Positions 1-49,484 of a stretch of 49,484 bases of DNA are shown one piece after another. This DNA comes from a virus. The translations under genes were made by a program, and so were the position numbers. The stretch spans positions 1 through 49,484 of the IMG/VR virus record IMGVR_UViG_3300035156_000182. One strand, written 5' to 3'. Position 1 is the first letter of the stretch. Every line of letters begins with the position of its first letter. Under the pieces are notes generated by a model that ran no database searches, had not been told where the DNA came from, and was given only the letters and a program-made list of their open reading frames with translations.

Positions 1-127
1 GGCCTTGTTCCCCCGGCCGACGCCAGCCGCGCCGACGATGTCGCTGCCGAACAGCACGTTCGCCGCGACGCGCGCGCCGACCACGCCCCGGCCAGGGTTG
101 CCGGTGGCCGCCAGCGCCTTGCGCGCC
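1..127. repeat. Terminal direct repeat identical to 49358..49484 (circular-closure overlap)
   Basis: Base-for-base identity of 1..127 with 49358..49484, read directly. It lies inside the tape-measure reading frame. Confidence 0.97.
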
Positions 128-981
128 TCGCTTTCATCCTTCGCCGCATCGGCGCGCAGGTTGATGGCCTTGATTCGAGCGTTCAGCTTCAGCAGCTCGT
201 TTTGCTCGGCGATCTTGCTCGACGTCTTTCCGAACACGTCGGCGAGGATCGACTCCGCGTCGGCCAGCCCCGACGTCGCGACTTCGGCGGCCTTCGATGC
301 GGTTTCGGTTTCGAACAGCTTTTCGACGAACGGCGCGAGCACGGCCGCCGCGACGGTCAGGGCGATGCCCCATGGCCCCACCAGGAACGCGCCCACCTTG
401 CCGGCGGTGCCACCCATTTCGGACAAGGCAAACCCGAGCTGGCCGGCCTGCTGGCCGAACGCCCGCGCCGGCGAAATGCCCGATGCGATCGACAGGCCAA
501 GGTCGCCGAACTGCTGGCCCACGTTGCGCGCGCCGAACGCGTTGCGGTTCAGGGCGGCGGTCGTGGTGTCGGACGCGCGCGCGGCTTGCGCCTGCGCACG
601 GGTGACCCCCGCGATGGCGATGCTGGCGCGGAGCTGCGCGGCCTCGACGGCGCGCCCTAGCTTTTCCTGTTCGGCCGCGTCGGCGTTCGCCGCTGCCGCC
701 TGTTTCTGAAGCGCGGCGGTCAGTGCGTTGGCGGCCTGCTGTTGCTTGGTCTGCGCGGCCGACAGGTTCGCGTTCGCGATGACAGCGGCTTGCGTCTGCG
801 CGGCGGCCTTGCCGATCGCGTCACCAGCTCGACCGCTGGCCGTGGTGACGGTGTCGAACTTGCCGGCGATCCCCCCGGCGGATGCCTCCAGCCGCTTGTT
901 CGCGCCGATGACCTTGTCGACGGCGGCGACCGCACCGCTGCCGTCGGCATTGATCGCATAGGCAAGGTCGAAATCAGCCAT
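1..981 (-). CDS. Tail tape measure protein, N-terminal segment (continues across the circular junction into 49484..46700)
   Basis: The minus frame is open from ATG 981..979 to the window edge. It is absent from the ORF track because there is no in-window stop. My translation: MADFDLAYAINADGSGAVAAVDKV...NRNAFGARNVGQQFGDLGLSIASGISPARAFGQQAGQLGF...LVGPWGIALTVAAAVLAPF. The same frame joins ORF 46700..49441 through the 127-bp overlap. It sits directly after the chaperone genes. Confidence 0.85.
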   Translation of the reverse strand, partial: MADFDLAYAINADGSGAVAAVDKVIGANKRLEASAGGIAGKFDTVTTASGRAGDAIGKAAAQTQAAVIANANLSAAQTKQQQAANALTAALQKQAAAANADAAEQEKLGRAVEAAQLRASIAIAGVTRAQAQAARASDTTTAALNRNAFGARNVGQQFGDLGLSIASGISPARAFGQQAGQLGFALSEMGGTAGKVGAFLVGPWGIALTVAAAVLAPFVEKLFETETASKAAEVATSGLADAESILADVFGKTSSKIAEQNELLKLNARIKAINLRADAAKDESEARKALAATGNPGRGVVGARVAANVLFGSDIVGAAGVGRGNKA

Positions 982-993
982 GCGCGAAGCGTC

Positions 994-1778
994 CTAGCGA
1001 CGTCGCTCGCTCCATGCGCGCAACGCTTCAGCTTCTAGCGCGCGCACGTCCGAAAATACAGTCGGGGTCATCGCGATGCCGCTCGCCGCCGCCGTCGGTG
1101 CCAGCACGCCATAGTCGAGGCCGGTCGCTTGCGTGCCCGCCATGCCCCCGACCATCCGCCATTGAGTCCCCATCGCGACGAACAGGCCGTACCCGTCGAG
1201 CATGTCGGGCCATATGCACGGCGGGTCGGGGATATGCTCGCGCTTGCCGCCGAGCTGGCCGACGGGAATGCCGAGCAACCGGCATTCCGCGTCGAACTCG
1301 GCGTTGTCCTCTAGCCGTTTGCTGCCGGCTCGCCCGACGGCCCAGTCTCGAGCGAGCCTTCGGAGTTTCCCGCGCGCAGCTTTTCCCGGCCGGCATAGGC
1401 CGCCGCGTAGGACTCGAAAAACGAGCGCGAGAAATTCGGCACGCGCAGCAGCTTTCGCATCGCTTCAGGGGTGAAGGGCACCGGGGTGCCGGCATTCATA
1501 ACCTTGCGCCAATCGACGACCAATTCATCGGCGCGGCGATCATCGTCGACCTTCCCCGCCTTCCATTCGTCAAAGTCGGCGTCGGTGCGGTTCGGCAGCT
1601 TCGTGCCATCCTCGGCGACCGGGTCCATGAACAGGGTCGCGAAGCGATCCAGGTCGGGCAGCTCGACCCGCAATTCAACTTCATGTTCGACCGGCCGACC
1701 AACGTCATCGCCTGCGCTCGCGAACCCCGGCCACTTCACGGGAATCCACGCAAGCCGCTTTTCGGCTAAGTCGAACAT
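994..1778 (-). CDS. Tail assembly chaperone G-T fusion product made by -1 programmed frameshift (about 260 aa)
   Basis: The T frame (ORF 994..1278; CIWPDMLDGYGLFVAMGTQWRMVGGMAGTQATGLDYGVL, DUF1799-like) is the -1 frame of the G ORF. It stays open upstream to 1464 and overlaps the G 3' end. The slippery heptamer G_GGA_AAC lies in that overlap. Confidence 0.6.
1311..1778 (-). CDS. Tail assembly chaperone (gpG-like)
   Basis: 155-aa ORF with ATG 1778 and an AGGAA RBS 8 nt upstream. It lies between the major tail gene and the tape-measure gene, the conserved G/GT slot. Confidence 0.7.
   Translation of the reverse strand: MFDLAEKRLAWIPVKWPGFASAGDDVGRPVEHEVELRVELPDLDRFATLFMDPVAEDGTKLPNRTDADFDEWKAGKVDDDRRADELVVDWRKVMNAGTPVPFTPEAMRKLLRVPNFSRSFFESYAAAYAGREKLRAGNSEGSLETGPSGEPAANG
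1365..1371 (-). promoter_or_regulatory. -1 ribosomal frameshift slippery heptamer G_GGA_AAC
   Basis: The plus strand reads gtttccc, so the mRNA is GGGAAAC. The zero-frame phasing G GGA AAC was confirmed against the G protein (..LRAGNSEG..). After a -1 slip the reading continues GGG AAA CTC.. into the DUF1799-like frame. Confidence 0.6.
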
Positions 1779-1789
1779 GAGTTGTTTTC

Positions 1790-2746
1790 CTATCTGCTGG
1801 TGAACGAAATTTCGTCGTTACCAACATTCGGAATCAGCGTCACGGGCAAAGACATCATCACTTTGCCCCCTTCCTCGGAAATGGCGACGTTGCCGGAAAT
1901 CTGAACCTGCGGCGCGGCGATTTCGACGATGTTGCCGGCGACAGTGCCGTGAATCAGCGACATCGGCATGAGGGTGCCCGGCCGAATGTTCGTGAAGTAG
2001 TTTTTCGCCGACAGGTTCGGCAGCTCGCCGACGATCGTGCCGCCCCATGCGTCGTCGCGGTACGCGATGTAATCGGCCGGCCCGATCAGCGATCGCAGCG
2101 CCAGCTCGGCGTTGCTGTTCAGCTCGATGCGACGAAGCGGCAAGGCGAAGCTGCCAAGCGTGAAGGTCGTGTTTTCGGTCGACGCGAGCACGGGCGGTTG
2201 CTGGTTGGCGATCGTGACTGCCGGCATGGCCGCTTCTTCGCCGAGCACCGCCGGGGCGGTGCCGAGGTAGCCATAATTGAACCGGGGAAAGTCGTCATCC
2301 TCCAGCACGAAGCCGAGCGTCGAGCGACCGCCGAGCGTCTTCATAAGGAACGAATTCGCCGCGTTCGCTTCGTCCAGGAAGGCCGCATAATGCGTCTGCG
2401 ACTGCGCGGTCGCCGACAGCGCTTGCGTGACCGACGACGCGCCGACGACGTGCGCGCCGAACCGCGCCATGCGGTTTAGCAGCATCCAGGCGGGCACGCC
2501 CGTCGCGGTGCCCGCACCCGACATTTCGACGCCGAACTGCGCGCCGCGCTTGATCGCGTAGAGAAGGGTGGGCTTCGCGCCCTTGTAGGTCGTGTCGATC
2601 GCACGCACCCGCTGTTCGGCATCCATGAAGGTCGGCGAATAGTCGACGGTGCGGATGGCGTTCGCCGCGCCGGTCGGAACGCTGTCGGTTCCTTCGGTCG
2701 CCTCGGCCTTAAATAGAACGGCCTTTTGGTCGTAGCTCTTTGCCAT
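1790..2746 (-). CDS. Major tail (tube) protein
   Basis: 318-aa ORF with ATG 2746 and a GAAGG RBS. It lies immediately upstream of the G/GT chaperone pair, which is conserved siphovirus synteny. No motif was recognised beyond position and size. Confidence 0.7.
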   Translation of the reverse strand: MAKSYDQKAVLFKAEATEGTDSVPTGAANAIRTVDYSPTFMDAEQRVRAIDTTYKGAKPTLLYAIKRGAQFGVEMSGAGTATGVPAWMLLNRMARFGAHVVGASSVTQALSATAQSQTHYAAFLDEANAANSFLMKTLGGRSTLGFVLEDDDFPRFNYGYLGTAPAVLGEEAAMPAVTIANQQPPVLASTENTTFTLGSFALPLRRIELNSNAELALRSLIGPADYIAYRDDAWGGTIVGELPNLSAKNYFTNIRPGTLMPMSLIHGTVAGNIVEIAAPQVQISGNVAISEEGGKVMMSLPVTLIPNVGNDEISFTSR

Positions 2747-2752
2747 GTCGAA

Positions 2753-3130
2753 TTAACCTTCGTTGGTGGGCGCGGCGGCCGGCTGGAGGGCGGAGATCAA
2801 GTCGGCCTTGGTTGCGTTCGGCTCGACGTTGACACCGCGTTCGACGGCCAAGTCGCGCAGCTCGGCGACCTTCATGTCGGACAGCTCGCGCTTCGCGGCG
2901 ACCAGGGCGGCGGCCTCGGCCGCGACGCGGTCGCGCGTGTCGACGATCAGGTCGTCGCCGATCAGGCCGTCGGGGTCGCTGGAGATCCCCGCGTCGACCA
3001 GCGCTTCGGCGCGCAGGCGATGGTTCAGCGGATACGCGCCGTGCATCGCGAAGCCTTGCTCGGCCAGCTCGGCGTTCCGGCCGCTGATTTCGGGCGCGGC
3101 GGCCTCGACCTTGTCGGTGGCAGTATCCAT
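2753..3130 (-). CDS. Hypothetical virion-module protein with a C-terminal SAP/HeH (Rho-N-like) motif
   Basis: 125-aa ORF with ATG 3130 and an AGGAG RBS. The C-terminus LSDMKVAELRDLAVERGVNVEPNATKADLISAL matches the helix-extended-helix pattern. Confidence 0.6.
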   Translation of the reverse strand: MDTATDKVEAAAPEISGRNAELAEQGFAMHGAYPLNHRLRAEALVDAGISSDPDGLIGDDLIVDTRDRVAAEAAALVAAKRELSDMKVAELRDLAVERGVNVEPNATKADLISALQPAAAPTNEG

Positions 3131-3197
3131 TCGATCGCGCTCCTACGTGAAGGCGCGAGAATAGCGGCGGCCCGCCATAGGCCGAAAGCCTGAACGG

Positions 3198-3641
3198 TCA
3201 GGGGCCGCGCAGGTCCCACGACGACCGCACCAGCACTTCACCCCACACCAGCCCGTCGCCTTCCTGCCGCAACGAATAACCCGCGTAGCTAAAGGCCTCG
3301 ACCGCGCCGGGCGGGGTGAACCCGACCATGTTCGCCAGCAGGGTGCCGCGCGTGATTTCCAGCGGGTCGCTTCGTTCCTCGCTGGCCAGCTCGGCCCCCA
3401 GGCAGAACAGCAGCGACACGGTCGAGCGAACCCGCTGCGCACGACCGCCAGCGCCAAGGCGGTTCGGGTCGGCTTCCTCGCGCGACAGCGACACGTAAAG
3501 CGCAGGCGGCACCGCGTTGCCATAGGTGATGGCATCGGTCGCGCTCGACCAATCCGACACCGACAGGAACCCGGCGACGCCCGGCGACACTTCGGTCGTG
3601 ATGAGGCGCGCGCGGGCGCGCACGGCTGACAAGTCGATCAT
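3198..3641 (-). CDS. Head-tail connector / tail completion protein (candidate, by position)
   Basis: 147-aa ORF with an ATGA overlap onto the upstream gene. It lies between the Mu gpG-like morphogenesis gene and the tail tube gene. No motif was recognised by eye. Confidence 0.5.
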   Translation of the reverse strand: MIDLSAVRARARLITTEVSPGVAGFLSVSDWSSATDAITYGNAVPPALYVSLSREEADPNRLGAGGRAQRVRSTVSLLFCLGAELASEERSDPLEITRGTLLANMVGFTPPGAVEAFSYAGYSLRQEGDGLVWGEVLVRSSWDLRGP

Positions 3642-4201
3642 TTCAGCAGACTCCGAACATAGGCGCGCGCAGCGGCGGTCAGCTCGCGACGGTCGTCATT
3701 ATCCACGCCGAGGAAGGGGCGGGCGGGCAGGTTCATGCGAACGCGGTGCCCGCGAACGCGCACTAGCACCGCCTCCGGTAGCGGCACCCCGAACGCTTGC
3801 GTGGTCAACCGGAAGTGCGTCACGCGCACCGTCGACTTGCTGACCCCGAACTGGTGCGACGCCGCGTGCTTCACCGACTCCCCGACGCCATCGACGCCGA
3901 CCAGCAGGCGGCGCGGTTGCACTTCGTATTTGACCGCGCGTTCTAGGTTGCCTTTGTCGACCAGCGTGCGGCCGTTGGCAGGGCCGAAGGTGCCGACCCC
4001 GAGCACCCGCTTCGATGGCGGCCATGGCACCCCGCCCGGCCCCCTGCTGGTGTCGAAGCGGTTGCGGGTCGAGGCCTCTAGGATGCCGCCGAATATCTCC
4101 AGCAGCGGGGCGGGGTTCTCGCCGAGGTTCCGAACCTGCTGGAGCGCGCGATAAACGTCGCGGGTGAGAATCCGCGAATTGAAAACGAGGCCGCGCGCCA
4201 A
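3638..4201 (-). CDS. Phage virion morphogenesis protein (Mu gpG-like / tail completion S family)
   Basis: The motif ASTRNRFDTSRGPGGVPWPPSK is typical of the virion-morphogenesis family. The track ORF starts at TTG 4276. I prefer in-frame TTG 4201, just after the upstream stop, because there is no ATG or GTG in between. The start is uncertain. Confidence 0.6.
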   Translation of the reverse strand: MARGLVFNSRILTRDVYRALQQVRNLGENPAPLLEIFGGILEASTRNRFDTSRGPGGVPWPPSKRVLGVGTFGPANGRTLVDKGNLERAVKYEVQPRRLLVGVDGVGESVKHAASHQFGVSKSTVRVTHFRLTTQAFGVPLPEAVLVRVRGHRVRMNLPARPFLGVDNDDRRELTAAARAYVRSLLK

Positions 4202-4202
4202 G

Positions 4203-4694
4203 TCACCAACCCCGAGGGCCAGGGCCGAACACGGTGCCCCCGTAGCTGCCGCTCCCGAACCCGGTGTAGTCCGCAAGGCTGGCGTCGGTGAACACGCGCG
4301 CGCGGGCGTCGCCCGACGTCACGGGGCTGTCGCTGCTGTTCGTTTCCGGTGCCGATCCGGCCGCCGGGGCGGGGATATTGGCGCGACCAGCCGACAGGTC
4401 GGTCAGCAGCTTGCGCGCACGATCGGCGTTCGCCGTCACCGCCGGGGTGGCGCGAAGGCCGTGCAACCGCTCGCGCGCAAGGTCGGCGACGATGCCCTTC
4501 AGCAATTCCGGCGGGCTGGCGATGGGCAGCACGTAGCGGCCGGCAAGGTAGGCGTCGGCGAATTCCGTCACGTCGGCGATGACCGTGTCGACCTTCGCGT
4601 CGTCGACCACCCCGGTTTGCGTGGTGTCGGTCAGCCGCACCGTCTCGGCTTCGGTGTAGCGCTCCAGGTATTCGGACGCGGTCAGGTACGGCAT
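4203..4694 (-). CDS. DUF1320-family head-tail connector protein (Mu gp36-like)
   Basis: 163 aa. The N-terminus MPYLTASEYLERY..VDDAKVDTVIADVTEFADAYLAGRYVLPI..PPELLKGIVADLA follows the DUF1320 pattern. Confidence 0.65.
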   Translation of the reverse strand: MPYLTASEYLERYTEAETVRLTDTTQTGVVDDAKVDTVIADVTEFADAYLAGRYVLPIASPPELLKGIVADLARERLHGLRATPAVTANADRARKLLTDLSAGRANIPAPAAGSAPETNSSDSPVTSGDARARVFTDASLADYTGFGSGSYGGTVFGPGPRGW

Positions 4695-4753
4695 CGGGGG
4701 TCACTCCAGCGGGGCGCGCCGACCTTATGCCACGCGGCGGCCTGAACGCGAAA

Positions 4754-4783
4754 GGGGCGGCCCGGCTTTCACCGAACCGCCCC
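4754..4783 (-). terminator. Putative intrinsic terminator after the capsid gene block
   Basis: On the minus strand: GGGGCGG-tt-CGG-tgaaag-CCG-gg-CCGCCCC followed by TTTCGCGTT. It sits in the 113-bp gap downstream of ORF 4808..5191. Confidence 0.4.
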
Positions 4784-4807
4784 CCTGAACACATTGCGGG
4801 CGCGCCG

Positions 4808-5191
4808 TTAGCCGGCGGCGCGCTTCGCCTCGATCGCAGCGGCGATGTCCGCCGCCGACTTCAGGTCGGGGAGGTTTTCGCCCCCCGCGCCCTTGCGGTC
4901 GGTCAGCGCGACGCCCTCGGCGTCGGCCATCTTGCGCAGCTCGGCGACCGGCCGGCTGGCCAGCGGCTTCGCCTCGCCTTCACCGACGCCGTCGCCGGCA
5001 TCACTGTCGGCCGCGCTGACGTCGAAACGGGGGGCTTCGCTGTCGCTCGACTGCTGGCCTTCGATGTCGGTCACTTCGGCTTCGGTCAGCTCGCCGGTGT
5101 AGGTTTCGCCACGCGGAATGACGACCGTGGTGCCGCCCACGATGATGAAACGCGGCCCTTGGTCGAGGTTGGTCACCGTGCGCTTTGCCAT
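4808..5191 (-). CDS. Hypothetical protein downstream of the major capsid gene
   Basis: 127-aa ORF with ATG 5191 and an AGGA RBS. It has an acidic Ser/Asp-rich centre and a second HeH-like motif, RPVAELRKMADAEGV. Confidence 0.6.
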   Translation of the reverse strand: MAKRTVTNLDQGPRFIIVGGTTVVIPRGETYTGELTEAEVTDIEGQQSSDSEAPRFDVSAADSDAGDGVGEGEAKPLASRPVAELRKMADAEGVALTDRKGAGGENLPDLKSAADIAAAIEAKRAAG

Positions 5192-5233
5192 GGTCGTCTA
5201 GTCCTGTTCTGAAGGTCGGGTCGGGTGGTCGGC

Positions 5234-6199
5234 TTAGATGCCGTCGGCGTAGGTTGCCGACGCCGGGCGCGTCCAATCCGTGCCGCCGATGCGGAAAATG
5301 CCGGGCACCAGCCAATTCATCGGCCCGTTCTGCCACACCGGCAGGAACTGGAACGGCATAGGCATATGGAACTTCGCCACGCGCCCGTTCCGCGCATAGG
5401 CGATCATGCGCTTCGTGCCGCCAGCGCCGGCCGTTTCCAGCTCGCGCAGGCCACGGATGCGCAGCGGCTGGCCCGTGCGTGCGGTGTAGCTGTTGGCGCG
5501 GTTGAGGAAGGTCAACAGCGTTTCCGACGTGTTCGGAATGACGGTCAGGTCGAGCGTTTGCATGACGCTGAACGGCAGCAGCACCGTGTCGGCCATCACG
5601 ATTTGGTTCGACGCGTTGAAAGGCGCGACGATTAGCGCGTTCAGGTCGCGAAGCACCTGCGCGGGCGTCTTGTTCGCGAACAGGCGCGACGCGGGCGTGC
5701 CGGCGGTGACGCCGTTCTGCACGCCGTCGGCCGCGACGTTCCCCTGAACGATGCCGGGGTTGTTGATGAGGCCGGTCAGGCCACGGTTCGGGTCGCCGAG
5801 CAGGCCGACATAATAGATGAACTGTTCGGCACCCTCGCGAGCGTAGAACGCCAATTCATCCGACAGGTTGATGCCCGCCAGCCGCGCCTTGTTGACGTTG
5901 TCCAGGTTGAATTCGTAACCCAGCGCGCCAAGCTCGTAAGCGAAGTTGGTCGAACCCTTGTTCAGATCGGCCAGCGGCATGGTGTTGGCCGCGCCGTTGT
6001 ACCAACGCGCCTGCCCGGTGCCGTCGAGCGTGAATCGCGTGATGCCGTTCGCCCACGGGTCGCCTTCGGTCTCGACGACGACAAGGTCGTTGATGTCGAT
6101 TGCGGGATATTCGGCGCGCTCGACTTCGGTCGCAATGCGATAGGTCTGGTCGGTCACGAAGCCAAGCGCGGCGGTCGCATTCGGGTAAGCGGTAGTCAT
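5234..6199 (-). CDS. Major capsid protein (DUF2184-like, HK97-fold class)
   Basis: 321 aa. It follows scaffold and decoration genes in the classical order. The C-terminal FHMPMPFQFLPVWQNG segment and overall pattern resemble the DUF2184 capsid family as I remember it. Confidence 0.75.
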   Translation of the reverse strand: MTTAYPNATAALGFVTDQTYRIATEVERAEYPAIDINDLVVVETEGDPWANGITRFTLDGTGQARWYNGAANTMPLADLNKGSTNFAYELGALGYEFNLDNVNKARLAGINLSDELAFYAREGAEQFIYYVGLLGDPNRGLTGLINNPGIVQGNVAADGVQNGVTAGTPASRLFANKTPAQVLRDLNALIVAPFNASNQIVMADTVLLPFSVMQTLDLTVIPNTSETLLTFLNRANSYTARTGQPLRIRGLRELETAGAGGTKRMIAYARNGRVAKFHMPMPFQFLPVWQNGPMNWLVPGIFRIGGTDWTRPASATYADGI

Positions 6200-6233
6200 G
6201 TCAGGGTGCCCCTAGCTTAGTGCTGCGCGCGCG

Positions 6234-6680
6234 TTAGCGGCGGATGATCGCGAGTTGACCGGCGGCGGTGGTCGGCGTTTCCACCGTCCAGCCGGTGCAC
6301 TCCAGCACGGTGCCGCTGGCGGCGGCCGTGGTGAAGCGGCCGTTAGCCGTGTTGAACCGCACGACGGCGTCGACCGCCATCGCGCCATCTGCCACCACGA
6401 ACACGCCCGAGGCGTGCTCGAAATAGGCGGCCGGCTTGCCGACCGGCGAGCTGTCGGGGCCGGTAACGCCCTTGTCCTGCCGCGCGATGCCGAGGAAAGC
6501 GCCGCCGCCAGCCGCGAAAGTCTTAATCTGGCGGGCGTCGGTGCCGCGCATCACGGCCGCGCCGAACGCGATCGGTGCGCCCTCGACGATGCCGGTGTTG
6601 CTGGAATAGCGCGACATCGCCGCGCCACCGGGAAGGCCGGCATCCATGCGGGTCGGGAAAACGTTCTGAAGTGCGGGCAT
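6234..6680 (-). CDS. Head decoration / cement protein (DUF2190-like, candidate)
   Basis: 148-aa Gly/Ala-rich ORF with an AAGGA RBS, located between the scaffold and capsid genes. This is the usual DUF2190 slot. Confidence 0.5.
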   Translation of the reverse strand: MPALQNVFPTRMDAGLPGGAAMSRYSSNTGIVEGAPIAFGAAVMRGTDARQIKTFAAGGGAFLGIARQDKGVTGPDSSPVGKPAAYFEHASGVFVVADGAMAVDAVVRFNTANGRFTTAAASGTVLECTGWTVETPTTAAGQLAIIRR

Positions 6681-6720
6681 CGTGGAGTCCTTCGGCTAAC
6701 GGTCGGCGGCGGCGGTCGGC

Positions 6721-7683
6721 TTACTTGCCGTATTTGTTCCGGCGGTCGGCGCGCACCTTGTCGAGATCGGCCACGGCGGTGTTCCCGTCCGCGCTGAACG
6801 ACGGCGACAGGGCGTCGGCCGAGCTGCCGGCGGGCGCGGCGGGGGTGACGTTGCCGCCCTTCGCCATGATGCTGGCGATGATGGCGGCCGGGGTCGCCTT
6901 CGGCAGCTTGTCGTCGCTCGCAAAGGCGATGACATCGGCATCGGCCACGGCGTTGAACGCGGCGACAAGGTTGTCGCGATCGGCCGGCAGCACCTTGGTC
7001 GCGGCGACCAGGGCGTCGACCTGCGCGGCGTTGGCCGTCTCGCGTGCGGTGCGCTGTTCAGCGGCGAAGGTCTGTTCGCGCTCGGCGGCAATGCGCTCGC
7101 GCTCGGCGATTGCGGCTTCGCGCTGCGCGATTTCGGCTTCGGTTGCCACGGTGTTGTTCTCCACTGGTGCGGCCGGTGCGGCGGCGGGGGGTTCTGAAAC
7201 GGTGATGACCGGCGTCGGCGCGGCCTCGAACACGATCGCGGGCGCCGGGTCGCCGGTGACCGACATCACGTCGTCGGCCGAGAATGCGAAGGCCTGCGCG
7301 AGCGGGGGCATTCCAGGAATGCCGACAGCCGCGCCGCCGAGGAAGCCAAGGTGCTTCGGCGCGAGCTTGCCGGGCGTCGGGTTCGACGGGTGGTTTTTCC
7401 CGAAAAACGCCATCGACCGGCCGAGGATGGTCGACCCCTTCACGCCGTCGATGATCGGCTTAAAGGCCGGCAGCGTTTCGGGCACGTCGGCGAACAGCGA
7501 ATTGCCCTCGGCACGGAACTTCACAATGGCCCCGTGCGCGGGGCTGTCGGTCGTCGGGTGGCCGATGACGTTCGGAACCGGGTGCGCAGCGCAATCGAAC
7601 GCGGCGATGTCGGCCAAGTCGGCCGCCGTGATCCCCGCTGCATTCGCAGCCGCGTTTCCCGCGCGAAAAACTTCGATTTCCAT
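6721..7683 (-). CDS. Capsid scaffolding protein, GpO-like (possible protease-scaffold)
   Basis: The real start is taken as ATG 7683 (MEIEVFRAGN..) with RBS GAAAAGGTGAC. The N-terminal half resembles P2 gpO (..GHPTTDSPAHGAIVKFRAEGNSLFADV..HLGFLGGAAVGIPGM). The C-terminal half is Ala/Glu/Arg coiled coil. The 518-aa track ORF extends further upstream into low-quality sequence. Confidence 0.6.
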   Translation of the reverse strand: MEIEVFRAGNAAANAAGITAADLADIAAFDCAAHPVPNVIGHPTTDSPAHGAIVKFRAEGNSLFADVPETLPAFKPIIDGVKGSTILGRSMAFFGKNHPSNPTPGKLAPKHLGFLGGAAVGIPGMPPLAQAFAFSADDVMSVTGDPAPAIVFEAAPTPVITVSEPPAAAPAAPVENNTVATEAEIAQREAAIAERERIAAEREQTFAAEQRTARETANAAQVDALVAATKVLPADRDNLVAAFNAVADADVIAFASDDKLPKATPAAIIASIMAKGGNVTPAAPAGSSADALSPSFSADGNTAVADLDKVRADRRNKYGK

Positions 7684-7773
7684 GTCACCTTTTCGCCCGT
7701 TTGCCCCCGCGCGCGAAAGCCTGAACGGTCGGGCTGGCGATTTATTCGGCCTCGACGAATGTTTCCTGTTGCG

Positions 7774-7793
7774 TTTGGCCAAAACTTTGGCCA
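7774..7793. repeat. Direct repeat TTTGGCCA x2 at 12-bp spacing (first copy inside palindrome TTTGGCCAAA); possible regulator site
   Basis: Read directly: tttggccaaaactttggcca. It lies in the 147-bp divergent gap between the scaffold gene (-) and the first plus-strand cassette gene. Confidence 0.4.
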
Positions 7794-7830
7794 CACCGTC
7801 ATTCGTCAACAGCGAATAGGAACTGCCGCC

Positions 7831-8049
7831 ATGTACCGCACCAACGCCGGACTCGAATTCGCTTCCTACACCGACGCTTGCATTTATCACGGGGCCGACA
7901 CCCCCGCCGACATCGCCGCCGAAATTGCATATGAACGCGAGGAAGCGCGCCGCGAATATCACGGTGAAGCGATGATCCAGGATGCACGCGCGGCCGGGCT
8001 GGTCGTCGGCTTCGAAGCGTGGCCCGACGCGCACGCCTTCCCGTTCTGA
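7831..8049 (+). CDS. Hypothetical protein (first gene of the plus-strand cassette)
   Basis: 72 aa (MYRTNAGLEFASYTDACIYHG..), with AGGAA 8 nt before the ATG. It is the 3' part of track ORF 7351..8049, whose 5' part is antisense to the scaffold gene. Confidence 0.5.
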   Translation: MYRTNAGLEFASYTDACIYHGADTPADIAAEIAYEREEARREYHGEAMIQDARAAGLVVGFEAWPDAHAFPF

Positions 8050-8094
8050 CCTGCCGGGGCTTCGGCCCCACCCTTTCCCGCTGGAGCGCCCCAC

Positions 8095-8598
8095 ATGCTG
8101 ACCATCGAACAACAAACCGCGAACCTTTCGACCGTCGTCGACAATCTGCTGCGCAACGCCCTTCCGCGTGCCGGCAGCGTTCACGCGGCTGTCGCCTATA
8201 TCGCGCACGTCGCGACGCCAGCCGTCGGCGGCGGTATTCTCGCGCTGCCCGCGCCGAGCGGCCAGCGCGCGCGGCACCGGGGCGTCGCGATCATGGTCGA
8301 CGACAGCGGCTATTTCGCCGAGGCCGGTGCCGCAACGTCATTCGGCTATGCCGACACGGTCGACGAAATCCGCGCCGAGATTGACGACCATTTCGCCGAG
8401 GAAGCCGAGCACTATCGCGACCAGGATACGCCCGCCGATACGCCGTCGCTCGACGACACGTTTGCCGAGCTGGAGCGCGCCGACGACACCCCGACGGCCT
8501 CGCGCTGCCCCCGGTGCGGCATCACGATCCTGCGCGCGTCGGGCAGCGGCCCCGACTGCGCGAGCTGCGCGCGTCGCTATCTCGGCACGAATTCTTAA
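8095..8598 (+). CDS. Hypothetical protein with an acidic region and a C-terminal CxxC..CxxC zinc ribbon
   Basis: 167 aa with GGAG 8 nt upstream. It has an acidic stretch, DEIRAEIDDHFAEEAEHYRDQDTPADTPSLDDTFAELERADD, followed by CPRCG..x12..CASC. Confidence 0.6.
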   Translation: MLTIEQQTANLSTVVDNLLRNALPRAGSVHAAVAYIAHVATPAVGGGILALPAPSGQRARHRGVAIMVDDSGYFAEAGAATSFGYADTVDEIRAEIDDHFAEEAEHYRDQDTPADTPSLDDTFAELERADDTPTASRCPRCGITILRASGSGPDCASCARRYLGTNS

Positions 8599-8640
8599 CC
8601 CTCGGCGGGCATGGTGCCCGTCGAACTGGAGCGCATCACG

Positions 8641-8826
8641 ATGACGAAAATTCACAATTGGAAGGCGAAGCGGTCGGGCGACGCGATCACGGTCACGGGC
8701 ACCGACCCCGACGGCCACCCGCTGAAGGTCGGCCGCGTGCTGTCGATTGACGGGGGCGCGACCGGCATCATCGCAAAACAGTGTAACGGCCTGCGCGCAC
8801 CGACCTTTTTCGAGCTGGTCGCATGA
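8641..8826 (+). CDS. Hypothetical protein
   Basis: 61 aa from ATG 8641 with GGAG 10 nt upstream. The track start at 8611 has no RBS. ATGA coupling to the next gene. Confidence 0.5.
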   Translation: MTKIHNWKAKRSGDAITVTGTDPDGHPLKVGRVLSIDGGATGIIAKQCNGLRAPTFFELVA

Positions 8827-9086
8827 GTCGCCTGTCCGACAGCATCCGCGAACAGGCGCGGCGGCAGGCCACTATCGCCAGCGGCCTGCGCATGGCGGGC
8901 GACCGCGACCTTGCGCAGCACGCGGCGATTGCCGGGCACTACCTGACCACGGCCGCCGACACGCTCGACGCATACGATCGCGCCGCCAAGCTCGCCGCGT
9001 CGGGGCCATTCGAAGGTTCCGACCTGAACGCGGCAGCTCGCGCGAACGGCGGCCTGACCGTGGTCAGTCTCGGCGCGCGTGCCTGA
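8823..9086 (+). CDS. Hypothetical protein
   Basis: 87-aa ORF with an ATGA overlap onto the upstream gene. Helical, Ala-rich. Confidence 0.55.
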   Translation: MSRLSDSIREQARRQATIASGLRMAGDRDLAQHAAIAGHYLTTAADTLDAYDRAAKLAASGPFEGSDLNAAARANGGLTVVSLGARA

Positions 9087-9252
9087 CTATCGTTACCGCC
9101 TGCCGTCGACCTATGGCCGCAACGTGTTTCGCTTGCTGCCCTTCGGCCCGAACATCATCGCCCGCGCCGCTCGCGCGGGCGTTGACACGACCAGCACCCC
9201 GGCCATCCGCGCGTGGCGCGCTGCCGGCGAACCCGAGGAATGGAACCCATGA
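9079..9252 (+). CDS. Small hypothetical protein (57 aa, below the ORF-track cutoff)
   Basis: My translation from GTG 9079: VPDYRYRLPSTYGRNVFRLLPFGPNIIARAARAGVDTTSTPAIRAWRAAGEPEEWNP. It overlaps both neighbours (8-nt and ATGA) and fills an otherwise 160-bp gap. Confidence 0.4.
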   Translation: MPDYRYRLPSTYGRNVFRLLPFGPNIIARAARAGVDTTSTPAIRAWRAAGEPEEWNP

Positions 9253-9557
9253 AAGAATTCACGCGCGTGTTCGTTCGCGACAGCGGCGTCGGCATTGACG
9301 TCGGTTTCACCATCACGCCGGGCACGCCCGAAACCGGCTGGAGCGGCCCCCCTGAAAATTACGATTGCGGGTCGCCTGCCGAAGTCGACGTGACTGCTGT
9401 CAACGGGTGCCGGCTGGCCGCGCGCGACCTGACCGATGCCGAGCGCGAGCGGTTCGCCGCCGAAGTGCTCGACGACGTCGGCGAATATCTCGACGACGGC
9501 CCCGACCCCGACGACGCGCGCGACCGGATGCGCGACGACCGCCTGACCGACCGATGA
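9249..9557 (+). CDS. Hypothetical acidic protein
   Basis: 102 aa from ATG 9249 (MKEFTRVF..) with a GAGGAA RBS. Acidic C-terminus DDVGEYLDDGPDPDDARDRMRDD. Confidence 0.55.
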   Translation: MKEFTRVFVRDSGVGIDVGFTITPGTPETGWSGPPENYDCGSPAEVDVTAVNGCRLAARDLTDAERERFAAEVLDDVGEYLDDGPDPDDARDRMRDDRLTDR

Positions 9558-9760
9558 AACCCGACGACGGGCACGACGCGCACCGCGTCGAGGCGCGCAA
9601 GCGGTGGGGCAACCTGACCGCCTTTCGCCTCGGCTATGTTGCCGGCGAAAACGGTCAGGTCGAGCCGAACCCCTACCTGACCGACCGGGGCCGCCGGCAG
9701 TATCTGGCCGGCGTTGCCTATGGTCGGGAACGCGCGCGAGCCGCGCGGCCCGGCGGTTGA
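9554..9760 (+). CDS. Hypothetical protein
   Basis: 68 aa (MKPDDGHDAHRVEARKRWGNLTAFRLGY..) with an ATGA overlap. In frame with the 3' part of track ORF 9365..9760. Confidence 0.5.
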   Translation: MKPDDGHDAHRVEARKRWGNLTAFRLGYVAGENGQVEPNPYLTDRGRRQYLAGVAYGRERARAARPGG

Positions 9761-9762
9761 CC

Positions 9763-9966
9763 ATGGCCGCCGCCCCTGCCCTGCGCACCCTGCGCGATTG
9801 CGGGTGCGTGCGTGCCCGCGTCGATCGCCTCGACTTCGTGTCGCTGGTCGACATCGGGCTTGCCACCGCACGCCCCGTCGCACGCGACCCCGACCTGACC
9901 GACTATCGGCTGACCGAAATCGGTTGGCGCGTATCCGAAAGGCTTGCCCCATGCGCTTCATCGTGA
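9763..9966 (+). CDS. Hypothetical protein
   Basis: 67 aa (MAAAPALRTLRDCGCVRARVDRLDFVSLVDIG..). It starts 2 nt after the upstream stop. Confidence 0.45.
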   Translation: MAAAPALRTLRDCGCVRARVDRLDFVSLVDIGLATARPVARDPDLTDYRLTEIGWRVSERLAPCASS

Positions 9967-10157
9967 CGACTCACACCGCCTTGCCGGGGGTGCGCCTGTC
10001 GCGCCCCGGCCACTTCGGCAACCTGCCGTTCGACAACGTGCCCGAGGCCGAGGCGCACGCGCGCGCGATCGCCGGCAGCGCTGACATCACGGTCGACCAG
10101 GAACACGCCCGGCCGCGCTCTTTCATCGTTGACAGGCTGGCCAACCCCGGCGCATGA
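9951..10157 (+). CDS. Hypothetical protein
   Basis: 68 aa (MRFIVTTHTALPGVRLSRPGHFGNLPF..) with GAAAGG upstream and a 16-nt overlap with the previous ORF. Confidence 0.45.
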   Translation: MRFIVTTHTALPGVRLSRPGHFGNLPFDNVPEAEAHARAIAGSADITVDQEHARPRSFIVDRLANPGA

Positions 10158-10187
10158 ATTCGGCGTCACCGAATAAGGAACACGCGC

Positions 10188-10355
10188 ATGAACGACTATC
10201 GTAACCGCCCCCCGGTCGATGAACACGCCGACAATCTCGAAGCCGCTTTCGACAGCCTGCGACGCGCCGAGGCATGGAGCTTCGCCGGGCTGGTCGTGCT
10301 GGTGGCAATCTGCGCGATCGGCATGGCCGTGGCGTTCGGGCTGGTGCGCTGGTGA
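10188..10355 (+). CDS. Small membrane protein (55 aa, below the ORF-track cutoff)
   Basis: My translation: MNDYRNRPPVDEHADNLEAAFDSLRRAEAWSFAGLVVLVAICAIGMAVAFGLVRW. AAGGAA lies 7 nt upstream and there is one C-terminal TM helix. Confidence 0.45.
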   Translation: MNDYRNRPPVDEHADNLEAAFDSLRRAEAWSFAGLVVLVAICAIGMAVAFGLVRW

Positions 10356-10594
10356 AGTGCCGCCGCGCCCTGCCGGGTAGCGTGCTCGCCGACGGGTCGG
10401 TGATTGACCATCGCGGCTTGCGGTCGCCGCACGGCCCTTGCTTCATGCCGGCCAACTATGGCGCGCGCCTGCGCCACGTTCTCGGCCGCTGCCGCGCGCT
10501 GGAGCTGGCCGGCTGGCGAATGGCACCCGTTCGCGATTGGCCGAGCATGGCACCGCGCGCCGGGCTGTTGTGCATCGTTCGGCGTCGGGCATGA
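10352..10594 (+). CDS. Hypothetical Cys-containing protein
   Basis: 80 aa from GTG 10352 (GTGA overlap with the upstream stop). In frame with track ORF 10274..10594. Confidence 0.4.
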   Translation: MKCRRALPGSVLADGSVIDHRGLRSPHGPCFMPANYGARLRHVLGRCRALELAGWRMAPVRDWPSMAPRAGLLCIVRRRA

Positions 10595-10854
10595 CTGAAA
10601 TGCTTCTGGCCGCGCGTCGGTGCGGCCAGTGCCTGACCACCCGCAACCGCATCGTGTCGGGCGCGCGAGCGGCCGAGCTGGTGCGCCATTGCCGCGAATC
10701 GGGCACCCATTTTCAATGTCACAAGGGGTCGATCGCCGACCTGAACGTGCATTGCCGGGGAGTGCATGACCTGTTCGGGTCGGGCGCGCACCGCGTCGCC
10801 GTGCGGTTCGGCATCCCCGTGCGTGAAGTCGACCCCGACCAGCTCGGCGCATGA
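10591..10854 (+). CDS. Hypothetical Cys/His-rich (zinc-binding-like) protein
   Basis: 87 aa with an ATGA overlap. Pattern: RRCGQCLTT..HCRESGTHFQCHKG..VHCRGVH. Confidence 0.55.
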   Translation: MTEMLLAARRCGQCLTTRNRIVSGARAAELVRHCRESGTHFQCHKGSIADLNVHCRGVHDLFGSGAHRVAVRFGIPVREVDPDQLGA

Positions 10855-11405
10855 AGGTCGAAATTTACACCGACGCCAGCGTGACCACGACCAAGCGCGG
10901 CGCATGGGCGACCGTCATCGTGCGCGGCGACGATCGGCACGAATCGTCGGGTGCCCTGCGCGGCGACTTCCCGTCGTCGACCGCCGTCGAGGCCGCCGCC
11001 ATGGCCAACGCGATGCACTTCGCCCGCCAGCGCGGGTTGATTGAACCCGGCGACGTCGTGACGCTGCGATCGGACAATCGGAACGCCGTCGGCCGCGTCA
11101 CCGGCCGGGCGCGCGACGCGAAGTGCCCGACGATCCGCCGCGCGATTTCCTACGTGCTCGACGAAGCCGATCGCCACGGGTTCGACCTGCGCGCGGCATG
11201 GGTGAAGGGGCACCAGCCGCTAGACAGCTTCGACCCGCACGCAATCCATAATATCCGGTGCGACCACCTTTGCCGCGCGATCCGCGACGGCCACAAGCCG
11301 GCGGGCATCAACGCCCTTGTCGAACAGGTGGCGGGCCGGCAGCGGCGACGGCGGCGGCGCGAGGCGCACGCGGCGGGTACGCGATCAGCGGCAGCGGCCG
11401 AGTGA
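10851..11405 (+). CDS. Ribonuclease H (RNase HI-like)
   Basis: 184 aa. The catalytic pattern aligns by eye to E. coli RNase HI: VEIYTDAS (D), STAVEAAAMANA (E), TLRSDN (D), WVKGH (H), IRCDHL (D). It has an Arg-rich tail, RQRRRRRRE. Confidence 0.8.
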   Translation: MKVEIYTDASVTTTKRGAWATVIVRGDDRHESSGALRGDFPSSTAVEAAAMANAMHFARQRGLIEPGDVVTLRSDNRNAVGRVTGRARDAKCPTIRRAISYVLDEADRHGFDLRAAWVKGHQPLDSFDPHAIHNIRCDHLCRAIRDGHKPAGINALVEQVAGRQRRRRRREAHAAGTRSAAAAE

Positions 11406-11620
11406 CCGACGACCTGTTCGCCGCGCCGATCGTCGGGCCGGTGGCGTCGTTCGCCTGCGAGTGCGGCGCGCGTGACGAAGTGAAGGAACCCGCGCCGCCG
11501 ACGGTCGACTGTTTCGGCTGTCGGCAGGTTCAGGGGATGAAGCGCTTTTCGCCGCGCTGGCCGCCGCCCCGCCACGCCGGGCGCACGGCCACGGCGCGCG
11601 AGCTGGCGCGGGTGGTCTAG
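11402..11620 (+). CDS. Hypothetical small zinc-ribbon-like protein
   Basis: 72 aa from GTG 11402 (GTGA overlap). Motif CECG..x17..CFGC. Its stop overlaps the stop of the convergent minus-strand gene. Confidence 0.4.
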   Translation: MTDDLFAAPIVGPVASFACECGARDEVKEPAPPTVDCFGCRQVQGMKRFSPRWPPPRHAGRTATARELARVV

Positions 11621-11862
11621 TCGAGCACCGCGACGAACGTCACCATGCCGCGCGTGGTGTCGCTCTTTGCCGCTTCGGTGACCGTGGCAGGCTTGCCGTC
11701 GACCGTGCCGGCAGCGCCGACCATGTCGCGCACCAGCGTGCCGAAAAATGCGAGCCGGATGCCGGCCGCGCCCTGCTGCGCGCCCGCGTTGCCCTTGTGA
11801 AACGGGAAGTCGACGTTGGCCAGCCAACCGTTTTCGACCGAACCTTCAACCATGCGTGCCAT
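11617..11862 (-). CDS. Hypothetical protein
   Basis: 81 aa from ATG 11862 (MARMVEGSVENGWLANVDFPFHKGN..) with an AAGGGG RBS. The track ORF starts further upstream at 11919. Confidence 0.5.
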   Translation of the reverse strand: MARMVEGSVENGWLANVDFPFHKGNAGAQQGAAGIRLAFFGTLVRDMVGAAGTVDGKPATVTEAAKSDTTRGMVTFVAVLD

Positions 11863-11922
11863 CGTGTCGCCCCTTCGAAGTGATGCCCGCCGCCATATCC
11901 CAGGCGGCGGGCTGGTCATAGG

Positions 11923-13932
11923 TCAGGGCTTGGCGATCGCGTCGAGCACCGCGCGCCGCTTCGGCGTCTCGGCGATCGGCTGGCCGGCATATTCCCGAAT
12001 TCCCCACGCGCCATATTGCGAGATTGTGCCGGTCGCCGAGTAGATGGTCAGCAGGTCGCCAATGTCGCGCCGCCATTCTGCGATGAAGCGGTCGTATGCC
12101 GCACCCATCAACGGCGACCGTTGCATCGCCTCGGCCACCGGGGCCAAGCCGCCGGGGGCGATGATATGTTGCCCGGCTTCATACGTGATGTACCGCTTGC
12201 CGAAGCGGTCGGCCGTCCGCTTGTTCGCCTTCGCGCGCGCCAACGTTTCAACGCGTTGCGCCTCCAGGCGGGTGAACAGCGCCGGCAGGTCGGCGACCGT
12301 CACCTTGTCGTTCGGCGCGTCGAAAAACGAGTGTCCGAAGTAGGGCGCGGTGGCGAACGCGTCGTGCCATTTGGCCGCGTCGCGGAACCCTAGAACCTGT
12401 TCGCCCGCCCATGGATTGTCGTTCTGCGCGGAAATGACCCGCACCAGCCGCGCGGGGTTGCTGGCAAAAACCGGGGTCAGCACCTGCATCATTTCGGTCG
12501 ACTTTTCGGCCAGCCGCAACAGGTTGTTCGTGTATTTGTCCGGCGACAGCTTCGACGCCACGCCTTCGTTCAGCGCCTGCGCTGCCACACCGAATTGGAA
12601 ATTCCACACTTCGTTGGACAGCTCAAAATAGGCGCGGTGGTTGGCCGCAAGGCGGTCGCGCACCAGCTCGCCAGCCCGGCGAACATAGTCGGCGTCGGCA
12701 TTCCACGGGATAGTGAACCACGCGTCGGTGCCGGCCGCGTTCGCAAGGTCGATCATGTTTTCGAGCGCGACGCCGTCGGTGCCCCCGGTGGTCGGGGTGG
12801 CGCGGTTCGCCCATGTCACCGACGGCGGGTTGCCGTTGGCACTCGACCAATCCAGGAAGCGCAGCAGAGCGAACGGCTTCAGGTCGTCGATCAGCCGCTT
12901 GTCGAACACGCCGACCGTCTCGAGTCCCGCTTCGCGGCAATCCAGGTTGCGGAACGGGTCGACGTCATTCGCGCCCTGAACGTAGAGCATAAGCGACGGC
13001 CTCGACGCGCCCAGCTTGGCGATGTCGAACCCGCGCCAAGTGAAGGTCACCGACCCCTTGTCGCCGAATCCGCCAGCGTCGCCATCGACGCGGATGGCTC
13101 CGGCCCCCTGCCAAGTGCACGTCACGACCGCCGGGCGGTTGCTCCATACGGCTTGCGGCACGTTGATCGGCAGCACGCCGTCGGTGCGCGGGTAGCCGAA
13201 CGCGTTCAGCTTGCCGGGCACCATGTCGCCCCACCCGGCCGACGGGTCGCGCCATGCGCTCGCCGCATAGGCAAGGTTCGCGAAGGTCCGTTCGGTGTTG
13301 TAATACACCGACCCGCCGACGTTGATCGCGATGCTGGTCGGCTTCACCCCGGCGGTCGGCGCGGGGGTGGGCGTCGGTGCCGGGGTGGGGGCGGGGGTCG
13401 GGGCTGGCGTCGGGGTGGTCGGCAGCGGGGCGGTGCGCGACCATGCGCAGGCCTTTACGACGTTCGACAGCGGGTCGCCGAACGCTTCGTTGCTACAGTC
13501 GATGCCGTCGGTCGCGAGGCGATAGGCGAACACGCCCTGCGCGCCATAGCGAACGGTCGCGGTGCCGGTGAACGAACAGCGGGCATCCTCGACCGCGCAT
13601 TCGGTCCAACCGCCGACCGCGGGTGGCGTCGGGGTGGGCGTCGGCACGGGTGCCGGGGTTGGGGTCGGCGTAGGGGCTGGTGCGGGCGCGGGCGTGGCGA
13701 TCGCCTTCAGACGTTCGCGGCGCACCTGTTCGGCGGCCGAGGCCGAACCCTTCGCCTTGCCGAAGCAATCGGCTTGCGTGGTCAGGCGCGACGGGCTGTT
13801 CAGGTCGGCTTTCGGGATGGCGGCCGTGCCGCATCCGGCGGTGGTTTGTGCGGTGGTCGGGCTGGTCAGTCCGGCGACGGCGGCAGCGGTGCCGGCGGCG
13901 GCCAGCAGGCCGAAAATGTAGCGTTGGCGCAT
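11923..13932 (-). CDS. Secreted glycoside hydrolase-like protein (Sec signal peptide, two Pro/Thr linkers, 4-Cys module, clan GH-A-like TIM-barrel domain)
   Basis: 669 aa with an AGGAG RBS. Signal peptide MRQRYIFGLLAAAGTAAAVAGLTSPTTAQ. Linkers such as PAPAPAPTPTPTPAPVPTPTPTP. Cys module WTECAVEDARCSF..VRYGAQG..IDCSNEAFGDP..KACAW. Catalytic-type motif YFELSNEVWNFQF (Asn-Glu) after RFLDWSSANG. The family cannot be assigned by eye. Confidence 0.6.
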   Translation of the reverse strand: MRQRYIFGLLAAAGTAAAVAGLTSPTTAQTTAGCGTAAIPKADLNSPSRLTTQADCFGKAKGSASAAEQVRRERLKAIATPAPAPAPTPTPTPAPVPTPTPTPPAVGGWTECAVEDARCSFTGTATVRYGAQGVFAYRLATDGIDCSNEAFGDPLSNVVKACAWSRTAPLPTTPTPAPTPAPTPAPTPTPAPTAGVKPTSIAINVGGSVYYNTERTFANLAYAASAWRDPSAGWGDMVPGKLNAFGYPRTDGVLPINVPQAVWSNRPAVVTCTWQGAGAIRVDGDAGGFGDKGSVTFTWRGFDIAKLGASRPSLMLYVQGANDVDPFRNLDCREAGLETVGVFDKRLIDDLKPFALLRFLDWSSANGNPPSVTWANRATPTTGGTDGVALENMIDLANAAGTDAWFTIPWNADADYVRRAGELVRDRLAANHRAYFELSNEVWNFQFGVAAQALNEGVASKLSPDKYTNNLLRLAEKSTEMMQVLTPVFASNPARLVRVISAQNDNPWAGEQVLGFRDAAKWHDAFATAPYFGHSFFDAPNDKVTVADLPALFTRLEAQRVETLARAKANKRTADRFGKRYITYEAGQHIIAPGGLAPVAEAMQRSPLMGAAYDRFIAEWRRDIGDLLTIYSATGTISQYGAWGIREYAGQPIAETPKRRAVLDAIAKP

Positions 13933-13944
13933 GGGTGGAAGCTC

Positions 13945-14331
13945 CTATTGGTGCTGGTATTCGAGCGTGAACGTGCGTTGTTTCACGCGCGGCGGCACGG
14001 CGTCGGTCGTGATGGTCACGACGATGCCGATTAACTTCGGGGTGTCGAACAGCGGCGACTCCTTCATCGCGTCGACAATTTCAGGCCAGAATGACACGCG
14101 ACGACCGACCAGGGTCGGCAGCGAATAGCCATTGCCGGATTTGATCGCGAAACCGAGCGCTACGGATTCGGGAAGCGGGGCCATGTTGAACGACGCCACG
14201 TTTTCGCCCGGCGCGAGGATCGGAAACGGCGCGACCCCCTGAACGCCCTGCGAAATGTCGAGGCCGAACAGGTCGACGTCGCTCGGGTCTAGCGGCTGGT
14301 CGAGCTTAAGGGCTGTCGTCGGAATGACCAT
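13945..14331 (-). CDS. Hypothetical protein
   Basis: 128 aa from ATG 14331 (MVIPTTALKLDQPLDPSDVDLFGLD..), with GAGG 9 nt upstream. It lies between the SPRY-repeat gene and the hydrolase gene. Confidence 0.55.
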   Translation of the reverse strand: MVIPTTALKLDQPLDPSDVDLFGLDISQGVQGVAPFPILAPGENVASFNMAPLPESVALGFAIKSGNGYSLPTLVGRRVSFWPEIVDAMKESPLFDTPKLIGIVVTITTDAVPPRVKQRTFTLEYQHQ

Positions 14332-14342
14332 GGTCGGCGGCC

Positions 14343-16127
14343 TCAATACAGGGTTGCGGTGCGCGCCCCGGTGTCATGCCATGTAATAGAGCGCGCGCCC
14401 GCATCGTAAAGCGTTGCGAACTTCGCGCCTTGGTCGACCAGCTCGACCGTGTTCGTGTCGGGGGCGCGCAACAGCGGCAGGGTGGGGAAGTCGGCGGCCT
14501 CCAGGATGATCGCCGTCGCGCGCACGCGGGCCAGCGCCGAGCTGGTCGCCACGTCGTCGCCCTCGGCGATCGTCGCATCGGCGAACACGCGCGGGGCGGC
14601 GGTCGATGCCATCGCATCGGCGGCCTCGGCGATCGCGCCCGTCGCGATGATCCGAACCGCGCCCGAGCTGGTCGAGCTGTCGCCGGCCTCGGCTTGCGAC
14701 AGGAAGCCGAACACGAACGCGCGGCCATCGCTCGCCGTGGTGTCGGGGGCCTCGACCAGCGGTGCGGTGCCCGTCACCCCGCCAGTGCTGGCCGATGCGA
14801 TCGCGTCGGGGGCTTCGGTCAGGGCCGCCGCGCCGGTAATGCGCAGGGCGGCGGTCGACGTCGCCGCGTCGTCGGCTTCGGCCAGGGCGGCGGCAGCGGT
14901 CGCGCGTGCGATCGCCGTGGCGGTCAGGCTGTCGGGTGCTTCGGCGGTGCTCGCGCTCGCGACGACCCGCACGCTGCCGCTCGACGTGGTCGTGTCGGCG
15001 GCCTCGACCGTGGCGGCATTGCCCGCGACGCGCAGGGTGCCTGTCGCGGTCGGGGTGTCGGCCCCTTCGAACAGGTTCGCCACCGCCCCGGCGGCCGGCG
15101 CGCTGCCCTGCGATGCCATGGTGTCGGGCAGCTCGGCCGCGACCGACGCGGCGGTGATACGCGCAACGGCGGTCGAGCTGGCGACGTCGGCCGCTTCGGT
15201 GACGGTGGCGGTGCCCTTGGCGATCGCCTTGACGGTCGCGGTGGTCGTGTCGGCACCCTCGACGACCGCGCCCGCGCCCACCACCTTGCCAGCACCAGCC
15301 GACGCCATCGTGTCGGCAGCTTCCGCGACGGTCGACAGGGCGGTCATGCGCGCCGCCCCTGTCGAGGCGATCGCATCCGCACCCTCGACTAGCGCCGCGT
15401 TCGCCGTGCGCCCGGTAGGCGTCGCGGCATCCATCGTCGAATAGCCGGTCGGCGGCGGGTATGCGTGCCCTGCCGCGCCGTGGTTGATCGTGATTGGACC
15501 GCCACCAATCGACAGGTAGGCGGCGAACGCGAAGGAAGGCGTCGGCCCGGTTCGGGGCAGAGTCCAACCGCCAGTGACGGTGAGAGGATTGCCGTACCAC
15601 GGCCCGGCATTGACAGCGACGAAGCACATGCCGGTGGCGACGTCGATCGCCAGCCGGATGATGTCGTTCGCGGCCCAAGTGGGGCCGAACGTGTCGTAGC
15701 CGCTGGAGTCGTCGCCTAGCGCGCCGTTCGGATATGAACCGAACCCGTTGTTCGATTGGCCGAGGTAACCGGGGTTCAGCGGCGACTCTAGCTGGTTGAC
15801 CACGCCGACCGCGATTTGCGTGCCGCCCCCCGTGCTCACCCGCATTTCGGCGTACCACTTGCCCGTGGATTTGAACGGCGAAACGGCGACCGCGTAGCTG
15901 CCGCCGGTGCCGACGAACGTCAGCGTGCGGTTCTGATTTGACAGCGCGAACGGCGGTTGCGCGGTCAGCGCCGGGTCGAACCCGACCGGCGTCGAAACCG
16001 CACCGGAAACGACCCCGGTCGATGCTACGCCGTCGGGGCCTTCGACAAGGTTCGCGATGTTGGTCGCTGCCGTGCCGAGCGGGTTGCCGGCGACGGGTCC
16101 GAATGCGACCGGACCCCGGCCGGGCAT
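14343..16127 (-). CDS. SPRY-domain protein with about 15 tandem 21-aa xE[AG]xD repeats (fibre-like structural protein candidate)
   Basis: 594 aa. The SPRY pattern spans aa ~55-225 (STGKWYAEMRV..IAVGVV..NDIIRLAIDVATGMCFVAVNAGPW). Periodic repeats then run from aa ~244-560, with one more copy (LVEGPDGVASTG) before the SPRY domain. Confidence 0.7.
   Translation of the reverse strand: MPGRGPVAFGPVAGNPLGTAATNIANLVEGPDGVASTGVVSGAVSTPVGFDPALTAQPPFALSNQNRTLTFVGTGGSYAVAVSPFKSTGKWYAEMRVSTGGGTQIAVGVVNQLESPLNPGYLGQSNNGFGSYPNGALGDDSSGYDTFGPTWAANDIIRLAIDVATGMCFVAVNAGPWYGNPLTVTGGWTLPRTGPTPSFAFAAYLSIGGGPITINHGAAGHAYPPPTGYSTMDAATPTGRTANAALVEGADAIASTGAARMTALSTVAEAADTMASAGAGKVVGAGAVVEGADTTTATVKAIAKGTATVTEAADVASSTAVARITAASVAAELPDTMASQGSAPAAGAVANLFEGADTPTATGTLRVAGNAATVEAADTTTSSGSVRVVASASTAEAPDSLTATAIARATAAAALAEADDAATSTAALRITGAAALTEAPDAIASASTGGVTGTAPLVEAPDTTASDGRAFVFGFLSQAEAGDSSTSSGAVRIIATGAIAEAADAMASTAAPRVFADATIAEGDDVATSSALARVRATAIILEAADFPTLPLLRAPDTNTVELVDQGAKFATLYDAGARSITWHDTGARTATLY
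14448..15398 (-). repeat. Degenerate 63-bp (21-codon) tandem repeat array inside the SPRY-protein gene
   Basis: Protein units: VEGADAIASTGAARMTALST / AEAADTMASAGAGKVVGAGAV / VEGADTTTATVKAIAKGTAT / TEAADVASSTAVARITAASV / ... / AEGDDVATSSALARVRATAII. The Glu-x-x-Asp register recurs every 21 aa. Confidence 0.7.
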
Positions 16128-16130
16128 GGT

Positions 16131-16877
16131 CTAGCGGACCCGCTGAACGGCGAACGCCGCCGAGTTGATCGGCCCGAAGCTGCCGCCGTTGTCGTAATAA
16201 ACGAACGCGCGAAGCTGCTGCCCGGCGGTCAGCGGCATAAGGCGGCTGTTATACGACCCGCTGCGGTTCGGTGCGGTGACTGACCACTGAAAGCCGGGCG
16301 AATCGGCGTTGACGATGTCGATACCCAGCCCGTGACTGATTCCCGCCCCCGGCCCGCCGCCCTGTGGATCGGCGACGCGAACCTTAAGCTGGCAGTCATA
16401 GAGGCCGGTCTGCTGCACCGTATATTCGTTGCGGTTGACCTTGTTCCATCCGCCGTGCGTGTCGGTAGTTGCGGGCCAAGCATTGCCGCCGTTGTTGTTG
16501 TCCCAAGCGACAGTCAGGAAGGCGTTGTTGGTGTTGTAGAACGGGTTGGCGTCGGGGTTGTTGCGCTCGACCACGAGCACCGGCCAATCCGCTACATGCG
16601 CCTTCGCGAGATAGGCGACCGACACCGTGGCCGACGTCGTGACGTTCAACAGCGCGCCGGTCGAGCTGGCGGCCAGCCCCCGGCTAAGGGTGCCCCCGGC
16701 GGTGTAGTTGCCGGTGCCCGTTTCCCATGCGTTGCCGTCGATGATGAGATATTCGACCGCCGTCACGCCGGTTGTCCACACGCTGTTGAACGTGCGGTAA
16801 CCCGGCAGGGCCGCGCCGAGCGTCAGCGCTCCGGTGCCGCCCCCGGCGACGGCCTGCATGACGCGGTCAGCGATCAT
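16131..16877 (-). CDS. Tail-fibre-like protein (possible C1q/TNF-like jelly-roll tip)
   Basis: 248 aa from ATG 16877 (MIADRVMQAVAGGGTGALTLG..) with an ATGA overlap onto the upstream gene. The C-terminus YTVQQTGLYDCQLKVRV...RLMPLTAGQQLRAFVYYDNG is reminiscent of C1q-type receptor-binding tips. This is a weak, by-eye call. Confidence 0.5.
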   Translation of the reverse strand: MIADRVMQAVAGGGTGALTLGAALPGYRTFNSVWTTGVTAVEYLIIDGNAWETGTGNYTAGGTLSRGLAASSTGALLNVTTSATVSVAYLAKAHVADWPVLVVERNNPDANPFYNTNNAFLTVAWDNNNGGNAWPATTDTHGGWNKVNRNEYTVQQTGLYDCQLKVRVADPQGGGPGAGISHGLGIDIVNADSPGFQWSVTAPNRSGSYNSRLMPLTAGQQLRAFVYYDNGGSFGPINSAAFAVQRVR

Positions 16878-17158
16878 TCGTCGATGCCTTGTGAAAGGTC
16901 GGTCAGCCGATTCCACTGGTCAATGGAGGGCCGCCAGCCGTCGAGGTTCAGCCGCATTTCAAACAGCGACAGGGCGGCGGCATCGGGGGCCGACAGGGTG
17001 AATTCCCGCGCCTCGGCGATCATACGCACGGCCTCGGCCCGGTTCAGCGGTTCGGACAGGTCGACCCCGTTGGCCGCGCCGCGCAGCGCATCCATGTCGG
17101 CCGGACGCGGCGCACCCGGCGGGCGCGGGCGCATCGGCTTTCGGGGGGCGATCGCCAC
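16874..17158 (-). CDS. Hypothetical protein
   Basis: 94-aa ORF with a GTG start at 17158, 4 nt after the upstream stop. Coupled to the fibre-like gene. Confidence 0.5.
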   Translation of the reverse strand: MAIAPRKPMRPRPPGAPRPADMDALRGAANGVDLSEPLNRAEAVRMIAEAREFTLSAPDAAALSLFEMRLNLDGWRPSIDQWNRLTDLSQGIDE

Positions 17159-17162
17159 GGGC

Positions 17163-17570
17163 TTACGCGTTCGCAGCGGTGATGCTGAACGTCGAAATGA
17201 GAATGTTCTGACCTGCCGCCGCGTTGGTGTTGTCGAGCGTCATGTCACCGCCGCCGCCGGTGGCCGTGACGGTGCCCTGCATATGACAGGTCGTGCCGTC
17301 GCTGGCGTAGATGCGGAAATGGCCGACGACGCCGGCCGCGTCCGCGCTGGTGTCCTCCCAGGTTCCCGACTTCGCCTTCGATCCGGCGGCAGCGGCGGCC
17401 ATCCAATCGGCGGGCAGCGCGATGGTCGCGACCACGGTTCCGGTGTCGGCCGCTGCGCAGCTCGCCGGGGCCGCGCCGGTGCGGAGCTTCAGAACCGCCG
17501 ACACGCCGATCGCGACTTCGATGGCATCTAGGCGAGCGTTACGAACGGCGACGGATTGCTGAAGTGCCAT
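17163..17570 (-). CDS. Hypothetical protein (first gene of the fibre-like module)
   Basis: 135 aa with ATG 17570 and an AGGGA RBS. Preceded by a 126-bp non-coding gap. Confidence 0.55.
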   Translation of the reverse strand: MALQQSVAVRNARLDAIEVAIGVSAVLKLRTGAAPASCAAADTGTVVATIALPADWMAAAAAGSKAKSGTWEDTSADAAGVVGHFRIYASDGTTCHMQGTVTATGGGGDMTLDNTNAAAGQNILISTFSITAANA

Positions 17571-17696
17571 TGTCGGGGGTTCCCTGTTTCGTGCTGACCG
17601 CCGACCAATAGCGAAAGCGGCGCGCGCAATCCATCGCGTTGACGATCGCGGGGCCGGCCGTGCTAAAGGGCGGCGGGGGCGACGGCTGGAGTTGGC

Positions 17697-17945
17697 ATGA
17701 CAGAACGCACGGAAACGCTCGACGACGCGGTCGCGGCAGCGCGCAGTCGCTGGCGGTTTATCGCGATCGGCTTGGCCTTGGTCGGCGCGACGAATATCGC
17801 GAACACGTTCCTACACGTTCGCGAGCGCGACGGCGCGGCGGTCGAGCCGGTCATTTGCATTGCTGCGATAAACGACCCAGCTCTAGCGAAATATGCGGTC
17901 GAAAAGCGTGGTGACCGCCAGGGCGGCGGTTTCAAGCGACCATAG
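17697..17945 (+). CDS. Possible small membrane protein (uncertain)
   Basis: 82 aa with GGAG 6 nt before the ATG and one TM (WRFIAIGLALVGATNIANTFL). Its 3' end overlaps the Mu F-like gene by 63 nt on the opposite strand, so it is uncertain. Confidence 0.3.
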   Translation: MTERTETLDDAVAAARSRWRFIAIGLALVGATNIANTFLHVRERDGAAVEPVICIAAINDPALAKYAVEKRGDRQGGGFKRP

Positions 17946-18866
17946 CTGTTGACCCTCGGCGCGCTCGGCCGCGACGTCGAGCATCGGCAGGCCGGGCATC
18001 CGGTCGGGGCGGTCGTTTTCCACCCGCGCAATCTCGGCGAGCTGTTGCATGACCCCGCCGCCCGGCGCGGCGAACACGGGGCGGCCGAGCCGCGCTTCAC
18101 GCTCGGCAAGGTCGGCGTCATCGGTCACGCCGGTGCGGTATTTCGCGAGCTGCGACCGGGTCATCGGCACAATCGAACAGCGGCAGCGGAACCCGAGCGG
18201 CACCCACCAGCGAGTCCAAAACGGATGGTCGACCGGCAAAATGATGCCATCCCATGCCCGGTGGTCGGAAAGCGGCGACTTCGGCGGTTTGCGCACGCGG
18301 GTGTCGCGGGCGGTGATTGCGCGCAGGTACGGCAGCGCGGCCTTGCCCTTCTGAATCCGATCCCACTGGCCCGCGCCGCGCGCCACGCGCAGGTTCGTGT
18401 CATAGATCAGCGCCACCCGGCGCGCGATTTGCCCGTCGTCGCCGTTCAGCCATCCTTTCGCCTTCAGCGTCGGAACGATCAGCTTGGCGAAATCGGCTTC
18501 GGTGCCGCGCCGGTTCAGGTTGTCGACGTAGGCGAAATATATGTCGTCGATGATGTCGAGGCCGGCGGTTCCGGCGGCCGTGAACGCGCGCCCGTATTCG
18601 TCGCGGCCTAGATCATCCCACCGGGCAATGGCGACAGGGTCGCGCGCCTCGACGTAGCGCACAAGGTCGCTGGCATCGACGTTCAGCGACAGGGGGCGGA
18701 ACTGGCCGGTGCCCGCCTGCGCGTCGAATGAGTGAACGGGGCAGGTCATGGCCGCTTCATATATCGAATTCGTCGACGAACGCGGGGAAATAATCGGCGC
18801 GCCGCCAAGGCGAAGCGGGGCGGCGATGCCAGCGGCCCCGCCACCCCCATGGGTGTTCGACGCCAT
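17883..18866 (-). CDS. Head morphogenesis protein, Mu F / SPP1 gp7 family
   Basis: 327 aa. Motif run: PYLRAITARDTRVRKPPKSPLSDHRAWDGIILPVDHPFWTRWWVPLGFRCRCSIVPM (the D.R.R..H...G....FW....P....CRC signature). Confidence 0.75.
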   Translation of the reverse strand: MASNTHGGGGAAGIAAPLRLGGAPIISPRSSTNSIYEAAMTCPVHSFDAQAGTGQFRPLSLNVDASDLVRYVEARDPVAIARWDDLGRDEYGRAFTAAGTAGLDIIDDIYFAYVDNLNRRGTEADFAKLIVPTLKAKGWLNGDDGQIARRVALIYDTNLRVARGAGQWDRIQKGKAALPYLRAITARDTRVRKPPKSPLSDHRAWDGIILPVDHPFWTRWWVPLGFRCRCSIVPMTRSQLAKYRTGVTDDADLAEREARLGRPVFAAPGGGVMQQLAEIARVENDRPDRMPGLPMLDVAAERAEGQQLWSLETAALAVTTLFDRIFR

Positions 18867-18925
18867 CCCGGCTATCCCAACCCTTTGCGCGGCGGTCGAC
18901 GATCATGGCGGCCAGATACGCGAAC

Positions 18926-19060
18926 GGCCCCACCGTTGCCAGTGGGGCCGCGCCCCGACTGCCGGGGGGTGGCGGTCAACGTTGGTCGGTCCACCAACTA
19001 TGCCACCCGTGACAGGTCATCCCAACCGCTGCCCCTGTCCTACCACGCCCGAGGGCGTGG
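18926..19060. other. Cluster of three GC-rich stem-loops in a 254-bp non-coding gap
   Basis: Stem-loop A: GGCCCCAC-cgttgcca-GTGGGGCC (18926-18949). Stem-loop B: nested GGGTGGC..GTTGG..CCAAC..GCCACCC (18967-19008). Stem-loop C: CCACGCC-cgag-GGCGTGG (19043-19060). They lie between the lipoprotein gene and the Mu F-like gene. Confidence 0.35.
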
Positions 19061-19120
19061 CATGAGGCGGGCGACCTGAATTCGAATTCGTTATGCGCGA
19101 ACGCGTCCGGCGTCAAGCGA

Positions 19121-19327
19121 TCAGCGGGGCGGGCACCCGTCGTCGGGCAGCGTCGGGTTCGTGTCGCGCGGCGGGCTTCCGATCGGCTCGGCGGGGCAAC
19201 CGTCGGGCGAAGGAGTCGCGCTCGGCGCGGGGGTGTTGCCACCGATATGGTCGACGCGATCGCCGCACGCCGACAGGAACAGGAACGGGGCGAACATAAG
19301 CGCGAGGGTGGTCAGAACGGTTTTCAT
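19121..19327 (-). CDS. Small lipoprotein (moron-like)
   Basis: 68 aa with a GGGAGC RBS. Signal peptide plus lipobox: MKTVLTTLALMFAPFLFLSAC. The mature part is Pro-rich with 2 further Cys. It is flanked by locally AT-richer sequence. Confidence 0.65.
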   Translation of the reverse strand: MKTVLTTLALMFAPFLFLSACGDRVDHIGGNTPAPSATPSPDGCPAEPIGSPPRDTNPTLPDDGCPPR

Positions 19328-19362
19328 TTTCGGTGCTCCCTTTTATTCGGTGGCAGCGAATA

Positions 19363-19581
19363 TCAGAACGGCGACCGCTTCGCGACCTTTTTCGCACGAC
19401 GGTGCCGGCGGCGATCCCGCTGCCGTGCATCCGCCGCGCTGCCCCGCGCGCAGCGCTCCAGGTCGTCGAGGTCGGGCGACAGCGGGTCGAGCACTTCGGC
19501 TTCGATCGCCGCGAGGATGCCAGCGGTGCCGCCCTGAATTCGCGTCGTCACTGGCAAGCTCGCGTTACGCCGTCGCAACAT
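19363..19581 (-). CDS. Hypothetical basic protein (uncertain)
   Basis: 72-aa ORF 16 nt downstream of the portal stop, with a weak RBS. Confidence 0.35.
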   Translation of the reverse strand: MLRRRNASLPVTTRIQGGTAGILAAIEAEVLDPLSPDLDDLERCARGSAADARQRDRRRHRRAKKVAKRSPF

Positions 19582-19597
19582 ATCAGGCCGTTACCTG

Positions 19598-21742
19598 TCA
19601 TTCGATCCCGGCAGCAGTCGTCGCACGCTCGGCCGCCAGTGGCAACGCCAGCGCGCGCCCCAGGTCAGCGGTCGGGAACTGTTCGAACGCCTGAAGCATC
19701 GCGACGCGGAATTCGGCCGGGGTCAACGGGCGGCCTGCCGCTTCGAATTCGGCCACCTTGTCGACCATCGCAGCACCCATCGCCGCGAACAGCGGGTCGG
19801 TGTTGTTCACCAGCTCGGCGGTCAGGGCGTCGATGCGGTCGAGCTGGTCAGCGCTGAAGGTCGGCGCAACCATGCCGTGAAGCGGGTCGGTTTTCAGCGC
19901 TTCCCATATTTCGGGGCCGAACTTCAGGGCGTCGATGAACGGGTCGACGTTGGCGAAGTCGACCGTTTGCGGCCCCTTGGCGAAGGTGACGTGCGCCCGG
20001 TATTCCGACCAATCGTGCGACGCACCGGCCTCGACCAGCCCTTCGTGACGCCAATCGAATGACCGATGCTTGAACATAAGCACCGTCGAATCGCTGCCGA
20101 ACGTCTCGACGACACGGGGGCCGCCGGCCTCGACGGTAACGGTGCCATCCTCGTTTGACCCCCATTCGCTCGGCATATCGAACCAATCGACGGCGTTGCG
20201 GCTATGGCAAAGCGTGACGTGCAAGTCGGCCGCGTCGACCAGCCCGGTGAACCCCTGACTGCGCGCCCATTTCAACAGCTCGCCGCCGTTCAGCAGTTTG
20301 CGCGAGATATACAGGGGGCGCGGGTCGCCGGCCGCGAACACGGCGACACGCTGGTCGGCCGGATTGTCGTTCGCGGCAGCGCCACGGGCACCCCCCATTC
20401 GGGGGGCAAGGGCCGGCGGGGGCGGCGGTGGCGGGGCCTTTTCGTAGCCGTCGCCATAGGTTTCGCGAAAGCTGTCGTCGGTGCGGTTCCAGCCGAGTGC
20501 CTTCAGCTTCGTGTCGCGCTCGGCCGTGGTGTTCGTGTCTTCGGCTTCGTCGAACTGGCGGTACACCAGGGGCGCGGCGACGTCGGGGCCATGGTTCCAC
20601 ATGGTCAACCACACCGGGGCGGTGCGGTTGAACGACTCGTGAAATTCGTCGCTGTCGGCCGTGACGATCGTCGCCGCCACGCCTTCGTGCACCGACGCTT
20701 GGTTGCCGTTCAGCCCGTCCGCTGCCGCGCGCGACGTGCCGGGCTGGCCGATGATGACCCCGCGCAGCGCATCGTTCATTTCGCCGATGAATTCGGGGTA
20801 ACCGTCCGCGCCGCCGGTGCGGGTCGCTTCGATGAAGTGCGGGCGAAGGTCGGGGCCGCCGCCGGTGACGTCGGTCGGGGGCGACGGCAGGGCGACCGCG
20901 CTGTCACGGCCGAGCGCTTGCGCGGCCTCCAGCGTTTCGGCGATGACCTTGGCGTCGCTGCCCGGCGGGAAGTAGGCGACCGCCGTCGGCTGGCCGTATT
21001 TCTCCAGGTACAGCGCCCAAAACTGCATGACGTTGCGCTTGAACCAAATCGGCCAGTAGCACCAATGCGCGAGGCCGGTGCCGTAGTGCTGGAAATCGTG
21101 CGTGCCGCCGCTGCGGTACGTCCAAAAACGGTTGGTCGGCACCGGCACGCCGTCGGAGTCTTGCGGGGCTTTCATCCGCAATTCGCCTTCGTTGGTGAAG
21201 GCGAACCAATTGCGGTCGGGCACCACGACGTCGCGCAACCACACGATCGTGCGGCCATTGTGCTGGCGCATTTCGAACAGGAATTCGCCGATGGCGTAGC
21301 CGTACCACCGGCCATAGAACATTAGCTTGGTGACGCGATCCCACCCGACCGCCTTCATCATGTCGCGCAGGTCGTCTGCCGCCTGAACCGACCGGGGGTC
21401 GTCGGGGTTGCCCGGCTCGACAATCCATGGGGCCTTGGTCAGCGCAAGTTGCCGCTGCGAAAACGCCGTTTCGGCGACATCGTCGTCGAGTAGGGCATTG
21501 AACAGCTTCAGGTCGCGTTGACCCTCGCGCTGGAGCGTCGAGTCTTCGTTGACGGCGAGCTGCGAAAGCCATGCCGCGCCGAGGGCGAACCCGTCATAGG
21601 CGCGGGTGAACATGCCCCCGCTGGTGTCGGGCGCGGTGCCGTCGGTGGGCGACGCCTGCCGAAGCGGGTCGGCTCGCTGCTGGCGCGCGAGGCTTTCGCG
21701 AAGGCCGCGACCAAGGCGATAATCGGTGGGCGAAAGTGCCAT
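19598..21742 (-). CDS. Portal protein (DUF935 / Mu gp29-like) with an embedded 2H-phosphoesterase-like domain
   Basis: 714 aa, directly after TerL (TAGATG junction). DUF935-like core: WYGYAIGEF..FWTYRSGG..YGTGLAHWCYWPIWFKRNVMQFWALYLEKYGQPTAVAYF. After a poly-Pro linker, aa ~470-620 carry two H-x-T-x motifs (LHVTLCHS at 508, AHVTFAKG at 584). Confidence 0.8.
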   Translation of the reverse strand: MALSPTDYRLGRGLRESLARQQRADPLRQASPTDGTAPDTSGGMFTRAYDGFALGAAWLSQLAVNEDSTLQREGQRDLKLFNALLDDDVAETAFSQRQLALTKAPWIVEPGNPDDPRSVQAADDLRDMMKAVGWDRVTKLMFYGRWYGYAIGEFLFEMRQHNGRTIVWLRDVVVPDRNWFAFTNEGELRMKAPQDSDGVPVPTNRFWTYRSGGTHDFQHYGTGLAHWCYWPIWFKRNVMQFWALYLEKYGQPTAVAYFPPGSDAKVIAETLEAAQALGRDSAVALPSPPTDVTGGGPDLRPHFIEATRTGGADGYPEFIGEMNDALRGVIIGQPGTSRAAADGLNGNQASVHEGVAATIVTADSDEFHESFNRTAPVWLTMWNHGPDVAAPLVYRQFDEAEDTNTTAERDTKLKALGWNRTDDSFRETYGDGYEKAPPPPPPPALAPRMGGARGAAANDNPADQRVAVFAAGDPRPLYISRKLLNGGELLKWARSQGFTGLVDAADLHVTLCHSRNAVDWFDMPSEWGSNEDGTVTVEAGGPRVVETFGSDSTVLMFKHRSFDWRHEGLVEAGASHDWSEYRAHVTFAKGPQTVDFANVDPFIDALKFGPEIWEALKTDPLHGMVAPTFSADQLDRIDALTAELVNNTDPLFAAMGAAMVDKVAEFEAAGRPLTPAEFRVAMLQAFEQFPTADLGRALALPLAAERATTAAGIE

Positions 21743-23482
21743 CTACATGATTCCCCGTGCTCGGCTTGGTGCGCTGAACCCTCGGCCCTGACTGGCATGG
21801 ATGCGGCGCGACAACTCGGCTTCCCTCGATTCGTCGATCAGCGGGGCGACTTTGCGGTCGTCGCCGGTCGACGCGTGACGCTGGTCTGACGTCGCCGGTG
21901 CGAGCTGGTTGAACGCATCCGCCGACGCATCGACCAAGTCGTCATAGCGCGCATTCGGAAAGTTGCACACTTGGTCGAGCCATTCATGATTCCACGACCC
22001 GGCAACCAGGTACACGTTCCCGTGCTCGGCTTGCGTCGCCAGCGGGCCGGCGCGCGAGGCCTTCGACCCCACCGGGCGCACGACCTTCAGGATGAAGCCG
22101 ACCAGCAGGCGCACCATGTCGCGCACAAGGTATTTGCCCCCGGCGGCCGGATCTTCGGGAATACGGATGGTCACCGCGCGGGTGTCGGTGTCGGCGATCG
22201 CCTTCACCCGCGTTTCGGTCTCGGCTGGCCCCTGCTGGAACTGGCCAGCGTGCGCGATGATGAACTTGCGGGCGGGGGTGATACCCATAAGACAATGCGC
22301 GGTGTTGTCGGGGTCGCTGGTGGCCGTCTTTTCGGTCGCCGCGAAATCCCATGCGCGAACCCATTGCGTGACCTGCCGCACCAAGGGTTCGTCGCTGCCG
22401 ATGATCCGACTCGAGCCTTCCGACCCGTCGCCTTCGAACCACTCGCGCTTGAACAGGCCGCCGTCGCGCGGGGTTGGCTGCTGCTGATACTGGCCCGCAT
22501 AGGCATATGCGCCCTTCACCTGTTTGGTCGCCTCGACGGTCGCCCGACTGAAGCGTTCGGGGAACAGCAGGTCGCCTTCGTGCTCGCGCGGGTCGGCGAA
22601 AAACAGCTCGCCGTTCACATAGGTGCGGCACTTCGCGTCGATCAGCCGGCCGCCCTCTTTGCGAGTCGCTTCGTATTCCATCGGCAAATTCAGGTGAACA
22701 TAGGGCAGCTTCAGCCGTAGCACTTCGCCCGACACGTCCCGTTCGTGTAGCCGCTGCATAACCCCGACGATCACGGATTCGTTCGGGTCGCGCAGTCGAT
22801 CCGATAGGCCTTCGCGAAAGGTTTTCACCGTTTTGCCGCGCACCGTGTCGGATTCCGCGCCTTCGGTGTCGTGGGGATCGTCGAATATCAGGCGATCGCC
22901 ACCGCCGCCGGTCAGCTTCGAAAAGGGGCGACCCTCGCGCTGGCCCCGCGCGCTGTTGATGATGAGGGTTTCGCCCCACTTATCGGTGGGCTGAACCGCG
23001 TCGCCCCATAGACGCTGGAACCACTCGCTTTCGACCAGCAGGCGCATTTTGCCCGTGTCGCGGATGATGTTGGGCCGGCTGAACGACGTGGTGAGATAGT
23101 GCAAGTGAGGCTTGCCGAGCGGCCCCCATTCCCATGCCGGCCAGAACACGGCCACCATCGTCGACTTCGACATGCGCGGGGGCACGTTGATGAGTAGCCG
23201 CTTGATGTCGCCCCGGCTGACCGCCTCCAGGTGGTCGCATATCGCTTCGATCGCCCACCCGCCGATGAACTTAGTTCCCGGCTCGACGATCGGCCACGCT
23301 TCCTGAACGAACTGGTACAGCGACTTGCACCGGCGGCGGATCGCCTCGGCGTCACGGTTCAGGCTTTCGCGTTGCTCGCGCTGTTCGTCGGCGCGGATGC
23401 TTTCGCGAAGTGCTTCAGCCAGATTCGCCGGCAGGTCGAGCGGCGGCACGGGTGATAAGGTCGAGGAGGAGTCGCTTTTCAT
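21743..23482 (-). CDS. terL: Terminase large subunit
   Basis: 579 aa. Walker A-like NVPPRMSKST and Walker B-like DRLIFDDPHD, with a C-terminal nuclease-type region. It lies downstream of TerS and upstream of the portal. Confidence 0.85.
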   Translation of the reverse strand: MKSDSSSTLSPVPPLDLPANLAEALRESIRADEQREQRESLNRDAEAIRRRCKSLYQFVQEAWPIVEPGTKFIGGWAIEAICDHLEAVSRGDIKRLLINVPPRMSKSTMVAVFWPAWEWGPLGKPHLHYLTTSFSRPNIIRDTGKMRLLVESEWFQRLWGDAVQPTDKWGETLIINSARGQREGRPFSKLTGGGGDRLIFDDPHDTEGAESDTVRGKTVKTFREGLSDRLRDPNESVIVGVMQRLHERDVSGEVLRLKLPYVHLNLPMEYEATRKEGGRLIDAKCRTYVNGELFFADPREHEGDLLFPERFSRATVEATKQVKGAYAYAGQYQQQPTPRDGGLFKREWFEGDGSEGSSRIIGSDEPLVRQVTQWVRAWDFAATEKTATSDPDNTAHCLMGITPARKFIIAHAGQFQQGPAETETRVKAIADTDTRAVTIRIPEDPAAGGKYLVRDMVRLLVGFILKVVRPVGSKASRAGPLATQAEHGNVYLVAGSWNHEWLDQVCNFPNARYDDLVDASADAFNQLAPATSDQRHASTGDDRKVAPLIDESREAELSRRIHASQGRGFSAPSRARGIM

Positions 23483-23963
23483 CGGTGTTCAGTGCCCCCA
23501 GGTCGAACGGCAGGTTGACGTTCGATCCCTGCCCGGCTGGCGGTGCCGTGTCGGGAATGAACGCCCCGACGTCGACATGCCGGGCGATGACTTCAAGCAA
23601 CCCCTTCGCTGCGCGCAGGTCACCTTTGCCCGTCGCAATGTCCAGTAGGATCATCGACTTTGACAGGACATAGGAACGGTCGACGCTGACATTCATCGCC
23701 GTTTCGGACAGGGCGTTGCCGATATACTTTTGCACGTTCGGCCGCTTCATAAGCTGCCACGCGGCACTTGCGGCGTTCGTCTCGGCGTAGCCGGCTTCGA
23801 TCGCAGCGGCCCGCTTCCAATAGTGCTGACCTTCGCCGATCAGCCGCAACCCGGCTTCGCAAAACGCCCGTTCGCGCACGGTCAGGCCGTCGGTTTTCGA
23901 CCGGCCTTGTTCGTCGACATTCACCAGCGGGTCGATCAGTGCGTCGATTGCGGTGTCGGTCAT
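23415..23963 (-). CDS. terS: Terminase small subunit (Terminase_2-like)
   Basis: 182 aa. LTVRERAFCEAGL..AAAIEAGYAETNAASAAWQLMKRPNVQKYI matches the HTH pattern of small terminases. It overlaps TerL by 68 nt. Confidence 0.75.
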   Translation of the reverse strand: MTDTAIDALIDPLVNVDEQGRSKTDGLTVRERAFCEAGLRLIGEGQHYWKRAAAIEAGYAETNAASAAWQLMKRPNVQKYIGNALSETAMNVSVDRSYVLSKSMILLDIATGKGDLRAAKGLLEVIARHVDVGAFIPDTAPPAGQGSNVNLPFDLGALNTDEKRLLLDLITRAAARPAGESG

Positions 23964-24187
23964 TCGTCGGGTTCGCTCAATTCGGGGTTGCGTAGCGTCG
24001 CCTCGACAGCGTCGATCGCGGCTTCGGTCCAGTGGTTACCATATCGGCCGTCTCGGATCGAATCGGCGGTGTCGCGCCATAGCCGGCCCTTGGCGGCGAC
24101 CGCGTCGGCGAAGCGGGTGCGCGCCTCGGCGCGTATCGGTGACTCGCCGATCATAACAGGGGCAATCGCTTCATATGTCGCCGCCAT
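23960..24187 (-). CDS. Hypothetical protein
   Basis: 75 aa from ATG 24187 (MAATYEAIAPVMIGESP..). The track start is 24217. ATGA overlap with terS. Confidence 0.45.
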   Translation of the reverse strand: MAATYEAIAPVMIGESPIRAEARTRFADAVAAKGRLWRDTADSIRDGRYGNHWTEAAIDAVEATLRNPELSEPDE

Positions 24188-24467
24188 ACGGGCACCCGCC
24201 CTTCGTGCAAGTGCCATACTCGACGATGACCCGCCGGGCGGTTTCGGTGGGGCACCCGCATCGGGGGTTCGCCACTTCCTCGGCTTGCGTCCGCTCGCGC
24301 GGCACGGTGGCCACGATGTCGAGCACCACGCGGATGGACTCGGCGTGGTCGCGGTGCTGCTGACCGACCTGTCGGCTATATCCCGACGTGCCGCGCGTGA
24401 CCGCGCCGAGCTGTTCGACCATGGCGCGCTTGCGCTCCAGGAAGGCGACCGCTTCGTCGCGGGTCAT
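24171..24467 (-). CDS. Hypothetical protein
   Basis: 98 aa from ATG 24467 (MTRDEAVAFLERKRAMVEQLG..). ATGA coupling to the upstream gene. The N-terminal 80 aa of the track ORF look like junk (Arg/His-rich). Confidence 0.5.
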   Translation of the reverse strand: MTRDEAVAFLERKRAMVEQLGAVTRGTSGYSRQVGQQHRDHAESIRVVLDIVATVPRERTQAEEVANPRCGCPTETARRVIVEYGTCTKGGCPYGGDI

Positions 24468-24799
24468 CGTTTGCGGCCTTTCCACGTCGGGTCGAGGGTG
24501 TCGAGGGTTTGCCCGATGGCGTCGCGCAGCTCGCGCAGGCTCGGCATGGTGGCCAGCGCACCCTTGCCGGTGATGGTGGCCGCAATGTCGTCGACCATGA
24601 CACGCGTCGGCCGCTGTCCGCGCGTGGTGGTCGGAATATGCACCGGGGGCTTTTCGCTTGTCCTGCGCATCGCCTCGACCGCGCCGGGTGCGAATATGTC
24701 GGCCCATAGCGGCGCGGCCGGGTCATCGGGTCGCACGGAGGCCGACGACGGCTTGTCAAACCGCCCCGCGTTGCGTTCCCATGGGTTCGGCGCGCTCAT
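24464..24799 (-). CDS. Hypothetical protein
   Basis: 111 aa from ATG 24799 (MSAPNPWERNAGRFDKPSS..) with an ATGA overlap onto the upstream stop. Confidence 0.5.
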   Translation of the reverse strand: MSAPNPWERNAGRFDKPSSASVRPDDPAAPLWADIFAPGAVEAMRRTSEKPPVHIPTTTRGQRPTRVMVDDIAATITGKGALATMPSLRELRDAIGQTLDTLDPTWKGRKR

Positions 24800-25554
24800 C
24801 CCTTCACCTTTTCGGGCGCGTTGGTGGCAAGGGCGGCGGTCGCTCGACGGACGTGAGCAAGCGGCTGCTGACAAGCCAATGCTTCTCGCAACAGCGCAGC
24901 AATGTCTTCCTTATACGTCCTCTCGTGCGCCCACTGGATACGCTCAAGCACCTCGCGCGCTACCCGCTCGACCGCTTCCGACGTAGGGTCGGCGGGCGTC
25001 CGTTCCCGTAGCGCACGGATCTCGCTCGCCGCCCATGCGACGATATTCCCGCCCGCAACCGGTTTAACGATATTCGCGCCTTCGTGCTGGACAGTATGCA
25101 GCGCGGCATAGGCCGTGCGTTCGTCCGACGTAGGATCGGCGGGCTTGGGGGTGGCGCAGACCGTCGCAACCTTGCGATACCAGCCCGCCTCCAATTCGAC
25201 GCCGAAAGCCCGCGCAAGCGCGATGCAAACGTCGGTCGAGCAAAGCTCTTGCCCGTTGCCATAGACGTGCGTCATTTCCTCGCCAGCAAAGGTGTCGAGA
25301 AGGCATAGTGCCGTTGCCATCGCGTCTTCACGCGCCCGTTGCACCCCCTCTTGCGAAGGCTGTTCGGCTATCTTGTCGCGCTCGGCGGCGAGCTGCGCGA
25401 ACGCGAGGATGACCGCCCGCGCCTGCCAATGCGTCAACAATTCGTGCCAATCGTCGCCGACCTTGCGCTCGCAAAACCGGCCGGGGTCGATGATGGCGCG
25501 TTCGATCCGATCACGGTCGGAAAACCGCGACCCGATGGCATCACGCGGCGGCAT
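24796..25554 (-). CDS. Hypothetical protein
   Basis: 252 aa from ATG 25554 (MPPRDAIGSRFSDRDRIERAIIDPG..). GTG alternatives lie 15-60 nt upstream, so the start is uncertain. Confidence 0.5.
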   Translation of the reverse strand: MPPRDAIGSRFSDRDRIERAIIDPGRFCERKVGDDWHELLTHWQARAVILAFAQLAAERDKIAEQPSQEGVQRAREDAMATALCLLDTFAGEEMTHVYGNGQELCSTDVCIALARAFGVELEAGWYRKVATVCATPKPADPTSDERTAYAALHTVQHEGANIVKPVAGGNIVAWAASEIRALRERTPADPTSEAVERVAREVLERIQWAHERTYKEDIAALLREALACQQPLAHVRRATAALATNAPEKVKG

Positions 25555-25654
25555 GGCGGGCGCGGTCACTTGTCCCACCGTTCGTCGATGTCGAAAATGA
25601 AGCACGACAGCAGGTCGGACGCCAAGTCGCGAACCCATGCGAGGGCGCGGCCGA

Positions 25655-25921
25655 TCACTTCGCGCGCTCGCGCAGCATGGCGTCGGCGAGGGCGTAGGAC
25701 AGCCGCGCAATCGCCCTGACCGTTTGGTCGTCGGTCATCATGGGGTCGTCGGGCGTATTGGCCGCCACCGACAGGGCGACACCGGCGAAATGGTCGCGCA
25801 GGGTCATGCCGGGTTCGGAATAGTGCGGGTTTCGCAGGCCTTCGCCGGTCGACGGGAAGGCTTGCGGGTTCGGCGGGGTTGCCTCCAGGTCGGGGGCGGC
25901 GGTATCGGGTGCATCGGTCAT
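25655..25921 (-). CDS. Hypothetical protein
   Basis: 88 aa from ATG 25921 (MTDAPDTAAPDLE..GMTLRDHFAGVALSVAAN..) with an AAGGA RBS. Confidence 0.5.
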   Translation of the reverse strand: MTDAPDTAAPDLEATPPNPQAFPSTGEGLRNPHYSEPGMTLRDHFAGVALSVAANTPDDPMMTDDQTVRAIARLSYALADAMLRERAK

Positions 25922-25988
25922 CGGTCGCGGTTCCTTCGCGATGGTGGTCGGGGGGCGGTTGTCGGGCCGCCCCCGTTCCGATGCCCGT

Positions 25989-26204
25989 TTATTCGGTGTC
26001 ACGCAATAGGCCGACGCGCACCGCACGCCACGCGGGAAAGTCGAGCACGGCCAGGAAACGCCAGCCGTCGAGCGGTGACGGCGTCAATCGCTCCAGCGGG
26101 CGGGTCGGTTCGTTGATCCTGCGCAACGGCAGGCTTTCCCATTCGGCGGGCACGGTGCGCACTTCGCCGGGAAATTGCACCTGAACGGTCAGCCCGGCGG
26201 TCAT
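25989..26204 (-). CDS. Hypothetical protein
   Basis: 71-aa ORF with an ATGA overlap onto the upstream 460-aa gene. Confidence 0.45.
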   Translation of the reverse strand: MTAGLTVQVQFPGEVRTVPAEWESLPLRRINEPTRPLERLTPSPLDGWRFLAVLDFPAWRAVRVGLLRDTE

Positions 26205-27583
26205 TCCCCGGTGACCTTAAACCCGAGGGCGGCGGCCACGGTGTCGACCGTTTCGCCCTGATAGTAGCGACGGGTCATGCCACGGTTGCGCGACGGGTCG
26301 CCGCTCTTTTGCTCCAGCGCTTCAATCGCTGCGTCACGCTCGCCGGGGGTCAATGTCGGGTGCCGCATTTCGACGATGTCGCGGCGAGCGTTGCGCAGCT
26401 TGCGCTTCGCCTTGCGCATCCGCCGTTTCGCGCGCTCGGCCTTCGCCTGCCATGCCTCGACGTCATCCCATAGGCCCGAAACCTTCATGATTTCGTCGGC
26501 GAGCTGTTGCCGCATATCGTCGCGTTCGGCCTCCAGCTCGGCCACGCGGTCAGGCGACCCCTTCACCGCATCGGCCAACCGTTGCACAAGGTCGCCGATC
26601 CCGCCTTCGCCGAGCAATCCGGCGGTGCGCTTGTGGTTCACCAATTGGTTCGCTTCGGCCAGCAGCTTGCGCCGGTCGGTGGCGTTCAGGGGCGGGTTTT
26701 CCGACGCGTCGGTCAGTGCGACCGTCGCCAGCCGTGCGCCGTTCAGCGCCGCGACCAGCCTGTCGAACGTCGTCGCCATTTCGCGCCGGGGTGGTTCGCG
26801 GCCGTCGACCAACCACTCGGCATATCGGGTCGCGCGTTCGATCAGCTCGGCGTCGGTGGGGAAGGCCGGGGCCAGTGCTTTCGACACATGGCGGGCACGC
26901 GCCTCGGCCACTTCAACGCGCAGGTCGAGGGCGATGCACTCGACCCCCAGGCGGTCGACGATGGCGGCCACACCCGGCAGCATTGCCGCATAGTCGGCGT
27001 CGAACGGTTCGATGATCCTCGCGACTTCGTCGAGGGTTTCAAGCGCGGCCTTCACTTCCGTGGCGTCGGGACGCGGCGTCGCGGCAATCTCGGCGAACCG
27101 CTCGGCCTGCTGTTCGGGCGTCGGGTCGAGTTGGCCCGTGACCGTGTCGAGCGTCATCGCGACGTCGTGAACGAAGTCGGCAGGGCTGGCCGGGGGCGCA
27201 TCCGCCCGGTCGAGCACGCCGAAGTGCGATGCAACCGCGTCGTCGAACCGAACAGTGCCGATTTCCGCCCCGCCAGCCATCGCCAGGGGTGCGGCCGGTG
27301 CATCATGCCCGGCAGGTGCCACTTCGCTGCTGGTGACCGGGAAATCCCGAGTCGTTTGCCCGATGCGGGTCGTTTCCGGCAGCAGGTTGTCGACCAGCGC
27401 GGCGAGCACAACGAACCCGGCCAGGGTCGAGCCGGTGCGAAACAGGCGGATGGCCTCGGCGACCGCCAAACTGCGCGCTTGCCGTTCCTCGGCCGCGTTC
27501 GTGACCGCGCTCAGTCCGTGGCGGCCCCCATCATCATTCTGGCCAACCCGTTCGGCCATCGGTTCGGTCGTGTTGTCGGTCAT
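26201..27583 (-). CDS. Hypothetical 460-aa protein with one TM-like segment, coiled coil and a basic patch
   Basis: ATG 27583 (MTDNTTEPMAERV..) has an ATGA overlap with the Mor-like gene stop. TM-like segment: TGSTLAGFVVLAALVDNLL. Basic coiled coil: AKAERAKRRMRKAKRKLRNARRD. The extra 141 N-terminal aa of the track ORF overlap the Mor-like gene in another frame. Confidence 0.6.
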   Translation of the reverse strand: MTDNTTEPMAERVGQNDDGGRHGLSAVTNAAEERQARSLAVAEAIRLFRTGSTLAGFVVLAALVDNLLPETTRIGQTTRDFPVTSSEVAPAGHDAPAAPLAMAGGAEIGTVRFDDAVASHFGVLDRADAPPASPADFVHDVAMTLDTVTGQLDPTPEQQAERFAEIAATPRPDATEVKAALETLDEVARIIEPFDADYAAMLPGVAAIVDRLGVECIALDLRVEVAEARARHVSKALAPAFPTDAELIERATRYAEWLVDGREPPRREMATTFDRLVAALNGARLATVALTDASENPPLNATDRRKLLAEANQLVNHKRTAGLLGEGGIGDLVQRLADAVKGSPDRVAELEAERDDMRQQLADEIMKVSGLWDDVEAWQAKAERAKRRMRKAKRKLRNARRDIVEMRHPTLTPGERDAAIEALEQKSGDPSRNRGMTRRYYQGETVDTVAAALGFKVTGE

Positions 27584-27957
27584 GCTTTCGTTCCCTTCGT
27601 GGTGTCGGCGAGAATGCGCCGCTTGGCATAGACGGTTCGTTCGGAGCACCCGAGCTTTCGGGCGATCGCGTGCGCCGATAGGCCTTGGCGTGTCAGCTTC
27701 GCGACTTTGTTCAGGTCGACCGGGTTCGACCGTGAATTGTGAGCGCTTGGCCCCTTCGGGATATACACCCGCGAATTCGCAAAATGGGTGATGAGGTCGG
27801 CGGCCAGCTCGACGCCGACCAAGCGCACCAACACGGTTTGCCGGTCGAGCATTGCGGGATGACTGCCGAGCGACGGGATGCGCAGCACCCTGCCGCCTGC
27901 GCGGAGTGCGAGCACGGCCACCGCACGCGGGCCGAGGGCATCCGCAAGCGCACTCAC
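27580..27957 (-). CDS. Mor-like transcriptional activator (Mu Mor/C family HTH)
   Basis: 125 aa from GTG 27957 (GTGA overlap). HFANSRVYIPKGPSA resembles Mu Mor HLGGGQVYIPRGQAL. The C-terminal HTH LSAHAIARKLGCSERTVYAKRRI resembles Mor ELTTRYGVTFNTVYKAIRR (compared from memory). Confidence 0.6.
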   Translation of the reverse strand: MSALADALGPRAVAVLALRAGGRVLRIPSLGSHPAMLDRQTVLVRLVGVELAADLITHFANSRVYIPKGPSAHNSRSNPVDLNKVAKLTRQGLSAHAIARKLGCSERTVYAKRRILADTTKGTKA

Positions 27958-29162
27958 TGGTGGCGCACCACGGCATCGGCGTCGGGTCCGATGATGTCGG
28001 CCGCAAGCCGCTGGAACAACGGGCGGTCGACGCGGGATGCGGCGAAGCTGCTGCGCGCCGTGACGACCAGCACGTCGCCGTCGTCGGTCGGGTCGATCGA
28101 CAGGGCGATGACGTCGGGGGCGTGCTCGGCCTTGCCGTTCAGGCTGGAGCGGATGCGCGCAACGCGGTCGTCGAGCTGGTCGCGGTTCGCGAGCGGCTTC
28201 ACCGCCAGCCCGGCCATCGCCGACTTGTGCGGCTTGCCGCGCCCCTTGGCGGCGAGCGCCGCGACCTTGGCGCGCACGCTGCTGTCGAAAAACCGGAGCG
28301 TGGTCAGTCGTTCGTCGGGCTTGTCCTGCCGGTATCGTTCGATGATCGGCACGACCACCGCGTCGATGTCGATGTCGTCGGCGCGCCACGACCTGACCAT
28401 GTCCAGGTTCCGCGCGACCTGCGATGGTTGCGAATGCGGGATGCCTGCGAGCCGTGCGAGGCGATCGGCCACCGACACGAAGTCGAAAGCGTCATCAACC
28501 GATTTTGCGGACTCACGTTGATGATGTTCCCTAGAGTCTCCCTCTCCCTCTCCCTCTCCCTGTCCCTCTCCCTTTCCCTTGCTTCCCGAAATGCGCGCAA
28601 CATCGCCGGGCGTTGCGCGCAACGGGGCGTCATGTTGCGCGCCTTCGTCGAGGGGCAACGCGCGCTGGTGCATAGCTTTCGCAGCGCTCGCGACCTTGTC
28701 GGGGCGACCGTGCTCTAGCCAATCCTCAAAGCTCGGCGCGGTGCGCTGGTCATCGTCGCCATTGCGGCTGTTGTGCATCCGAACAGCCGAACAATAGGTG
28801 CGCCAGCGTTGCTTAAGCCGGCCGAGCCATGCTTCGCGAACCTTTTCCGCGACGACCGGGTGATAGAGCCGACCGTCGGAACATAGCACAAAGCCGCGCA
28901 GGGCGTCGTCGCGCACCTTCAGCCATTCGCCAACAGCTCGGCCATAGCCGGCGAGATTGGCCAGGGCGCGGTCATCGTTCGTCAAACTGCCGGCCGGCCG
29001 CTGGTGCCAGCTCGCGCCCCATAGCAGAATCGCGGCGACTATCGCCTCGGGCGGGGCGAACGACACAAGGTCAGACTGCGCGAAACGAACGACGTCCAGG
29101 GGCATAAAGTTGTAGCCGGTCAGGTCGGATTCGGGCGGTGTCAGCGGTGCCGGGGCGTTCAC
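27954..29162 (-). CDS. DUF1376-family replication-associated protein (YdaU-like N-domain, (GE)n linker, C-terminal domain)
   Basis: 402 aa with a GTG start at 29162. The N-terminus YNFMPLDVVRFAQSDLVSFAPPEAIVAAILLWGASWHQRPAGSLTNDD follows the DUF1376 pattern. The linker is GSKGKGEGQGEGEGEGD. Confidence 0.7.
   Translation of the reverse strand: MNAPAPLTPPESDLTGYNFMPLDVVRFAQSDLVSFAPPEAIVAAILLWGASWHQRPAGSLTNDDRALANLAGYGRAVGEWLKVRDDALRGFVLCSDGRLYHPVVAEKVREAWLGRLKQRWRTYCSAVRMHNSRNGDDDQRTAPSFEDWLEHGRPDKVASAAKAMHQRALPLDEGAQHDAPLRATPGDVARISGSKGKGEGQGEGEGEGDSREHHQRESAKSVDDAFDFVSVADRLARLAGIPHSQPSQVARNLDMVRSWRADDIDIDAVVVPIIERYRQDKPDERLTTLRFFDSSVRAKVAALAAKGRGKPHKSAMAGLAVKPLANRDQLDDRVARIRSSLNGKAEHAPDVIALSIDPTDDGDVLVVTARSSFAASRVDRPLFQRLAADIIGPDADAVVRHQ
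28537..28578. repeat. Hexanucleotide microsatellite (TCTCCC)x7, all-pyrimidine on the plus strand, in frame as (Gly-Glu)n
   Basis: Read directly: tctccc x4 perfect, then tgtccc, tctccc, tttccc. It encodes GKGEGQGEGEGEG on the minus strand. Confidence 0.9.
28591..28665. repeat. Four GTTGCGCGC(AAC)-type repeats at ~22-bp spacing (candidate origin iterons)
   Basis: ATGCGCGCAAC at 28591-28601. GTTGCGCGCAAC (a 12-bp palindrome) at 28612-28623. GTTGCGCGCC at 28634-28643. Inverted CAACGCGCGC at 28656-28665. The cluster abuts the pyrimidine tract inside the replication gene linker. Confidence 0.4.
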
Positions 29163-29234
29163 AGGCGGTTGCCGGTGGTCGGGGGTGTCGGTAAGCGTTG
29201 CACTGTCGTTTCGGCCTCCCTGCCGTCGCGATAT

Positions 29235-29262
29235 GGGCGGGCGGCCTCGTAACCGCCCGCCC
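29235..29262 (-). terminator. Strong GC hairpin between rusA and the replication gene (terminator-like, no U-tract)
   Basis: GGGCGGGCGG-cctcgtaa-CCGCCCGCCC, a perfect 10-bp stem in the 142-bp gap. A second small hairpin, CCGACC-gg-GGTCGG, lies at 29272-29285. Confidence 0.35.
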
Positions 29263-29304
29263 GCCCTTCATCCGACCGGGGTCGGGTTGTGGCAAGGTGG
29301 AAAT

Positions 29305-29835
29305 TCACAGCAAGGTCGGCACGTTGGCCGGCTCGACGCGCGCGGGCGGCGGTGCCCTGCGCTTGTCAGCCGGAGTTTCGACTGCCGACTTCAGCGGCGC
29401 GATCGCGACTTCGGTGCGCGACGGGAAGCCGTAGCGCTTGCGCACGATCAATTCGGCGACCTGCGAGTCGTCCTGATATGCGATCGCGTTCAGCCCGTCA
29501 CCGACCAGCTTCGCAAGGTTGTCGGCGTCGGGCTTCGACGTATGAAACACGACGCCGGCCATCATGGCGCGCCTGACCGCTTGCGGCCAGCTCGGCGGCA
29601 CCGGGAACACGGCGACGATGGTCATGCGCACCGGCCCGTCGAGCGGTGGCCGGTCGCCCACGACGCCCCGCGCGATCGCTTGCAATCGCGCTTCGGCGTC
29701 GCGGGTTTCCTTCGGCGTGACCAGTTGCACGATCGCTTTCCACACCCCGCCCATTTTCACCGCGCGGGCCATCGCTCGCGCGCGCCCCTTGGCGACCGGA
29801 ACTTCGGGGATGGTGAAAGCGATCGCGCTCGACAT
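29305..29835 (-). CDS. rusA: RusA-family Holliday junction resolvase
   Basis: 176 aa. SKPDADNLAKLVGDGLNAIAYQDDSQVAELIVRKRYG aligns with E. coli RusA [27 protein letters not shown]. Confidence 0.85.
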   Translation of the reverse strand: MSSAIAFTIPEVPVAKGRARAMARAVKMGGVWKAIVQLVTPKETRDAEARLQAIARGVVGDRPPLDGPVRMTIVAVFPVPPSWPQAVRRAMMAGVVFHTSKPDADNLAKLVGDGLNAIAYQDDSQVAELIVRKRYGFPSRTEVAIAPLKSAVETPADKRRAPPPARVEPANVPTLL

Positions 29836-30626
29836 TATTCGCCCTGCCCGCCGAACGGGTCGCCGCCGTCGGCGTCGCCCTTCAGGATGCCGTCGGCAGC
29901 GTCGACAAGGTCGCGATCGGCGTCGGCCGGGTCGGGTTCGCCCTGCTGTTGCTGTTCGCCGGCATCGCCGTCGCTGAATTCCAACGGCGGTTGGTCGGGC
30001 GTGATGGTCGGATCGCGGCGCGTGCCGCTGAACGATGCCGGGTCGTGCCGCTTCACGACGACGAACTGATTGTGCGCCCGGTGACAGGCCAGCACGTTCG
30101 CTTCGGTCGCCTCGGCCGCAAGGCTGATTTTCAGGCCGCCGCCTTCGCCGTACTTTTCGAGCTTGGCATAGAACCCGTCGTCACCGGCCGACGCGATGAT
30201 GCGCACGGCCTTGCCGACAATATCCTGCGCAGCGTTGCGGATGGCCGCGACGATTTCGCGTTGATCGCTTTCGAGTGTTTGCCACCACACCCGGTCGCGA
30301 GTCTTGAACAGGTCGAGCATCGTGTCGGCCATGTCGCCGACCAGGGTGCTGGTGTTCCAATCGGCCGCCTCGACCATGCGCTCGATTTTCGCCACCGTGT
30401 CGTTCGGCTTGTCGACGTTGGTGTCGTCGGCTTCGTCGGCGGCGGTGACGGCCGCGCCGAGATTGGCCACGGCCTCGCGCAACTCGGGTGCGCCGTCGCC
30501 CTCGACCGGCGGCAATGCGGTGCCGCTGCCGTCGCCGGTCACGTCGAGCGCCTTCGAACCCTTGCGCTTCGCCGCCTTGTGGTCGGCAGCAAGGCCGACG
30601 GCCAGCTTGTCAATCTCGTCTGACAT
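29835..30626 (-). CDS. Hypothetical acidic protein
   Basis: 263-aa ORF with acidic termini (..EQQQQGEPDPADADRDLVDAADG..). A 1-nt overlap (TAATG) with rusA. No motif recognised. Confidence 0.6.
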   Translation of the reverse strand: MSDEIDKLAVGLAADHKAAKRKGSKALDVTGDGSGTALPPVEGDGAPELREAVANLGAAVTAADEADDTNVDKPNDTVAKIERMVEAADWNTSTLVGDMADTMLDLFKTRDRVWWQTLESDQREIVAAIRNAAQDIVGKAVRIIASAGDDGFYAKLEKYGEGGGLKISLAAEATEANVLACHRAHNQFVVVKRHDPASFSGTRRDPTITPDQPPLEFSDGDAGEQQQQGEPDPADADRDLVDAADGILKGDADGGDPFGGQGE

Positions 30627-30677
30627 GGTGTTCCTTTCGATGTTGCCGCCGATGACGCCCGGCGGCGGTGCGATCTG

Positions 30678-31322
30678 CTATTGATCCGACGGCCGAAGCC
30701 ATATGCTTTCGGTGCGCCACCCGTGCGGGGCGGTCCATATGATCCAACAATAATCGGCCATGCCGTTGGTGTAGGCCGCGTCGCCCATATCCTCGACCAT
30801 CGCGCCCGGCGGCATCGAAGGCCGTTCGCTGCAATAGGCGACGTGCGACGGCTTCCATCGCTGATACATTCCGAACCGATCCTGCCCGCATAGGAATTCG
30901 ATCGGCAGCAGGAAGGCGGCGCGGCGGAACGGCGCAAGGTTGATGATGCGATGCACGATGTCGCTACCGATCGACCTGTAGCCGTCCTGTTTCCCGTAGG
31001 GCGGGTTCGTCACGATCGACAGCGGCTTGCCGGCGACGCGCGGCCATGTCGTGCGGTGAAGCACGTTCGATTGGTGGAAGTCGTGCCGGGGGTGGCGGTC
31101 GATGATGTCGCTGCCGACGGTGCGGTGACCCCGCGACTTGAACACGTCGAGCACGTTGCCTTTGCCGCAACACGGATCGAATATCAGGTCATCGCCGAAC
31201 AGGGTGTCGCCGTTCGGCAGGCGCACGTCGGCGAGCTGTTCGACCGTCGATCGCGGTTCGCGATACCAATTGTGCGGGTCGCGCGGGTATTGCCCCGCCT
31301 TCCCTTCTAGCCGCTTCGTCAC
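30678..31322 (-). CDS. DNA N6-adenine methyltransferase (orphan)
   Basis: 214 aa. AdoMet motif I is IFDPCCGKGNV and catalytic motif IV is IVTNPPYG. GTGA overlap with the Cro-like gene. No adjacent endonuclease. Confidence 0.8.
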   Translation of the reverse strand: MTKRLEGKAGQYPRDPHNWYREPRSTVEQLADVRLPNGDTLFGDDLIFDPCCGKGNVLDVFKSRGHRTVGSDIIDRHPRHDFHQSNVLHRTTWPRVAGKPLSIVTNPPYGKQDGYRSIGSDIVHRIINLAPFRRAAFLLPIEFLCGQDRFGMYQRWKPSHVAYCSERPSMPPGAMVEDMGDAAYTNGMADYCWIIWTAPHGWRTESIWLRPSDQ

Positions 31323-31615
31323 CGGGCGACGTTCGCCTGCGCGGTCGCCTCGGCCTTTTCGTCATCGGTGCGGGTGTCGACGAAGTCGAGCGGCTTCAGC
31401 TTCACTTTCGGCTCGGCCTCGGCGGCGGCCTTCATCACGGCGGCGTTCAGCTCGGGCGGGATGAAGCCTTTCACAATCCACCCGTGCACGGTCGACGGAT
31501 TGCGGCCGAGGGCGTTTGCGAACGCCACGGTGCCCCCGAATTTGTTGGCGATGACCGACGCGGGTGCGCCCCGGTCAATCGGCTTTATGGGGTTGCGACG
31601 AAATCCGCTCGGCAT
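31319..31615 (-). CDS. Cro/YdaS-like HTH regulator (first leftward early gene)
   Basis: 98 aa with an AAGGGA RBS. VIANKFGGTVAFANALGRNPSTVHGWIVKGFIP fits the YdaS/Cro-type HTH pattern. It faces the divergent control region. Confidence 0.55.
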   Translation of the reverse strand: MPSGFRRNPIKPIDRGAPASVIANKFGGTVAFANALGRNPSTVHGWIVKGFIPPELNAAVMKAAAEAEPKVKLKPLDFVDTRTDDEKAEATAQANVAR

Positions 31616-31651
31616 GGTGTCCCTTTCGCTCCAGGCTTGAATGAGGCCGGG

Positions 31652-31695
31652 GCTATATCAGCGGGCATTATCCGCGCCAAGCGAATAAACGCTTG
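31652..31695 (-). promoter_or_regulatory. Putative leftward early promoter with an overlapping palindromic operator
   Basis: On the minus strand: -35 TTGGCG (31680-31675), a 17-nt spacer, and -10 TATAGC (31657-31652). The 18-bp palindrome CAAGCG-aataaa-CGCTTG (31678-31695) overlaps the -35. Confidence 0.3.
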
Positions 31696-31727
31696 CGGTT
31701 CTATTCGGCCAATGCGAAAGAATTGGC

Positions 31728-31994
31728 ATGACTTCGCTCGAATCCTCCATCGCCGCGCTGCGCGACGCCTGCCGGGTGCACAACCGCAATCCGGCCTATC
31801 GCGCGGCAGGTTATCCGCCGATCGCACCCTATGTCGCCACGATCGCATTCACCGACGGCCGACCGCCTTACCGCCGCGCGTTCAATGCGACGCTCGACGC
31901 GGCCGAGGCGCGGGCGCGGTTCTACACAATCGACGCGAACGCCCGGCTGGCCGTCATCGGCCGGCTGACCATCGAAGTGCGCGCGGCGAAGTGA
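31728..31994 (+). CDS. Hypothetical protein (first rightward gene)
   Basis: 88-aa ORF with a weak RBS. It is divergent from the Cro-like gene. Confidence 0.4.
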   Translation: MTSLESSIAALRDACRVHNRNPAYRAAGYPPIAPYVATIAFTDGRPPYRRAFNATLDAAEARARFYTIDANARLAVIGRLTIEVRAAK

Positions 31995-32059
31995 CCAGCT
32001 TCGCGGGTGCGCCGGGGGCCGCGCTCGCATTCCACCTTGCCCCCGTAGGAACGACCGCA

Positions 32060-32293
32060 ATGCCCTATTACAAGATTTCGACGAAGGGTTCAGACGTCGA
32101 ACGCATCGTCGATGCGCAGAACCCCGCCGCTGCGATGAAGCACGCGGCCGAGGGCCATTTCACGGTGTCGTCGCCGCTGAAGCAAGCCGAGCTGGTGCCG
32201 CTGTTGATCGGCGGCACGAAGGTCGAAAAGGCCGGCGAAGTCGTGGCCGATCAGGCCAAGGGCGACGAAGGTCAGCAGGGCGCGGGCGAATGA
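32060..32293 (+). CDS. Hypothetical protein
   Basis: 77 aa from ATG 32060 (MPYYKISTKGSDVERIVDAQNPAAAMKHAAEGHF..) with an AGGA RBS. It is the 3' part of track ORF 31484..32293. Confidence 0.55.
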   Translation: MPYYKISTKGSDVERIVDAQNPAAAMKHAAEGHFTVSSPLKQAELVPLLIGGTKVEKAGEVVADQAKGDEGQQGAGE

Positions 32294-32520
32294 TCGCCGA
32301 CGACCTGCGCGGCCGGTCGCCGACGATGTCGGTTCTGCTGGCGGCCAGCGCTTCGATGTCGCTCGGCGCGACGTTTCCGGCGGCGACGCGATCGGTTGAA
32401 CGCCTCGGCGAGTCGCTGAAGCGGGTCGGTCATCGCAGCGCCAAGCGCGCCAAGGCGCGGGCGATCGCGCAGGCTGGTCGCCGGGCGAACATTCAACGGC
32501 AGCAACGCGCGCGCCGATAA
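32290..32520 (+). CDS. Hypothetical basic protein
   Basis: 76-aa ORF with an ATGA overlap. Arg/Lys-rich C-terminus. Confidence 0.4.
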   Translation: MIADDLRGRSPTMSVLLAASASMSLGATFPAATRSVERLGESLKRVGHRSAKRAKARAIAQAGRRANIQRQQRARR

Positions 32521-32569
32521 CCTGTCGGCCGGGGCGACCCGGCCGGCCCCTTCGAAGGAGTCCCGACAT

Positions 32570-33841
32570 ATGGCCAAAAAGCCGACAGCCGAGGCCGCGA
32601 CCGACGTCGCGCCGATGCTGGCATTGATCGACACCGACGCCCCCGCCGATTCGGCGTTGGTCGTGGTCGAGGGTGCCACCCCCGAAACGATCGCGCGCCG
32701 CGCCGCGTCGATCGTGCTGCTGAACCCCGAACGGTTCGACCAATTCTATGACCGGATGCGCGAGCGCACCGCCGAGCTGGTGCCCGACGTGACCACCGTC
32801 GCCGGGCGCGCCGCGATCCGAAGCGCCGCGTTCGAAGTGACGAAGGTCAAAACCACGATCGACAAGGCCGGGCTGGCACTGACCGAGGATTGGCGGTCGC
32901 GAACCAAGGCCGTGAACGACGCGCGCAAGCCGATGGTGCAACGCCTCGACCAGCTTGCCGAACAGGTGCGCGCGCCCCTGACCGAATGGGAAGCTGCCGA
33001 GGAAGCGCGCCGGGCGGCGAACGACGCGACGATGACGCTTATCAGCAACAGCGCGGTCGTGCGCGAGGATGACACCGCGCAGTCGGTCACCGATCGCGGC
33101 CGGTGGATTTACGGGGCCACCTTTGCGGAACCACAATGGTCGGCCGAGGAAGCGGCCGAGGCCGAGGGCGTGAAACAGCGTGCCGTCGCGACGCTGGTCG
33201 CCGCACGCAAGCGGCTGTTGGTCGAGGAAGCCGACCGCGCCGAGCTGGCCCGCCTGCGCGCGGCCGAGCTGGAAAGACTCGAGCGCGAGCAAGCCGAACG
33301 GGTCGCGCGCGAGGATGCCGAGCGGATCGAAGCCGAGCGGGTGGCCGCCGAGCGCGCCGAGGCCGAGCGGGTCGAGCGCGAGCGCAAGGCCGCCGAGGAT
33401 GCGAAGCACGCGCGCGAGCTGGCCGAAGCCGCCGAGCGCGCGCGGATTGCCAACGCTGCCACCGCTGCCGCTGAACAGGCGAAGCGCGAGGCCGAACAGG
33501 CCGCCGAGGCCGACCGGCTGGAGCGCGAGCGGCAGCACGCCGAAACGCTGCGCGTCGAGCGCGAGGCGCGCGAAAAGGCCGAGCGTGACGCGCAGGCCGA
33601 GCGCGATCGCGAGGCCGCACGGGTGGCCGAGGAAGCCGCCCGAGCTGCGCAGGCCGAGGCCGATCGCATCGAAGCCGCACGGGTCGAGGCCGCACGGGTC
33701 GCCGATCGCGCCCACCGCCTGCGCGTCATCGGCGAAGCGGCGCACGACATTGCGGCGGCAGGCGTCGACCCGGCCGTCGCCAAGGGCATCGCCCTCGCGA
33801 TTGTCAGCGGGTCGGTTCGCCATTGCACGGTGGCGTTCTGA
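32570..33841 (+). CDS. Coiled-coil protein preceding the recombination genes
   Basis: 423 aa with a GAAGGAG RBS. It contains a long Glu/Arg/Ala coiled coil (AELERLEREQAERVAREDAERIEAERVAAERAEAERVERERKAAEDAK..). It is co-directional and coupled with its neighbours. Confidence 0.65.
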   Translation: MAKKPTAEAATDVAPMLALIDTDAPADSALVVVEGATPETIARRAASIVLLNPERFDQFYDRMRERTAELVPDVTTVAGRAAIRSAAFEVTKVKTTIDKAGLALTEDWRSRTKAVNDARKPMVQRLDQLAEQVRAPLTEWEAAEEARRAANDATMTLISNSAVVREDDTAQSVTDRGRWIYGATFAEPQWSAEEAAEAEGVKQRAVATLVAARKRLLVEEADRAELARLRAAELERLEREQAERVAREDAERIEAERVAAERAEAERVERERKAAEDAKHARELAEAAERARIANAATAAAEQAKREAEQAAEADRLERERQHAETLRVEREAREKAERDAQAERDREAARVAEEAARAAQAEADRIEAARVEAARVADRAHRLRVIGEAAHDIAAAGVDPAVAKGIALAIVSGSVRHCTVAF

Positions 33842-34059
33842 TGATGCCCGATGCCGTGCTCGACATGATCGAACCCGATGCGAAGGCGATGGCAACCGGC
33901 GGCGACGGGGCAAGCGACCAGCTTGTCGCGCTCGCCTCCATCGCGATCAGCCTTCGCCGCCTAGCCGACGGCGGCAGCGGTGAAGCGCTGATTTCGTCGC
34001 TCGGCGGAATGCTCGACGACGCGTCGCACAACCACCAACAGCGGATGCGGAACATATGA
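33841..34059 (+). CDS. Hypothetical protein
   Basis: 72 aa from ATG 33841 (TGATG overlap with the upstream stop). Confidence 0.45.
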   Translation: MMPDAVLDMIEPDAKAMATGGDGASDQLVALASIAISLRRLADGGSGEALISSLGGMLDDASHNHQQRMRNI

Positions 34060-35192
34060 CCGAATTGACCCCCTTCGACGACGGCTATGTCGAGCCGGCG
34101 GCACCGCCACCCCCACCACCCCCCACCGCCAAACCGGCCAAGGTGAAGGCCGAGCCGAAGCCGTTCGCCGACGCCCCCACCCGTGCCAAGGCCGACGCCA
34201 AGCCGGCGCACGAAATGTCGGCGCACGACGGGTCGGTCGACCTGTCGGCATTCCAAACCGACTTCGGCCTGTCGGGCATTCCGAAGCCGACCAAGGTCGA
34301 CACCCTCGACCGCGCCGGGTGGGGCCTGTTCCCCGACATGCCGGCCGAGTCCTACTATGCCGACCCCGCCCCCGATGTTTCGATCAGCAACAGCGGGCTG
34401 TCGGTGCTGCTGAACGAAACGGCGGCCGACTTCGCGTGGCGACACCCCAGGTTGAACGCGGCGGGGGTCGAGGAAGCGAAAAGCAACGCCGTCAAACGGC
34501 GCGGCGACGTCGTGCACCAGCTCGCGCTAGGCAAGGGCAAGGGGTTCGCGATCGGCGCGAAGTCGTGGCCGACATGGCAGTCGGGCGATGCGAAGGCGTT
34601 CAAGCGCGAGGCCGAGGAAGCCGGACTCGTGCCGGTGCTGCCGCACGCATTCGAGGAAGCGAAGGCGATCGCGGCCGTCGTGGTCGACCGCATTCAACGC
34701 GTCCTACAGGGTGCCGAATATCAGACTGAAGTCGCGTTTCTCTATCAGGAAATGACGCGTTACGGCCCGATATGGGTGCGCGGCCTTATGGATGTTTGGT
34801 GTCCTGACCTTGGCATAATCCTCGACCCGAAAATAACGGCGCGCATCTACGGCGAGAAGCCGGCGCGCCACATGATCGACATGGGGTGGGACCGGCAGGG
34901 CGCACTATACAAGCGCGCGATCGGCACCCTGTTGCCTGAAATGGCCGGGCGCGTGCGGTTCGCCGATTTGATGGTGCGCCCCGACGCGCCGTTCGTGTCG
35001 AGGCTGGTCGCTCCCGAAAAGGCATGGGAAGCGACAAGCGGTTGGCAAATTGAGGATGGATTCGAGCGGTTCGCGCGGTGCCTGTATTCGGGCGAATGGC
35101 CGGGCTTCCCCGACGACGTCGAATATCTGCCGCTGCCAACATACGAAGCCAAGCGCCGCGAAGCGCTATATTCAGGGGAACCCGCAAAGTGA
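34056..35192 (+). CDS. PD-(D/E)xK exonuclease (RecE/DUF3799-like) with a Pro-rich N-terminal extension
   Basis: 378 aa. Nuclease motifs: GLMDVWCPDLGIILDPKITA (D..D-x-K) and DRQGALYKRA (QxxxY). The N-terminal ~110 aa are Pro/Ala/Lys-rich (PAAPPPPPPPTAKPAKVKAEPKP). Confidence 0.65.
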   Translation: MTELTPFDDGYVEPAAPPPPPPPTAKPAKVKAEPKPFADAPTRAKADAKPAHEMSAHDGSVDLSAFQTDFGLSGIPKPTKVDTLDRAGWGLFPDMPAESYYADPAPDVSISNSGLSVLLNETAADFAWRHPRLNAAGVEEAKSNAVKRRGDVVHQLALGKGKGFAIGAKSWPTWQSGDAKAFKREAEEAGLVPVLPHAFEEAKAIAAVVVDRIQRVLQGAEYQTEVAFLYQEMTRYGPIWVRGLMDVWCPDLGIILDPKITARIYGEKPARHMIDMGWDRQGALYKRAIGTLLPEMAGRVRFADLMVRPDAPFVSRLVAPEKAWEATSGWQIEDGFERFARCLYSGEWPGFPDDVEYLPLPTYEAKRREALYSGEPAK

Positions 35193-36253
35193 GTTGGAAA
35201 GAAACCGACGGCGCGAACTTCGTGCCACCGCTGCTGATAGGGGTCATGGGGCCTCCAGGTGGCGGCAAAACCTATTCCGCGCTGCGCATGGCGACCGGGA
35301 TGCAACGCGCGCGGGGCGGCGACATCATCGTCGGCGACACCGAACGGGGCCGCGCGCTGAAATACCACGTTGGGCCGCGCAATCCCGACGGGTTCACGTT
35401 CCGGCATTTCCTGTTGGAACCGCCCTTCAAGCCGGAATCGTTCGTCGAATTCATCCGCGACATGCTGCCGAGCAAGCCGGCGGCCATCGTCATCGACAGC
35501 CTGTCGGATGAGCACGAAGGCGAAGGCGGATATTTGGATTGGCACGACGCCGACGTGCCGAAGTCGGGCGGGAACGAATGGGCGGCATGGAAGAATCCAA
35601 GCAACAGCCGGCGCAAGCTGGTCGCGGGTATTCAGCAGGTCGCGGTTCCCCTGATTTTCACCTTTCGCGCTCGCGAGAAAACCCGGCAGGTCGGGCGCAA
35701 GGTCGAAAAGATCGGCTATGTTCCGATCGCGCCGTCGGAAATTGTCGGCACCCTCGACCTTGCGTGCCTGTTGCAACCGCGATCGAACGGGGCCGCGTTG
35801 TGGCACTCCGAAAAGCCGGGGGAAGATTATGTTCTGAAGGTCGCCGACTTCCTCCAGCCGTATATTCGGCGCGGCATGGTGCTCGACGAGGATTTCGGCG
35901 AAGGCCTCGCGAATTGGCAGCTTGGCAAGGTGGGCGACAATGCCCCGCCAGCGCGCGGCGGCAAGCGCACCCCGCAACAGCTTGTCGACGCCTATGTCGG
36001 CCGGCTGGCCACGATCGGCAAGCTGCCCGGCGGCGATGACGACCTTGCCGAAGGCCTGAACGCCCTGCGCGCATTCCAGGCCGACGACGCGACGGTGCGC
36101 TTCGTGACCAGCATTCGCGACACGAACCCCGCGCTGCATGACCGCATCGTCACCGCCAACATTCGCCGGGCGCGCGAGCTTATGGGCGAACCGGCCGACG
36201 ACGACACCGACGACACGACCGACGACAACCAACAGGAAGGAAACGACGCATGA
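35189..36253 (+). CDS. Sak4-like RecA-fold ATPase (AAA_24-type recombination protein)
   Basis: 354 aa from GTG 35189 (GTGA overlap). Walker A is LLIGVMGPPGGGKTYSAL and Walker B is AAIVIDSLSDEHE. Acidic C-terminal tail DDDTDDTTDDNQQEGNDA. Confidence 0.7.
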   Translation: MSWKETDGANFVPPLLIGVMGPPGGGKTYSALRMATGMQRARGGDIIVGDTERGRALKYHVGPRNPDGFTFRHFLLEPPFKPESFVEFIRDMLPSKPAAIVIDSLSDEHEGEGGYLDWHDADVPKSGGNEWAAWKNPSNSRRKLVAGIQQVAVPLIFTFRAREKTRQVGRKVEKIGYVPIAPSEIVGTLDLACLLQPRSNGAALWHSEKPGEDYVLKVADFLQPYIRRGMVLDEDFGEGLANWQLGKVGDNAPPARGGKRTPQQLVDAYVGRLATIGKLPGGDDDLAEGLNALRAFQADDATVRFVTSIRDTNPALHDRIVTANIRRARELMGEPADDDTDDTTDDNQQEGNDA

Positions 36254-36474
36254 CGAAAACCACGAAGCGGGCCGGCGACTTGGTCATCGACCAGCGCCAC
36301 GCCCTGTCGATCGTCGCCGACGATGGCAAAACGCTGGTGCCGCACGAACAGCCCCGCGCCCGTGAAATCCGCCTGCGCGCCGAGGCGTTCCGCGCGCGGG
36401 CGGCGCGGGAATTCACCCCCGCCGCGCCGCCACGGCGGTCGCTGCTGTCGCTGTTCGGGCGGGGCGCACGATGA
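36250..36474 (+). CDS. Hypothetical protein
   Basis: 74-aa ORF with ATGA overlaps on both sides. Confidence 0.45.
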   Translation: MTKTTKRAGDLVIDQRHALSIVADDGKTLVPHEQPRAREIRLRAEAFRARAAREFTPAAPPRRSLLSLFGRGAR

Positions 36475-36749
36475 CGGCCACGATGACGCAACGCGCCCGC
36501 TATGCGACGGTGGCCCGGCTGGAGTCCGTCATAGCCGATGCGGCCGGCCCTGACCTGACCAGCGCGAGGTTCGCCGATGTCGGCACGATTGCCGCGATGC
36601 TGCTCGCGCGCGAATTCGCACGGCAGCAAGTGACGCAAGATTCGGCGCGCAAGTCGCTCGACACTATAACCCGCACGGTCATGTTGATGTTGTCGCCTGA
36701 AATGCGCGACGCCTTGGCAACCGACCTTCGCGGCTTGTCGAAGGCCTAG
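36471..36749 (+). CDS. Hypothetical protein
   Basis: 92-aa ORF with an ATGA overlap upstream. Confidence 0.5.
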   Translation: MTATMTQRARYATVARLESVIADAAGPDLTSARFADVGTIAAMLLAREFARQQVTQDSARKSLDTITRTVMLMLSPEMRDALATDLRGLSKA

Positions 36750-36751
36750 CC

Positions 36752-37108
36752 GTGCCGATCGCACCCGAAAACCGGGGCCGCTACCCGGCGAACTGGAAAG
36801 CGATTAGCACCCGCATTCGATTTCAGCGGGCGGGCGGGCGGTGCGAGTGCGACGGCCGGTGCGGTGTCGACCACGGGGGGCGGTGCGAGGCGCGCCACGG
36901 CCACCCCCACCCGGTCAGCGGGTCGACCGTGGTGCTGACGACCATGCACCTGAACCACACACCCGAGGATTGCGGCGACGCGAACCTGCTGGCCGGGTGC
37001 CAAGCCTGCCACCTTCGCTATGACCGTGCGCACCACGCCGAAAGTCGCCGGCAGCGCATCCGTGACAAGGTCGGGCAGCTCGCGTTCGAACTGGCCTGCG
37101 CACGATGA
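36752..37108 (+). CDS. HNH endonuclease
   Basis: 118 aa with a GTG start and a GAAGG RBS. Pattern: CECDGRCGVDHGGRC..HPHP..VVLTTMHLNHTPEDCGDANLLAGCQACHLRYD (Cys-rich HNH). Confidence 0.7.
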   Translation: MPIAPENRGRYPANWKAISTRIRFQRAGGRCECDGRCGVDHGGRCEARHGHPHPVSGSTVVLTTMHLNHTPEDCGDANLLAGCQACHLRYDRAHHAESRRQRIRDKVGQLAFELACAR

Positions 37109-37308
37109 CCCGGCGCTATAAGCCGTTCCTCGTGTTCAACCCGTCGCGCGGGTGGGCGTTCTATCGCAACACGGGGGTGTCGTCGCTGACCACGAAAAAC
37201 ATCGGCACGGGCAAGTCGCGTAAGATCATGCGCGAGCGCATCGGCTGGTTTTTGACCGCCGAGCTGGCGGCGATGTTCGAACAGGTCGCGAACCGCCACC
37301 TGAATTAG
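37105..37308 (+). CDS. Hypothetical protein
   Basis: 67-aa ORF with an ATGA overlap. It is the last gene of the rightward block. Confidence 0.5.
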   Translation: MTRRYKPFLVFNPSRGWAFYRNTGVSSLTTKNIGTGKSRKIMRERIGWFLTAELAAMFEQVANRHLN

Positions 37309-37310
37309 AA

Positions 37311-37342
37311 ACGGCCGGCCGGGGCATCCCCCGACCGGCCGT
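37311..37342. terminator. Hairpin between convergent genes (terminator; U-tract only for minus-strand transcripts)
   Basis: ACGGCCGGCCGGGG-cat-CCCCCGACCGGCCGT, a near-perfect stem. On the minus strand it is followed by TTTCTAATT. Confidence 0.45.
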
Positions 37343-37360
37343 CACCACATTGCGGCAGGG

Positions 37361-37588
37361 CTATTCGTCGGCCTGCGCGGCGTCGATGGCGTTTTCGAGC
37401 CGGTCAAGTGCGGCGTCGGTGCGCGCCTTTTGCTCGGCGTATCGGTCTTTCAACGCCTGCTGGTCTTTCGGATTGTCGAACAGGTCGGCGACGATGCCGA
37501 CCAGCCCGGCCGCCGCGCCGACAGTGCCGCCCATGCTTTCGAGTGCGTCAACAGCGGCAAGCGCTTGGTCGAGGGTGGGGAATTTCAA
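37361..37588 (-). CDS. Hypothetical helical protein
   Basis: 75-aa ORF with an ATGA overlap onto the upstream lipoprotein gene. Confidence 0.5.
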   Translation of the reverse strand: MKFPTLDQALAAVDALESMGGTVGAAAGLVGIVADLFDNPKDQQALKDRYAEQKARTDAALDRLENAIDAAQADE

Positions 37589-37983
37589 TTGCTCTCTCCC
37601 TTGGCGATGGCGCGCACGGCGTTGATCGACGCGCGCGCGTTGGTGATGGCGTCCGAAATGTTCGCCGAGTTGCCCGACGCGTAGGCCGAGCGCACGCCCG
37701 CGACCGCGATGCGAGCGACGGCCGTGGCGCGCTTCAGGCGGTCGAGGTTCGCACCCTTCACCTTGCCGGTCTGAACGGCGAGCGTGCCCAGGTCGGCCGC
37801 CAGCTCGACGCCCTGTTCGAACGCCAGCGCGGCGGTTTCATCGGCGATGGTGCGGTCGGCATAGGTGCTCGGCGAATACACGCCACCGGGCGGCGGTGCC
37901 GCCGAGCCGGGCGCGGCGGTCATGGGCGCGCACGCGGCCAGCGAAATGGCGGCGAGCATCGCGGGGAACAAGGTCAGGCGCAT
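37585..37983 (-). CDS. Lipoprotein
   Basis: 132 aa from ATG 37983 with a GGAGG RBS. Signal peptide plus lipobox: MRLTLFPAMLAAISLAAC. The upstream 133 aa of the track ORF are unsupported. Confidence 0.65.
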   Translation of the reverse strand: MRLTLFPAMLAAISLAACAPMTAAPGSAAPPPGGVYSPSTYADRTIADETAALAFEQGVELAADLGTLAVQTGKVKGANLDRLKRATAVARIAVAGVRSAYASGNSANISDAITNARASINAVRAIAKGESN

Positions 37984-38122
37984 TGGTGAACCTCCATCGG
38001 TCGGGTCGCCGGCAAGCCGCCGGCAGCGGGTCGACGGGCAGGCAATACGCCCATCGTCGGGGGTTGCCAATTCGTCAGAACCGAATAAGGTTGTTCGACA
38101 TTGACGACGTGAAGGCCTGACC

Positions 38123-38524
38123 ATGACCGACAACAGCGCGAAGGCCTCCAGCGGGCCGAAAAACGGGCTTTCACCCGCCCCCGGTTTCGAAGCGCGAAAG
38201 TGCGACGAATGCGGGCAGGTGTTCCAGCCGACCCGCAAGGCGTCGCGGTTCTGCACCACCAACCCGTGCAAGCTCGCGTTCCAATCGCGGCAGCTCGCGC
38301 AGGGCGCGCCGCTGGTGCCGCTGGTGAAGGCATGGGCGGCGACGCGCCACGCGAAGCCGGGCACGCGCGAGGCCGAAATCAACCGCTACGCGCGGCGGGA
38401 AATGACGGCCATCGCCGGGCTATTCAACGCCGACGATCGCAAGGCCGACCGGGGCGACGTGCTGGCCTATGTCGGCGCGTTGATGGACTCGAACTCGCTC
38501 TATATCGACCGGCGACGCGGTTAG
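38123..38524 (+). CDS. Zinc-ribbon protein (possible regulator)
   Basis: 133 aa with a GAAGG RBS. Motif: KCDECGQVFQPTRKASRFCTTNPCKLAF. It is a lone plus-strand gene whose stop overlaps the stop of the convergent gene. Confidence 0.55.
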   Translation: MTDNSAKASSGPKNGLSPAPGFEARKCDECGQVFQPTRKASRFCTTNPCKLAFQSRQLAQGAPLVPLVKAWAATRHAKPGTREAEINRYARREMTAIAGLFNADDRKADRGDVLAYVGALMDSNSLYIDRRRG

Positions 38525-38880
38525 GCCGGGCTGTCGGGGTCGCCCTTCACATAGGCGACCCGGTTGCGCGCCGAGCGCGCGGCGACGATCAGCTTCAGGT
38601 GTTTGCGCGCGCCGGCCGTGATGCGCCACACCACCGCACCGACGAAGCTGGCCGACGCGAGGAAGGTCGCGCCGTCAAAGCTGGCCATCCATGCGCGCAG
38701 GGCGTTCAGGTCGCGCGCCGACAGGATGGTCAGCAGCGCGGGGAAGCTGGTCGCCACGATCAGCAGCGCGCCGAGGAAGGTGCCGCCGATCGCCTTGGCA
38801 GGCGTCGGGTCGACGGCGATCGGCGTTTCGACCTTCACCGGGGCCGGCAGGTCGGTGGTCGGGTCTAGCGGTTCAGTCAC
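38521..38880 (-). CDS. Two-TM membrane protein downstream of the endolysin (holin/antiholin or spanin-like role possible)
   Basis: 119 aa from GTG 38880 with an AGGAG RBS. TM segments: AIGGTFLGALLIVATSFPALLTIL and ATFLASASFVGAVVWRI. Confidence 0.5.
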   Translation of the reverse strand: MTEPLDPTTDLPAPVKVETPIAVDPTPAKAIGGTFLGALLIVATSFPALLTILSARDLNALRAWMASFDGATFLASASFVGAVVWRITAGARKHLKLIVAARSARNRVAYVKGDPDSPA

Positions 38881-38891
38881 GGGCGTTGCTC

Positions 38892-39452
38892 CTACAGGCC
38901 GACGCGGTTCGCGAGCCATCCGAACACGAAGTCTTCGTTGGCGGTGCGCGATCGCGCCAGTTGCTTGTAGCGCGCGCCTTGGTCGCTGTTCAGCCCCTTA
39001 AGCATGACGGCGTCGGCCGCTTCCGCCCCGCGCCGCTCGCGCAGCTTGCGGAACGCTTCGATGGTGCGCGGTCCGATTCCGCCCTTCGGCTGGTCGGCAT
39101 CCTCGGGAATATCCGCATAGTCGCGGCCCTGCCGATTGAGGGCGTTCAACCACTGTTGGAACCACAGCGCGGGCACGCTCGGCCCCATGTTCACGCCCGT
39201 GTCGAACAATTCTTCAGCGACTGCCGGCGACAGGCTGGCCACGCGCGCGAAGCCGGGGGCGATCAGATAAACTTGCCGATAGATGGCGACGGCCCGCCCG
39301 CGTTCTAGGTCGGCCATGTCGCCGTTGTACCCGTGCGCGCGTGCGACGGCTTCGGTGATGCCCCACATGGTTTTGCCGCCCCGGTCGCTCGGGTGGTCGC
39401 TATAGCGGCCCTCTTTGCCGATCGTCGTTTCGATCATCGACTCGATTGTCAT
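38892..39452 (-). CDS. Endolysin, glycoside hydrolase family 108 with a peptidoglycan-binding C-domain
   Basis: 186 aa from ATG 39452. Motif: IGKEGRYSDHPSDRGGKTMWGIT (the GH108 EGGY..D.GG.T..GIT signature). ATGA overlap with the holin-like gene. Confidence 0.85.
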   Translation of the reverse strand: MTIESMIETTIGKEGRYSDHPSDRGGKTMWGITEAVARAHGYNGDMADLERGRAVAIYRQVYLIAPGFARVASLSPAVAEELFDTGVNMGPSVPALWFQQWLNALNRQGRDYADIPEDADQPKGGIGPRTIEAFRKLRERRGAEAADAVMLKGLNSDQGARYKQLARSRTANEDFVFGWLANRVGL

Positions 39453-39826
39453 GGCCGCCCTTTCGATGCCCGCCGCTCGGCGAGATATTCGCCCGCGATC
39501 CGGTTCAGCTCGGCGTTCCGAACCGCGTGTCGGTCCCGACGAATGCCGCCGGTGACGATGTAGAGCAACACGCCGAAGCGCGCCACGTTGAACGACCAGC
39601 CGTCGAACGGGGTGTCGGGCATCCATATCGCAGGGGTCGCCATGACGATGCCGCCAGCGATTGCCCCCATAGCGACACGCTCGGCGCGGTTGTACGCGGT
39701 CGGGTAGCGGAGCAAGCGGAACACGAGATAGCCGACGATATACAGCCCCATTAGGCCGTTCACGTAGGGCATGACCGTGAACACGGCGTCGAATAGCTGG
39801 CGGGTCAGGTTGTGCGGTTCCGACAT
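39449..39826 (-). CDS. Holin-like membrane protein (3 predicted TM)
   Basis: 125 aa with hydrophobic segments (FTVMPYVNGLMGLYIVGYLVF, VAMGAIAGGIVMATPAIW, ARFGVLLYIVTGGI). It lies immediately upstream of the endolysin. Confidence 0.6.
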   Translation of the reverse strand: MSEPHNLTRQLFDAVFTVMPYVNGLMGLYIVGYLVFRLLRYPTAYNRAERVAMGAIAGGIVMATPAIWMPDTPFDGWSFNVARFGVLLYIVTGGIRRDRHAVRNAELNRIAGEYLAERRASKGRP

Positions 39827-40182
39827 TATTCCGGCTCCTGTACGGGCGGCCCCGGCAGGCGATCAATCCACGCCCCAATTTTCCGCACCACCCGTTCGAT
39901 TAGCGACGTCGCCGACAATCCAACCAAGCAATATATTGCGCCGACCATTTCAGAGTCGCCGCGAGTTGCTACGCCCAACGTCCACCGAACCACAAGGGGG
40001 CCGAGAAACACGGCCGCGATGGTTCCTGCCAACACATTGAAAGCCTTCTTTTTTGGTGCCGCGCTTTCGTTGCGCGCTAGGCCAAGGCTGATGATCGCCC
40101 CGCCGAGGCCGCCGAGCATCGGCCACACGATCGGCCACAGCTCGGCAAAGCGGCGCGGCAGCTCGGGGTCGTCGTGGTTCAT
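39826..40182 (-). CDS. Membrane protein (second holin-like gene)
   Basis: 118 aa from ATG 40182 (MNHDDPELPRRFAELWPIVWPMLGGLGGAIISLGL..) with 3 hydrophobic segments. Confidence 0.55.
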   Translation of the reverse strand: MNHDDPELPRRFAELWPIVWPMLGGLGGAIISLGLARNESAAPKKKAFNVLAGTIAAVFLGPLVVRWTLGVATRGDSEMVGAIYCLVGLSATSLIERVVRKIGAWIDRLPGPPVQEPE

Positions 40183-40307
40183 TCTGGCGGCCCCCGGTCG
40201 TCGGGTGGGGGCGACTTCCCCACCGTTACGCAAAGATACAACGCGCCCGCCATAGCGAAGGCTACGCCCGCGCACCACAGGGGGGCAAATGTCTCGACGA
40301 TGGTCAT
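40179..40307 (-). CDS. Small single-TM peptide (42 aa, below the ORF-track cutoff)
   Basis: My translation: MTIVETFAPLWCAGVAFAMAGALYLCVTVGKSPPPDDRGPPE. It starts 1 nt after the upstream stop and has an ATGA overlap with the next membrane gene. Confidence 0.35.
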   Translation of the reverse strand: MTIVETFAPLWCAGVAFAMAGALYLCVTVGKSPPPDDRGPPE

Positions 40308-40308
40308 G

Positions 40309-41061
40309 TCACAACCATTCGTTGACGCGGAGCGACCACCGCGAAGCACCAGGGGCGAAGCGATCGTATGCGTCGATTTTCGCCAGCAACCCGTAGTGAA
40401 GGCCTTCGTTTTGACCGGCCACCCGGTCGGGGTCCTCGGCGACGATGATGCGACGGCTTTCGCCGGTGTTGCGCAGCATCCGGTAAAGGGTTTGCACTTC
40501 GGCGTCGGTCAGGTCGCCCATGGTCCATTGCCACCACGGCGCAATGGCACCTTCGTCGATGCCGAACCCGCCGCCGAACAGGCGCGTGACAGTCGACGTG
40601 TCGTCGAGGCCGCGCCCCGACCCGTATTCGCGGCCGTAGTAGGGCTGGAATGCCAAGCCGAGGGCGGCGACGCCGAGCTGCCATGCGACGTTACCCGTGC
40701 CGCCGTTCAATTGGATTTGCCAGTAACGCGACGTCATCGGCGCGCCTGCGCGATAAAACGCGTGATAAGGCGGCCCGCCGCCAAGCGCTGTCGCCTGCGC
40801 GACCGGAAACAGCACCCCGGTTTGTGCACCGCCGAGCGAACCCGTGCTGATGACCACGAACTGTTGGTCGGCCGTCGCGGTATGGTAGCCGAGAAACAGC
40901 GAATCGACGGCCACCGCCGTGCCGAAGTCGATGTTGATGTTGCCGCCGGTGCCGGGCACTAGCATCGTCTCTTTCGGGTCCGATGTCAGGGCGCGGTCAT
41001 AGGTTGCCACCCCGCTGGCGGCGGTCGGCGCATAGGGCTTCACGATGACAAGCGACGACAT
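40309..41061 (-). CDS. Hypothetical tail-module protein
   Basis: 250-aa ORF, the last of the run of genes downstream of the giant tail protein. No motif recognised. Confidence 0.6.
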   Translation of the reverse strand: MSSLVIVKPYAPTAASGVATYDRALTSDPKETMLVPGTGGNINIDFGTAVAVDSLFLGYHTATADQQFVVISTGSLGGAQTGVLFPVAQATALGGGPPYHAFYRAGAPMTSRYWQIQLNGGTGNVAWQLGVAALGLAFQPYYGREYGSGRGLDDTSTVTRLFGGGFGIDEGAIAPWWQWTMGDLTDAEVQTLYRMLRNTGESRRIIVAEDPDRVAGQNEGLHYGLLAKIDAYDRFAPGASRWSLRVNEWL

Positions 41062-41064
41062 AGC

Positions 41065-41430
41065 TTAGAGCCTTTTCAGCACCGACAATTCGGTCGTGTT
41101 GCCGTCGTTCGCCTCGACCGCGCCGAGCACGAACACTTCGACCCCGGCGTCGGTGTAGCCGAGCCGGTCGCCGCGTATCGTCACAATCTTGCCGACAAGG
41201 TCGTGCTGCAATCCCGCGACGACGTGGCGATCGCGCACCAGCGGGCCGGCCAGGAACGTGGCCTGCCGCGCGGCCTCGGCGACCGCTTCGCTGGTGAACG
41301 CGAGCGGCGACATGATGGTCGAGCTGGCCGCCTTGTCGCCCCACTTCGCGAGCGAACCGGCCACGGTGACGGTCACATATGCCGCGTCGCTTTTCAGGTA
41401 CGTGACATATGCGGGGTCGACGGCGGGCAC
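41065..41430 (-). CDS. Hypothetical tail-module protein
   Basis: 121-aa ORF with a GTG start at 41430, 3 nt after the upstream stop. Confidence 0.55.
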   Translation of the reverse strand: MPAVDPAYVTYLKSDAAYVTVTVAGSLAKWGDKAASSTIMSPLAFTSEAVAEAARQATFLAGPLVRDRHVVAGLQHDLVGKIVTIRGDRLGYTDAGVEVFVLGAVEANDGNTTELSVLKRL

Positions 41431-41433
41431 GAA

Positions 41434-41865
41434 TTATTGCGCCGGGCCGACGGGGTTCGACGGCGTGTCGTCGGCCTCGGCCTCGCGCCGCTTCATGCGA
41501 GGCGACGGGGCCGGGTCATCGGCTTTCTTTTGCGGCTTGCGATCGCCGGCCGCGAACTTGTCGCCGCGCTCGCGCCGAAGCGCCAGCGCCATTTTCTCGC
41601 CGCGCTCGGCGACGTGCAATTCGTGATAACCGTTCCCGGCGGCGAACGCGGCGAGCTGCGCGCCGAGCAATTTGCCGGCCTTGTCGAATTCGTCGGCGCG
41701 CGCGAACAGCAATTCGGCACCCTCGGCGATGACCACCACCGGCGAAATGTTCGCGGCGATGGCCTTCATGTCGGCCAAGGTGTCGGCCTCGACGGTGGCC
41801 GGGGCATTCTCGGCGTAGTCGCGAAAGGCGTCGCGCGCGGTGATGATGTCGGGCAGCGGGGTCAT
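41434..41865 (-). CDS. Hypothetical protein with a basic/acidic C-terminal tail
   Basis: 143-aa ORF with ATG 41865 and GGAG 10 nt upstream. Confidence 0.55.
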   Translation of the reverse strand: MTPLPDIITARDAFRDYAENAPATVEADTLADMKAIAANISPVVVIAEGAELLFARADEFDKAGKLLGAQLAAFAAGNGYHELHVAERGEKMALALRRERGDKFAAGDRKPQKKADDPAPSPRMKRREAEADDTPSNPVGPAQ

Positions 41866-41916
41866 GGGCGGTGCTCCAGGTTGTGCGGCCTTATAGGGCG
41901 CGGCACCGCGCTCGCG

Positions 41917-42654
41917 CTAGATGCCCGTCACGTCGACAATCAACACGGTGCCGTCGTATGAACCGTTCGCCCCGGCGGGCGGGCTTTGCGTGGTGCCGTG
42001 CGGGGTTCCCGAGTGCTGGAGCTGGCCGAAAAACAGCTTGTGCGGTTGTGCCGGATCGACCTCGACGGACGCACCCGCGCCGACGAAGCGATACCATGTT
42101 TCGCCCTCGGGAATCTGCTGGTTGCCGCCGGGGCCGATGATGAAGTCGGCCACTTCATAGCCGAAATATCCGATGTAGCCGGGGAAGGCGGCGGCATAGA
42201 TGCGACCAGGGGTGCCGACGAATTGCGACACGGGGAACACGCCCCCGCCGGTCGACAGCACCGCCGCAATCCGCATCGGCCGTTGTGCCGAGCTGTAGGT
42301 CACCGCGCCGGCCGCGTCATAGAGCACCAGCCGGGGGCCGCTCGGCGGCGGCATAATATACGGGCGTTCGAACACATAAGCGTCGATCCCGACGCCCGTG
42401 GCCAGCACGGCGTATTGATAGCCGGGCGACCCGCCGCCAATTAGCCCCATTTGCGTGATTGGCCCGCCGCTTGGCCGCACCGCGATCAGCGGGAAGTTTG
42501 ACACGTTCCAAGCATAGTCGACCCGCTTGCCGGGGGTGCGCTCGTAGTTAAAGCTCGCGACCGCCGACAGCTTCGATTTGAATTGTAGCGACGGCGCGTT
42601 CGCGTCGAGCTGGAGCTTTCCCGCTTCGTTGTAAATCTTGAACACGACCGGCAT
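41917..42654 (-). CDS. Hypothetical tail-module protein
   Basis: 245-aa ORF with a 1-nt overlap onto the upstream gene. Confidence 0.6.
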   Translation of the reverse strand: MPVVFKIYNEAGKLQLDANAPSLQFKSKLSAVASFNYERTPGKRVDYAWNVSNFPLIAVRPSGGPITQMGLIGGGSPGYQYAVLATGVGIDAYVFERPYIMPPPSGPRLVLYDAAGAVTYSSAQRPMRIAAVLSTGGGVFPVSQFVGTPGRIYAAAFPGYIGYFGYEVADFIIGPGGNQQIPEGETWYRFVGAGASVEVDPAQPHKLFFGQLQHSGTPHGTTQSPPAGANGSYDGTVLIVDVTGI

Positions 42655-42947
42655 TAGGCGACCCCGTAGAGCACGTTATAGACGCCCGACGGCGGAAACT
42701 GGCCGGCCGAATTCTTACTGCGCGCCCATGTCAGGGTGGTGCCGGCGATCGTGATTAGCGGCGTGACTTCGCCTGTGGCCAGCACCATGGCGAACGGCGT
42801 GCCCTCGGCGAACGACGCATTGACCAAGCTGCCGTTCGGGTTGCTGGCATAGTCGATGGTTAGCAAGCCGAGGATGGTCGCCGTCGTCATCGTTTCGTCG
42901 AGTGACACGGTGCCGTCGGCATCCCATAGGCGAAGGCTGAACCCCAT
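42654..42947 (-). CDS. Hypothetical tail-module protein
   Basis: 97-aa ORF with a 1-nt overlap (TGATG) onto the giant tail gene. Confidence 0.55.
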   Translation of the reverse strand: MGFSLRLWDADGTVSLDETMTTATILGLLTIDYASNPNGSLVNASFAEGTPFAMVLATGEVTPLITIAGTTLTWARSKNSAGQFPPSGVYNVLYGVA

Positions 42948-45900
42948 CAGGTGATTTCGAGCTGCACGCGCAGGCGGTTCGCGTCGTATCCGCGCAGGCC
43001 GTTATTATCCAATTCGAAGCGCTGGCCGCTGGTCGCCGTGCGCAACAGGCCAATCGTGCTGGTGATGGCCGACAGCGACGCGACGTTGAAATCGCCCTGA
43101 CCGACTTGGTTTTTCGTCGCAAGCGAACCCTGCCCGGCGAAGCCTGCCGCCGTGTTTCGCGCCGTCACGTCGGCGTGAAACAGGAACGCTAGATCAGTGA
43201 TGCGGTTCGGCGTGCTGTTGACCAGCGCAACCGCGCCATAAAGGCCTTCGCCCGCGCCAACATTTAGGGCCAGGGGCAGGAAGCCGATATAATGGTCGTC
43301 AGCGTAGTATTCGACGCGGTCGATGCCGTTCCATACGCACTCGAACACAGTATTTTCGCCGAAGGTCACGAAGTCTCGGGACGTTCCAATTGATACGCCC
43401 GAACCGCCGATCGAATAAACGTACCAATTGCCGTCGCTGCTGCGATGCCATCCGGCAATTTGAACGTAGGTCGCCCCCGGTTGGGCGGTCGCGTATTTGC
43501 TGAAACCCATGAAGGTTCCGGCTGTCGGCAACTTGCCTCGAATGCGGCAAGGGCCTCGAACGAAACGGTTGGTGGCCGCGTAGCAGCTCCAATCGCCGGT
43601 TTCGCCTCGGGCGTGTACGCCGCTGCCGCTGGCACGGGTAGGCGCGTTCGGCACGAATACGGTGTCGGCGGTCGCGTTGTCGGCCGGTCGGCCGTCGCCG
43701 CCGACGCCCGCCGACCAGTTGGTGACGGGCACGATTTCGATTTCGTCAATTATCAGTCGGTCGGGGCCGTTGGTCCAGTTATGAACGACAGGCGACGCGA
43801 ACTTTTTCGTGGCGGTGAACCGGAATTCGAAAACCGACAGGCCGATGCCGATTGCCGCATTCTCGCGAAAACCAGTTTGCGCGCTGACGTTGCCGCTGAC
43901 CGCCCCGCCGCCGCCATTGGCCGCGTCGCCTTCATAGACTCGCAGGTACACGCCCGACGGCGTGGCGTTGCTCGCGTACATGATCGCGCGCAGCACGTAT
44001 TCGCGCCCGACCAGCATCGGAACCGCGCGCCACGCTATCGCCGCACCAGCCGAGGCGTTTCCGTTCACGTTGCGCGCAATGTAGAAAGCTGCCGCGCCCT
44101 TCACGGCCTCCAGCGGGCCGGTGACGCCGATTGTCATGCCGCCCGCGTCTTCATAGCCGGGGATGGTTCCCGCTAAGGTGCCTTGCTCGGCGTCGCCGTT
44201 GAAAACGAGATTGGTGCCCCGCGTGGCGAATAGCTCGGGCTTGCCGGCCCCGTCGACCCGCGTCGCGAAATCGGCCGCGTTCAGCGTGGCAAGCGCGCCC
44301 TGCCCCGTGAAGCCTGCCGCCACGCCCTGCGCGGTGATGGTGTTCGCGTCGGTCAGCAGCGTGCCGCCGTTCGCGGTCAGAATGTCGCCGCCGAGGCGCG
44401 GGCGGTATGCCGCGTTGAAATTGCGGCCCCATGCCCCCCAGGTCGAGCCGTTCGCCGAAGCGCGTTCGTATATCTGGCCGAGGCTGTCGACCAGCGTTTG
44501 CTTCACGGGGCCGCCGCCGTCGTTCGGCCATTGCGTGACCGTCAACAGGTGACCGAAGCCGCTAGACCCTGTCCCGGCAAAGCCGGCATTCTTGAATTCC
44601 TGCCGCTCGCCGACGCCCAAGTCATAGTAATATTGCGGGCTGAAATCGAAATCGCGCGTGTCGAGGATGCGCCCGGCATATTCCTTCGGCTTGGTTGCGC
44701 CGCCGACGTCGAGCGTGAAGTCGGCCGTCGACTTCGTGGCAAGCGCGCCTTGGCCGAGGATCGACGCGGCCGACCCCTGCGAAGTGATGACCTGCGAATT
44801 GTTCAGCACCACGCCAAAACTGTCGGTGACGCGACTGCCGAGCGATGCGAAATTGAGGGTGGCCAACGCGCCTTGGCCGACGAACCCGCCAGCCGTCCCC
44901 AGGCTGGTGATGACCCCCCCGTCGGTCAGCCAAGCGTTACCCGCTTCGTTCACCAGCCCGTTGTTCGGGCCGAGGCGCATCCATCCGTTCGACTGTAGAA
45001 AATCCAGCTTACTGGTGGGCTGGCCGACCAGCGTCGCCCATGCGGCCTGACCGGCGATCGCGGCGGCGACGCCCTGCGCGGTGATGAGCTGCGCGGCGGT
45101 CAGAATGTTGCCGCCGCCGTCCGTGATGCGCGACCCAACCTGCGCGTAGTTGAGCGTCGCAAGTGCCCCTTGCCCGGCAAATCCGGCCGCATTGTTCGCG
45201 CTGGTCACGTCGGCGTTGTTCGCCGGCTTTTGCGCGCCACCGACTTGCGTCGCGAAGTCGGCGGCATTCAACGTCGCCAATGCACCTTGGCCGGCGAATC
45301 CTGCCGAGTTGCCGAGCGACGTGATGACCTGCCCGTTGTTCAGGATATTGCCCTGCGCGTCGGTCACGCGCGAACCGAGCTGCGCGAAATTCAGCGTCGC
45401 AAGCGCGCCCTGACCAGCGAACCCGGCGGCCGTGTTCAGGCCGGTAACATTCGCGCCGGCTTGCGCAGGCTTCAGCGACTCGAGTGTCGTGCCGTCGGCA
45501 TAGGTGACGTCGGCCCCGGTCAGCAGCGCGGCGGATATTTCGCCATCGTTGTGCACGCGAGCGTTGCGCAGGTATCCCACCCGGCGGGTCAACAGCGGCG
45601 GGAAATAGGCCTCGCGCCGAACTTCCTGCGAAACCAGGGTCGCGGTTGACGCGGTCCACTCCCACCGGCCTATGACAATCTGGCCGGCCCCGGTCAGCGT
45701 CCAATTCAGCGACGCACCGGCAAGCAATCGGTCGAGCACCCCGCCGACCGTTTCGCTGGTGTCATCGACGTGCACGCCCGACGTGACGTTGCGCCACCCG
45801 GCGGCGGCGGCCGTGTTCGTCACGGTCATGCCCGGCGCATAGGTCGCGGCGACCAGCTCGGCGAGATAGGCGGGCACGTAGCTGCCGGGGTGCGCGCCGT

Positions 45901-46690
45901 TCAGGTCGGCGGTTAGGGGGCCGCTCGGCGTTGTCCACCACTTCACGCACGCGATCGACGGGGCGACCACACCGCCACCAGCAGGCGCGGCCGTGGCGCG
46001 CAGGGCGTTCAGCGTGGCGATCGCCGACCCCTGCCACCCGACCGCCGTCAACGGCCCTTCGCGGCCCTTGTCTTTCACCGCCGCAAACCCGGTGACCGCG
46101 CCCGACAGGGTGGTGTCGCCGAATTCGTAAATGCTGTTCGCCTTGTCGAGCAACCGCCCTTCGACGTTGAACACGGCCCCCCACGACCGGCGGCGCGGGC
46201 GGCCGGTGGCGTCGCTGCCGCCCTCCAGGTCGCCGGTGCCGAGAAAGTTGGTGACCAGCGCGGGCTTCGCGAGTGCACCCGACAGGTCGGAAACGATCAG
46301 GGTCAGCACGCCTTTGTCGACGCTCGCCGAGGCGACGCGGCCGACCAGCTCTATTTTCCATGTCGGTTCGCCGGGGGTGGCATCGTCACCCGACCGAATT
46401 TCGATCGGCGCGCCCGGCCAATAGAAGCTGGCGAGCGTGGCCGCCAAGGCCTTGTCATGGGTGAAGCACGCGACCGACGCGGTTTGCGGGATGGCCCCAC
46501 CTGTCCAACCCTCGGCGGTGAACTCCAGCGCGGCGGTGAAGCGCGGCAGGCGCACCCCGCTGGCGCGCCAATCGTTCCCGCCGCGATAACCCGTGTAGCC
46601 GCGCGATCCGCCGCCGGCCAAGCGCAGGGGAACGGTGACGGTGCCACCAGCCACCAGCGGCGCGGCCTCAAGTAGAACGACAAGCGCCAA
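42947..46690 (-). CDS. Giant tail fibre / host-specificity protein (1247 aa) with 8 copies of an AGFAGQGALATLN motif
   Basis: TTG start at 46690 with an AGGAA RBS. It overlaps the tape-measure stop by 9 nt outside the stop codon. The repeated motif is NTAAGFAGQGALATLNFAQLGSRVTD and variants. The C-terminal tip is TSGQRFELDNNGLRGYDANRLRVQLEIT. Confidence 0.7.
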   Translation of the reverse strand: MALVVLLEAAPLVAGGTVTVPLRLAGGGSRGYTGYRGGNDWRASGVRLPRFTAALEFTAEGWTGGAIPQTASVACFTHDKALAATLASFYWPGAPIEIRSGDDATPGEPTWKIELVGRVASASVDKGVLTLIVSDLSGALAKPALVTNFLGTGDLEGGSDATGRPRRRSWGAVFNVEGRLLDKANSIYEFGDTTLSGAVTGFAAVKDKGREGPLTAVGWQGSAIATLNALRATAAPAGGGVVAPSIACVKWWTTPSGPLTADLNGAHPGSYVPAYLAELVAATYAPGMTVTNTAAAAGWRNVTSGVHVDDTSETVGGVLDRLLAGASLNWTLTGAGQIVIGRWEWTASTATLVSQEVRREAYFPPLLTRRVGYLRNARVHNDGEISAALLTGADVTYADGTTLESLKPAQAGANVTGLNTAAGFAGQGALATLNFAQLGSRVTDAQGNILNNGQVITSLGNSAGFAGQGALATLNAADFATQVGGAQKPANNADVTSANNAAGFAGQGALATLNYAQVGSRITDGGGNILTAAQLITAQGVAAAIAGQAAWATLVGQPTSKLDFLQSNGWMRLGPNNGLVNEAGNAWLTDGGVITSLGTAGGFVGQGALATLNFASLGSRVTDSFGVVLNNSQVITSQGSAASILGQGALATKSTADFTLDVGGATKPKEYAGRILDTRDFDFSPQYYYDLGVGERQEFKNAGFAGTGSSGFGHLLTVTQWPNDGGGPVKQTLVDSLGQIYERASANGSTWGAWGRNFNAAYRPRLGGDILTANGGTLLTDANTITAQGVAAGFTGQGALATLNAADFATRVDGAGKPELFATRGTNLVFNGDAEQGTLAGTIPGYEDAGGMTIGVTGPLEAVKGAAAFYIARNVNGNASAGAAIAWRAVPMLVGREYVLRAIMYASNATPSGVYLRVYEGDAANGGGGAVSGNVSAQTGFRENAAIGIGLSVFEFRFTATKKFASPVVHNWTNGPDRLIIDEIEIVPVTNWSAGVGGDGRPADNATADTVFVPNAPTRASGSGVHARGETGDWSCYAATNRFVRGPCRIRGKLPTAGTFMGFSKYATAQPGATYVQIAGWHRSSDGNWYVYSIGGSGVSIGTSRDFVTFGENTVFECVWNGIDRVEYYADDHYIGFLPLALNVGAGEGLYGAVALVNSTPNRITDLAFLFHADVTARNTAAGFAGQGSLATKNQVGQGDFNVASLSAITSTIGLLRTATSGQRFELDNNGLRGYDANRLRVQLEIT

Positions 46691-46699
46691 GCCGGATTC

Positions 46700-49484
46700 C
46701 TATCTGAACGCGGCCCCCACGATGGAACCAAGCCGTGCGGTCGAATAGCCGAATTCGTCGCCACCGCCACCGCCGCCACTCAATAGCGCGAGGCGCGACG
46801 CGATGTCGACCGGCAGGTTAAGTAGGGCGTTGTTCGTCACCGCCAGCATGTTGTTCGTTTCGTTGGCCAGTGCGTTGCCCGCCTGAATCGCCGCGACCTG
46901 CGCGGTGCCGATGCCGGCCGCCGCGTTGATGCGGTCGGTTTCCGATTTGATGATCGCCGCTGCCCCGGTCGCCACCGTGCTGCGGTCGCTGGTGTATTCG
47001 CCGCCGGCCGTGCCGAAGGCGTCGCGGCTGGTCGACAGCAGCGTGCGGTAAAGGTTCGCCACTTCGTCGCCCGCACCCGCTTCGCCCGCGTCCGCGCGCT
47101 TGCGAGCGTCGGCGATTTGGGTCAGCAGCGCCGACCGCTTTTCGCTCGCCGTACCTTCGAACAGGTCGCCGCTTGTGATCGACGTCAACACGTCCTGAAG
47201 CGACCCGACGGATGCCTTCAGCGTGTCGGCCACCAGCTTCGCACGCTGTTCGCCGTTGATGCGCTCGACCGCGACCAAGTCGAGGCCGTAGGTTTTCGCG
47301 ATGCGAACCCGGTCGGCCGCCACGGCCGCCGCGTCGTCGAACGTCTTTTTGAGCTGCGAACCCAGGCCGCCGATTAGCAGCTCGACGCCTTGCACCTTCA
47401 CGGCCTCGGCGACGGCCTTGTCGATGTCGCTGTTGCCGTTCAACGCGCGTTGCACCGCCGCCGACAGGCCGCGCACCGCGCCGTCGGCGATCGCGTCGCG
47501 GATGGCGTAGGCGATCGCCGCCGCTTCGCCGTCCTTACCGAAGTCGGCAAGGCCTTGGCCCTTCGCCTTTTTGCTGTCGAGCGACCCCGTGAAGCCGGTC
47601 GTCGACACGCGATATTTGCCGTCGAACGTGCCGATGCTGACCTTGTAGTCGCCGAGCGCGCCGCCGAGCTGTTGCGCAATCTGCGCGACGCCGTTCTGAA
47701 CCGCGCCGGCAAGGCCGCTCGCCGCGCCCTTGGTCGCGCTGTTGCTGCCGCCGACGGCCGTCGAGGCCTGCCCGCCTTGCGAGCTGACCGCCGCCGTGCC
47801 GAACTTCGGCTTGTCGAACAGGTTGCCGATCAACCCGCCGACGATCGAACCGATAATCTGGCCGCCAGGAATCGGGATGAACGACCCGACCGCGCCGCCA
47901 ATCTGCGAACCCGTCGAATTCAGCTTCACGCCGATGGCCTTGGCCAGCCCCGACACCGCTTGCCCGGTCGCCGCGCCGCCGATTGCCTTGCTCGCGCCCG
48001 CGCCGATCGCGGTGCCGATCGACTTCGCGTTGTCCTTATTCGTGAACAGCCCGGCGACCTTGCCGCCGACCGCGCCGAGCGCTTCAGTAAACAGCGCTTT
48101 CGGATCGCTGGTCAGCGGGTTTCGTTCCGGCCGTCCGCGCACCACGATGTCGGGTTCGCCGCCATTGCGGGCGCGCTCCATATCCTCGGCGGTCGGCGGC
48201 CCCGTCACTCCGTTGCCGCGCGCCAGCAGCGACGCAAGCGTGCCCCCAGCCCCGCCCGGCAGCGATCCGACGCCGAGGCCGGCCGAGGTAGGGCCGACGC
48301 CGTTCAGCGCTCCAGCGGCCCCACGGGCGGCCGTGGCAAGGTCATCGAACGCGGTCGCCGTCGGCCCGGTCGTGTCGACGACCAAGTCGAGGGCGTCGGC
48401 CATGCGCTCGCTTGCATCCTCGACGACCGTCGTGCCGTTGACTTGGTCCTGTAGCTTGCGGAACGCGTCGCCGAACAGGCCTTCGAACAGCGCGCGGCCC
48501 TTCAGCGTCTGGAACGCGTCGACCAGCTTGCCGGGGGTCTTAATGAACTGCCCCAGGTCGCCGCGCACGAACGCTTGCGTGGCGTCGTCGACCGTCTGTT
48601 TGATGTCGCCGAGGGCGTCGAGGTAAATTTCGGCCTTGGCGCGCGCGACGTCGATTGCGCGCTGTTCGGCTTCGATTGCCTGAACCGTCGCCAGCACCGC
48701 CGCTTTGCGCTCGGCCGTCAGCTCGCCGACACGGCCCTCGAGTCCTTGCACGATGCGCAGCGCTTCGGCCTCGGCGTAGCGGCCGGCCGTGGTCAGCTTC
48801 AGCACCGCCAGCGATTCACGCTGCGATTTCACGAAGTCGTTAAACGGCTTGTTCAGGCCATCCCGCACGACCGCTTTCGCCTCGCGCGCGTCGGCGATCA
48901 GCGTTTCGAAATTGAGCGGCTTTTTGCGCGACAGGTCGTCGATCAGGTCGTCAAGCTGCGCAATCTGCGAATTAACCTGCCGAAGCACCGGCGGGGTTCC
49001 GTCGAACGCGGCGACGATGCCGGCGATTTTCGCACCAGCGTCGCGGCCGAATTCGTCGCGCGCTTCGGTCGACTTCGGCTTCGGTGGTTTTTTCGGGCGC
49101 GCCGACCGCGCCGCCTTGTCGAGCAGCGGATTGATGCGACCCGAGTTGAGCGACTCGTCGAGCAGGTCGGCAATCGCCTTGTTCGCACGCGCGCCGGCCG
49201 ACTTCGAAACCGCTTCGATGAACTTGGTTTTGTCGATGCCTGAGCCTTCGAAGCTCGTTTTCTCGGCGTCCTGTAGAACCCGGTCGAGCGCGGCCGTGCG
49301 CGCCGCGCTGTCGGTCAGGCGGTTGGCCGCCTGCGCGCGCTGGCCGAGCGACGCGGCGGCCTTGTTCCCCCGGCCGACGCCAGCCGCGCCGACGATGTCG
49401 CTGCCGAACAGCACGTTCGCCGCGACGCGCGCGCCGACCACGCCCCGGCCAGGGTTGCCGGTGGCCGCCAGCGCCTTGCGCGCC
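46700..49484 (-). CDS. Tail tape measure protein, C-terminal segment (joins 981..128 across the circular junction; ~1212 aa in total)
   Basis: Track ORF 46700..49441 begins at an internal GTG. The frame stays open to 49484 (..ARKALAATGNPGRGVVGARV..). The protein is long, Ala/Gly-rich and helical, and lies between the chaperones and the tail-tip genes. Confidence 0.85.
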   Translation of the reverse strand, partial: ARKALAATGNPGRGVVGARVAANVLFGSDIVGAAGVGRGNKAAASLGQRAQAANRLTDSAARTAALDRVLQDAEKTSFEGSGIDKTKFIEAVSKSAGARANKAIADLLDESLNSGRINPLLDKAARSARPKKPPKPKSTEARDEFGRDAGAKIAGIVAAFDGTPPVLRQVNSQIAQLDDLIDDLSRKKPLNFETLIADAREAKAVVRDGLNKPFNDFVKSQRESLAVLKLTTAGRYAEAEALRIVQGLEGRVGELTAERKAAVLATVQAIEAEQRAIDVARAKAEIYLDALGDIKQTVDDATQAFVRGDLGQFIKTPGKLVDAFQTLKGRALFEGLFGDAFRKLQDQVNGTTVVEDASERMADALDLVVDTTGPTATAFDDLATAARGAAGALNGVGPTSAGLGVGSLPGGAGGTLASLLARGNGVTGPPTAEDMERARNGGEPDIVVRGRPERNPLTSDPKALFTEALGAVGGKVAGLFTNKDNAKSIGTAIGAGASKAIGGAATGQAVSGLAKAIGVKLNSTGSQIGGAVGSFIPIPGGQIIGSIVGGLIGNLFDKPKFGTAAVSSQGGQASTAVGGSNSATKGAASGLAGAVQNGVAQIAQQLGGALGDYKVSIGTFDGKYRVSTTGFTGSLDSKKAKGQGLADFGKDGEAAAIAYAIRDAIADGAVRGLSAAVQRALNGNSDIDKAVAEAVKVQGVELLIGGLGSQLKKTFDDAAAVAADRVRIAKTYGLDLVAVERINGEQRAKLVADTLKASVGSLQDVLTSITSGDLFEGTASEKRSALLTQIADARKRADAGEAGAGDEVANLYRTLLSTSRDAFGTAGGEYTSDRSTVATGAAAIIKSETDRINAAAGIGTAQVAAIQAGNALANETNNMLAVTNNALLNLPVDIASRLALLSGGGGGGDEFGYSTARLGSIVGAAFR
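49358..49484. repeat. Terminal direct repeat identical to 1..127
   Basis: Direct comparison shows 127/127 identical bases. Confidence 0.97.

Follow-up and report, generated by a model that had tools for sequence, protein, structure and literature searches.

A cassette of 14 small plus-strand genes between the head operons of a 49-kb phage genome

Background

In Mu-like phages of Pseudomonas, a slot in the head module carries an anti-CRISPR operon of mix-and-match composition with its own conserved promoter region (PMC3993853). The region is listed as RGP G (PMC4378225). The phage genome described here resembles these phages in having a cassette of small genes in their anti-CRISPR slot. The window analysed, 49,484 nucleotides in length, is a complete 49-kb phage genome.

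Location and organization of the cassette

The cassette (7831-11620) consists of 14 plus-strand genes of 55-184 aa and is flanked on both sides by minus-strand head genes. It separates the terminase-portal-Mu F operon from the protease-capsid-tail operon. To the left, the protease/scaffold gene (minus strand) starts at 7683, and to the right, a minus-strand gene (11617-11862) has a stop codon that overlaps that of the last cassette gene, c14, within CTAG. The same convergent end-to-end overlap was found in two related contigs, L002 and L003. An earlier note on this DNA had described 14 plus-strand ORFs that interrupt the minus-strand genes, and both this observation and the flanks were confirmed. 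The genes are listed below.

c1, 7831-8049, plus strand: 72 aa, acidic (pI 4.5); only in this genome
c2, 8095-8598, plus strand: 167 aa; helical N-terminal part, central domain, C-terminal zinc ribbon
c3, 8611-8826, plus strand: 71 aa; backbone gene
c4, 8823-9086, plus strand: 87 aa
c5, 9079-9252, plus strand: 57 aa; GTG start
c6, 9249-9557, plus strand: 102 aa, strongly acidic (pI 4.2); only in this genome
c7, 9554-9760, plus strand: 68 aa, basic; only in this genome
c8, 9763-9966, plus strand: 67 aa
c9, 9951-10157, plus strand: 68 aa; backbone gene, closes the first unit
c10, 10188-10355, plus strand: 55 aa; acidic N-terminal part, single hydrophobic transmembrane-like span; backbone gene
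c11, 10352-10594, plus strand: 80 aa, very basic (pI 11.6), four Cys, GTG start; only in this genome
c12, 10591-10854, plus strand: 87 aa; CxxC..C..CH..HC, widespread phage family
c13, 10851-11405, plus strand: 184 aa; RNase HI with a basic, Arg-rich C-terminal tail; backbone gene
c14, 11402-11620, plus strand: 72 aa; CxC..CxxC zinc ribbon (C19, C21, C37, C40); final gene, backbone

Coding status of the ORFs

Adjacent genes overlap at 9 of the 13 junctions (by 4 nt in seven cases, by 8 nt in one and by 16 nt in another), the number given in the earlier note as an argument for real genes. Start-stop overlaps are also found at 25 of the 58 same-strand junctions elsewhere in the genome, and the cassette is not special in this respect (Fisher p = 0.13). 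It stands out by the size of its genes (median 72 aa versus 134 aa, p = 1.4e-4).

That the ORFs are real genes is shown by codon-position GC, dN/dS and independent gene calls. A sliding frame plot gave the pattern GC3 > GC1 > GC2, indicative of plus-strand coding, across nearly the whole block, and GC3 of the individual ORFs is 0.73-0.90. The exception is c1, which is ambiguous (GC1 > GC3 over about 7890-8100) but has a whole-ORF GC3 of 0.73 versus a GC2 of 0.49 and was called independently with identical boundaries. The seven ORFs with homologues in relatives have dN/dS values of 0.17-0.84, below 1 in each case, and homologues of c2, c8 and c12 occur elsewhere. Of 10 ORFs that were looked up, eight had been called with identical boundaries by the JGI, Logan or ENA pipelines; the exact ORF was absent from the protein collection for the two with a GTG start, c5 and c11. 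As DNA of 68 % GC contains long ORFs in all six frames, and as neither c1 nor c11 has homologues, chance open frames in a non-coding region, or one coding on the other strand, were considered, but the evidence above makes this explanation extremely improbable. The least supported ORF is c11, with no homologue among the relatives or the profile families, though the frame plot favours plus-strand coding here too.

Products of the cassette genes

No match in Pfam, PHROGs or NCBIfam was found for 12 of the 14 ORFs. RNase HI (c13) is the only product with an assignable function. The RNase H reported earlier is borne out by matches to PF00075 (31.9 bits, cut-off 25.8) and phrog_531 (1.2e-15). The invariant residues D8, D75, D138 and H121 line up with D10, D70, D134 and H124 of the Escherichia coli enzyme. 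E47 is kept in four phage sequences, a few columns off E. coli E48, to which we infer it to be equivalent; on this alignment, the catalytic residues appear intact. Homologues of c13 are present in L002 (74 % identity), L003 (54 %), L013 (52 %) and L026 (40 %).

At least three Cys4 zinc ribbons had been proposed, and two of the three named, in c2 (C138, C141, C155 and C158, in the arrangement CxxC..CxxC) and c14, were upheld. The third protein, c12, is predicted to bind metal via conserved Cys and His residues that do not form a classical ribbon. These residues are invariant in 76 homologues that share 58-77 % identity. The c12 family corresponds to phrog_5443 (function unknown) and one homologue is annotated DUF6283. 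The c12 model (pLDDT 91.8) had no fold match in the PDB, and its two viral matches are both uncharacterised. The central domain of c2 (residues ~59-129; four strands and a helix, pLDDT 94-97 in the model) belongs to a rare family of ~70-aa acidic proteins, with 25 representatives among 1.8 billion proteins and the motif FGYCDT..EIDDH..EE.EHY.DIDTP.DTPSLD. It also occurs within the first cassette gene of L026, and the c2 model had no fold match in the PDB. The structure check on these two confident models was thus uninformative.

Acidic proteins and a single-TM peptide had also been pointed out, and these are present: c1, c2, c6 and c10 are acidic overall (pI 4.2-5.0) and c10 has the one hydrophobic span. 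Neither c1 nor c6 matched a family in Pfam, PHROGs or NCBIfam; c1 has no homologue in the relatives and c6 none in phages. For c7, there were no homologues among 5.8 billion proteins. A short motif in c7 resembles ribosome modulation factor (44 % over 32 aa of E. coli RMF, E = 4e-4), where the E value is that of a single pairwise comparison, and database searches did not support this likeness. The c8 product is possibly a winged-helix protein, as suggested by a weak, below cut-off Pfam match to an EarA-like family (E = 0.087), and has a homologue (45 % identity) in the L026 cassette.

Comparison with related phages

A counter-oriented cassette is found at the equivalent place in five other phage contigs (L001/L002, L003, L013, L023 and L026). 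The location had been called unusual but, as six genomes share it, this is wrong for the lineage. In more distant capsid relatives, there is no cassette and the terminase, portal, Mu F, protease and capsid genes are all on one strand.

In the comparison with relatives that the earlier note had suggested, the block is variable and its flanks are conserved. The closest relative has a capsid protein that is 90 % identical, a decoration protein that is 82 % identical and a protease that is 68 % identical, but homologues of only 7 of the 14 cassette ORFs, and the next relative has 5-6. The backbone, namely c3, c9, c10, the RNase HI gene and c14, retains its order in the close relatives. Homologues of c3 (43-54 % identity, dN/dS 0.54-0.63), c9 (52-61 %, dN/dS 0.35-0.62; a very small family) and c10 (37-43 %) were found in L002, L003 and L013, those of c3 at the equivalent relative position, and homologues of c14 (52-66 %) in L002 and L003. 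Of the remaining genes, c4 has a homologue in L002 (63 % identity, dN/dS 0.33) and a weak one in L003, and c5 has one in L002 (82 %, dN/dS 0.18). The variable slots are the 5' end, the interval between c5 and c9, and the positions around c10 and the RNase H gene; their contents differ from genome to genome. In L001, a gene with a PAPS-reductase domain replaces c1-c2. Two of the exchanged genes turn up again in unrelated phages, in early operons or in arrays of small genes. At least one slot gene, c12, recurs at the ends of early recombination operons in unrelated phages: its homologues in L027 and L028 are the last genes of such operons, and those in Vibrio and Microbacterium phages lie amid small non-structural genes. 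The cassette is an accessory plasticity region, and it was not the case that all of its ORFs are conserved in order with structural or replication roles assigned.

The backbone could instead point to a helper module for replication and recombination that is core to the lineage, centres on RNase HI and was displaced from the early region; its small proteins would be accessory factors of DNA metabolism with no part in host takeover. The conserved gene order, the presence of RNase HI with an apparently intact active site in four of the five other cassettes, the PAPS-reductase-domain gene of L001 (this domain is often linked to DNA modification), and the position of c12 homologues after exonuclease, ERF and SSB genes in other phages are in keeping with this. 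However, even the closest relative keeps only half of the genes, RNase H was not detectable in the L023 cassette, more distant relatives with the same head module lack the cassette, and separate replication and recombination operons are already present at 23.9-37.3 kb. We therefore regard this explanation as rather unlikely.

Candidate control elements

The elements identified upstream of c1 and c10 are as follows.

Divergent control region, 7684-7830: from the protease/scaffold gene (minus strand) to c1 (plus strand)
17-mer GACCGTTCAGGCTTTCG, 7714-7730, minus strand: conserved, upstream of the protease gene
Palindrome O1 ATTCGGCCTCGACGAAT, 7744-7760: operator-like site
TTGCGTT, 7769-7775, plus strand: -35-like, 25 nt upstream of O2; candidate promoter element for c1-c9
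Palindrome O2 ATTCGTCAACAGCGAAT, 7801-7817: directly 5' of the c1 ribosome-binding site (CGAATAGGAAC..ATG)
TTGACAG, 10129-10135, plus strand: -35-like, 22 nt upstream of O3; candidate promoter element for c10-c14
Palindrome O3 ATTCGGCGTCACCGAAT, 10158-10174: in the 30-nt c9-c10 gap, directly 5' of the c10 ribosome-binding site

The divergent control region has a GC content of 58 % versus 68 % for the genome. It contains two palindromes, the TTGCGTT element, a TTTGGCCA direct repeat and the late 17-mer, and portions of it are conserved in 3-4 relatives. The 17-mer, a candidate late promoter or regulatory element, has a core that is invariant in four relatives. A second copy (3183-3199, minus strand) lies upstream of the gene at 2753-3130, and both copies are kept in L002 and L003. 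This conserved 17-mer gives the protease operon an upstream element of its own, which means that the late region is already divided into separate units.

Equivalents of O1 were found in L002 and, with one mismatch, in L013, and sites at the position of O3, which follow the c9 homologue or precede that of c10, in L002, L003 and L013 (one mismatch). The TTGCGTT heptamer recurs with identical spacing in L002. The -35-like element of the second unit lies within the 3' end of c9. In L002, and twice in L003, TTGAC(A/G)G lies ahead of the corresponding palindrome with identical spacing. A simple sigma-70 scan detected neither a promoter nor a terminator for the cassette; TTGCGTT did not match the consensus and the -10 regions match poorly.

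The palindrome, ATTCG-N7-CGAAT, occurs at nine sites genome-wide versus 2.4 expected, a number reached in 0 of 100 shuffles. Eight of the nine sites are intergenic, though intergenic DNA makes up 4.2 % of the genome (P = 8e-11). It also marks the early divergent control region, where a Cro/YdaS-like, carph-isopro HTH gene adjoins the sites. One site (19345-19361) lies ahead of a small gene that separates portal from Mu F, and hence the palindrome is not exclusive to early regions.

These elements suggest two transcription units, c1-c9 and c10-c14, each with its own -35-like element and with an operator that covers the transcript start. One phage regulator may serve both units and the early genes. 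With a regulator in common with the early genes, the cassette would be expressed early and shut off later; judged from the cis-elements only, its expression appears early and repressor-controlled. As c14 meets the convergent late gene stop to stop with no terminator between them, late transcripts probably extend into the cassette as antisense RNA, which would probably help to silence it. Within each unit, the start-stop overlaps would allow coupled translation.

Orientation opposite to the late genes and apparently separate promoters are also features of moron-type blocks, expressed from a prophage for lysogenic conversion or superinfection exclusion to the benefit of the host. The c10 membrane peptide would be an example of such a product, and one c12 homologue is in a bacterial chromosome. 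However, neither an integrase nor a CI-type repressor was recognised in the complete genome, the scan found no terminator, and the operator-like palindromes that cover the putative starts point to repression and not to constitutive prophage expression. Furthermore, the close relatives are found only as ~50-kb viral or metagenome contigs, and the genome collection yielded only a distant relative (43 % capsid identity). A moron-type block is thus improbable.

Is the cassette an anti-defence island?

The earlier note had proposed a host-takeover or anti-defence island. Tightly packed, variable, non-structural genes in an anti-CRISPR slot agree with this, but no ORF matched a known anti-defence or host-takeover family in Pfam, PHROGs or NCBIfam. 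On this reading, the cassette would be a dedicated island, a 14-gene functional equivalent of the Mu-like acr-aca operon. As soon as the DNA has entered, most products would block host immunity. RNase HI may be among them, with RNA:DNA hybrids from reverse-transcriptase-based defences as its substrate. The shared Mu-type slot, with its mix-and-match content and conserved promoter region (PMC3993853), favours this, and the promoter palindromes recall Aca operators (PMC9410906, PMC8633003). Also in its favour are the small size of the genes, their acidic or zinc-binding products, and the fast evolution of c3, c9 and c10 (dN/dS about 0.5-0.7, from 0.35 for c9). In L028, the c12 homologue is followed by a weak match to the restriction-alleviation protein Lar; in a Sphingomonas chromosome, one is near a GmrSD_N gene; and an Acb1 anti-CBASS domain is already present on the portal of this phage. 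Against it, none of the ORFs matched a known Acr or other anti-defence family (Pfam including Acb1, PHROGs, NCBIfam), no aca-like HTH gene was detected, the operator is common to other control regions and not private to the cassette, and a five-gene backbone conserved across relatives is atypical of arms-race cargo. Overall, a dedicated island is possible but doubtful.

The best explanation, which we consider likely, is that the cassette is a mosaic of accessory, non-structural, early-type genes at a plasticity hot spot of the Mu-type head module. RNase HI may act when phage DNA is replicated or recombined, by stripping the RNA from RNA:DNA hybrids, and the five-gene backbone that includes it looks more like a lineage-core function than arms-race cargo. 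By analogy, the small acidic, zinc-binding and membrane proteins may target the nucleic-acid and defence machinery of host or phage. As the site corresponds to the anti-CRISPR locus of the Mu-like Pseudomonas phages, an anti-defence role for the cassette is plausible.

Reading frames and setting of the cassette

Open frames are found on all six frames of the window, which has a GC content of 68 %, and genes were therefore chosen by codon-position GC, using a sliding frame plot over positions 7500-11900. In the plus-strand frames of the 14 proposed ORFs, numbered c1 to c14, the third codon position has the highest GC and the second the lowest, and the frame shifts at the ORF boundaries; the single ambiguous part of the plot is the c1 stretch (approximately 7890-8100). 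The ORFs extend from 7831-8049 to 11402-11620, encode 55-184 aa, have GC3 values of 0.73-0.90 and overlap at nine of the 13 junctions (by 4 nt at seven, 8 nt at one and 16 nt at one). For the seven that have homologues in relatives, dN/dS is 0.17-0.84. When 10 ORFs were looked up among the calls of the JGI, Logan or ENA pipelines, eight had identical boundaries, and the exact ORFs of the other two, c5 and c11 (both with GTG starts), were absent. On the flanks, the protease/scaffold gene starts at 7683 (minus strand) and the neighbouring minus-strand gene ends at 11617. The frame plot, GC3, overlaps, dN/dS, pipeline calls and flanks thus confirm the earlier note, which had described 14 counter-oriented small ORFs that split the structural genes. 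Start-stop overlap, which it had taken as a sign of real, co-translated genes, does not distinguish the cassette from the rest of the genome, where 25 of 58 same-strand junctions have such overlaps (p = 0.13), and this trait was dropped. Small size does set the cassette genes apart (median 72 aa versus 134 aa, p = 1.4e-4).

Individually discussed ORFs of the cassette
7831-8049, plus strand, c1
8095-8598, plus strand, c2
9554-9760, plus strand, c7
9951-10157, plus strand, c9
10188-10355, plus strand, c10
10591-10854, plus strand, c12
10851-11405, plus strand, c13 (RNase HI)
11402-11620, plus strand, c14

Because bases 1-127 of the window are identical to bases 49358-49484, the genome is complete and circularly closed, at 49,357 bp. 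One gene of tape-measure size (~1,212 aa) results when the ORFs at 1-981 and 46700-49483 are joined in frame across the junction. The order on the minus strand is small and large terminase, portal (Portal_Mu with a C-terminal Acb1), two small genes, a Mu F-like gene, a fibre-like gene, genes of 594, 128 and 669 aa and an 81-aa gene, followed by the plus-strand cassette and then by protease/scaffold, a decoration-like protein, the major head protein, tail genes and lysis genes. The replication and recombination genes (replication protein, RusA, methyltransferase, exonuclease VIII-like protein and AAA_24 protein) form two divergent early operons around 31.6-31.7 kb, and the first leftward early gene encodes a Cro/YdaS-like, carph-isopro HTH protein. 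No integrase was recognised in the genome.

Relatives and variation in gene content

A blastn search with positions 7000-12500 against 50,697 phage records returned only a trivial 76-nt match, and there was no DNA-level similarity to any cultured phage in these records. Searches of the same records by tblastn with c2, c6 and c14 found no match, and a capsid query of the genome collection found only one distant relative (43 %). Relatives were recovered via protease and capsid searches and by look-ups of c12 homologues, and five other contigs have a counter-oriented cassette of small genes beside the protease gene.

Contigs with a counter-oriented small-gene cassette beside the protease gene (percentages: capsid or protease identity)
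L001/L002 (closest relative): IMG/VR, 51 kb; capsid 90 %; cassette of ~11 genes
L003 (= L014; close relative): IMG/VR, 49.8 kb; capsid 81 %; cassette of ~16 genes, 7.4 kb
L013 (close relative): metagenome, partial; capsid 83 %; cassette extends past the contig end
L023: Logan, 50 kb; capsid 46 %; cassette of 10 genes
L026 (more distant): ENA, 48 kb; protease 45 %; cassette of 12 genes, directly between Mu F and protease

No such cassette was found in capsid relatives at 41-44 % identity, prophage-derived contigs included, in which the terminase, portal, Mu F, protease and capsid genes all lie on one strand. Among the close relatives, c3, c9, c10, the RNase H gene and c14 are kept in order, and c14 was not seen in the truncated cassette of L013. 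As c4 and c5 are also present in L001, seven of the 14 ORFs are common to the window and its closest relative, and c1, c2, c6, c7, c8, c11 and c12 have no counterpart there. The first cassette gene of L001, in the c1-c2 slot, is instead a 247-aa PAPS-reductase-domain gene (L002 7644-8387, minus strand; PF01507, 2.7e-12). Around c10 and the RNase H gene, unrelated small ORFs occupy slots that differ between genomes, and L026 has homologues of the c2 domain, c8, RNase H and c12 in a changed order. The pattern is one of plasticity around a conserved backbone. The earlier note had proposed a comparison with related phages to look for a variable block between conserved flanks, and the relatives do show this. 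The cassette does not look like a transposon or integrative element: no flanking repeats were found at its boundaries, just short GC-rich chance repeats, and there is no recombinase among the 14 ORFs.

The segment from Mu F to the cassette (11617-17860) is itself variable between relatives. Amid this 'structural' run, a 669-aa protein (11923-13932, minus strand) has a signal-peptide-like N-terminus and Pro/Thr-rich linkers; it has a counterpart of 54 % identity in L001 and none in L003, and it matches no family. The portal (19598-21742, minus strand; Portal_Mu, 1.3e-71) includes an Acb1 anti-CBASS domain at residues 476-619 (PF23474, E = 3.2e-28, 98.7 bits versus a cut-off of 27). The same Portal_Mu and Acb1 architecture is on record for the portals of L023 and L026, and a literature search found no description of a portal-Acb1 fusion. 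An anti-CBASS nuclease borne by the virion or fused to the portal would be notable.

Palindromes and putative transcription units

Two perfect copies of the palindrome ATTCG-N7-CGAAT are found in the 147-nt gap that separates c1 from the protease gene, a relatively AT-rich stretch, and the gap of 30 nt between c9 and c10 is filled by a third. Genome-wide, there are five perfect copies and four with one mismatch, compared to 2.4 expected, and none of 100 shuffles reached nine. Intergenic DNA makes up just 4.2 % of the genome, yet eight of the nine copies are located in it (P = 8e-11).

Positions of palindromes
7744-7760, at the cassette
7801-7817, at the cassette
10158-10174, at the cassette
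19086-19102, between portal and Mu F
19345-19361, between portal and Mu F
31670-31686, early divergent control region
31703-31719, early divergent control region
38070-38086, second small divergent region

The palindrome immediately precedes the ribosome-binding site of four genes: c1, c10, the gene at 19121-19327 and the first of the rightward early genes. L002 and L003 have kept the sites that follow c9, precede c10 and adjoin the protease gene; in L013 these are present with one mismatch. In the window, L002 and L003 (twice), the sequence TTGAC(A/G)G precedes the internal palindrome by 22 nt, and TTGCGTT is upstream of the c1-proximal palindrome in the window and L002. The palindromes are probably the operator of a phage regulator. 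Scanning 7400-12100 for sigma-70 promoters and for terminators revealed neither a promoter nor a relevant terminator. From the placement of the palindromes, their conservation and the -35-like elements, we infer that the cassette may be made up of two promoter-operator units, c1-c9 and c10-c14, which would be under the same regulator as the early genes.

The second small divergent intergenic region (37984-38122) separates a GGAGG-ATG start at 37983 from the plus-strand gene at 38123-38524 (phrog_20494) and has a perfect palindrome at its centre; the alternative gene model 37585-38382 (minus strand) is probably wrong.

Upstream of the protease gene is the 17-mer GACCGTTCAGGCTTTCG (7714-7730, minus strand), which is repeated upstream of the gene at 2753-3130 (3183-3199, minus strand), where it precedes a downstream head-tail gene. 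Both copies are kept in relatives (L002 8489 and 12991; L003 8416 and 14350), and the 17-mer may act as a late promoter or as a regulatory RNA element. As the protease operon has its own conserved 17-mer, the late genes form separate units in any case. At the other end of the cassette, the c14 stop codon overlaps that of the convergent late gene, an arrangement kept in L002 and L003, and late read-through would run antisense to the cassette.

A classical moron of lambdoid phages, in the concept of Hendrix and Juhala (cited in PMC4378225), consists of a single gene among late genes, flanked by a promoter and a factor-independent terminator of its own, and its expression is usually from the prophage. 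The cassette, likewise, is extra DNA among conserved late genes that has apparently autonomous transcription signals and is missing from some relatives. However, it comprises 14 genes, no terminator-like site was found at its end, where c14 overlaps the convergent stop codon, and its operator-like sites suggest repression, with no evidence of lysogeny found. Because of the many genes and the missing terminator, it is not a classical moron.

Products of the cassette genes

By sequence, the product of c13 is an RNase HI (PF00075, 31.9 bits versus a cut-off of 25.8, E = 1.8e-7; phrog_531 'Rnase H', 1.2e-15), which would be predicted to cut the RNA strand in RNA:DNA hybrids. Residues D8, D75, D138 and H121 are invariant in four phage sequences and align with D10, D70, D134 and H124, respectively, of what we take to be the E. 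coli RNase HI sequence, whose catalytic set is Asp-Glu-Asp-Asp plus this His. E47, also kept in the four phage sequences, is a few columns off E. coli E48, to which we infer it would be equivalent. While the above-threshold Pfam score and the residues aligned with D10, D70, D134 and H124 are those of the family, c13 is just 26 % identical to E. coli RNase HI and has an additional Arg-rich C-terminal tail. Its score against the NCBIfam RNase HI equivalog was 16 bits, with 160 required, and no PDB sequence matched at E ≤ 0.01.

The c12 family is well conserved and includes 76 homologues at 58-77 % identity, with an invariant CxxC..C..CH..HC pattern. The c12 model (pLDDT 91.8) has no PDB fold match at E ≤ 0.001 and just two structural matches, both to uncharacterised viral proteins. 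In two unrelated phage contigs, c12 homologues close early recombination operons at the 3' end, and one of them is followed by a weak Lar restriction-alleviation match. Homologues also lie amid small non-structural genes of Vibrio and Microbacterium phages. The one in the Vibrio phage, 45 % identical, is annotated as 'DUF6283 family protein', but c12 itself has no DUF6283 match in Pfam at E ≤ 1. In the chromosome of Sphingomonas sp. 3-13AW (L025, 8110-10285), a c12 homologue (66 % identity) lies among hypothetical genes, with a GmrSD_N-domain gene two genes upstream of it; this region may be a prophage or a defence island.

The c2 protein has three parts, and its central four-strand-plus-helix domain (pLDDT 94-97 in the model) belongs to a rare family, represented 25 times among 1.8 billion proteins, whose members are acidic, ~70 aa long and marked by a DTPxDTPSLD motif toward the C-terminal end. 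The c2 model has no PDB fold match at E ≤ 0.001. A weak resemblance of the domain to PUR repeats was dropped as not significant (probability 0.10), and c1 is not supported as a paralogue of it (E = 0.48).

Residues 23-53 of c7 are like the core of the E. coli ribosome modulation factor (GY.AG..G....PY....R..L.G), with 44 % identity over 32 aa in a single local match (pairwise E 4e-4). As this match is a pairwise local one and none to Rmf was found in Pfam, NCBIfam or PDB, membership of c7 in the RMF family was rejected. Homologue searches with c7 and c9 found essentially none. No significant PDB sequence match was obtained with c2, c7, c12, c13, c14, P0083 or the family profiles of c2 and c12, and the ORFs other than c2, c12 and c13 belong to no family in Pfam, PHROGs or NCBIfam.

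In content, the cassette resembles the nin region of lambdoid phages and the early 'hyperplastic' arrays (RGP C, PMC4378225), in which ORFs of <100 codons are likewise packed and often overlapping, dispensable-looking, and unique or found in some relatives only. In other phages, c12 homologues follow recombination genes in such arrays. However, nin-type arrays are inside early operons, whereas the cassette is reversed between two late morphogenesis operons. A role that is predominantly that of a replication helper appears unlikely.

Comparison with the acr-aca region

The first anti-CRISPR genes came to light in Mu-type head modules, in the slot that separates the Mu F side from the protease/scaffold gene. 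The cassette abuts protease/scaffold (phrog_976), with Mu F (PF04233, below the cut-off) and Portal_Mu on its other side. The reference region, acr-aca of the P. aeruginosa phages JBD30, D3112 and DMS3, is likewise just upstream of protease/scaffold in a Mu-type head module (PMC3993853). In these Mu-like Pseudomonas phages it is flanked by the Mu G homologue and the protease/scaffold gene, with a conserved promoter-like sequence 5', an HTH gene 3' and genes that are 'mixed and matched' across relatives (PMC3993853). The site is also known as plasticity region G or RGP G (PMC4378225), and Aca proteins repress acr promoters via inverted repeats (PMC9410906, PMC8633003).

Both regions contain small, mostly family-less genes, in varied combinations at one fixed site in related phages. 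The conserved promoter-like 5' sequence of acr-aca may have its parallel in the promoter-proximal palindromes and -35-like elements of the cassette, and the inverted repeats that serve repression there (PMC9410906) in the palindromes near the putative starts. However, acr-aca comprises 1-4 genes, whereas the cassette has 14, on the opposite strand to the late genes and apparently in two units. The HTH aca gene is usually at the 3' end, whereas the 3' gene of the cassette, c14, encodes a Cys4 zinc ribbon; in searches of Pfam and NCBIfam, none of the 14 ORFs matched an HTH family, and c8 has a sub-threshold wHTH hint only (E = 0.087). The cassette also differs in that its palindrome is common to the early control region and occurs genome-wide, in that it holds an RNase HI and a conserved backbone, and in that, in this genome, extra co-oriented genes (11617-17860) separate it from Mu F.

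The host-takeover or anti-defence island proposed in the earlier note is a reasonable candidate reading of the cargo. Searches of Pfam, PHROGs and NCBIfam found no known anti-defence family in the cassette, and no homologue of an Acr or other anti-defence protein among its ORFs. That its role is predominantly anti-defence is, at best, a tentative possibility. We think it quite improbable that the cassette is an operator-controlled immediate-early anti-defence 'super-locus' with several undescribed inhibitor families (the c2 acidic domain with its DTPxDTPSLD tail, the Cys/His metal-binding c12 family and the backbone genes c3, c9, c10 and c14) plus a repurposed RNase HI, which would destroy the RNA:DNA hybrid intermediates of reverse-transcriptase-based immunity. 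What we consider likely is that the cassette is accessory, probably early-expressed and operator-controlled, and is located at a plasticity hot spot of the Mu-type head module.

Significance for the lineage

The 68 % GC content and the c12 homologue in a Sphingomonas genome suggest that these are probably Sphingomonas-type alphaproteobacterial phages. In this lineage, the slot has grown to a reverse-oriented cassette of 3.8-7.4 kb with two putatively regulated units and exchangeable slots. The common palindrome is a concrete candidate for a regulatory link between the accessory cassette and the phage's early switch. If the cargo is housekeeping around RNase HI, this would be ordinary phage mosaicism. 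If it is anti-defence or host-takeover, the cassette would provide a position-based handle for new inhibitor families outside Pseudomonas, and the candidate inhibitors would include the zinc protein c12, whose confident model matches no PDB fold, and the rare acidic domain of c2. The super-locus, if true, would together with the portal Acb1 mean that this lineage concentrates a counter-defence arsenal in its head-gene module.

Follow-up and report, generated by a model that had tools for sequence, protein, structure and literature searches.

A SPRY-domain phage protein with a 21-residue repeat array, encoded downstream of a garland-protein homologue: a candidate accessory fibre subunit

Garland proteins, SPRY domains and fibre shafts in described phages

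Phage host range is set by receptor-binding fibres, the parts that are most often engineered. Garland proteins are small dimers associated with tail-fibre shafts and tips (PMC12796354; PMC10811340), and for A511 gp105 and Milano gp125 and gp127 a beads-on-a-string arrangement has been described, in which every dimer is crossed by an extended chain of a different protein (PMC10811340). The garland and tail-fibre-network connectors of the Agrobacterium phages Milano (gp125, gp126 and gp127) and 7-7-1 (gp014, gp013 and gp012) include small proteins homologous to the first gene of a five-gene cassette found in the window, the whole 49,484-nt stretch of viral DNA analyzed here. In both phages the garland gene block directly adjoins genes for fibres or receptor-binding proteins, and in 7-7-1 it is embedded in the packaging and head region, the tail-fibre and garland genes lying between TerS and TerL. 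Milano and 7-7-1 are myoviruses, whereas the phage of the window looks siphovirus-like, and their fibres lack the arrays of 21-residue E-x-x-D units that characterize the main protein of our cassette. We considered 7-7-1 gp013 as a carrier of a bona fide unit and rejected it, its profile score not being significant.

Similar in organization is the Pan4_24-27 cassette of Pseudanabaena phage Pan4, which consists of a 133-aa garland-family gene (61% identical to that of the window), a gene of about 300 aa, a repeat protein of about 600 aa and a gene of about 100 aa. Its repeat protein, gp26 (630 aa), likewise has an N-terminal globular or Gly-rich domain, about 14 beta repeats rich in Ala, Gly, Ser and Thr, and a C-terminal Arg/Trp strand tail, but its period is 20 (half-period 10), it has no E-x-x-D motif, and it shows no BLAST similarity to the 594-aa protein of the window. 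The literature gave no useful account of Pan4 or of a 21-residue phage fibre repeat.

The array also invites comparison with classical beta fibre shafts, such as the triple beta-spiral of adenovirus and reovirus, built from a 15-residue repeat, and the triple beta-helices of the T4 gp5/gp12 type, with about 8 residues per face. It resembles them in its short periodic repeats, the alternation of small and hydrophobic residues, Gly at turns and attached globular binding domains, and for this comparison its 21 residues can be taken as three faces of about 7 residues. It differs in period and matches no PDB chain in sequence, and an internal 7-residue (three-face) periodicity of the unit was rejected (lag 7, z = -1.2; lag 14, z = 0).

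SPRY and LamG lectin domains have been reported on phage tail fibres and virion components (PMC7824862). The Burkholderia phage AH2 'tail fiber protein' (I6NSG7), which is among the BFVD matches of our SPRY fold, and the B30.2/SPRY proteins of Sphingomonas phage MMDA13 and Ralstonia phage RSL2 share the fold of the window's domain (Foldseek E = 1e-9 to 1e-7) at about 20% sequence identity to the 594-aa protein; fibre annotations of concanavalin-fold lectin-domain phage proteins of this type are mostly by similarity, not experiment. In close relatives of the repeat protein LamG_3 replaces SPRY. Thus, a SPRY domain by itself is ordinary in a phage protein, already annotated in many and covered in the literature. 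A reading made earlier from the sequence alone had described the fold as best known from eukaryotic immune and ubiquitin-ligase receptors.

The 594-residue protein and its repeat array

The 594-aa protein is encoded on the minus strand with an ATG start, and its parts are as follows.

14343..16127, minus strand: SPRY and 21-residue-repeat protein, a complete ORF (ORF list; GC3 0.85; full-length orthologue in the related locus L003, 53% identity)
16077..16127, minus strand: N-terminal peptide, aa 1-17 (MPGRGPVAFGPVAGNPL), identical in L003 by pairwise alignment; candidate attachment segment
15993..16055, minus strand: isolated repeat unit 0, aa ~25-45 (ANLVEGPDGVASTG...), domain 1 of the repeat profile at 8.4 bits, kept in L003
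15420..15986, minus strand: SPRY domain, aa ~48-236 (relatives, PF00622 matches among relatives, profile against the PDB, AF2, Foldseek)
14451..15395, minus strand: 15 tandem 21-residue E-x-x-D units, one of them of 22 residues, aa 245-559 (autocorrelation, register table, phrog_38872, all-beta prediction)
14346..14450, minus strand: short, Arg-rich C-terminal tail, aa 560-594 (direct reading)

Direct Pfam and NCBIfam scans of the 594-aa protein gave no match, nor did a tblastn search of GenBank phages, and we saw no signal peptide or transmembrane segment by inspection. Conservation is unevenly distributed, with identities of 84% in the SPRY half, 37% in the repeats and 26% in the C-terminal tail. 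The tail contains three mini-strands of about 10 residues with the pattern G-[AST]-R-x-x-T/hydrophobic (GAKFATLYDA, GARSITWHDT and GARTATLY), and analogous Arg-strand tails align in eight of nine relatives and also in L003. Other family members have Gly/Ala/Pro-rich N-termini akin to aa 1-17.

The region carries several long overlapping ORFs on both strands, including an antisense ORF of 331 aa, with GC3 of 0.89. The long frame and its periodicity could on this account be an artefact of high GC content, with no real gene behind them. However, the SPRY fold is confident, all indels relative to the full-length orthologue are whole codons and whole units, the protein has hundreds of relatives, and the genes are packed like an operon with conserved neighbors. 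The homology and fold evidence effectively refutes this reading, to which we assign a negligible probability.

The periodicity of the array is sharp. In a BLOSUM autocorrelation of aa 236-570, lag 21 stands out (z = 13.9), followed by its multiples 42 and 63 (both z = 9.0), and every other lag stays at or below z = 1.8. A register table places 15 units in register at aa 245-559 (window positions 14451-15395), as the sequence-only reading had estimated. Its claim of a strict 21-residue period is correct for nearly all spacings (21 four times, 22 once, then 21 nine times), but a one-residue slip between units 5 and 6 makes one unit 22 residues long, and the array is therefore almost, not strictly, 21-periodic. 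Each unit has an invariant Glu at position 5 and Asp at position 8, spaced at 21 residues from unit to unit, within a composition rich in Ala, Thr, Ser, Gly and Val and with four conserved hydrophobic and several small-residue positions. The sequence-only reading had proposed this acidic pair as a candidate for metal or sugar coordination. The register is conserved in homologues: across the nine closest proteins, 97 of the 120 E-x-x-D spacings are exactly 21. The single copy proposed upstream of the SPRY domain, LVEGPDGVASTG (aa 27-38), is weak (8.4 bits against the repeat profile) yet real: the L003 orthologue conserves it as NLAEGADVCVATA, and its position is that of the first unit of many family members, which have their Glu at residue 22-39. 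The SPRY domain has apparently been placed by insertion between unit 0 and unit 1.

At the DNA level, the degenerate 63-bp repeats that had been described are present, with an identity of 0.51 at lag 63 against 0.38 +/- 0.014 at other in-frame lags. Tandem Repeats Finder reported no 63-bp array, the units share a mean identity of 52% (maximum 71%), and the longest exact common word is 14 nt; on these grounds we rejected the array as a recent or recombinogenic DNA repeat. The idea that recombination tunes fibre length thus lacks DNA-level support, since the units are only 52% identical and have no exact word of more than 14 nt in common. On an evolutionary time scale the copy number does vary, with 15 units here, 16 in the L003 orthologue and 5-33 across the family.

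The SPRY domain required profile or fold evidence, because the direct scan with the Pfam SPRY model gave no match at E <= 1 for either the whole protein or its N-terminal 245 aa. The motifs originally quoted for it, GKWYAEM among them, are present in the translation. The SPRY region has 296 relatives at E <= 1e-3, and 48 of 60 aligned relatives match PF00622 (best E = 2.7e-19). The family profile retrieves SPRY structures of RanBP10/9, DDX1, TRIM9/67, SPSB3, Ash2L and RyR from the PDB, with a best E value of 4e-26 (RanBP9/10), so that a profile search is positive by way of the relatives. In the AF2 model, pLDDT is 75-96 across aa ~50-235, this segment forms the bent beta-sandwich of a SPRY fold, and all of the best 50 Foldseek matches in the PDB are SPRY/B30.2 structures (TM(target) up to 0.81, probability 1.00). 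The original SPRY call is therefore borne out at the level of profile and fold only. The polarity of the molecule may be the reverse of the one assumed when SPRY was taken as its binding head: the domain is found near the N terminus, behind the first unit, and makes up the conserved half of the protein.

For the repeat region, AF2 predicts an all-beta structure with three short strands per unit, at pLDDT 60-73 for units 7-14 and about 33 for units 1-6 in the monomer model. The repeat-only model (pLDDT 45) was too poor for a fold search, and a PDB search with the repeat profile found no match. The predicted beta pattern would suit a solenoid or a fibre shaft, and to this extent the beta-solenoid or fibre shaft first suggested for the array stands; a solenoid is not established, because half of the array has a pLDDT of about 33 and the array modeled by itself reaches just 45. 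On the same models, the array may not fold autonomously.

No Pfam family was found for the 21-residue repeat. The 594-aa protein matches phrog_38872 of PHROGs v4 with a weak score (E = 4.1e-5, aa 410-546), and 48 of 70 family members match it (best E = 3.6e-31), so the protein is a member of a large, uncharacterised phage protein family. The entry, of unknown function, comes without annotation, a defined repeat unit, or structural or functional information. In viral contigs we counted about 105 genuine arrays that are in frame; they comprise 5-33 units each and follow varied N-terminal modules that include SPRY-like segments, LamG and Gly-rich domains. The analysis thus defines a widespread, unnamed repeat that has neither a Pfam family nor a solved structure, and a modular design that combines one repeat array with interchangeable lectin-type heads (SPRY, LamG and others). 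Three concatenated units used as a profile against an index of 5.8 billion proteins gave only three short, irrelevant matches, word-based candidate selection failing on a low-complexity query. The genome-wide six-unit scan was unspecific, with only about 10 of its 120 matches being genuine family members, and we therefore do not claim a broad taxonomic spread.

Polar linkage to the garland family and the setting of the cassette

The repeat gene belongs to a translationally compact cassette of five genes, which is conserved in L003 at a different genomic position. The other four members are listed here.

17163..17570, minus strand: 135-aa garland-family gene, first in the cassette (phrog_3758, E = 4.5e-30)
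16874..17158, minus strand: 94-aa gene (41% identity in L003; no family matches)
16131..16916, minus strand: 261-aa gene, probable second fibre-type protein (248-aa L003 protein 90% identical)
13945..14346, minus strand: 133-aa gene, its start overlapping the stop of the 594-aa ORF (125-aa L003 protein in the same position, 29% identical)

Our main new result is the polar linkage of repeat genes to the garland-family gene. In the window the 135-aa gene lies 1.0 kb upstream of the 594-aa ORF, with two genes between. Where the sequence extends 4 kb or more upstream of the repeat gene, 38 of 41 such genes have a gene of this family upstream on the same strand (42 of 50 with at least 3 kb of flank); over all loci it is upstream in 67 cases, downstream in two and on the opposite strand in none. 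Matches in bacterial genomes keep this polarity (eight upstream, none elsewhere). The family is abundant, all 8000 scored candidates reaching E <= 1e-5, with top clusters 72-82% identical. The analysis thereby defines a near-obligate genetic partnership with a protein family seen by cryo-EM only recently.

Judged by its sequence, the 135-aa protein is a homologue of the solved garland proteins of Agrobacterium phages 7-7-1 and Milano. Its family profile (A9) matches the PDB chains 9rkv_A (E = 4e-7), which is 7-7-1 gp014, a garland protein in the tail-fibre model, and 44nx_B (E = 3.4e-16), from an entry for a 147-aa 'Structural protein' that is the partner's nearest relative of solved structure; it also matches 7-7-1 gp012 (E = 2e-21) and gp014 (E = 2e-11), and gp012 and the garland protein gp127 of Milano are 86% identical. 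Direct BLASTP of the window's own protein against gp012 gives a modest match (28% identity, E = 6e-5). Garland-family genes also occur beside proteins that lack the E-x-x-D repeat, namely 7-7-1 gp011, Seuss gp36 and Pan4 gp26 (20-aa repeats), so the partnership is not specific to the E-x-x-D unit.

The 261-aa gene, whose true start is probably at residue 14, encodes a probable second fibre-type protein, as suggested by a weak match to the tail-fiber family phrog_35360 (E = 4e-4) and a weak N-terminal similarity to Seuss gp35; tblastn against GenBank phages gave no match. The 94-aa and 133-aa proteins have no family matches, and the latter, which could be a chaperone or accessory protein, has none in the PDB either. 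PDB sequence searches with the 261-aa, 669-aa and 133-aa proteins and with the 135-aa protein as a single sequence returned nothing useful.

Genes for a large terminase, a Mu-type portal, MuF, a protease, the major head protein, adaptors and tail proteins surround the cassette, which has MuF on one side and the protease and capsid genes on the other. In relatives, the repeat gene likewise lies in structural modules, including the P22-like head-completion/gp10 region and the position of the last large gene before the lysis cassette, and the module adjoins tail or lysis genes in Seuss, Pan4 and P0009. The stretch of about 9.6 kb between MuF and protease, which also holds plus-strand genes and a signal-peptide protein, is missing from the nearest annotated relative. 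The portal of the same phage is fused to the anti-CBASS enzyme Acb1.

A proposed accessory virion fibre and competing readings

We favor, with moderate confidence, the reading that the 594-aa ORF specifies one subunit of an accessory fibre of the virion, acting as a receptor-binding protein or adhesin, in a siphovirus-like phage of an alphaproteobacterium. A virion fibre role, proposed already from the letters of the window, agrees with the surrounding genes and with the tie to a family whose solved members include tail-fibre binders, and the fibre would most likely belong to the tail-fibre network. The repeat array would make up the elongated shaft, as a beta-solenoid or, in the case of a trimer, as a triple beta-helix. 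Dimers of the 135-aa protein would bind this shaft, by analogy with garland proteins on tail-fibre shafts and tips, and the SPRY domain would supply ligand binding. The invariant N-terminal peptide, the Arg-strand C-terminal tail or both could anchor the protein to the virion or its partners.

Gene position alone would suggest a role in the head instead, in which the array would be a capsid fibre or decoration, similar to the fibres that flagellotropic phages carry on their capsids, and the 135-aa protein would lie close to the capsid or coat the fibre. In about 100 viral loci, terminase and portal genes predominate on the upstream side and protease, scaffold and major head protein genes on the downstream side, as at the cassette of the window, PHROGs files phrog_3758 under 'head and packaging', and the capsid-fibre proteins of related alphaproteobacterial phages are not yet assigned (PMC12796354). 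However, position is not diagnostic of head versus tail, because the tail-fibre and garland genes of 7-7-1 also lie inside a packaging and head block. Within the partner family, the one solved relative whose role has been identified is located at the baseplate and tail fibres rather than the capsid, and in Seuss and Pan4 the partner-led cassette adjoins tail or lysis genes. Moreover, 7-7-1 has capsid fibres yet encodes no E-x-x-D array; we rejected the array as the maker of those fibres, since the 7-7-1 genome has no run of at least three units. We regard a head fibre as rather unlikely.

The precedent of A511 gp105 and Milano gp125 and gp127 (PMC10811340) suggests a different assembly, in which there is no autonomous shaft and each 21-residue unit is an extended docking segment passing through or over one garland-type dimer of the 135-aa protein. 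Both gene products would then form a hetero-polymeric filament: the number of units (5-33) would fix how long it is, and exchangeable lectin-type domains (SPRY, LamG or Gly-rich) would give its tip its specificity. The near-obligate polar linkage of the two genes, the strong conservation and great abundance of the partner, the conservation of period and Glu/Asp positions while the remainder of the unit drifts, and the low AF2 confidence for the array by itself all agree with this assembly. Nevertheless, a solenoid that folds by itself would agree with the hydrophobic and small-residue positions and with the three strands per unit predicted at pLDDT 60-73, and garland-family genes also accompany proteins without the repeat. 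We consider the docking assembly distinctly unlikely, but if true, it would be a previously undescribed, widespread mode of building accessory fibres in phages. More generally, if the partnership is physical, garland proteins would gain a general role beyond two Agrobacterium myoviruses, and the way in which a large class of accessory fibres is put together would become directly testable.

Eukaryotic SPRY domains are mainly protein-binding modules. The cassette might be a non-structural moron, cargo in the head module with a SPRY domain that targets a protein of host or phage, inside the cell or on its surface, as in exclusion or anti-defence. The absence of the MuF-protease stretch from the nearest annotated relative, together with its plus-strand genes and signal-peptide protein, the varying position of the cassette among backbones, and the Acb1-portal fusion would agree with such cargo. 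However, the repeat gene is linked to a family with solved virion members, its relatives lie inside structural operons, on the same strand and tightly packed, and the protein shows no signal peptide or transmembrane segment on inspection. We judge the moron reading highly improbable; the combination of a globular lectin-type domain with a long periodic beta repeat is an architecture typical of fibres.

The repeat array and its family

The window is a phage genome or prophage, and its ORF 14343-16127 on the minus strand starts with ATG and encodes 594 aa at a GC3 of 0.85, usual for coding frames in the window (67% GC). With BLOSUM62 scoring and z taken against shuffles, the autocorrelation of residues 236-570 peaks solely at lags 21 (z=13.9), 42 (z=9.0), and 63 (z=9.0). 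Reading the register places the following features in the protein.

14451-15395, minus strand: repeat array, 15 units in register (residues 245-559)
14346-14450, minus strand: C-terminal tail of three ~10-residue Arg-containing mini-strands, which likewise ends the orthologue on viral contig L003

The sequence-only reading, which counted about 15 downstream copies of 21 residues, is borne out. The period it called strict has 21 as its sole base but admits one extra residue between units 5 and 6, and the upstream copy it described (unit 0, residues 27-38, ahead of the SPRY domain) is weak, at 8.4 bits against the repeat profile, but kept in the L003 orthologue. The 63-bp repeats it saw in the DNA are real and very degenerate: identity is 0.51 at lag 63 versus 0.38 +/- 0.014 at other in-frame lags, units average 52% identity with a longest exact shared word of 14 nt, and Tandem Repeats Finder run on the window reported no 63-bp array. 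An antisense 331-aa ORF overlapping the array (14449-15444, plus strand; GC3 0.89) is most likely no gene but an artefact of composition in the high-GC periodic sequence.

The eight closest proteins to the query (P0002-P0009) have only the repeat region in common with it, and their N-terminal domains differ, one being LamG_3 (PF13385). The register proposed for the query holds in homologues: across nine proteins, the E-x-x-D spacing is exactly 21 in 97 of 120 cases, with the consensus unit A-A-L-x-E-A-x-D-T-L-S-A-T-G-T-V-x-I-T-A-T. Scanning IMG/VR for E-x-x-D codon motifs, five in phase and 63 nt apart, matched at least 119 contigs; about 105 of the matches listed are true arrays in a single reading frame, with abundant Ala, Thr, Ser, Gly, and Val. 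Among the matches listed, unit number in these is 5-33 and protein length about 190-2,600 aa. An equivalent scan of bacterial genomes was unspecific, with about 10 of 120 matches genuine, almost entirely from Alphaproteobacteria. Pfam has no family covering the repeat, its profile matches no chain in the PDB, and in PHROGs it corresponds to phrog_38872 (“unknown function”), matching 48 of 70 members. The analysis shows a conserved, beta-rich family of 21-residue repeats.

The L003 contig (IMGVR_UViG_3300035156_000134) encodes, at 8001-9860, a 619-aa orthologue whose first 17 residues are identical to those of the query, with identity falling from 83.7% in the N-terminal/SPRY part to 37.1% in the repeats and 25.7% in the C-terminal tail. 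It has 16 units to the query's 15, a difference of exactly one 21-residue block, so unit number does change over evolutionary time; the nucleotide divergence between units leaves frequent recombination without a substrate.

In the full-length model, each unit has three short strands (columns 9-12, 16-20, and 3-4), and E-x-x-D occupies a turn; pLDDT is 60-73 in units 7-14 and about 33 in units 1-6, and the repeat-only model is all-beta at pLDDT 45. Both would be compatible with a solenoid in which each unit makes one rung, an intertwined trimeric beta-helix, or a segment folding solely upon a partner, and the invariant Glu/Asp pair could serve metal binding, turn capping, or partner contact.

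Tails resembling the query's Arg mini-strands align in 8 of 9 relatives, and most close relatives end in Arg-containing, beta-strand-like mini-repeats (GARSITW, GRWTITS, RARTLTV, APRIIEW). Other family members carry Trp-repeat or acidic-plus-LLLL tails instead, a variety which suggests that the tails may be alternative anchoring modules. In P0006 (L001:10001-11590), the Arg-strand tail is replaced by a segment that is PASTA-like by eye; its locus belongs to a P22-like podovirus, with the gene between head-completion genes and a gp10-like gene.

The SPRY domain

A direct Pfam scan of the query did not match SPRY, and phmmer against the PDB gave nothing stronger than weak RyR and RanBP10 SPRY matches. 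An exhaustive search with residues 1-245 found 296 relatives. Among 60 aligned relatives, 48 match PF00622 (best E=2.7e-19), and the profile of this alignment matches SPRY structures of RanBP10/9, DDX1, TRIM9/67, and Ash2L (strongest E=4e-26, with RanBP10/9). AlphaFold2 models residues ~50-235 at pLDDT 75-96, and the best 50 Foldseek matches in the PDB are all SPRY/B30.2, with target-normalised TM up to 0.81. The SPRY domain recognized from sequence is therefore present.

Such a domain is not new in a phage protein, since BFVD holds many phage proteins named B30.2/SPRY, plus one Burkholderia phage AH2 “tail fiber protein,” and Iyer et al. (2021) listed lectin domains with a concanavalin fold, LamG3 and SPRY, as present on tail fibres and virion components of phages (PMC7824862). 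Many IMG/VR array proteins lack a globular N-terminal domain and begin their array at residue ~22-39; because unit 0 sits exactly where these arrays begin, the SPRY domain appears to have been inserted behind unit 0. By inspection, proteins encoded on two unrelated viral contigs (L024:3355-5613 and L047:9201-11330) place a SPRY-like segment between an additional N-terminal domain and the 21-residue array, with a garland-family gene directly ahead of each, so the SPRY-plus-array combination recurs.

Near-obligate linkage to the garland family

The repeat gene lies in a cassette of five minus-strand genes (135, 94, 261, 594, and 133 aa), two of which are as follows.

17163-17570, minus strand: 135-aa partner (phrog_3758), distant homologue of the garland proteins of Agrobacterium phages 7-7-1 and Milano
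16131-16916, minus strand: 261-aa protein, 90% identical to its L003 counterpart

Loci picked solely for carrying the repeat were checked for a homologue of the 135-aa protein on the upstream side in the same orientation. Where the flank extends 3 kb or more, 42 of 50 have one, and where it extends 4 kb or more, 38 of 41 do. Across repeat loci, 67 homologues precede the repeat gene, 2 follow it, and no homologue is on the opposite strand; the P0006 and P0009 loci have the same upstream placement, and genuine bacterial-genome matches have 8 upstream and 0 elsewhere. The linkage is thus near-obligate and polar.

The 135-aa family is extremely abundant and conserved in metagenomes (8,000 of 8,000 scored candidates at E<=1e-5), with top clusters of exactly 135 aa at 72-82% identity. 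Pfam and NCBIfam assign the protein no family, and it bears no informative name. A profile of 42 diverse members matches two solved chains, 44nx_B (“Structural protein,” 147 aa; E=3.4e-16), the best solved relative, and 9rkv_A (141 aa; E=4e-7), which is the “garland protein” gp014 in the tail-fibre model of phage 7-7-1, 9RKV (PMC12796354). A second 7-7-1 paralogue, gp012, is closer (E=2e-21) and 86% identical to Milano gp127. Sonani et al. described Milano gp125 and gp127 as dimers that form garlands and resemble in fold T4 gp8 and A511 gp105, connectors that sit as beads on a string, with another protein's extended chain running across each dimer (PMC10811340). In Pseudanabaena phage Pan4, gp26 (L012:8337-10229) is analogous to the query in position and layout and follows a garland-family gene with 61% identity to that of the window; its Gly-rich domain, however, precedes a repeat of 20 residues (G.VRV.G motif, half-period 10) in about 14 copies.

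The portable cassette and a possible head or tail role

The window's minus strand begins with the large terminase, a Mu-type portal with a C-terminal Acb1 domain, and MuF, followed by the cassette, a 669-aa signal-peptide protein, and a 100-aa ORF. Beyond a few plus-strand genes, the order continues with the protease, major head protein, adaptors, and tail genes, and the large tail proteins are encoded at the far end of the window. Rhizobium phage RHph_TM3_3_3, the closest annotated relative when capsids are compared, has no interruption in its terminase-portal-morphogenesis-protease-capsid block. It lacks the window's segment between MuF and head protease (~8277-17883, about 9.6 kb), which encodes the fibre cassette and the secreted protein as well as plus-strand genes, one of them an RNase H-like ORF (10851-11405). 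All five cassette genes are kept in L003 (80, 41, 90, 52, and 29% identity, in gene order) in different surroundings, directly upstream of a different terminase, which shows that the cassette is portable.

In bulk annotation of repeat loci, the genes upstream of the module are mostly terminase and portal, and protease, scaffold, and major head protein predominate downstream of the repeat gene, so the window's arrangement is the common one. Position alone therefore suggests a head role, and the main alternative is that the query is a capsid fibre. However, the proven tail-fibre and garland genes of 7-7-1 also lie between TerS and TerL, the partner-led cassette adjoins tail or lysis genes in Caulobacter phage Seuss, Pan4, and the P0009 locus, and the E-x-x-D array is absent from the genome of 7-7-1, a phage bearing capsid fibres. 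Since these points make position an unreliable guide, we favour a role in the tail-fibre network. In such a role, the array would form the shaft, or string, of an accessory fibre to which garland-type dimers bind, SPRY would be a ligand-binding module, and the invariant N-terminal peptide and/or the Arg-strand tail may act as anchors. We regard the query as a probable phage fibre or adhesin, a known kind of protein, with an ordinary SPRY part; what merits follow-up is the repeat family together with its garland-protein partnership.

Among the neighbours, the 261-aa protein, far better conserved against L003 than the adjoining repeat protein, probably starts at residue 14; it has a weak tail-fiber PHROG match, and its N-terminus weakly resembles Seuss gp35. 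Two further genes lie outside the cassette.

11923-13932, minus strand: 669-aa protein with a signal-peptide-like N-terminus, two Pro/Thr-rich linkers, and a ~450-aa C-terminal domain
19598-21742, minus strand: Mu-type portal (PF06074, E=1e-71) with C-terminal Acb1 (PF23474, E=3e-28, residues 476-619)

Family searches found no match for the ~450-aa domain, and the 669-aa protein has a very close L003 homologue (E=2.5e-272) on the opposite side of the cassette. The domain matches of the portal ORF suggest a putative anti-defence enzyme (anti-CBASS phosphodiesterase) fused to a virion protein.

Follow-up and report, generated by a model that had tools for sequence, protein, structure and literature searches.

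To our knowledge, the phage enzymes and sponges that remove nucleotide signals, such as Acb1, Acb2, Apyc1, Tad1 and Tad2, have been described as being made after the onset of infection. Acb1 from T4 (gene 57B) and FBB1 (7t26/7t27) is a stand-alone protein of approximately 145-152 residues (144 in the 7t26 chain), in which Y12, W74 and F107 stack against bases, E141 contacts adenine N6, and a stacking tryptophan in a lid at residues 145-152 closes over the ligand (Hobbs et al. 2022, PMC9117128). Carriage of a CBASS antagonist in the virion has a precedent in the ejectosome protein Gp15 of vibriophage ICP3, a virion protein with anti-CBASS function (bioRxiv 10.1101/2025.07.23.666291). Gp15 differs from the protein considered here in that it inhibits the effector CapV stoichiometrically, does not degrade cGAMP, and possesses neither a 2H domain nor a link to the portal. 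For 2H phosphoesterases, Iyer et al. 2022 (PMC9503650), in passages on polyvalent proteins, note fusions to portal and MuF proteins, propose that the fused enzymes are packaged in the head and injected, and name SMODS, cyclic-mononucleotide and CRISPR signals as possible targets.

A structurally described portal with a homologous core is gp29 of phage Mu, which is 512 residues long and has no enzyme domain. Its virion structure (PDB 9khx/9knu; PMC11915804) lacks the C-terminal 124 residues, a loss that the authors of the structure attribute to cleavage by protease I. The DNA analysed here, hereafter the window, is the 49,484-nucleotide IMG/VR record IMGVR_UViG_3300035156_000182, a complete 49-kb phage genome whose ends share an exact 127-bp overlap; in view of this overlap and the lack of host flanks, a prophage origin was rejected. 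As in Mu, the terminase, portal and MuF-like genes occur in this order, and a head maturation protease is encoded in the genome (Table 1). Unlike gp29, however, the portal of the window is 714 residues long and carries an Acb1 domain.

Table 1. Features of the portal gene and of its neighbourhood in the window
Feature	Residues	Position	Strand	Basis or remark
Portal gene	1-714	19598..21742	-	714 aa plus stop; core, linker, Acb1 insert and helical tail in a single ORF
Mu-type portal core	79-430	20453..21508	-	Pfam Portal_Mu, phrog_113, hhalign, Foldseek
Linker 1	431-473	20324..20452	-	Poly-Pro and low complexity, ending in the motif A-x-F469-A-A-x-D473
Acb1-family 2H phosphodiesterase domain	476-619	19886..20317	-	Pfam PF23474, profile against 7t26, AF2 and Foldseek
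First catalytic H-x-T (LHVTL)	508-510	20213..20221	-	His508-Val-Thr510; aligns with first HxT of 7t26
Second catalytic H-x-T (AHVTF)	584-586	19985..19993	-	His584-Val-Thr586; aligns with second HxT of 7t26
Linker 2	620-631	19850..19885	-	Ends in F629-S-A631, where the junction motif recurs
Portal's own C-terminal helical tail	632-714	19601..19849	-	Common to portals without the Acb1 insert
Terminase large subunit		21743..23482	-	Directly upstream of portal; phrog_38 E=2e-73, Pfam Terminase_6C
MuF-like minor head protein		17883..18866	-	Downstream of portal; no effector domain; phrog_220 E=9e-42; Pfam Phage_Mu_F 27.1 bits, slightly under the cutoff of 29.6
Head maturation protease		6721..8277	-	phrog_976 E=9e-33

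An Acb1 domain inserted between the portal core and its helical tail

The N-terminal part of the protein is a portal of the Mu type. Pfam Portal_Mu (PF06074/DUF935) matches the core at E=1.3e-71 (242 bits against a cutoff of 23.9), phrog_113 is the corresponding PHROGs match, and alignment with Mu gp29 by hhalign places residues 81-413 on Mu residues 65-385 with a probability of 99.4. The best Foldseek matches of the core are likewise portals, those of JBD30 (8rka, E=7.5e-17) and Mu (9khx, E=1e-14), and the gene lies between those for the terminase and the MuF-like protein. The original prediction had set the length of 714 residues against about 500 for portals of the gp29 type, and had described a poly-proline linker after the core and a 2H phosphoesterase segment at positions 19883-20335; the excess length is real, the linker sequence APPPPPPPALAP begins at residue 436, and the positions correspond exactly to residues 470-620.

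The nature of this segment is consistent across sequence and structure comparisons. Residues 476-619 match Pfam Acb1 (PF23474) at E=3.2e-28, with 98.7 bits against a cutoff of 27, and cover positions 2-140 of the 144-position profile (139/144). A profile built from 22 domain sequences aligns at E=1.2e-17 with residues 3-143 of the 144 in 7t26, a crystal structure of Acb1 to which the window domain is approximately 21% identical. The AF2 model shows a compact 2H α/β fold, with pLDDT values of 93-98 across the domain, and in a Foldseek search of the PDB it ranks 9q2y, 7t26 and 7t27 first (probability 1.0, target-normalised TM 0.66-0.76; for 7t26, E=3e-7 and TM 0.76), with LigT lower. The molecule name of 9q2y/9q2g is "Anti-CBASS protein Acb1", a name that is also carried by the BFVD matches of the model. 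Profile and structure searches, either of which might have returned an unrelated fold, thus both returned 2H/Acb1, as had been predicted for a domain of LigT/Acb1 type. Conversely, the threshold for LigT or 2'-5' RNA ligase (PF13563, PF02834) is not reached, 2_5_RNA_ligase2 scoring 15 bits over a partial stretch against a cutoff of 27, and LigT_PEase matches 6 of 98 relatives at E<=0.001 (best 4.5e-06). The nearest PHROGs family, phrog_755, bears the label "RNA ligase" (E=2e-16), and NCBIfam has no model for any part of the portal protein.

The domain is not a terminal fusion. It is flanked by two linkers, with pLDDT values below 50 at residues 448-470 and 620-626, and it is followed by a tail for which helices are predicted at residues 631-668, 675-687 and 691-710 (pLDDT 80-89), in agreement with the helical tail of about 95 residues that had been proposed. 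The tail matches no Pfam or PHROG family, and has no detectable similarity to the 124-residue C-terminal segment of Mu gp29. Nevertheless, it belongs to the portal itself: whereas at least 89 homologues carry the domain, 16 related portals without it still align over residues 625-714, and F629, R679, L683 and G712 are each kept in at least 90% of the 105 sequences combined. These domain-less relatives have a linker of 21-55 residues with one FxA motif, whereas in the window protein two copies of an F-[AS]-A motif bracket the insert. At the first junction, F469 is found in 80/89 homologues and D473 in 76/89; at the second, F629 is present in all 96 sequences without a gap and A631 in 92/96. The Acb1 domain of approximately 145 residues is therefore an insertion that interrupts a disordered C-terminal extension, with the portal core on one side and the portal's native helical tail on the other. 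In a crude tree the domain-less portals are nested inside the domain-bearing clade, and their existence shows that a portal can be built without the domain.

It is scarcely credible that the domain serves the portal structurally with no catalytic relevance, or that the ORF joins two genes through an error of assembly or gene calling. Nothing specific speaks for either, except that the tail and linkers indicate some assembly-related role of the extension. The continuous ORF, moreover, recurs in 88 other clusters at 90% identity (40-73% identity to the window protein), and an identical protein, P0002, is called on a public contig of 49,498 bp, so that the same protein is found on two independent contigs. 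Domain-less portals exist, the catalytic tetrad is 97-100% conserved, and no Shine-Dalgarno motif precedes an internal start; this conservation and recurrence effectively refute both variants. An internal start that would yield a separate Acb1-tail protein was rejected because neither ATG449 nor GTG468 is preceded by such a motif, and the linker methionine is present in just 37/89 homologues. The identity of the domain as Acb1-type and its insertion in the portal can thus be regarded as virtually certain.

Catalytic tetrad and ligand pocket

The two H-x-T motifs lie exactly where they had been placed, with the His508 codon at 20219-20221, the His584 codon at 19991-19993, and 76 residues between them. 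They are the only two such motifs in the portal protein, for which approximately one would be expected from composition, and a pair of φ-H-φ-T-φ motifs spaced by 50-110 residues arose in 0.01% of 20,000 sequence shuffles. Among the domain-bearing homologues, H508 is conserved in 87/89, T510 in 88/89, H584 in 89/89 and T586 in 86/89, with serine replacing the last in two more. The histidines are accordingly conserved in the homologous insertions, as would be expected if the prediction were correct, and the HxT/HxT tetrad is intact, as in the Acb1 of T4 and FBB1, so that the domain is predicted to be catalytic.

The likeness to Acb1 may extend to part of the ligand pocket. Y478 (88/89) and E614 (81/89) align with a tyrosine and a glutamate of 7t26, near the N- and C-terminus of the domain respectively, and these two partners fit the base-stacking tyrosine and the adenine-contacting glutamate of Hobbs et al.; as the residue numbers of that study and those of the 7t26 PDB chain have been only partly reconciled, the pocket residues are matched by type and position. 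Position 578 is aromatic or histidine and aligns with a further tyrosine of 7t26. The position equivalent to W74, on the other hand, falls where the portal-borne family has a GGxR insertion, of which G540, G541 and R543 are invariant in the family and which FBB1 Acb1 does not have.

A second difference from the stand-alone enzymes concerns the lid. If the sole tryptophan of the FBB1 Acb1 chain is taken to be the lid residue W147 of Hobbs et al., then the position opposite it in the window protein is Pro620, within the sequence KTDP, and past this point the chain runs on into linker 2 and the tail. Tryptophan occupies the lid position in 9-11 of the 89 members of the window's clade, compared with 76 of 136 other top relatives, where it forms part of a "D-W" pair. 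The altered lid and the GGxR insertion together imply that substrate specificity may differ from that of FBB1 Acb1.

This raises the question as to whether the domain is a 2H phosphoesterase directed at something other than CBASS signals. LigT-like RNA repair of 2',3'-cyclic phosphate ends follows attack by anticodon nucleases, and such ends are one candidate substrate; 2'-5' oligoadenylates, the larger cyclic oligoadenylates of type III CRISPR, and ADP-ribose-derived signals are others. The replaced lid tryptophan and the invariant GGxR insertion are compatible with such a substrate, as are the label of phrog_755 and the fact that LigT and cyclic phosphodiesterases are significant, if lower-ranked, fold matches, and the relevant passages of Iyer et al. 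2022 (PMC9503650) list possible targets beyond SMODS signals. Yet Acb1 ranks first in both the profile and the fold searches, with 98.7 bits against 15 for 2_5_RNA_ligase2, and the residues matching its stacking tyrosine and adenine-contacting glutamate are conserved. A different substrate is therefore improbable. RNA repair of the LigT type was likewise rejected as the main assignment, since its scores lie below threshold and no RNA ligase, polynucleotide kinase or tRNA gene was found among the window ORFs scanned.

Distribution of portal-borne Acb1 domains

Homologues were gathered by a full-length search together with an exhaustive phmmer search; a word-indexed search with the C-terminal 260 residues gave a single match. 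At E<=0.001, 1,531 clusters (50% identity) match the Acb1 domain. Among the best matches, all 98 scanned relatives of at least 560 residues match Acb1, and 95 of them match a portal family as well: Phage_portal_3 in 85 cases, Portal_Mu in 6, Phage_portal in 3 and Phage_portal_2 in 1. Among such top hits of this length the subfamily is thus overwhelmingly portal-borne, and the fusion is not a curiosity. In addition to these four Pfam portal families, the subfamily is joined to prohead protease, and longer relatives add ADP-ribosyltransferase, PBECR3, NUDIX, Zeta-toxin or prohead-protease domains. In a crude neighbor-joining tree of 231 Acb1 domains, approximately 85 of the 99 that come from Mu-type portals group together, while the rest are scattered.

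Cultured phages that possess this Acb1 subfamily include Pseudomonas phages phiPSA1, MR15 and psageK9, Rhizobium phages RHEph04-06, Synechococcus phages and cyanophage Pam3, which makes experimental work feasible. In the Phage_portal_3 (PF06381) fusions, represented by Pam3 gp3 (8hds), phiPSA1 and RHEph04-06, the same subfamily is joined by a linker after the portal core, and residues 464-617 of Pam3 gp3 match the domain profile at E=3.6e-51. There, however, the domain stands at the extreme C-terminus, typically with no more than 12 residues after it, and the Asp-Trp lid pair is often kept. In the window's clade, by contrast, the domain is internal, surrounded by the duplicated FxA motif and followed by a conserved helical tail of approximately 85 residues. 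Although the Pam3 portal sequence contains the domain, 8hds is not among the structures brought up by a fold search with the Acb1 model; this deposited model of the virion portal apparently leaves the domain out.

The original prediction had also held that delivery of such an enzyme by way of a virion component was undescribed. This part does not stand, since delivery of portal- and MuF-fused 2H domains is the very proposal made in the passages of Iyer et al. 2022 (PMC9503650) cited above. As in their polyvalent proteins, an enzyme of biological conflict is joined to a protein of the capsid interior, with injection envisaged as a means of countering nucleotide signalling. Their passages on these fusions comprise one comparative-genomic sentence that offers no analysis of the family, and in which insertion topology, duplicated motif and correspondence with Mu do not appear. 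A literature search that included papers on BCSR5, on portal and LigT, and on Acb1 and portal found the fusion described solely in that work, and found no activity assay, virion mass spectrometry or genetics for any portal-Acb1 fusion. The fusion type is therefore widespread and already known from computational prediction, and the window portal is a further example of it.

Possible delivery with the virion or action in the producing cell

As a whole, the features of the protein are best explained by an anti-CBASS enzyme that has been inserted in a Mu-type portal, a reading we consider probable, and that would be loaded into the head, released and ejected. By membership of the family of T4 and FBB1 Acb1, which is characterised by metal-independent cleavage of 3'3'-cGAMP, cUA or cAAA by way of a cyclic phosphate intermediate, the domain would hydrolyse 3'-5'-linked cyclic di- or trinucleotide signals of the CBASS type without metal, and it is likely to act as a cyclic-oligonucleotide phosphodiesterase with an anti-signalling function. 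By analogy with Mu, the portal would form a dodecameric ring at a single vertex of the capsid. Because portal C-termini face the capsid interior, twelve copies per particle would be loaded in the procapsid. The head maturation protease, a candidate by analogy with Mu, would then probably clip the extension, for which the two F-[AS]-A motifs are possible sites, and the free enzyme left in the head would be co-ejected with the DNA to blunt CBASS signalling ahead of phage gene expression. The comparison with Mu bears on this step: Mu residues 385-388 map to residues 413-444 of the window protein, upstream of the Acb1 insert. The insert thus falls within the stretch that the mature Mu portal lacks, so that release inside the head is plausible by analogy.

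The same enzyme might instead work in the producing cell late in infection, whether tethered to the portal or clipped and expelled from the head, in which case nothing would be delivered to the next host. This alternative, which supposes late synthesis of the portal at levels far above the 12 copies that each virion takes up, is possible but on the unlikely side. With a disordered linker on either side in the predicted model, the domain should not need to be detached in order to be active, and by our estimate the portal copies of the late phase would exceed those delivered by virions by orders of magnitude. The absence of the homologous C-terminal region from the mature Mu virion (PMC11915804), and of the domain, apparently, from the Pam3 virion model, can also be read in this direction, since a fragment missing from the virion structure could have been expelled and never be ejected into the next host. 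In addition, the title of a preprint links mutated virion assembly proteins to escape from Type I CBASS.

Mere co-expression, however, would not require a covalent fusion, and here the effector is joined in a single ORF to a morphogenesis protein of the capsid interior. Furthermore, the carriers of the domain, which comprise four portal families, prohead protease and, according to the passages of Iyer et al. 2022, MuF, are all found in the capsid interior, and the domain is accompanied by other effector domains that are typical of injected polyvalent proteins. Together, the capsid-interior carriers and the co-travelling effectors argue for selection for a location inside the head. For packaging in the head followed by ejection, which would place the domain in the cell from the first moment of infection, the balance is nonetheless close and leans slightly against. 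Twelve copies per virion amount to a small dose, an observation that weighs on the same side.

If delivery does occur, then a pre-made, virion-delivered enzyme would act before the host alarm builds, and the view of timing in the contest between CBASS and phage would change. Correspondence with the C-terminal segment that the Mu virion structure does not show provides a concrete release mechanism that can be tested. In its most elaborate form, which we consider doubtful, the extension would be a dedicated device for loading and releasing cargo, in which Acb1 was inserted at a single F-[AS]-A processing site and thereby duplicated that site. Within the prohead, the head maturation protease would cut out a free enzyme of approximately 160 residues, and twelve copies of it would exit together with the DNA and destroy CBASS cyclic oligonucleotides at time zero, ahead of phage transcription. 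Owing to the altered lid and the GGxR insertion, its substrate range might also differ from that of T4 Acb1.

For annotation, the C-terminal extensions of portals of at least 600 residues merit scanning for domains; the PF06074+PF23474 architecture is already precomputed for the same protein in public tables.

Domain identity and conservation

The minus-strand portal ORF encodes 714 residues, of which aa 79-430 match Portal_Mu (E=1.3e-71) and aa 476-619 match Acb1 (PF23474, E=3.2e-28) in Pfam. The Acb1 match scores 98.7 bits against a curated cutoff of 27 and covers profile positions 2-140 of 144; in the same scan of the portal, the score for the generic 2_5_RNA_ligase2 model is just 15 bits, under its cutoff. 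Matches of the protein in PHROGs comprise portal families together with phrog_755 at aa 487-619, and another portal family, phrog_146, itself includes the Acb1 domain.

The original prediction of a 2H phosphoesterase drew on the motifs LHVTL and AHVTF, 76 residues apart, and its placement of both is exact. No other H-x-T motif occurs in the protein, where composition would predict about one in all, and a phi-H-phi-T-phi pair at 50-110 aa spacing arose in 0.01% of 20,000 shuffles. By itself the motif pair is suggestive of a 2H enzyme, while the solid case comes from the profile evidence. Searched as a single sequence against PDB sequences, the domain matched the cyanophage Pam3 portal (8hds, aa 462-610 of 621, E=9e-27) and, weakly, FBB1 Acb1, with both HxT motifs aligned. 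A 22-sequence domain profile then matched FBB1 Acb1 (7t26) at E=1.2e-17 over residues 3-143 of 144, and 8hds at E=3.6e-51 over residues 464-617.

The predicted fold agrees. An AlphaFold2 model of aa 455-714, built from an 89-sequence alignment, has a mean pLDDT of 86.9 (93-98 in the domain), and its best PDB matches in Foldseek are 9q2y/9q2g, a Burkholderia phage BCSR5 phosphodiesterase with the molecule name 'Anti-CBASS protein Acb1', and FBB1 Acb1 (7t26/7t27; E of about 3e-7, target-normalised TM 0.76). E. coli LigT and other 2H enzymes rank after these structures, and the top matches in a viral model library are likewise named Anti-CBASS protein Acb1. In a full-length model (pLDDT 85.1), the best matches are the JBD30 and Mu portals, and the insert again matches 7t26. 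The 2H-phosphoesterase reading is therefore upheld by the Pfam, profile and fold searches: in its C-terminal extension, this Mu-type portal bears an intact 2H domain of the Acb1 family, tethered by flexible linkers.

A whole-protein search returned 88 other 90%-identity clusters of the same Portal_Mu and Acb1 architecture (40-73% identity, 672-743 aa, many on 41-52 kb contigs). Both motif histidines are retained in these homologous insertions, and six further residues are invariant (see table).

Hobbs et al. (PMC9117128) described in Acb1 an HxT/HxT tetrad, the stacking residues Y12, W74, F107 and W147, an adenine contact from E141 and a C-terminal lid. Since the residue numbers of that paper and the PDB chain numbering are not fully reconciled, we infer the mapping onto these residues from sequence alignment to the 7t26 chain, in which Tyr478, an aromatic residue at 578 and Glu614 align with Tyr, Tyr and Glu of FBB1. 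There are also differences: an invariant GGxR segment in this family is absent from FBB1, and the sole tryptophan of the FBB1 chain, presumably that of the lid, aligns with Pro620. Tryptophan occupies this position in 9-11 of the 89 clade members, versus 76 of 136 other relatives. The domain, a predicted enzyme, thus has the sequence and modelled fold of the Acb1 family with the aligned lid tryptophan missing. Going by family membership, it would, like Acb1, need no metal to hydrolyse cyclic di- or trinucleotides.

Features of the window, with conservation among 89 domain-bearing sequences except where stated
Feature	Window position	Strand	Portal residues	Conservation
Identical ends	1-127; 49358-49484
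Small terminase	23415-23963	-
Large terminase	21743-23482	-
Portal	19598-21742	-
Originally predicted interval	19883-20335		470-620
Upstream motif A-[EQ]-F469-A-A-x-D473	20324-20338		469-473	F 80/89, D 76/89
Y478			478	88/89
R481, G540, G541, R543, P610, E611				each 89/89
H508 (LHVTL)	20219-20221		508	87/89
T510			510	88/89
H584 (AHVTF)	19991-19993		584	89/89
T586			586	86/89, plus 2 Ser
E614			614	81/89
Downstream motif F629-[SAT]-A631	19850-19858		629-631	F 96/96 non-gap sequences, A 92/96
Portal to MuF-like gene	18867-19597
MuF-like minor head protein	17883-18866	-
Virion protein	17163-17570	-
Head maturation protease	6721-8277	-
Major head protein	5234-6199	-
1,247-aa ORF	42947-46690	-
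913-aa ORF	46700-49441	-

Insertion topology

That the domain is an insertion rather than a terminal fusion was borne out by 16 related portals without it, which still align over aa 625-714; F629, R679, L683 and G712 are each kept in at least 90% of all 105 sequences. In the domain-less portals, the core joins the tail through only a proline-rich, acidic linker of 21-55 aa, which in the closest relatives ends in one [AE]-F-[SA]-A motif followed by 'xxDxIDRL'. The Acb1-bearing portals have the motif twice, before and after the domain. In the window's portal, linker 1 includes APPPPPPPALAP, starting at aa 436. This bracketing of the domain by conserved F-[AS]-A(-x-D/E) copies may reflect duplication of the junction or mark two protease sites. 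Model confidence is low on both flanks (aa 448-470 and 620-626), which are presumably disordered.

A crude neighbour-joining tree of portal cores, whose outgroup is without the domain, puts domain-less portals at several points inside the domain-bearing clade. Portal function thus does not depend on the insert, which is an accessory. An internal start making a separate Acb1 protein is unlikely.

Carriers and possible routes of delivery

An exhaustive phmmer search with aa 455-714 against 1.84 billion representatives found 1,531 proteins at E<=0.001 and 1,145 at E<=1e-10. Pfam scans of 98 top matches, each of at least 560 aa, identified Acb1 in all 98 and a portal family in 95 (Phage_portal_3 85, Portal_Mu 6, Phage_portal 3, Phage_portal_2 1). 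In the Phage_portal_3 type, the domain comes last in the protein, usually with no more than 12 residues after it. Scanned proteins of more than 700 aa also contain ADP-ribosyltransferase, PBECR3, NUDIX, Zeta-toxin or S78 prohead-protease domains.

The domain is present in 37 of 50,697 deposited phage records, for the most part inside portal- or head-annotated genes; these records include Pseudomonas phiPSA1, MR15 and psageK9, Rhizobium RHEph04-06 and the RHph series, Synechococcus phages, Pam3 and Aminobacter Erebus. The tail is covered in none of the 37, so the insertion-type layout occurs in no cultured phage of that collection. In species-representative bacterial genomes, Sphingobium and Sphingomonas prophages (loci L001-L005) encode a core, Acb1 and tail portal at 36-37% identity, and an Allosphingosinicella prophage (L030) encodes core and tail only. 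Together with the window's G+C of 67%, these prophages hint at a sphingomonad or other alphaproteobacterial host.

Two roseophages of about 147 kb, DSS3P8 (KT870145) and vB_RpoS-V10 (MH015255), carry an Acb1-type domain in a prohead-protease-annotated gene, in agreement with Peptidase_S78_2 and Acb1 combinations in metagenomic relatives. A protein of 1,141 aa on a 341-kb contig (P0106) joins Portal_Mu, Phage_Mu_F and ADP-ribosyltransferase in one polypeptide, a further case of effector cargo joined to head morphogenesis proteins.

By hhalign and MAFFT, Mu residues 385-388 map to aa 413-444 of this portal, so that the region lost from the mature Mu portal takes in linker 1, the Acb1 domain and also the tail. 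Given this loss and the head protease encoded in the window, it is a reasonable expectation that the extension would be clipped within the prohead, and the duplicated FxA motifs are, speculatively, candidate cleavage sites. One possibility is that the clipped enzyme would stay in the head and be ejected together with the DNA. Alternatively, the fragment might be expelled from the prohead; the enzyme would then work in the producer cell, late in infection, without ever being delivered. This possibility is consistent with the Mu virion structure, which lacks the equivalent region (PMC11915804), and with the virion model of Pam3, in which the domain is apparently missing. However, the same fusion recurs on several capsid-interior carriers, beside other effector domains, which favours packaging. 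A virion ejection protein that inhibits CBASS provides a functional precedent for delivery (bioRxiv 10.1101/2025.07.23.666291).

The deposited sequence of the solved Pam3 portal, gp3 (8hds), contains the same Acb1 domain. The Pam3 structure paper never mentions it, and 8hds was not retrieved by the fold search with the Acb1 model; the domain seems to be unmodelled in that virion structure, disordered or cleaved.

The original prediction correctly identified a real feature, yet its delivery route is not undescribed: the architecture belongs to the portal- and MuF-fused effector class, a kind already predicted computationally, and passages of Iyer et al. (PMC9503650) propose head retention and co-ejection with DNA for such fusions. 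The portal-Acb1 fusion is not described in the original Acb1 paper (PMC9117128), the Pam3 structure paper or the other papers examined that mention Acb1 and portal together, and the literature searched yielded no experiment on any portal-Acb1 protein. What appears to be new is, in Mu-type portals, an internal-insertion topology in which the tail is retained and the junction motif duplicated, the correspondence between the insertion site and the portion of the Mu portal that the virion lacks, and an Acb1 subfamily that is almost entirely portal-borne. These points refine a known idea rather than define a new category; their value lies in a now-feasible question, namely whether active Acb1 is present in the virions of cultured carriers and is delivered by them.

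Genome and head module

The identical 127-base ends of the window indicate a circularly closed assembly, a complete phage genome of 49,357 bp without host flanks, in which no tRNA genes were found. The portal belongs to a conventional minus-strand head module, and the public record of the same contig already gives PF06074 and PF23474 for it. In the 730-bp stretch between the portal and MuF-like genes, that record calls two small genes (62 and 68 aa), leaving about 255 bp uncalled upstream of MuF; ORFs there have no PHROG family match. Two very large adjacent ORFs match no Pfam family, and the sole match of the 1,247-aa product is phrog_8917, a PHROG of unknown function.
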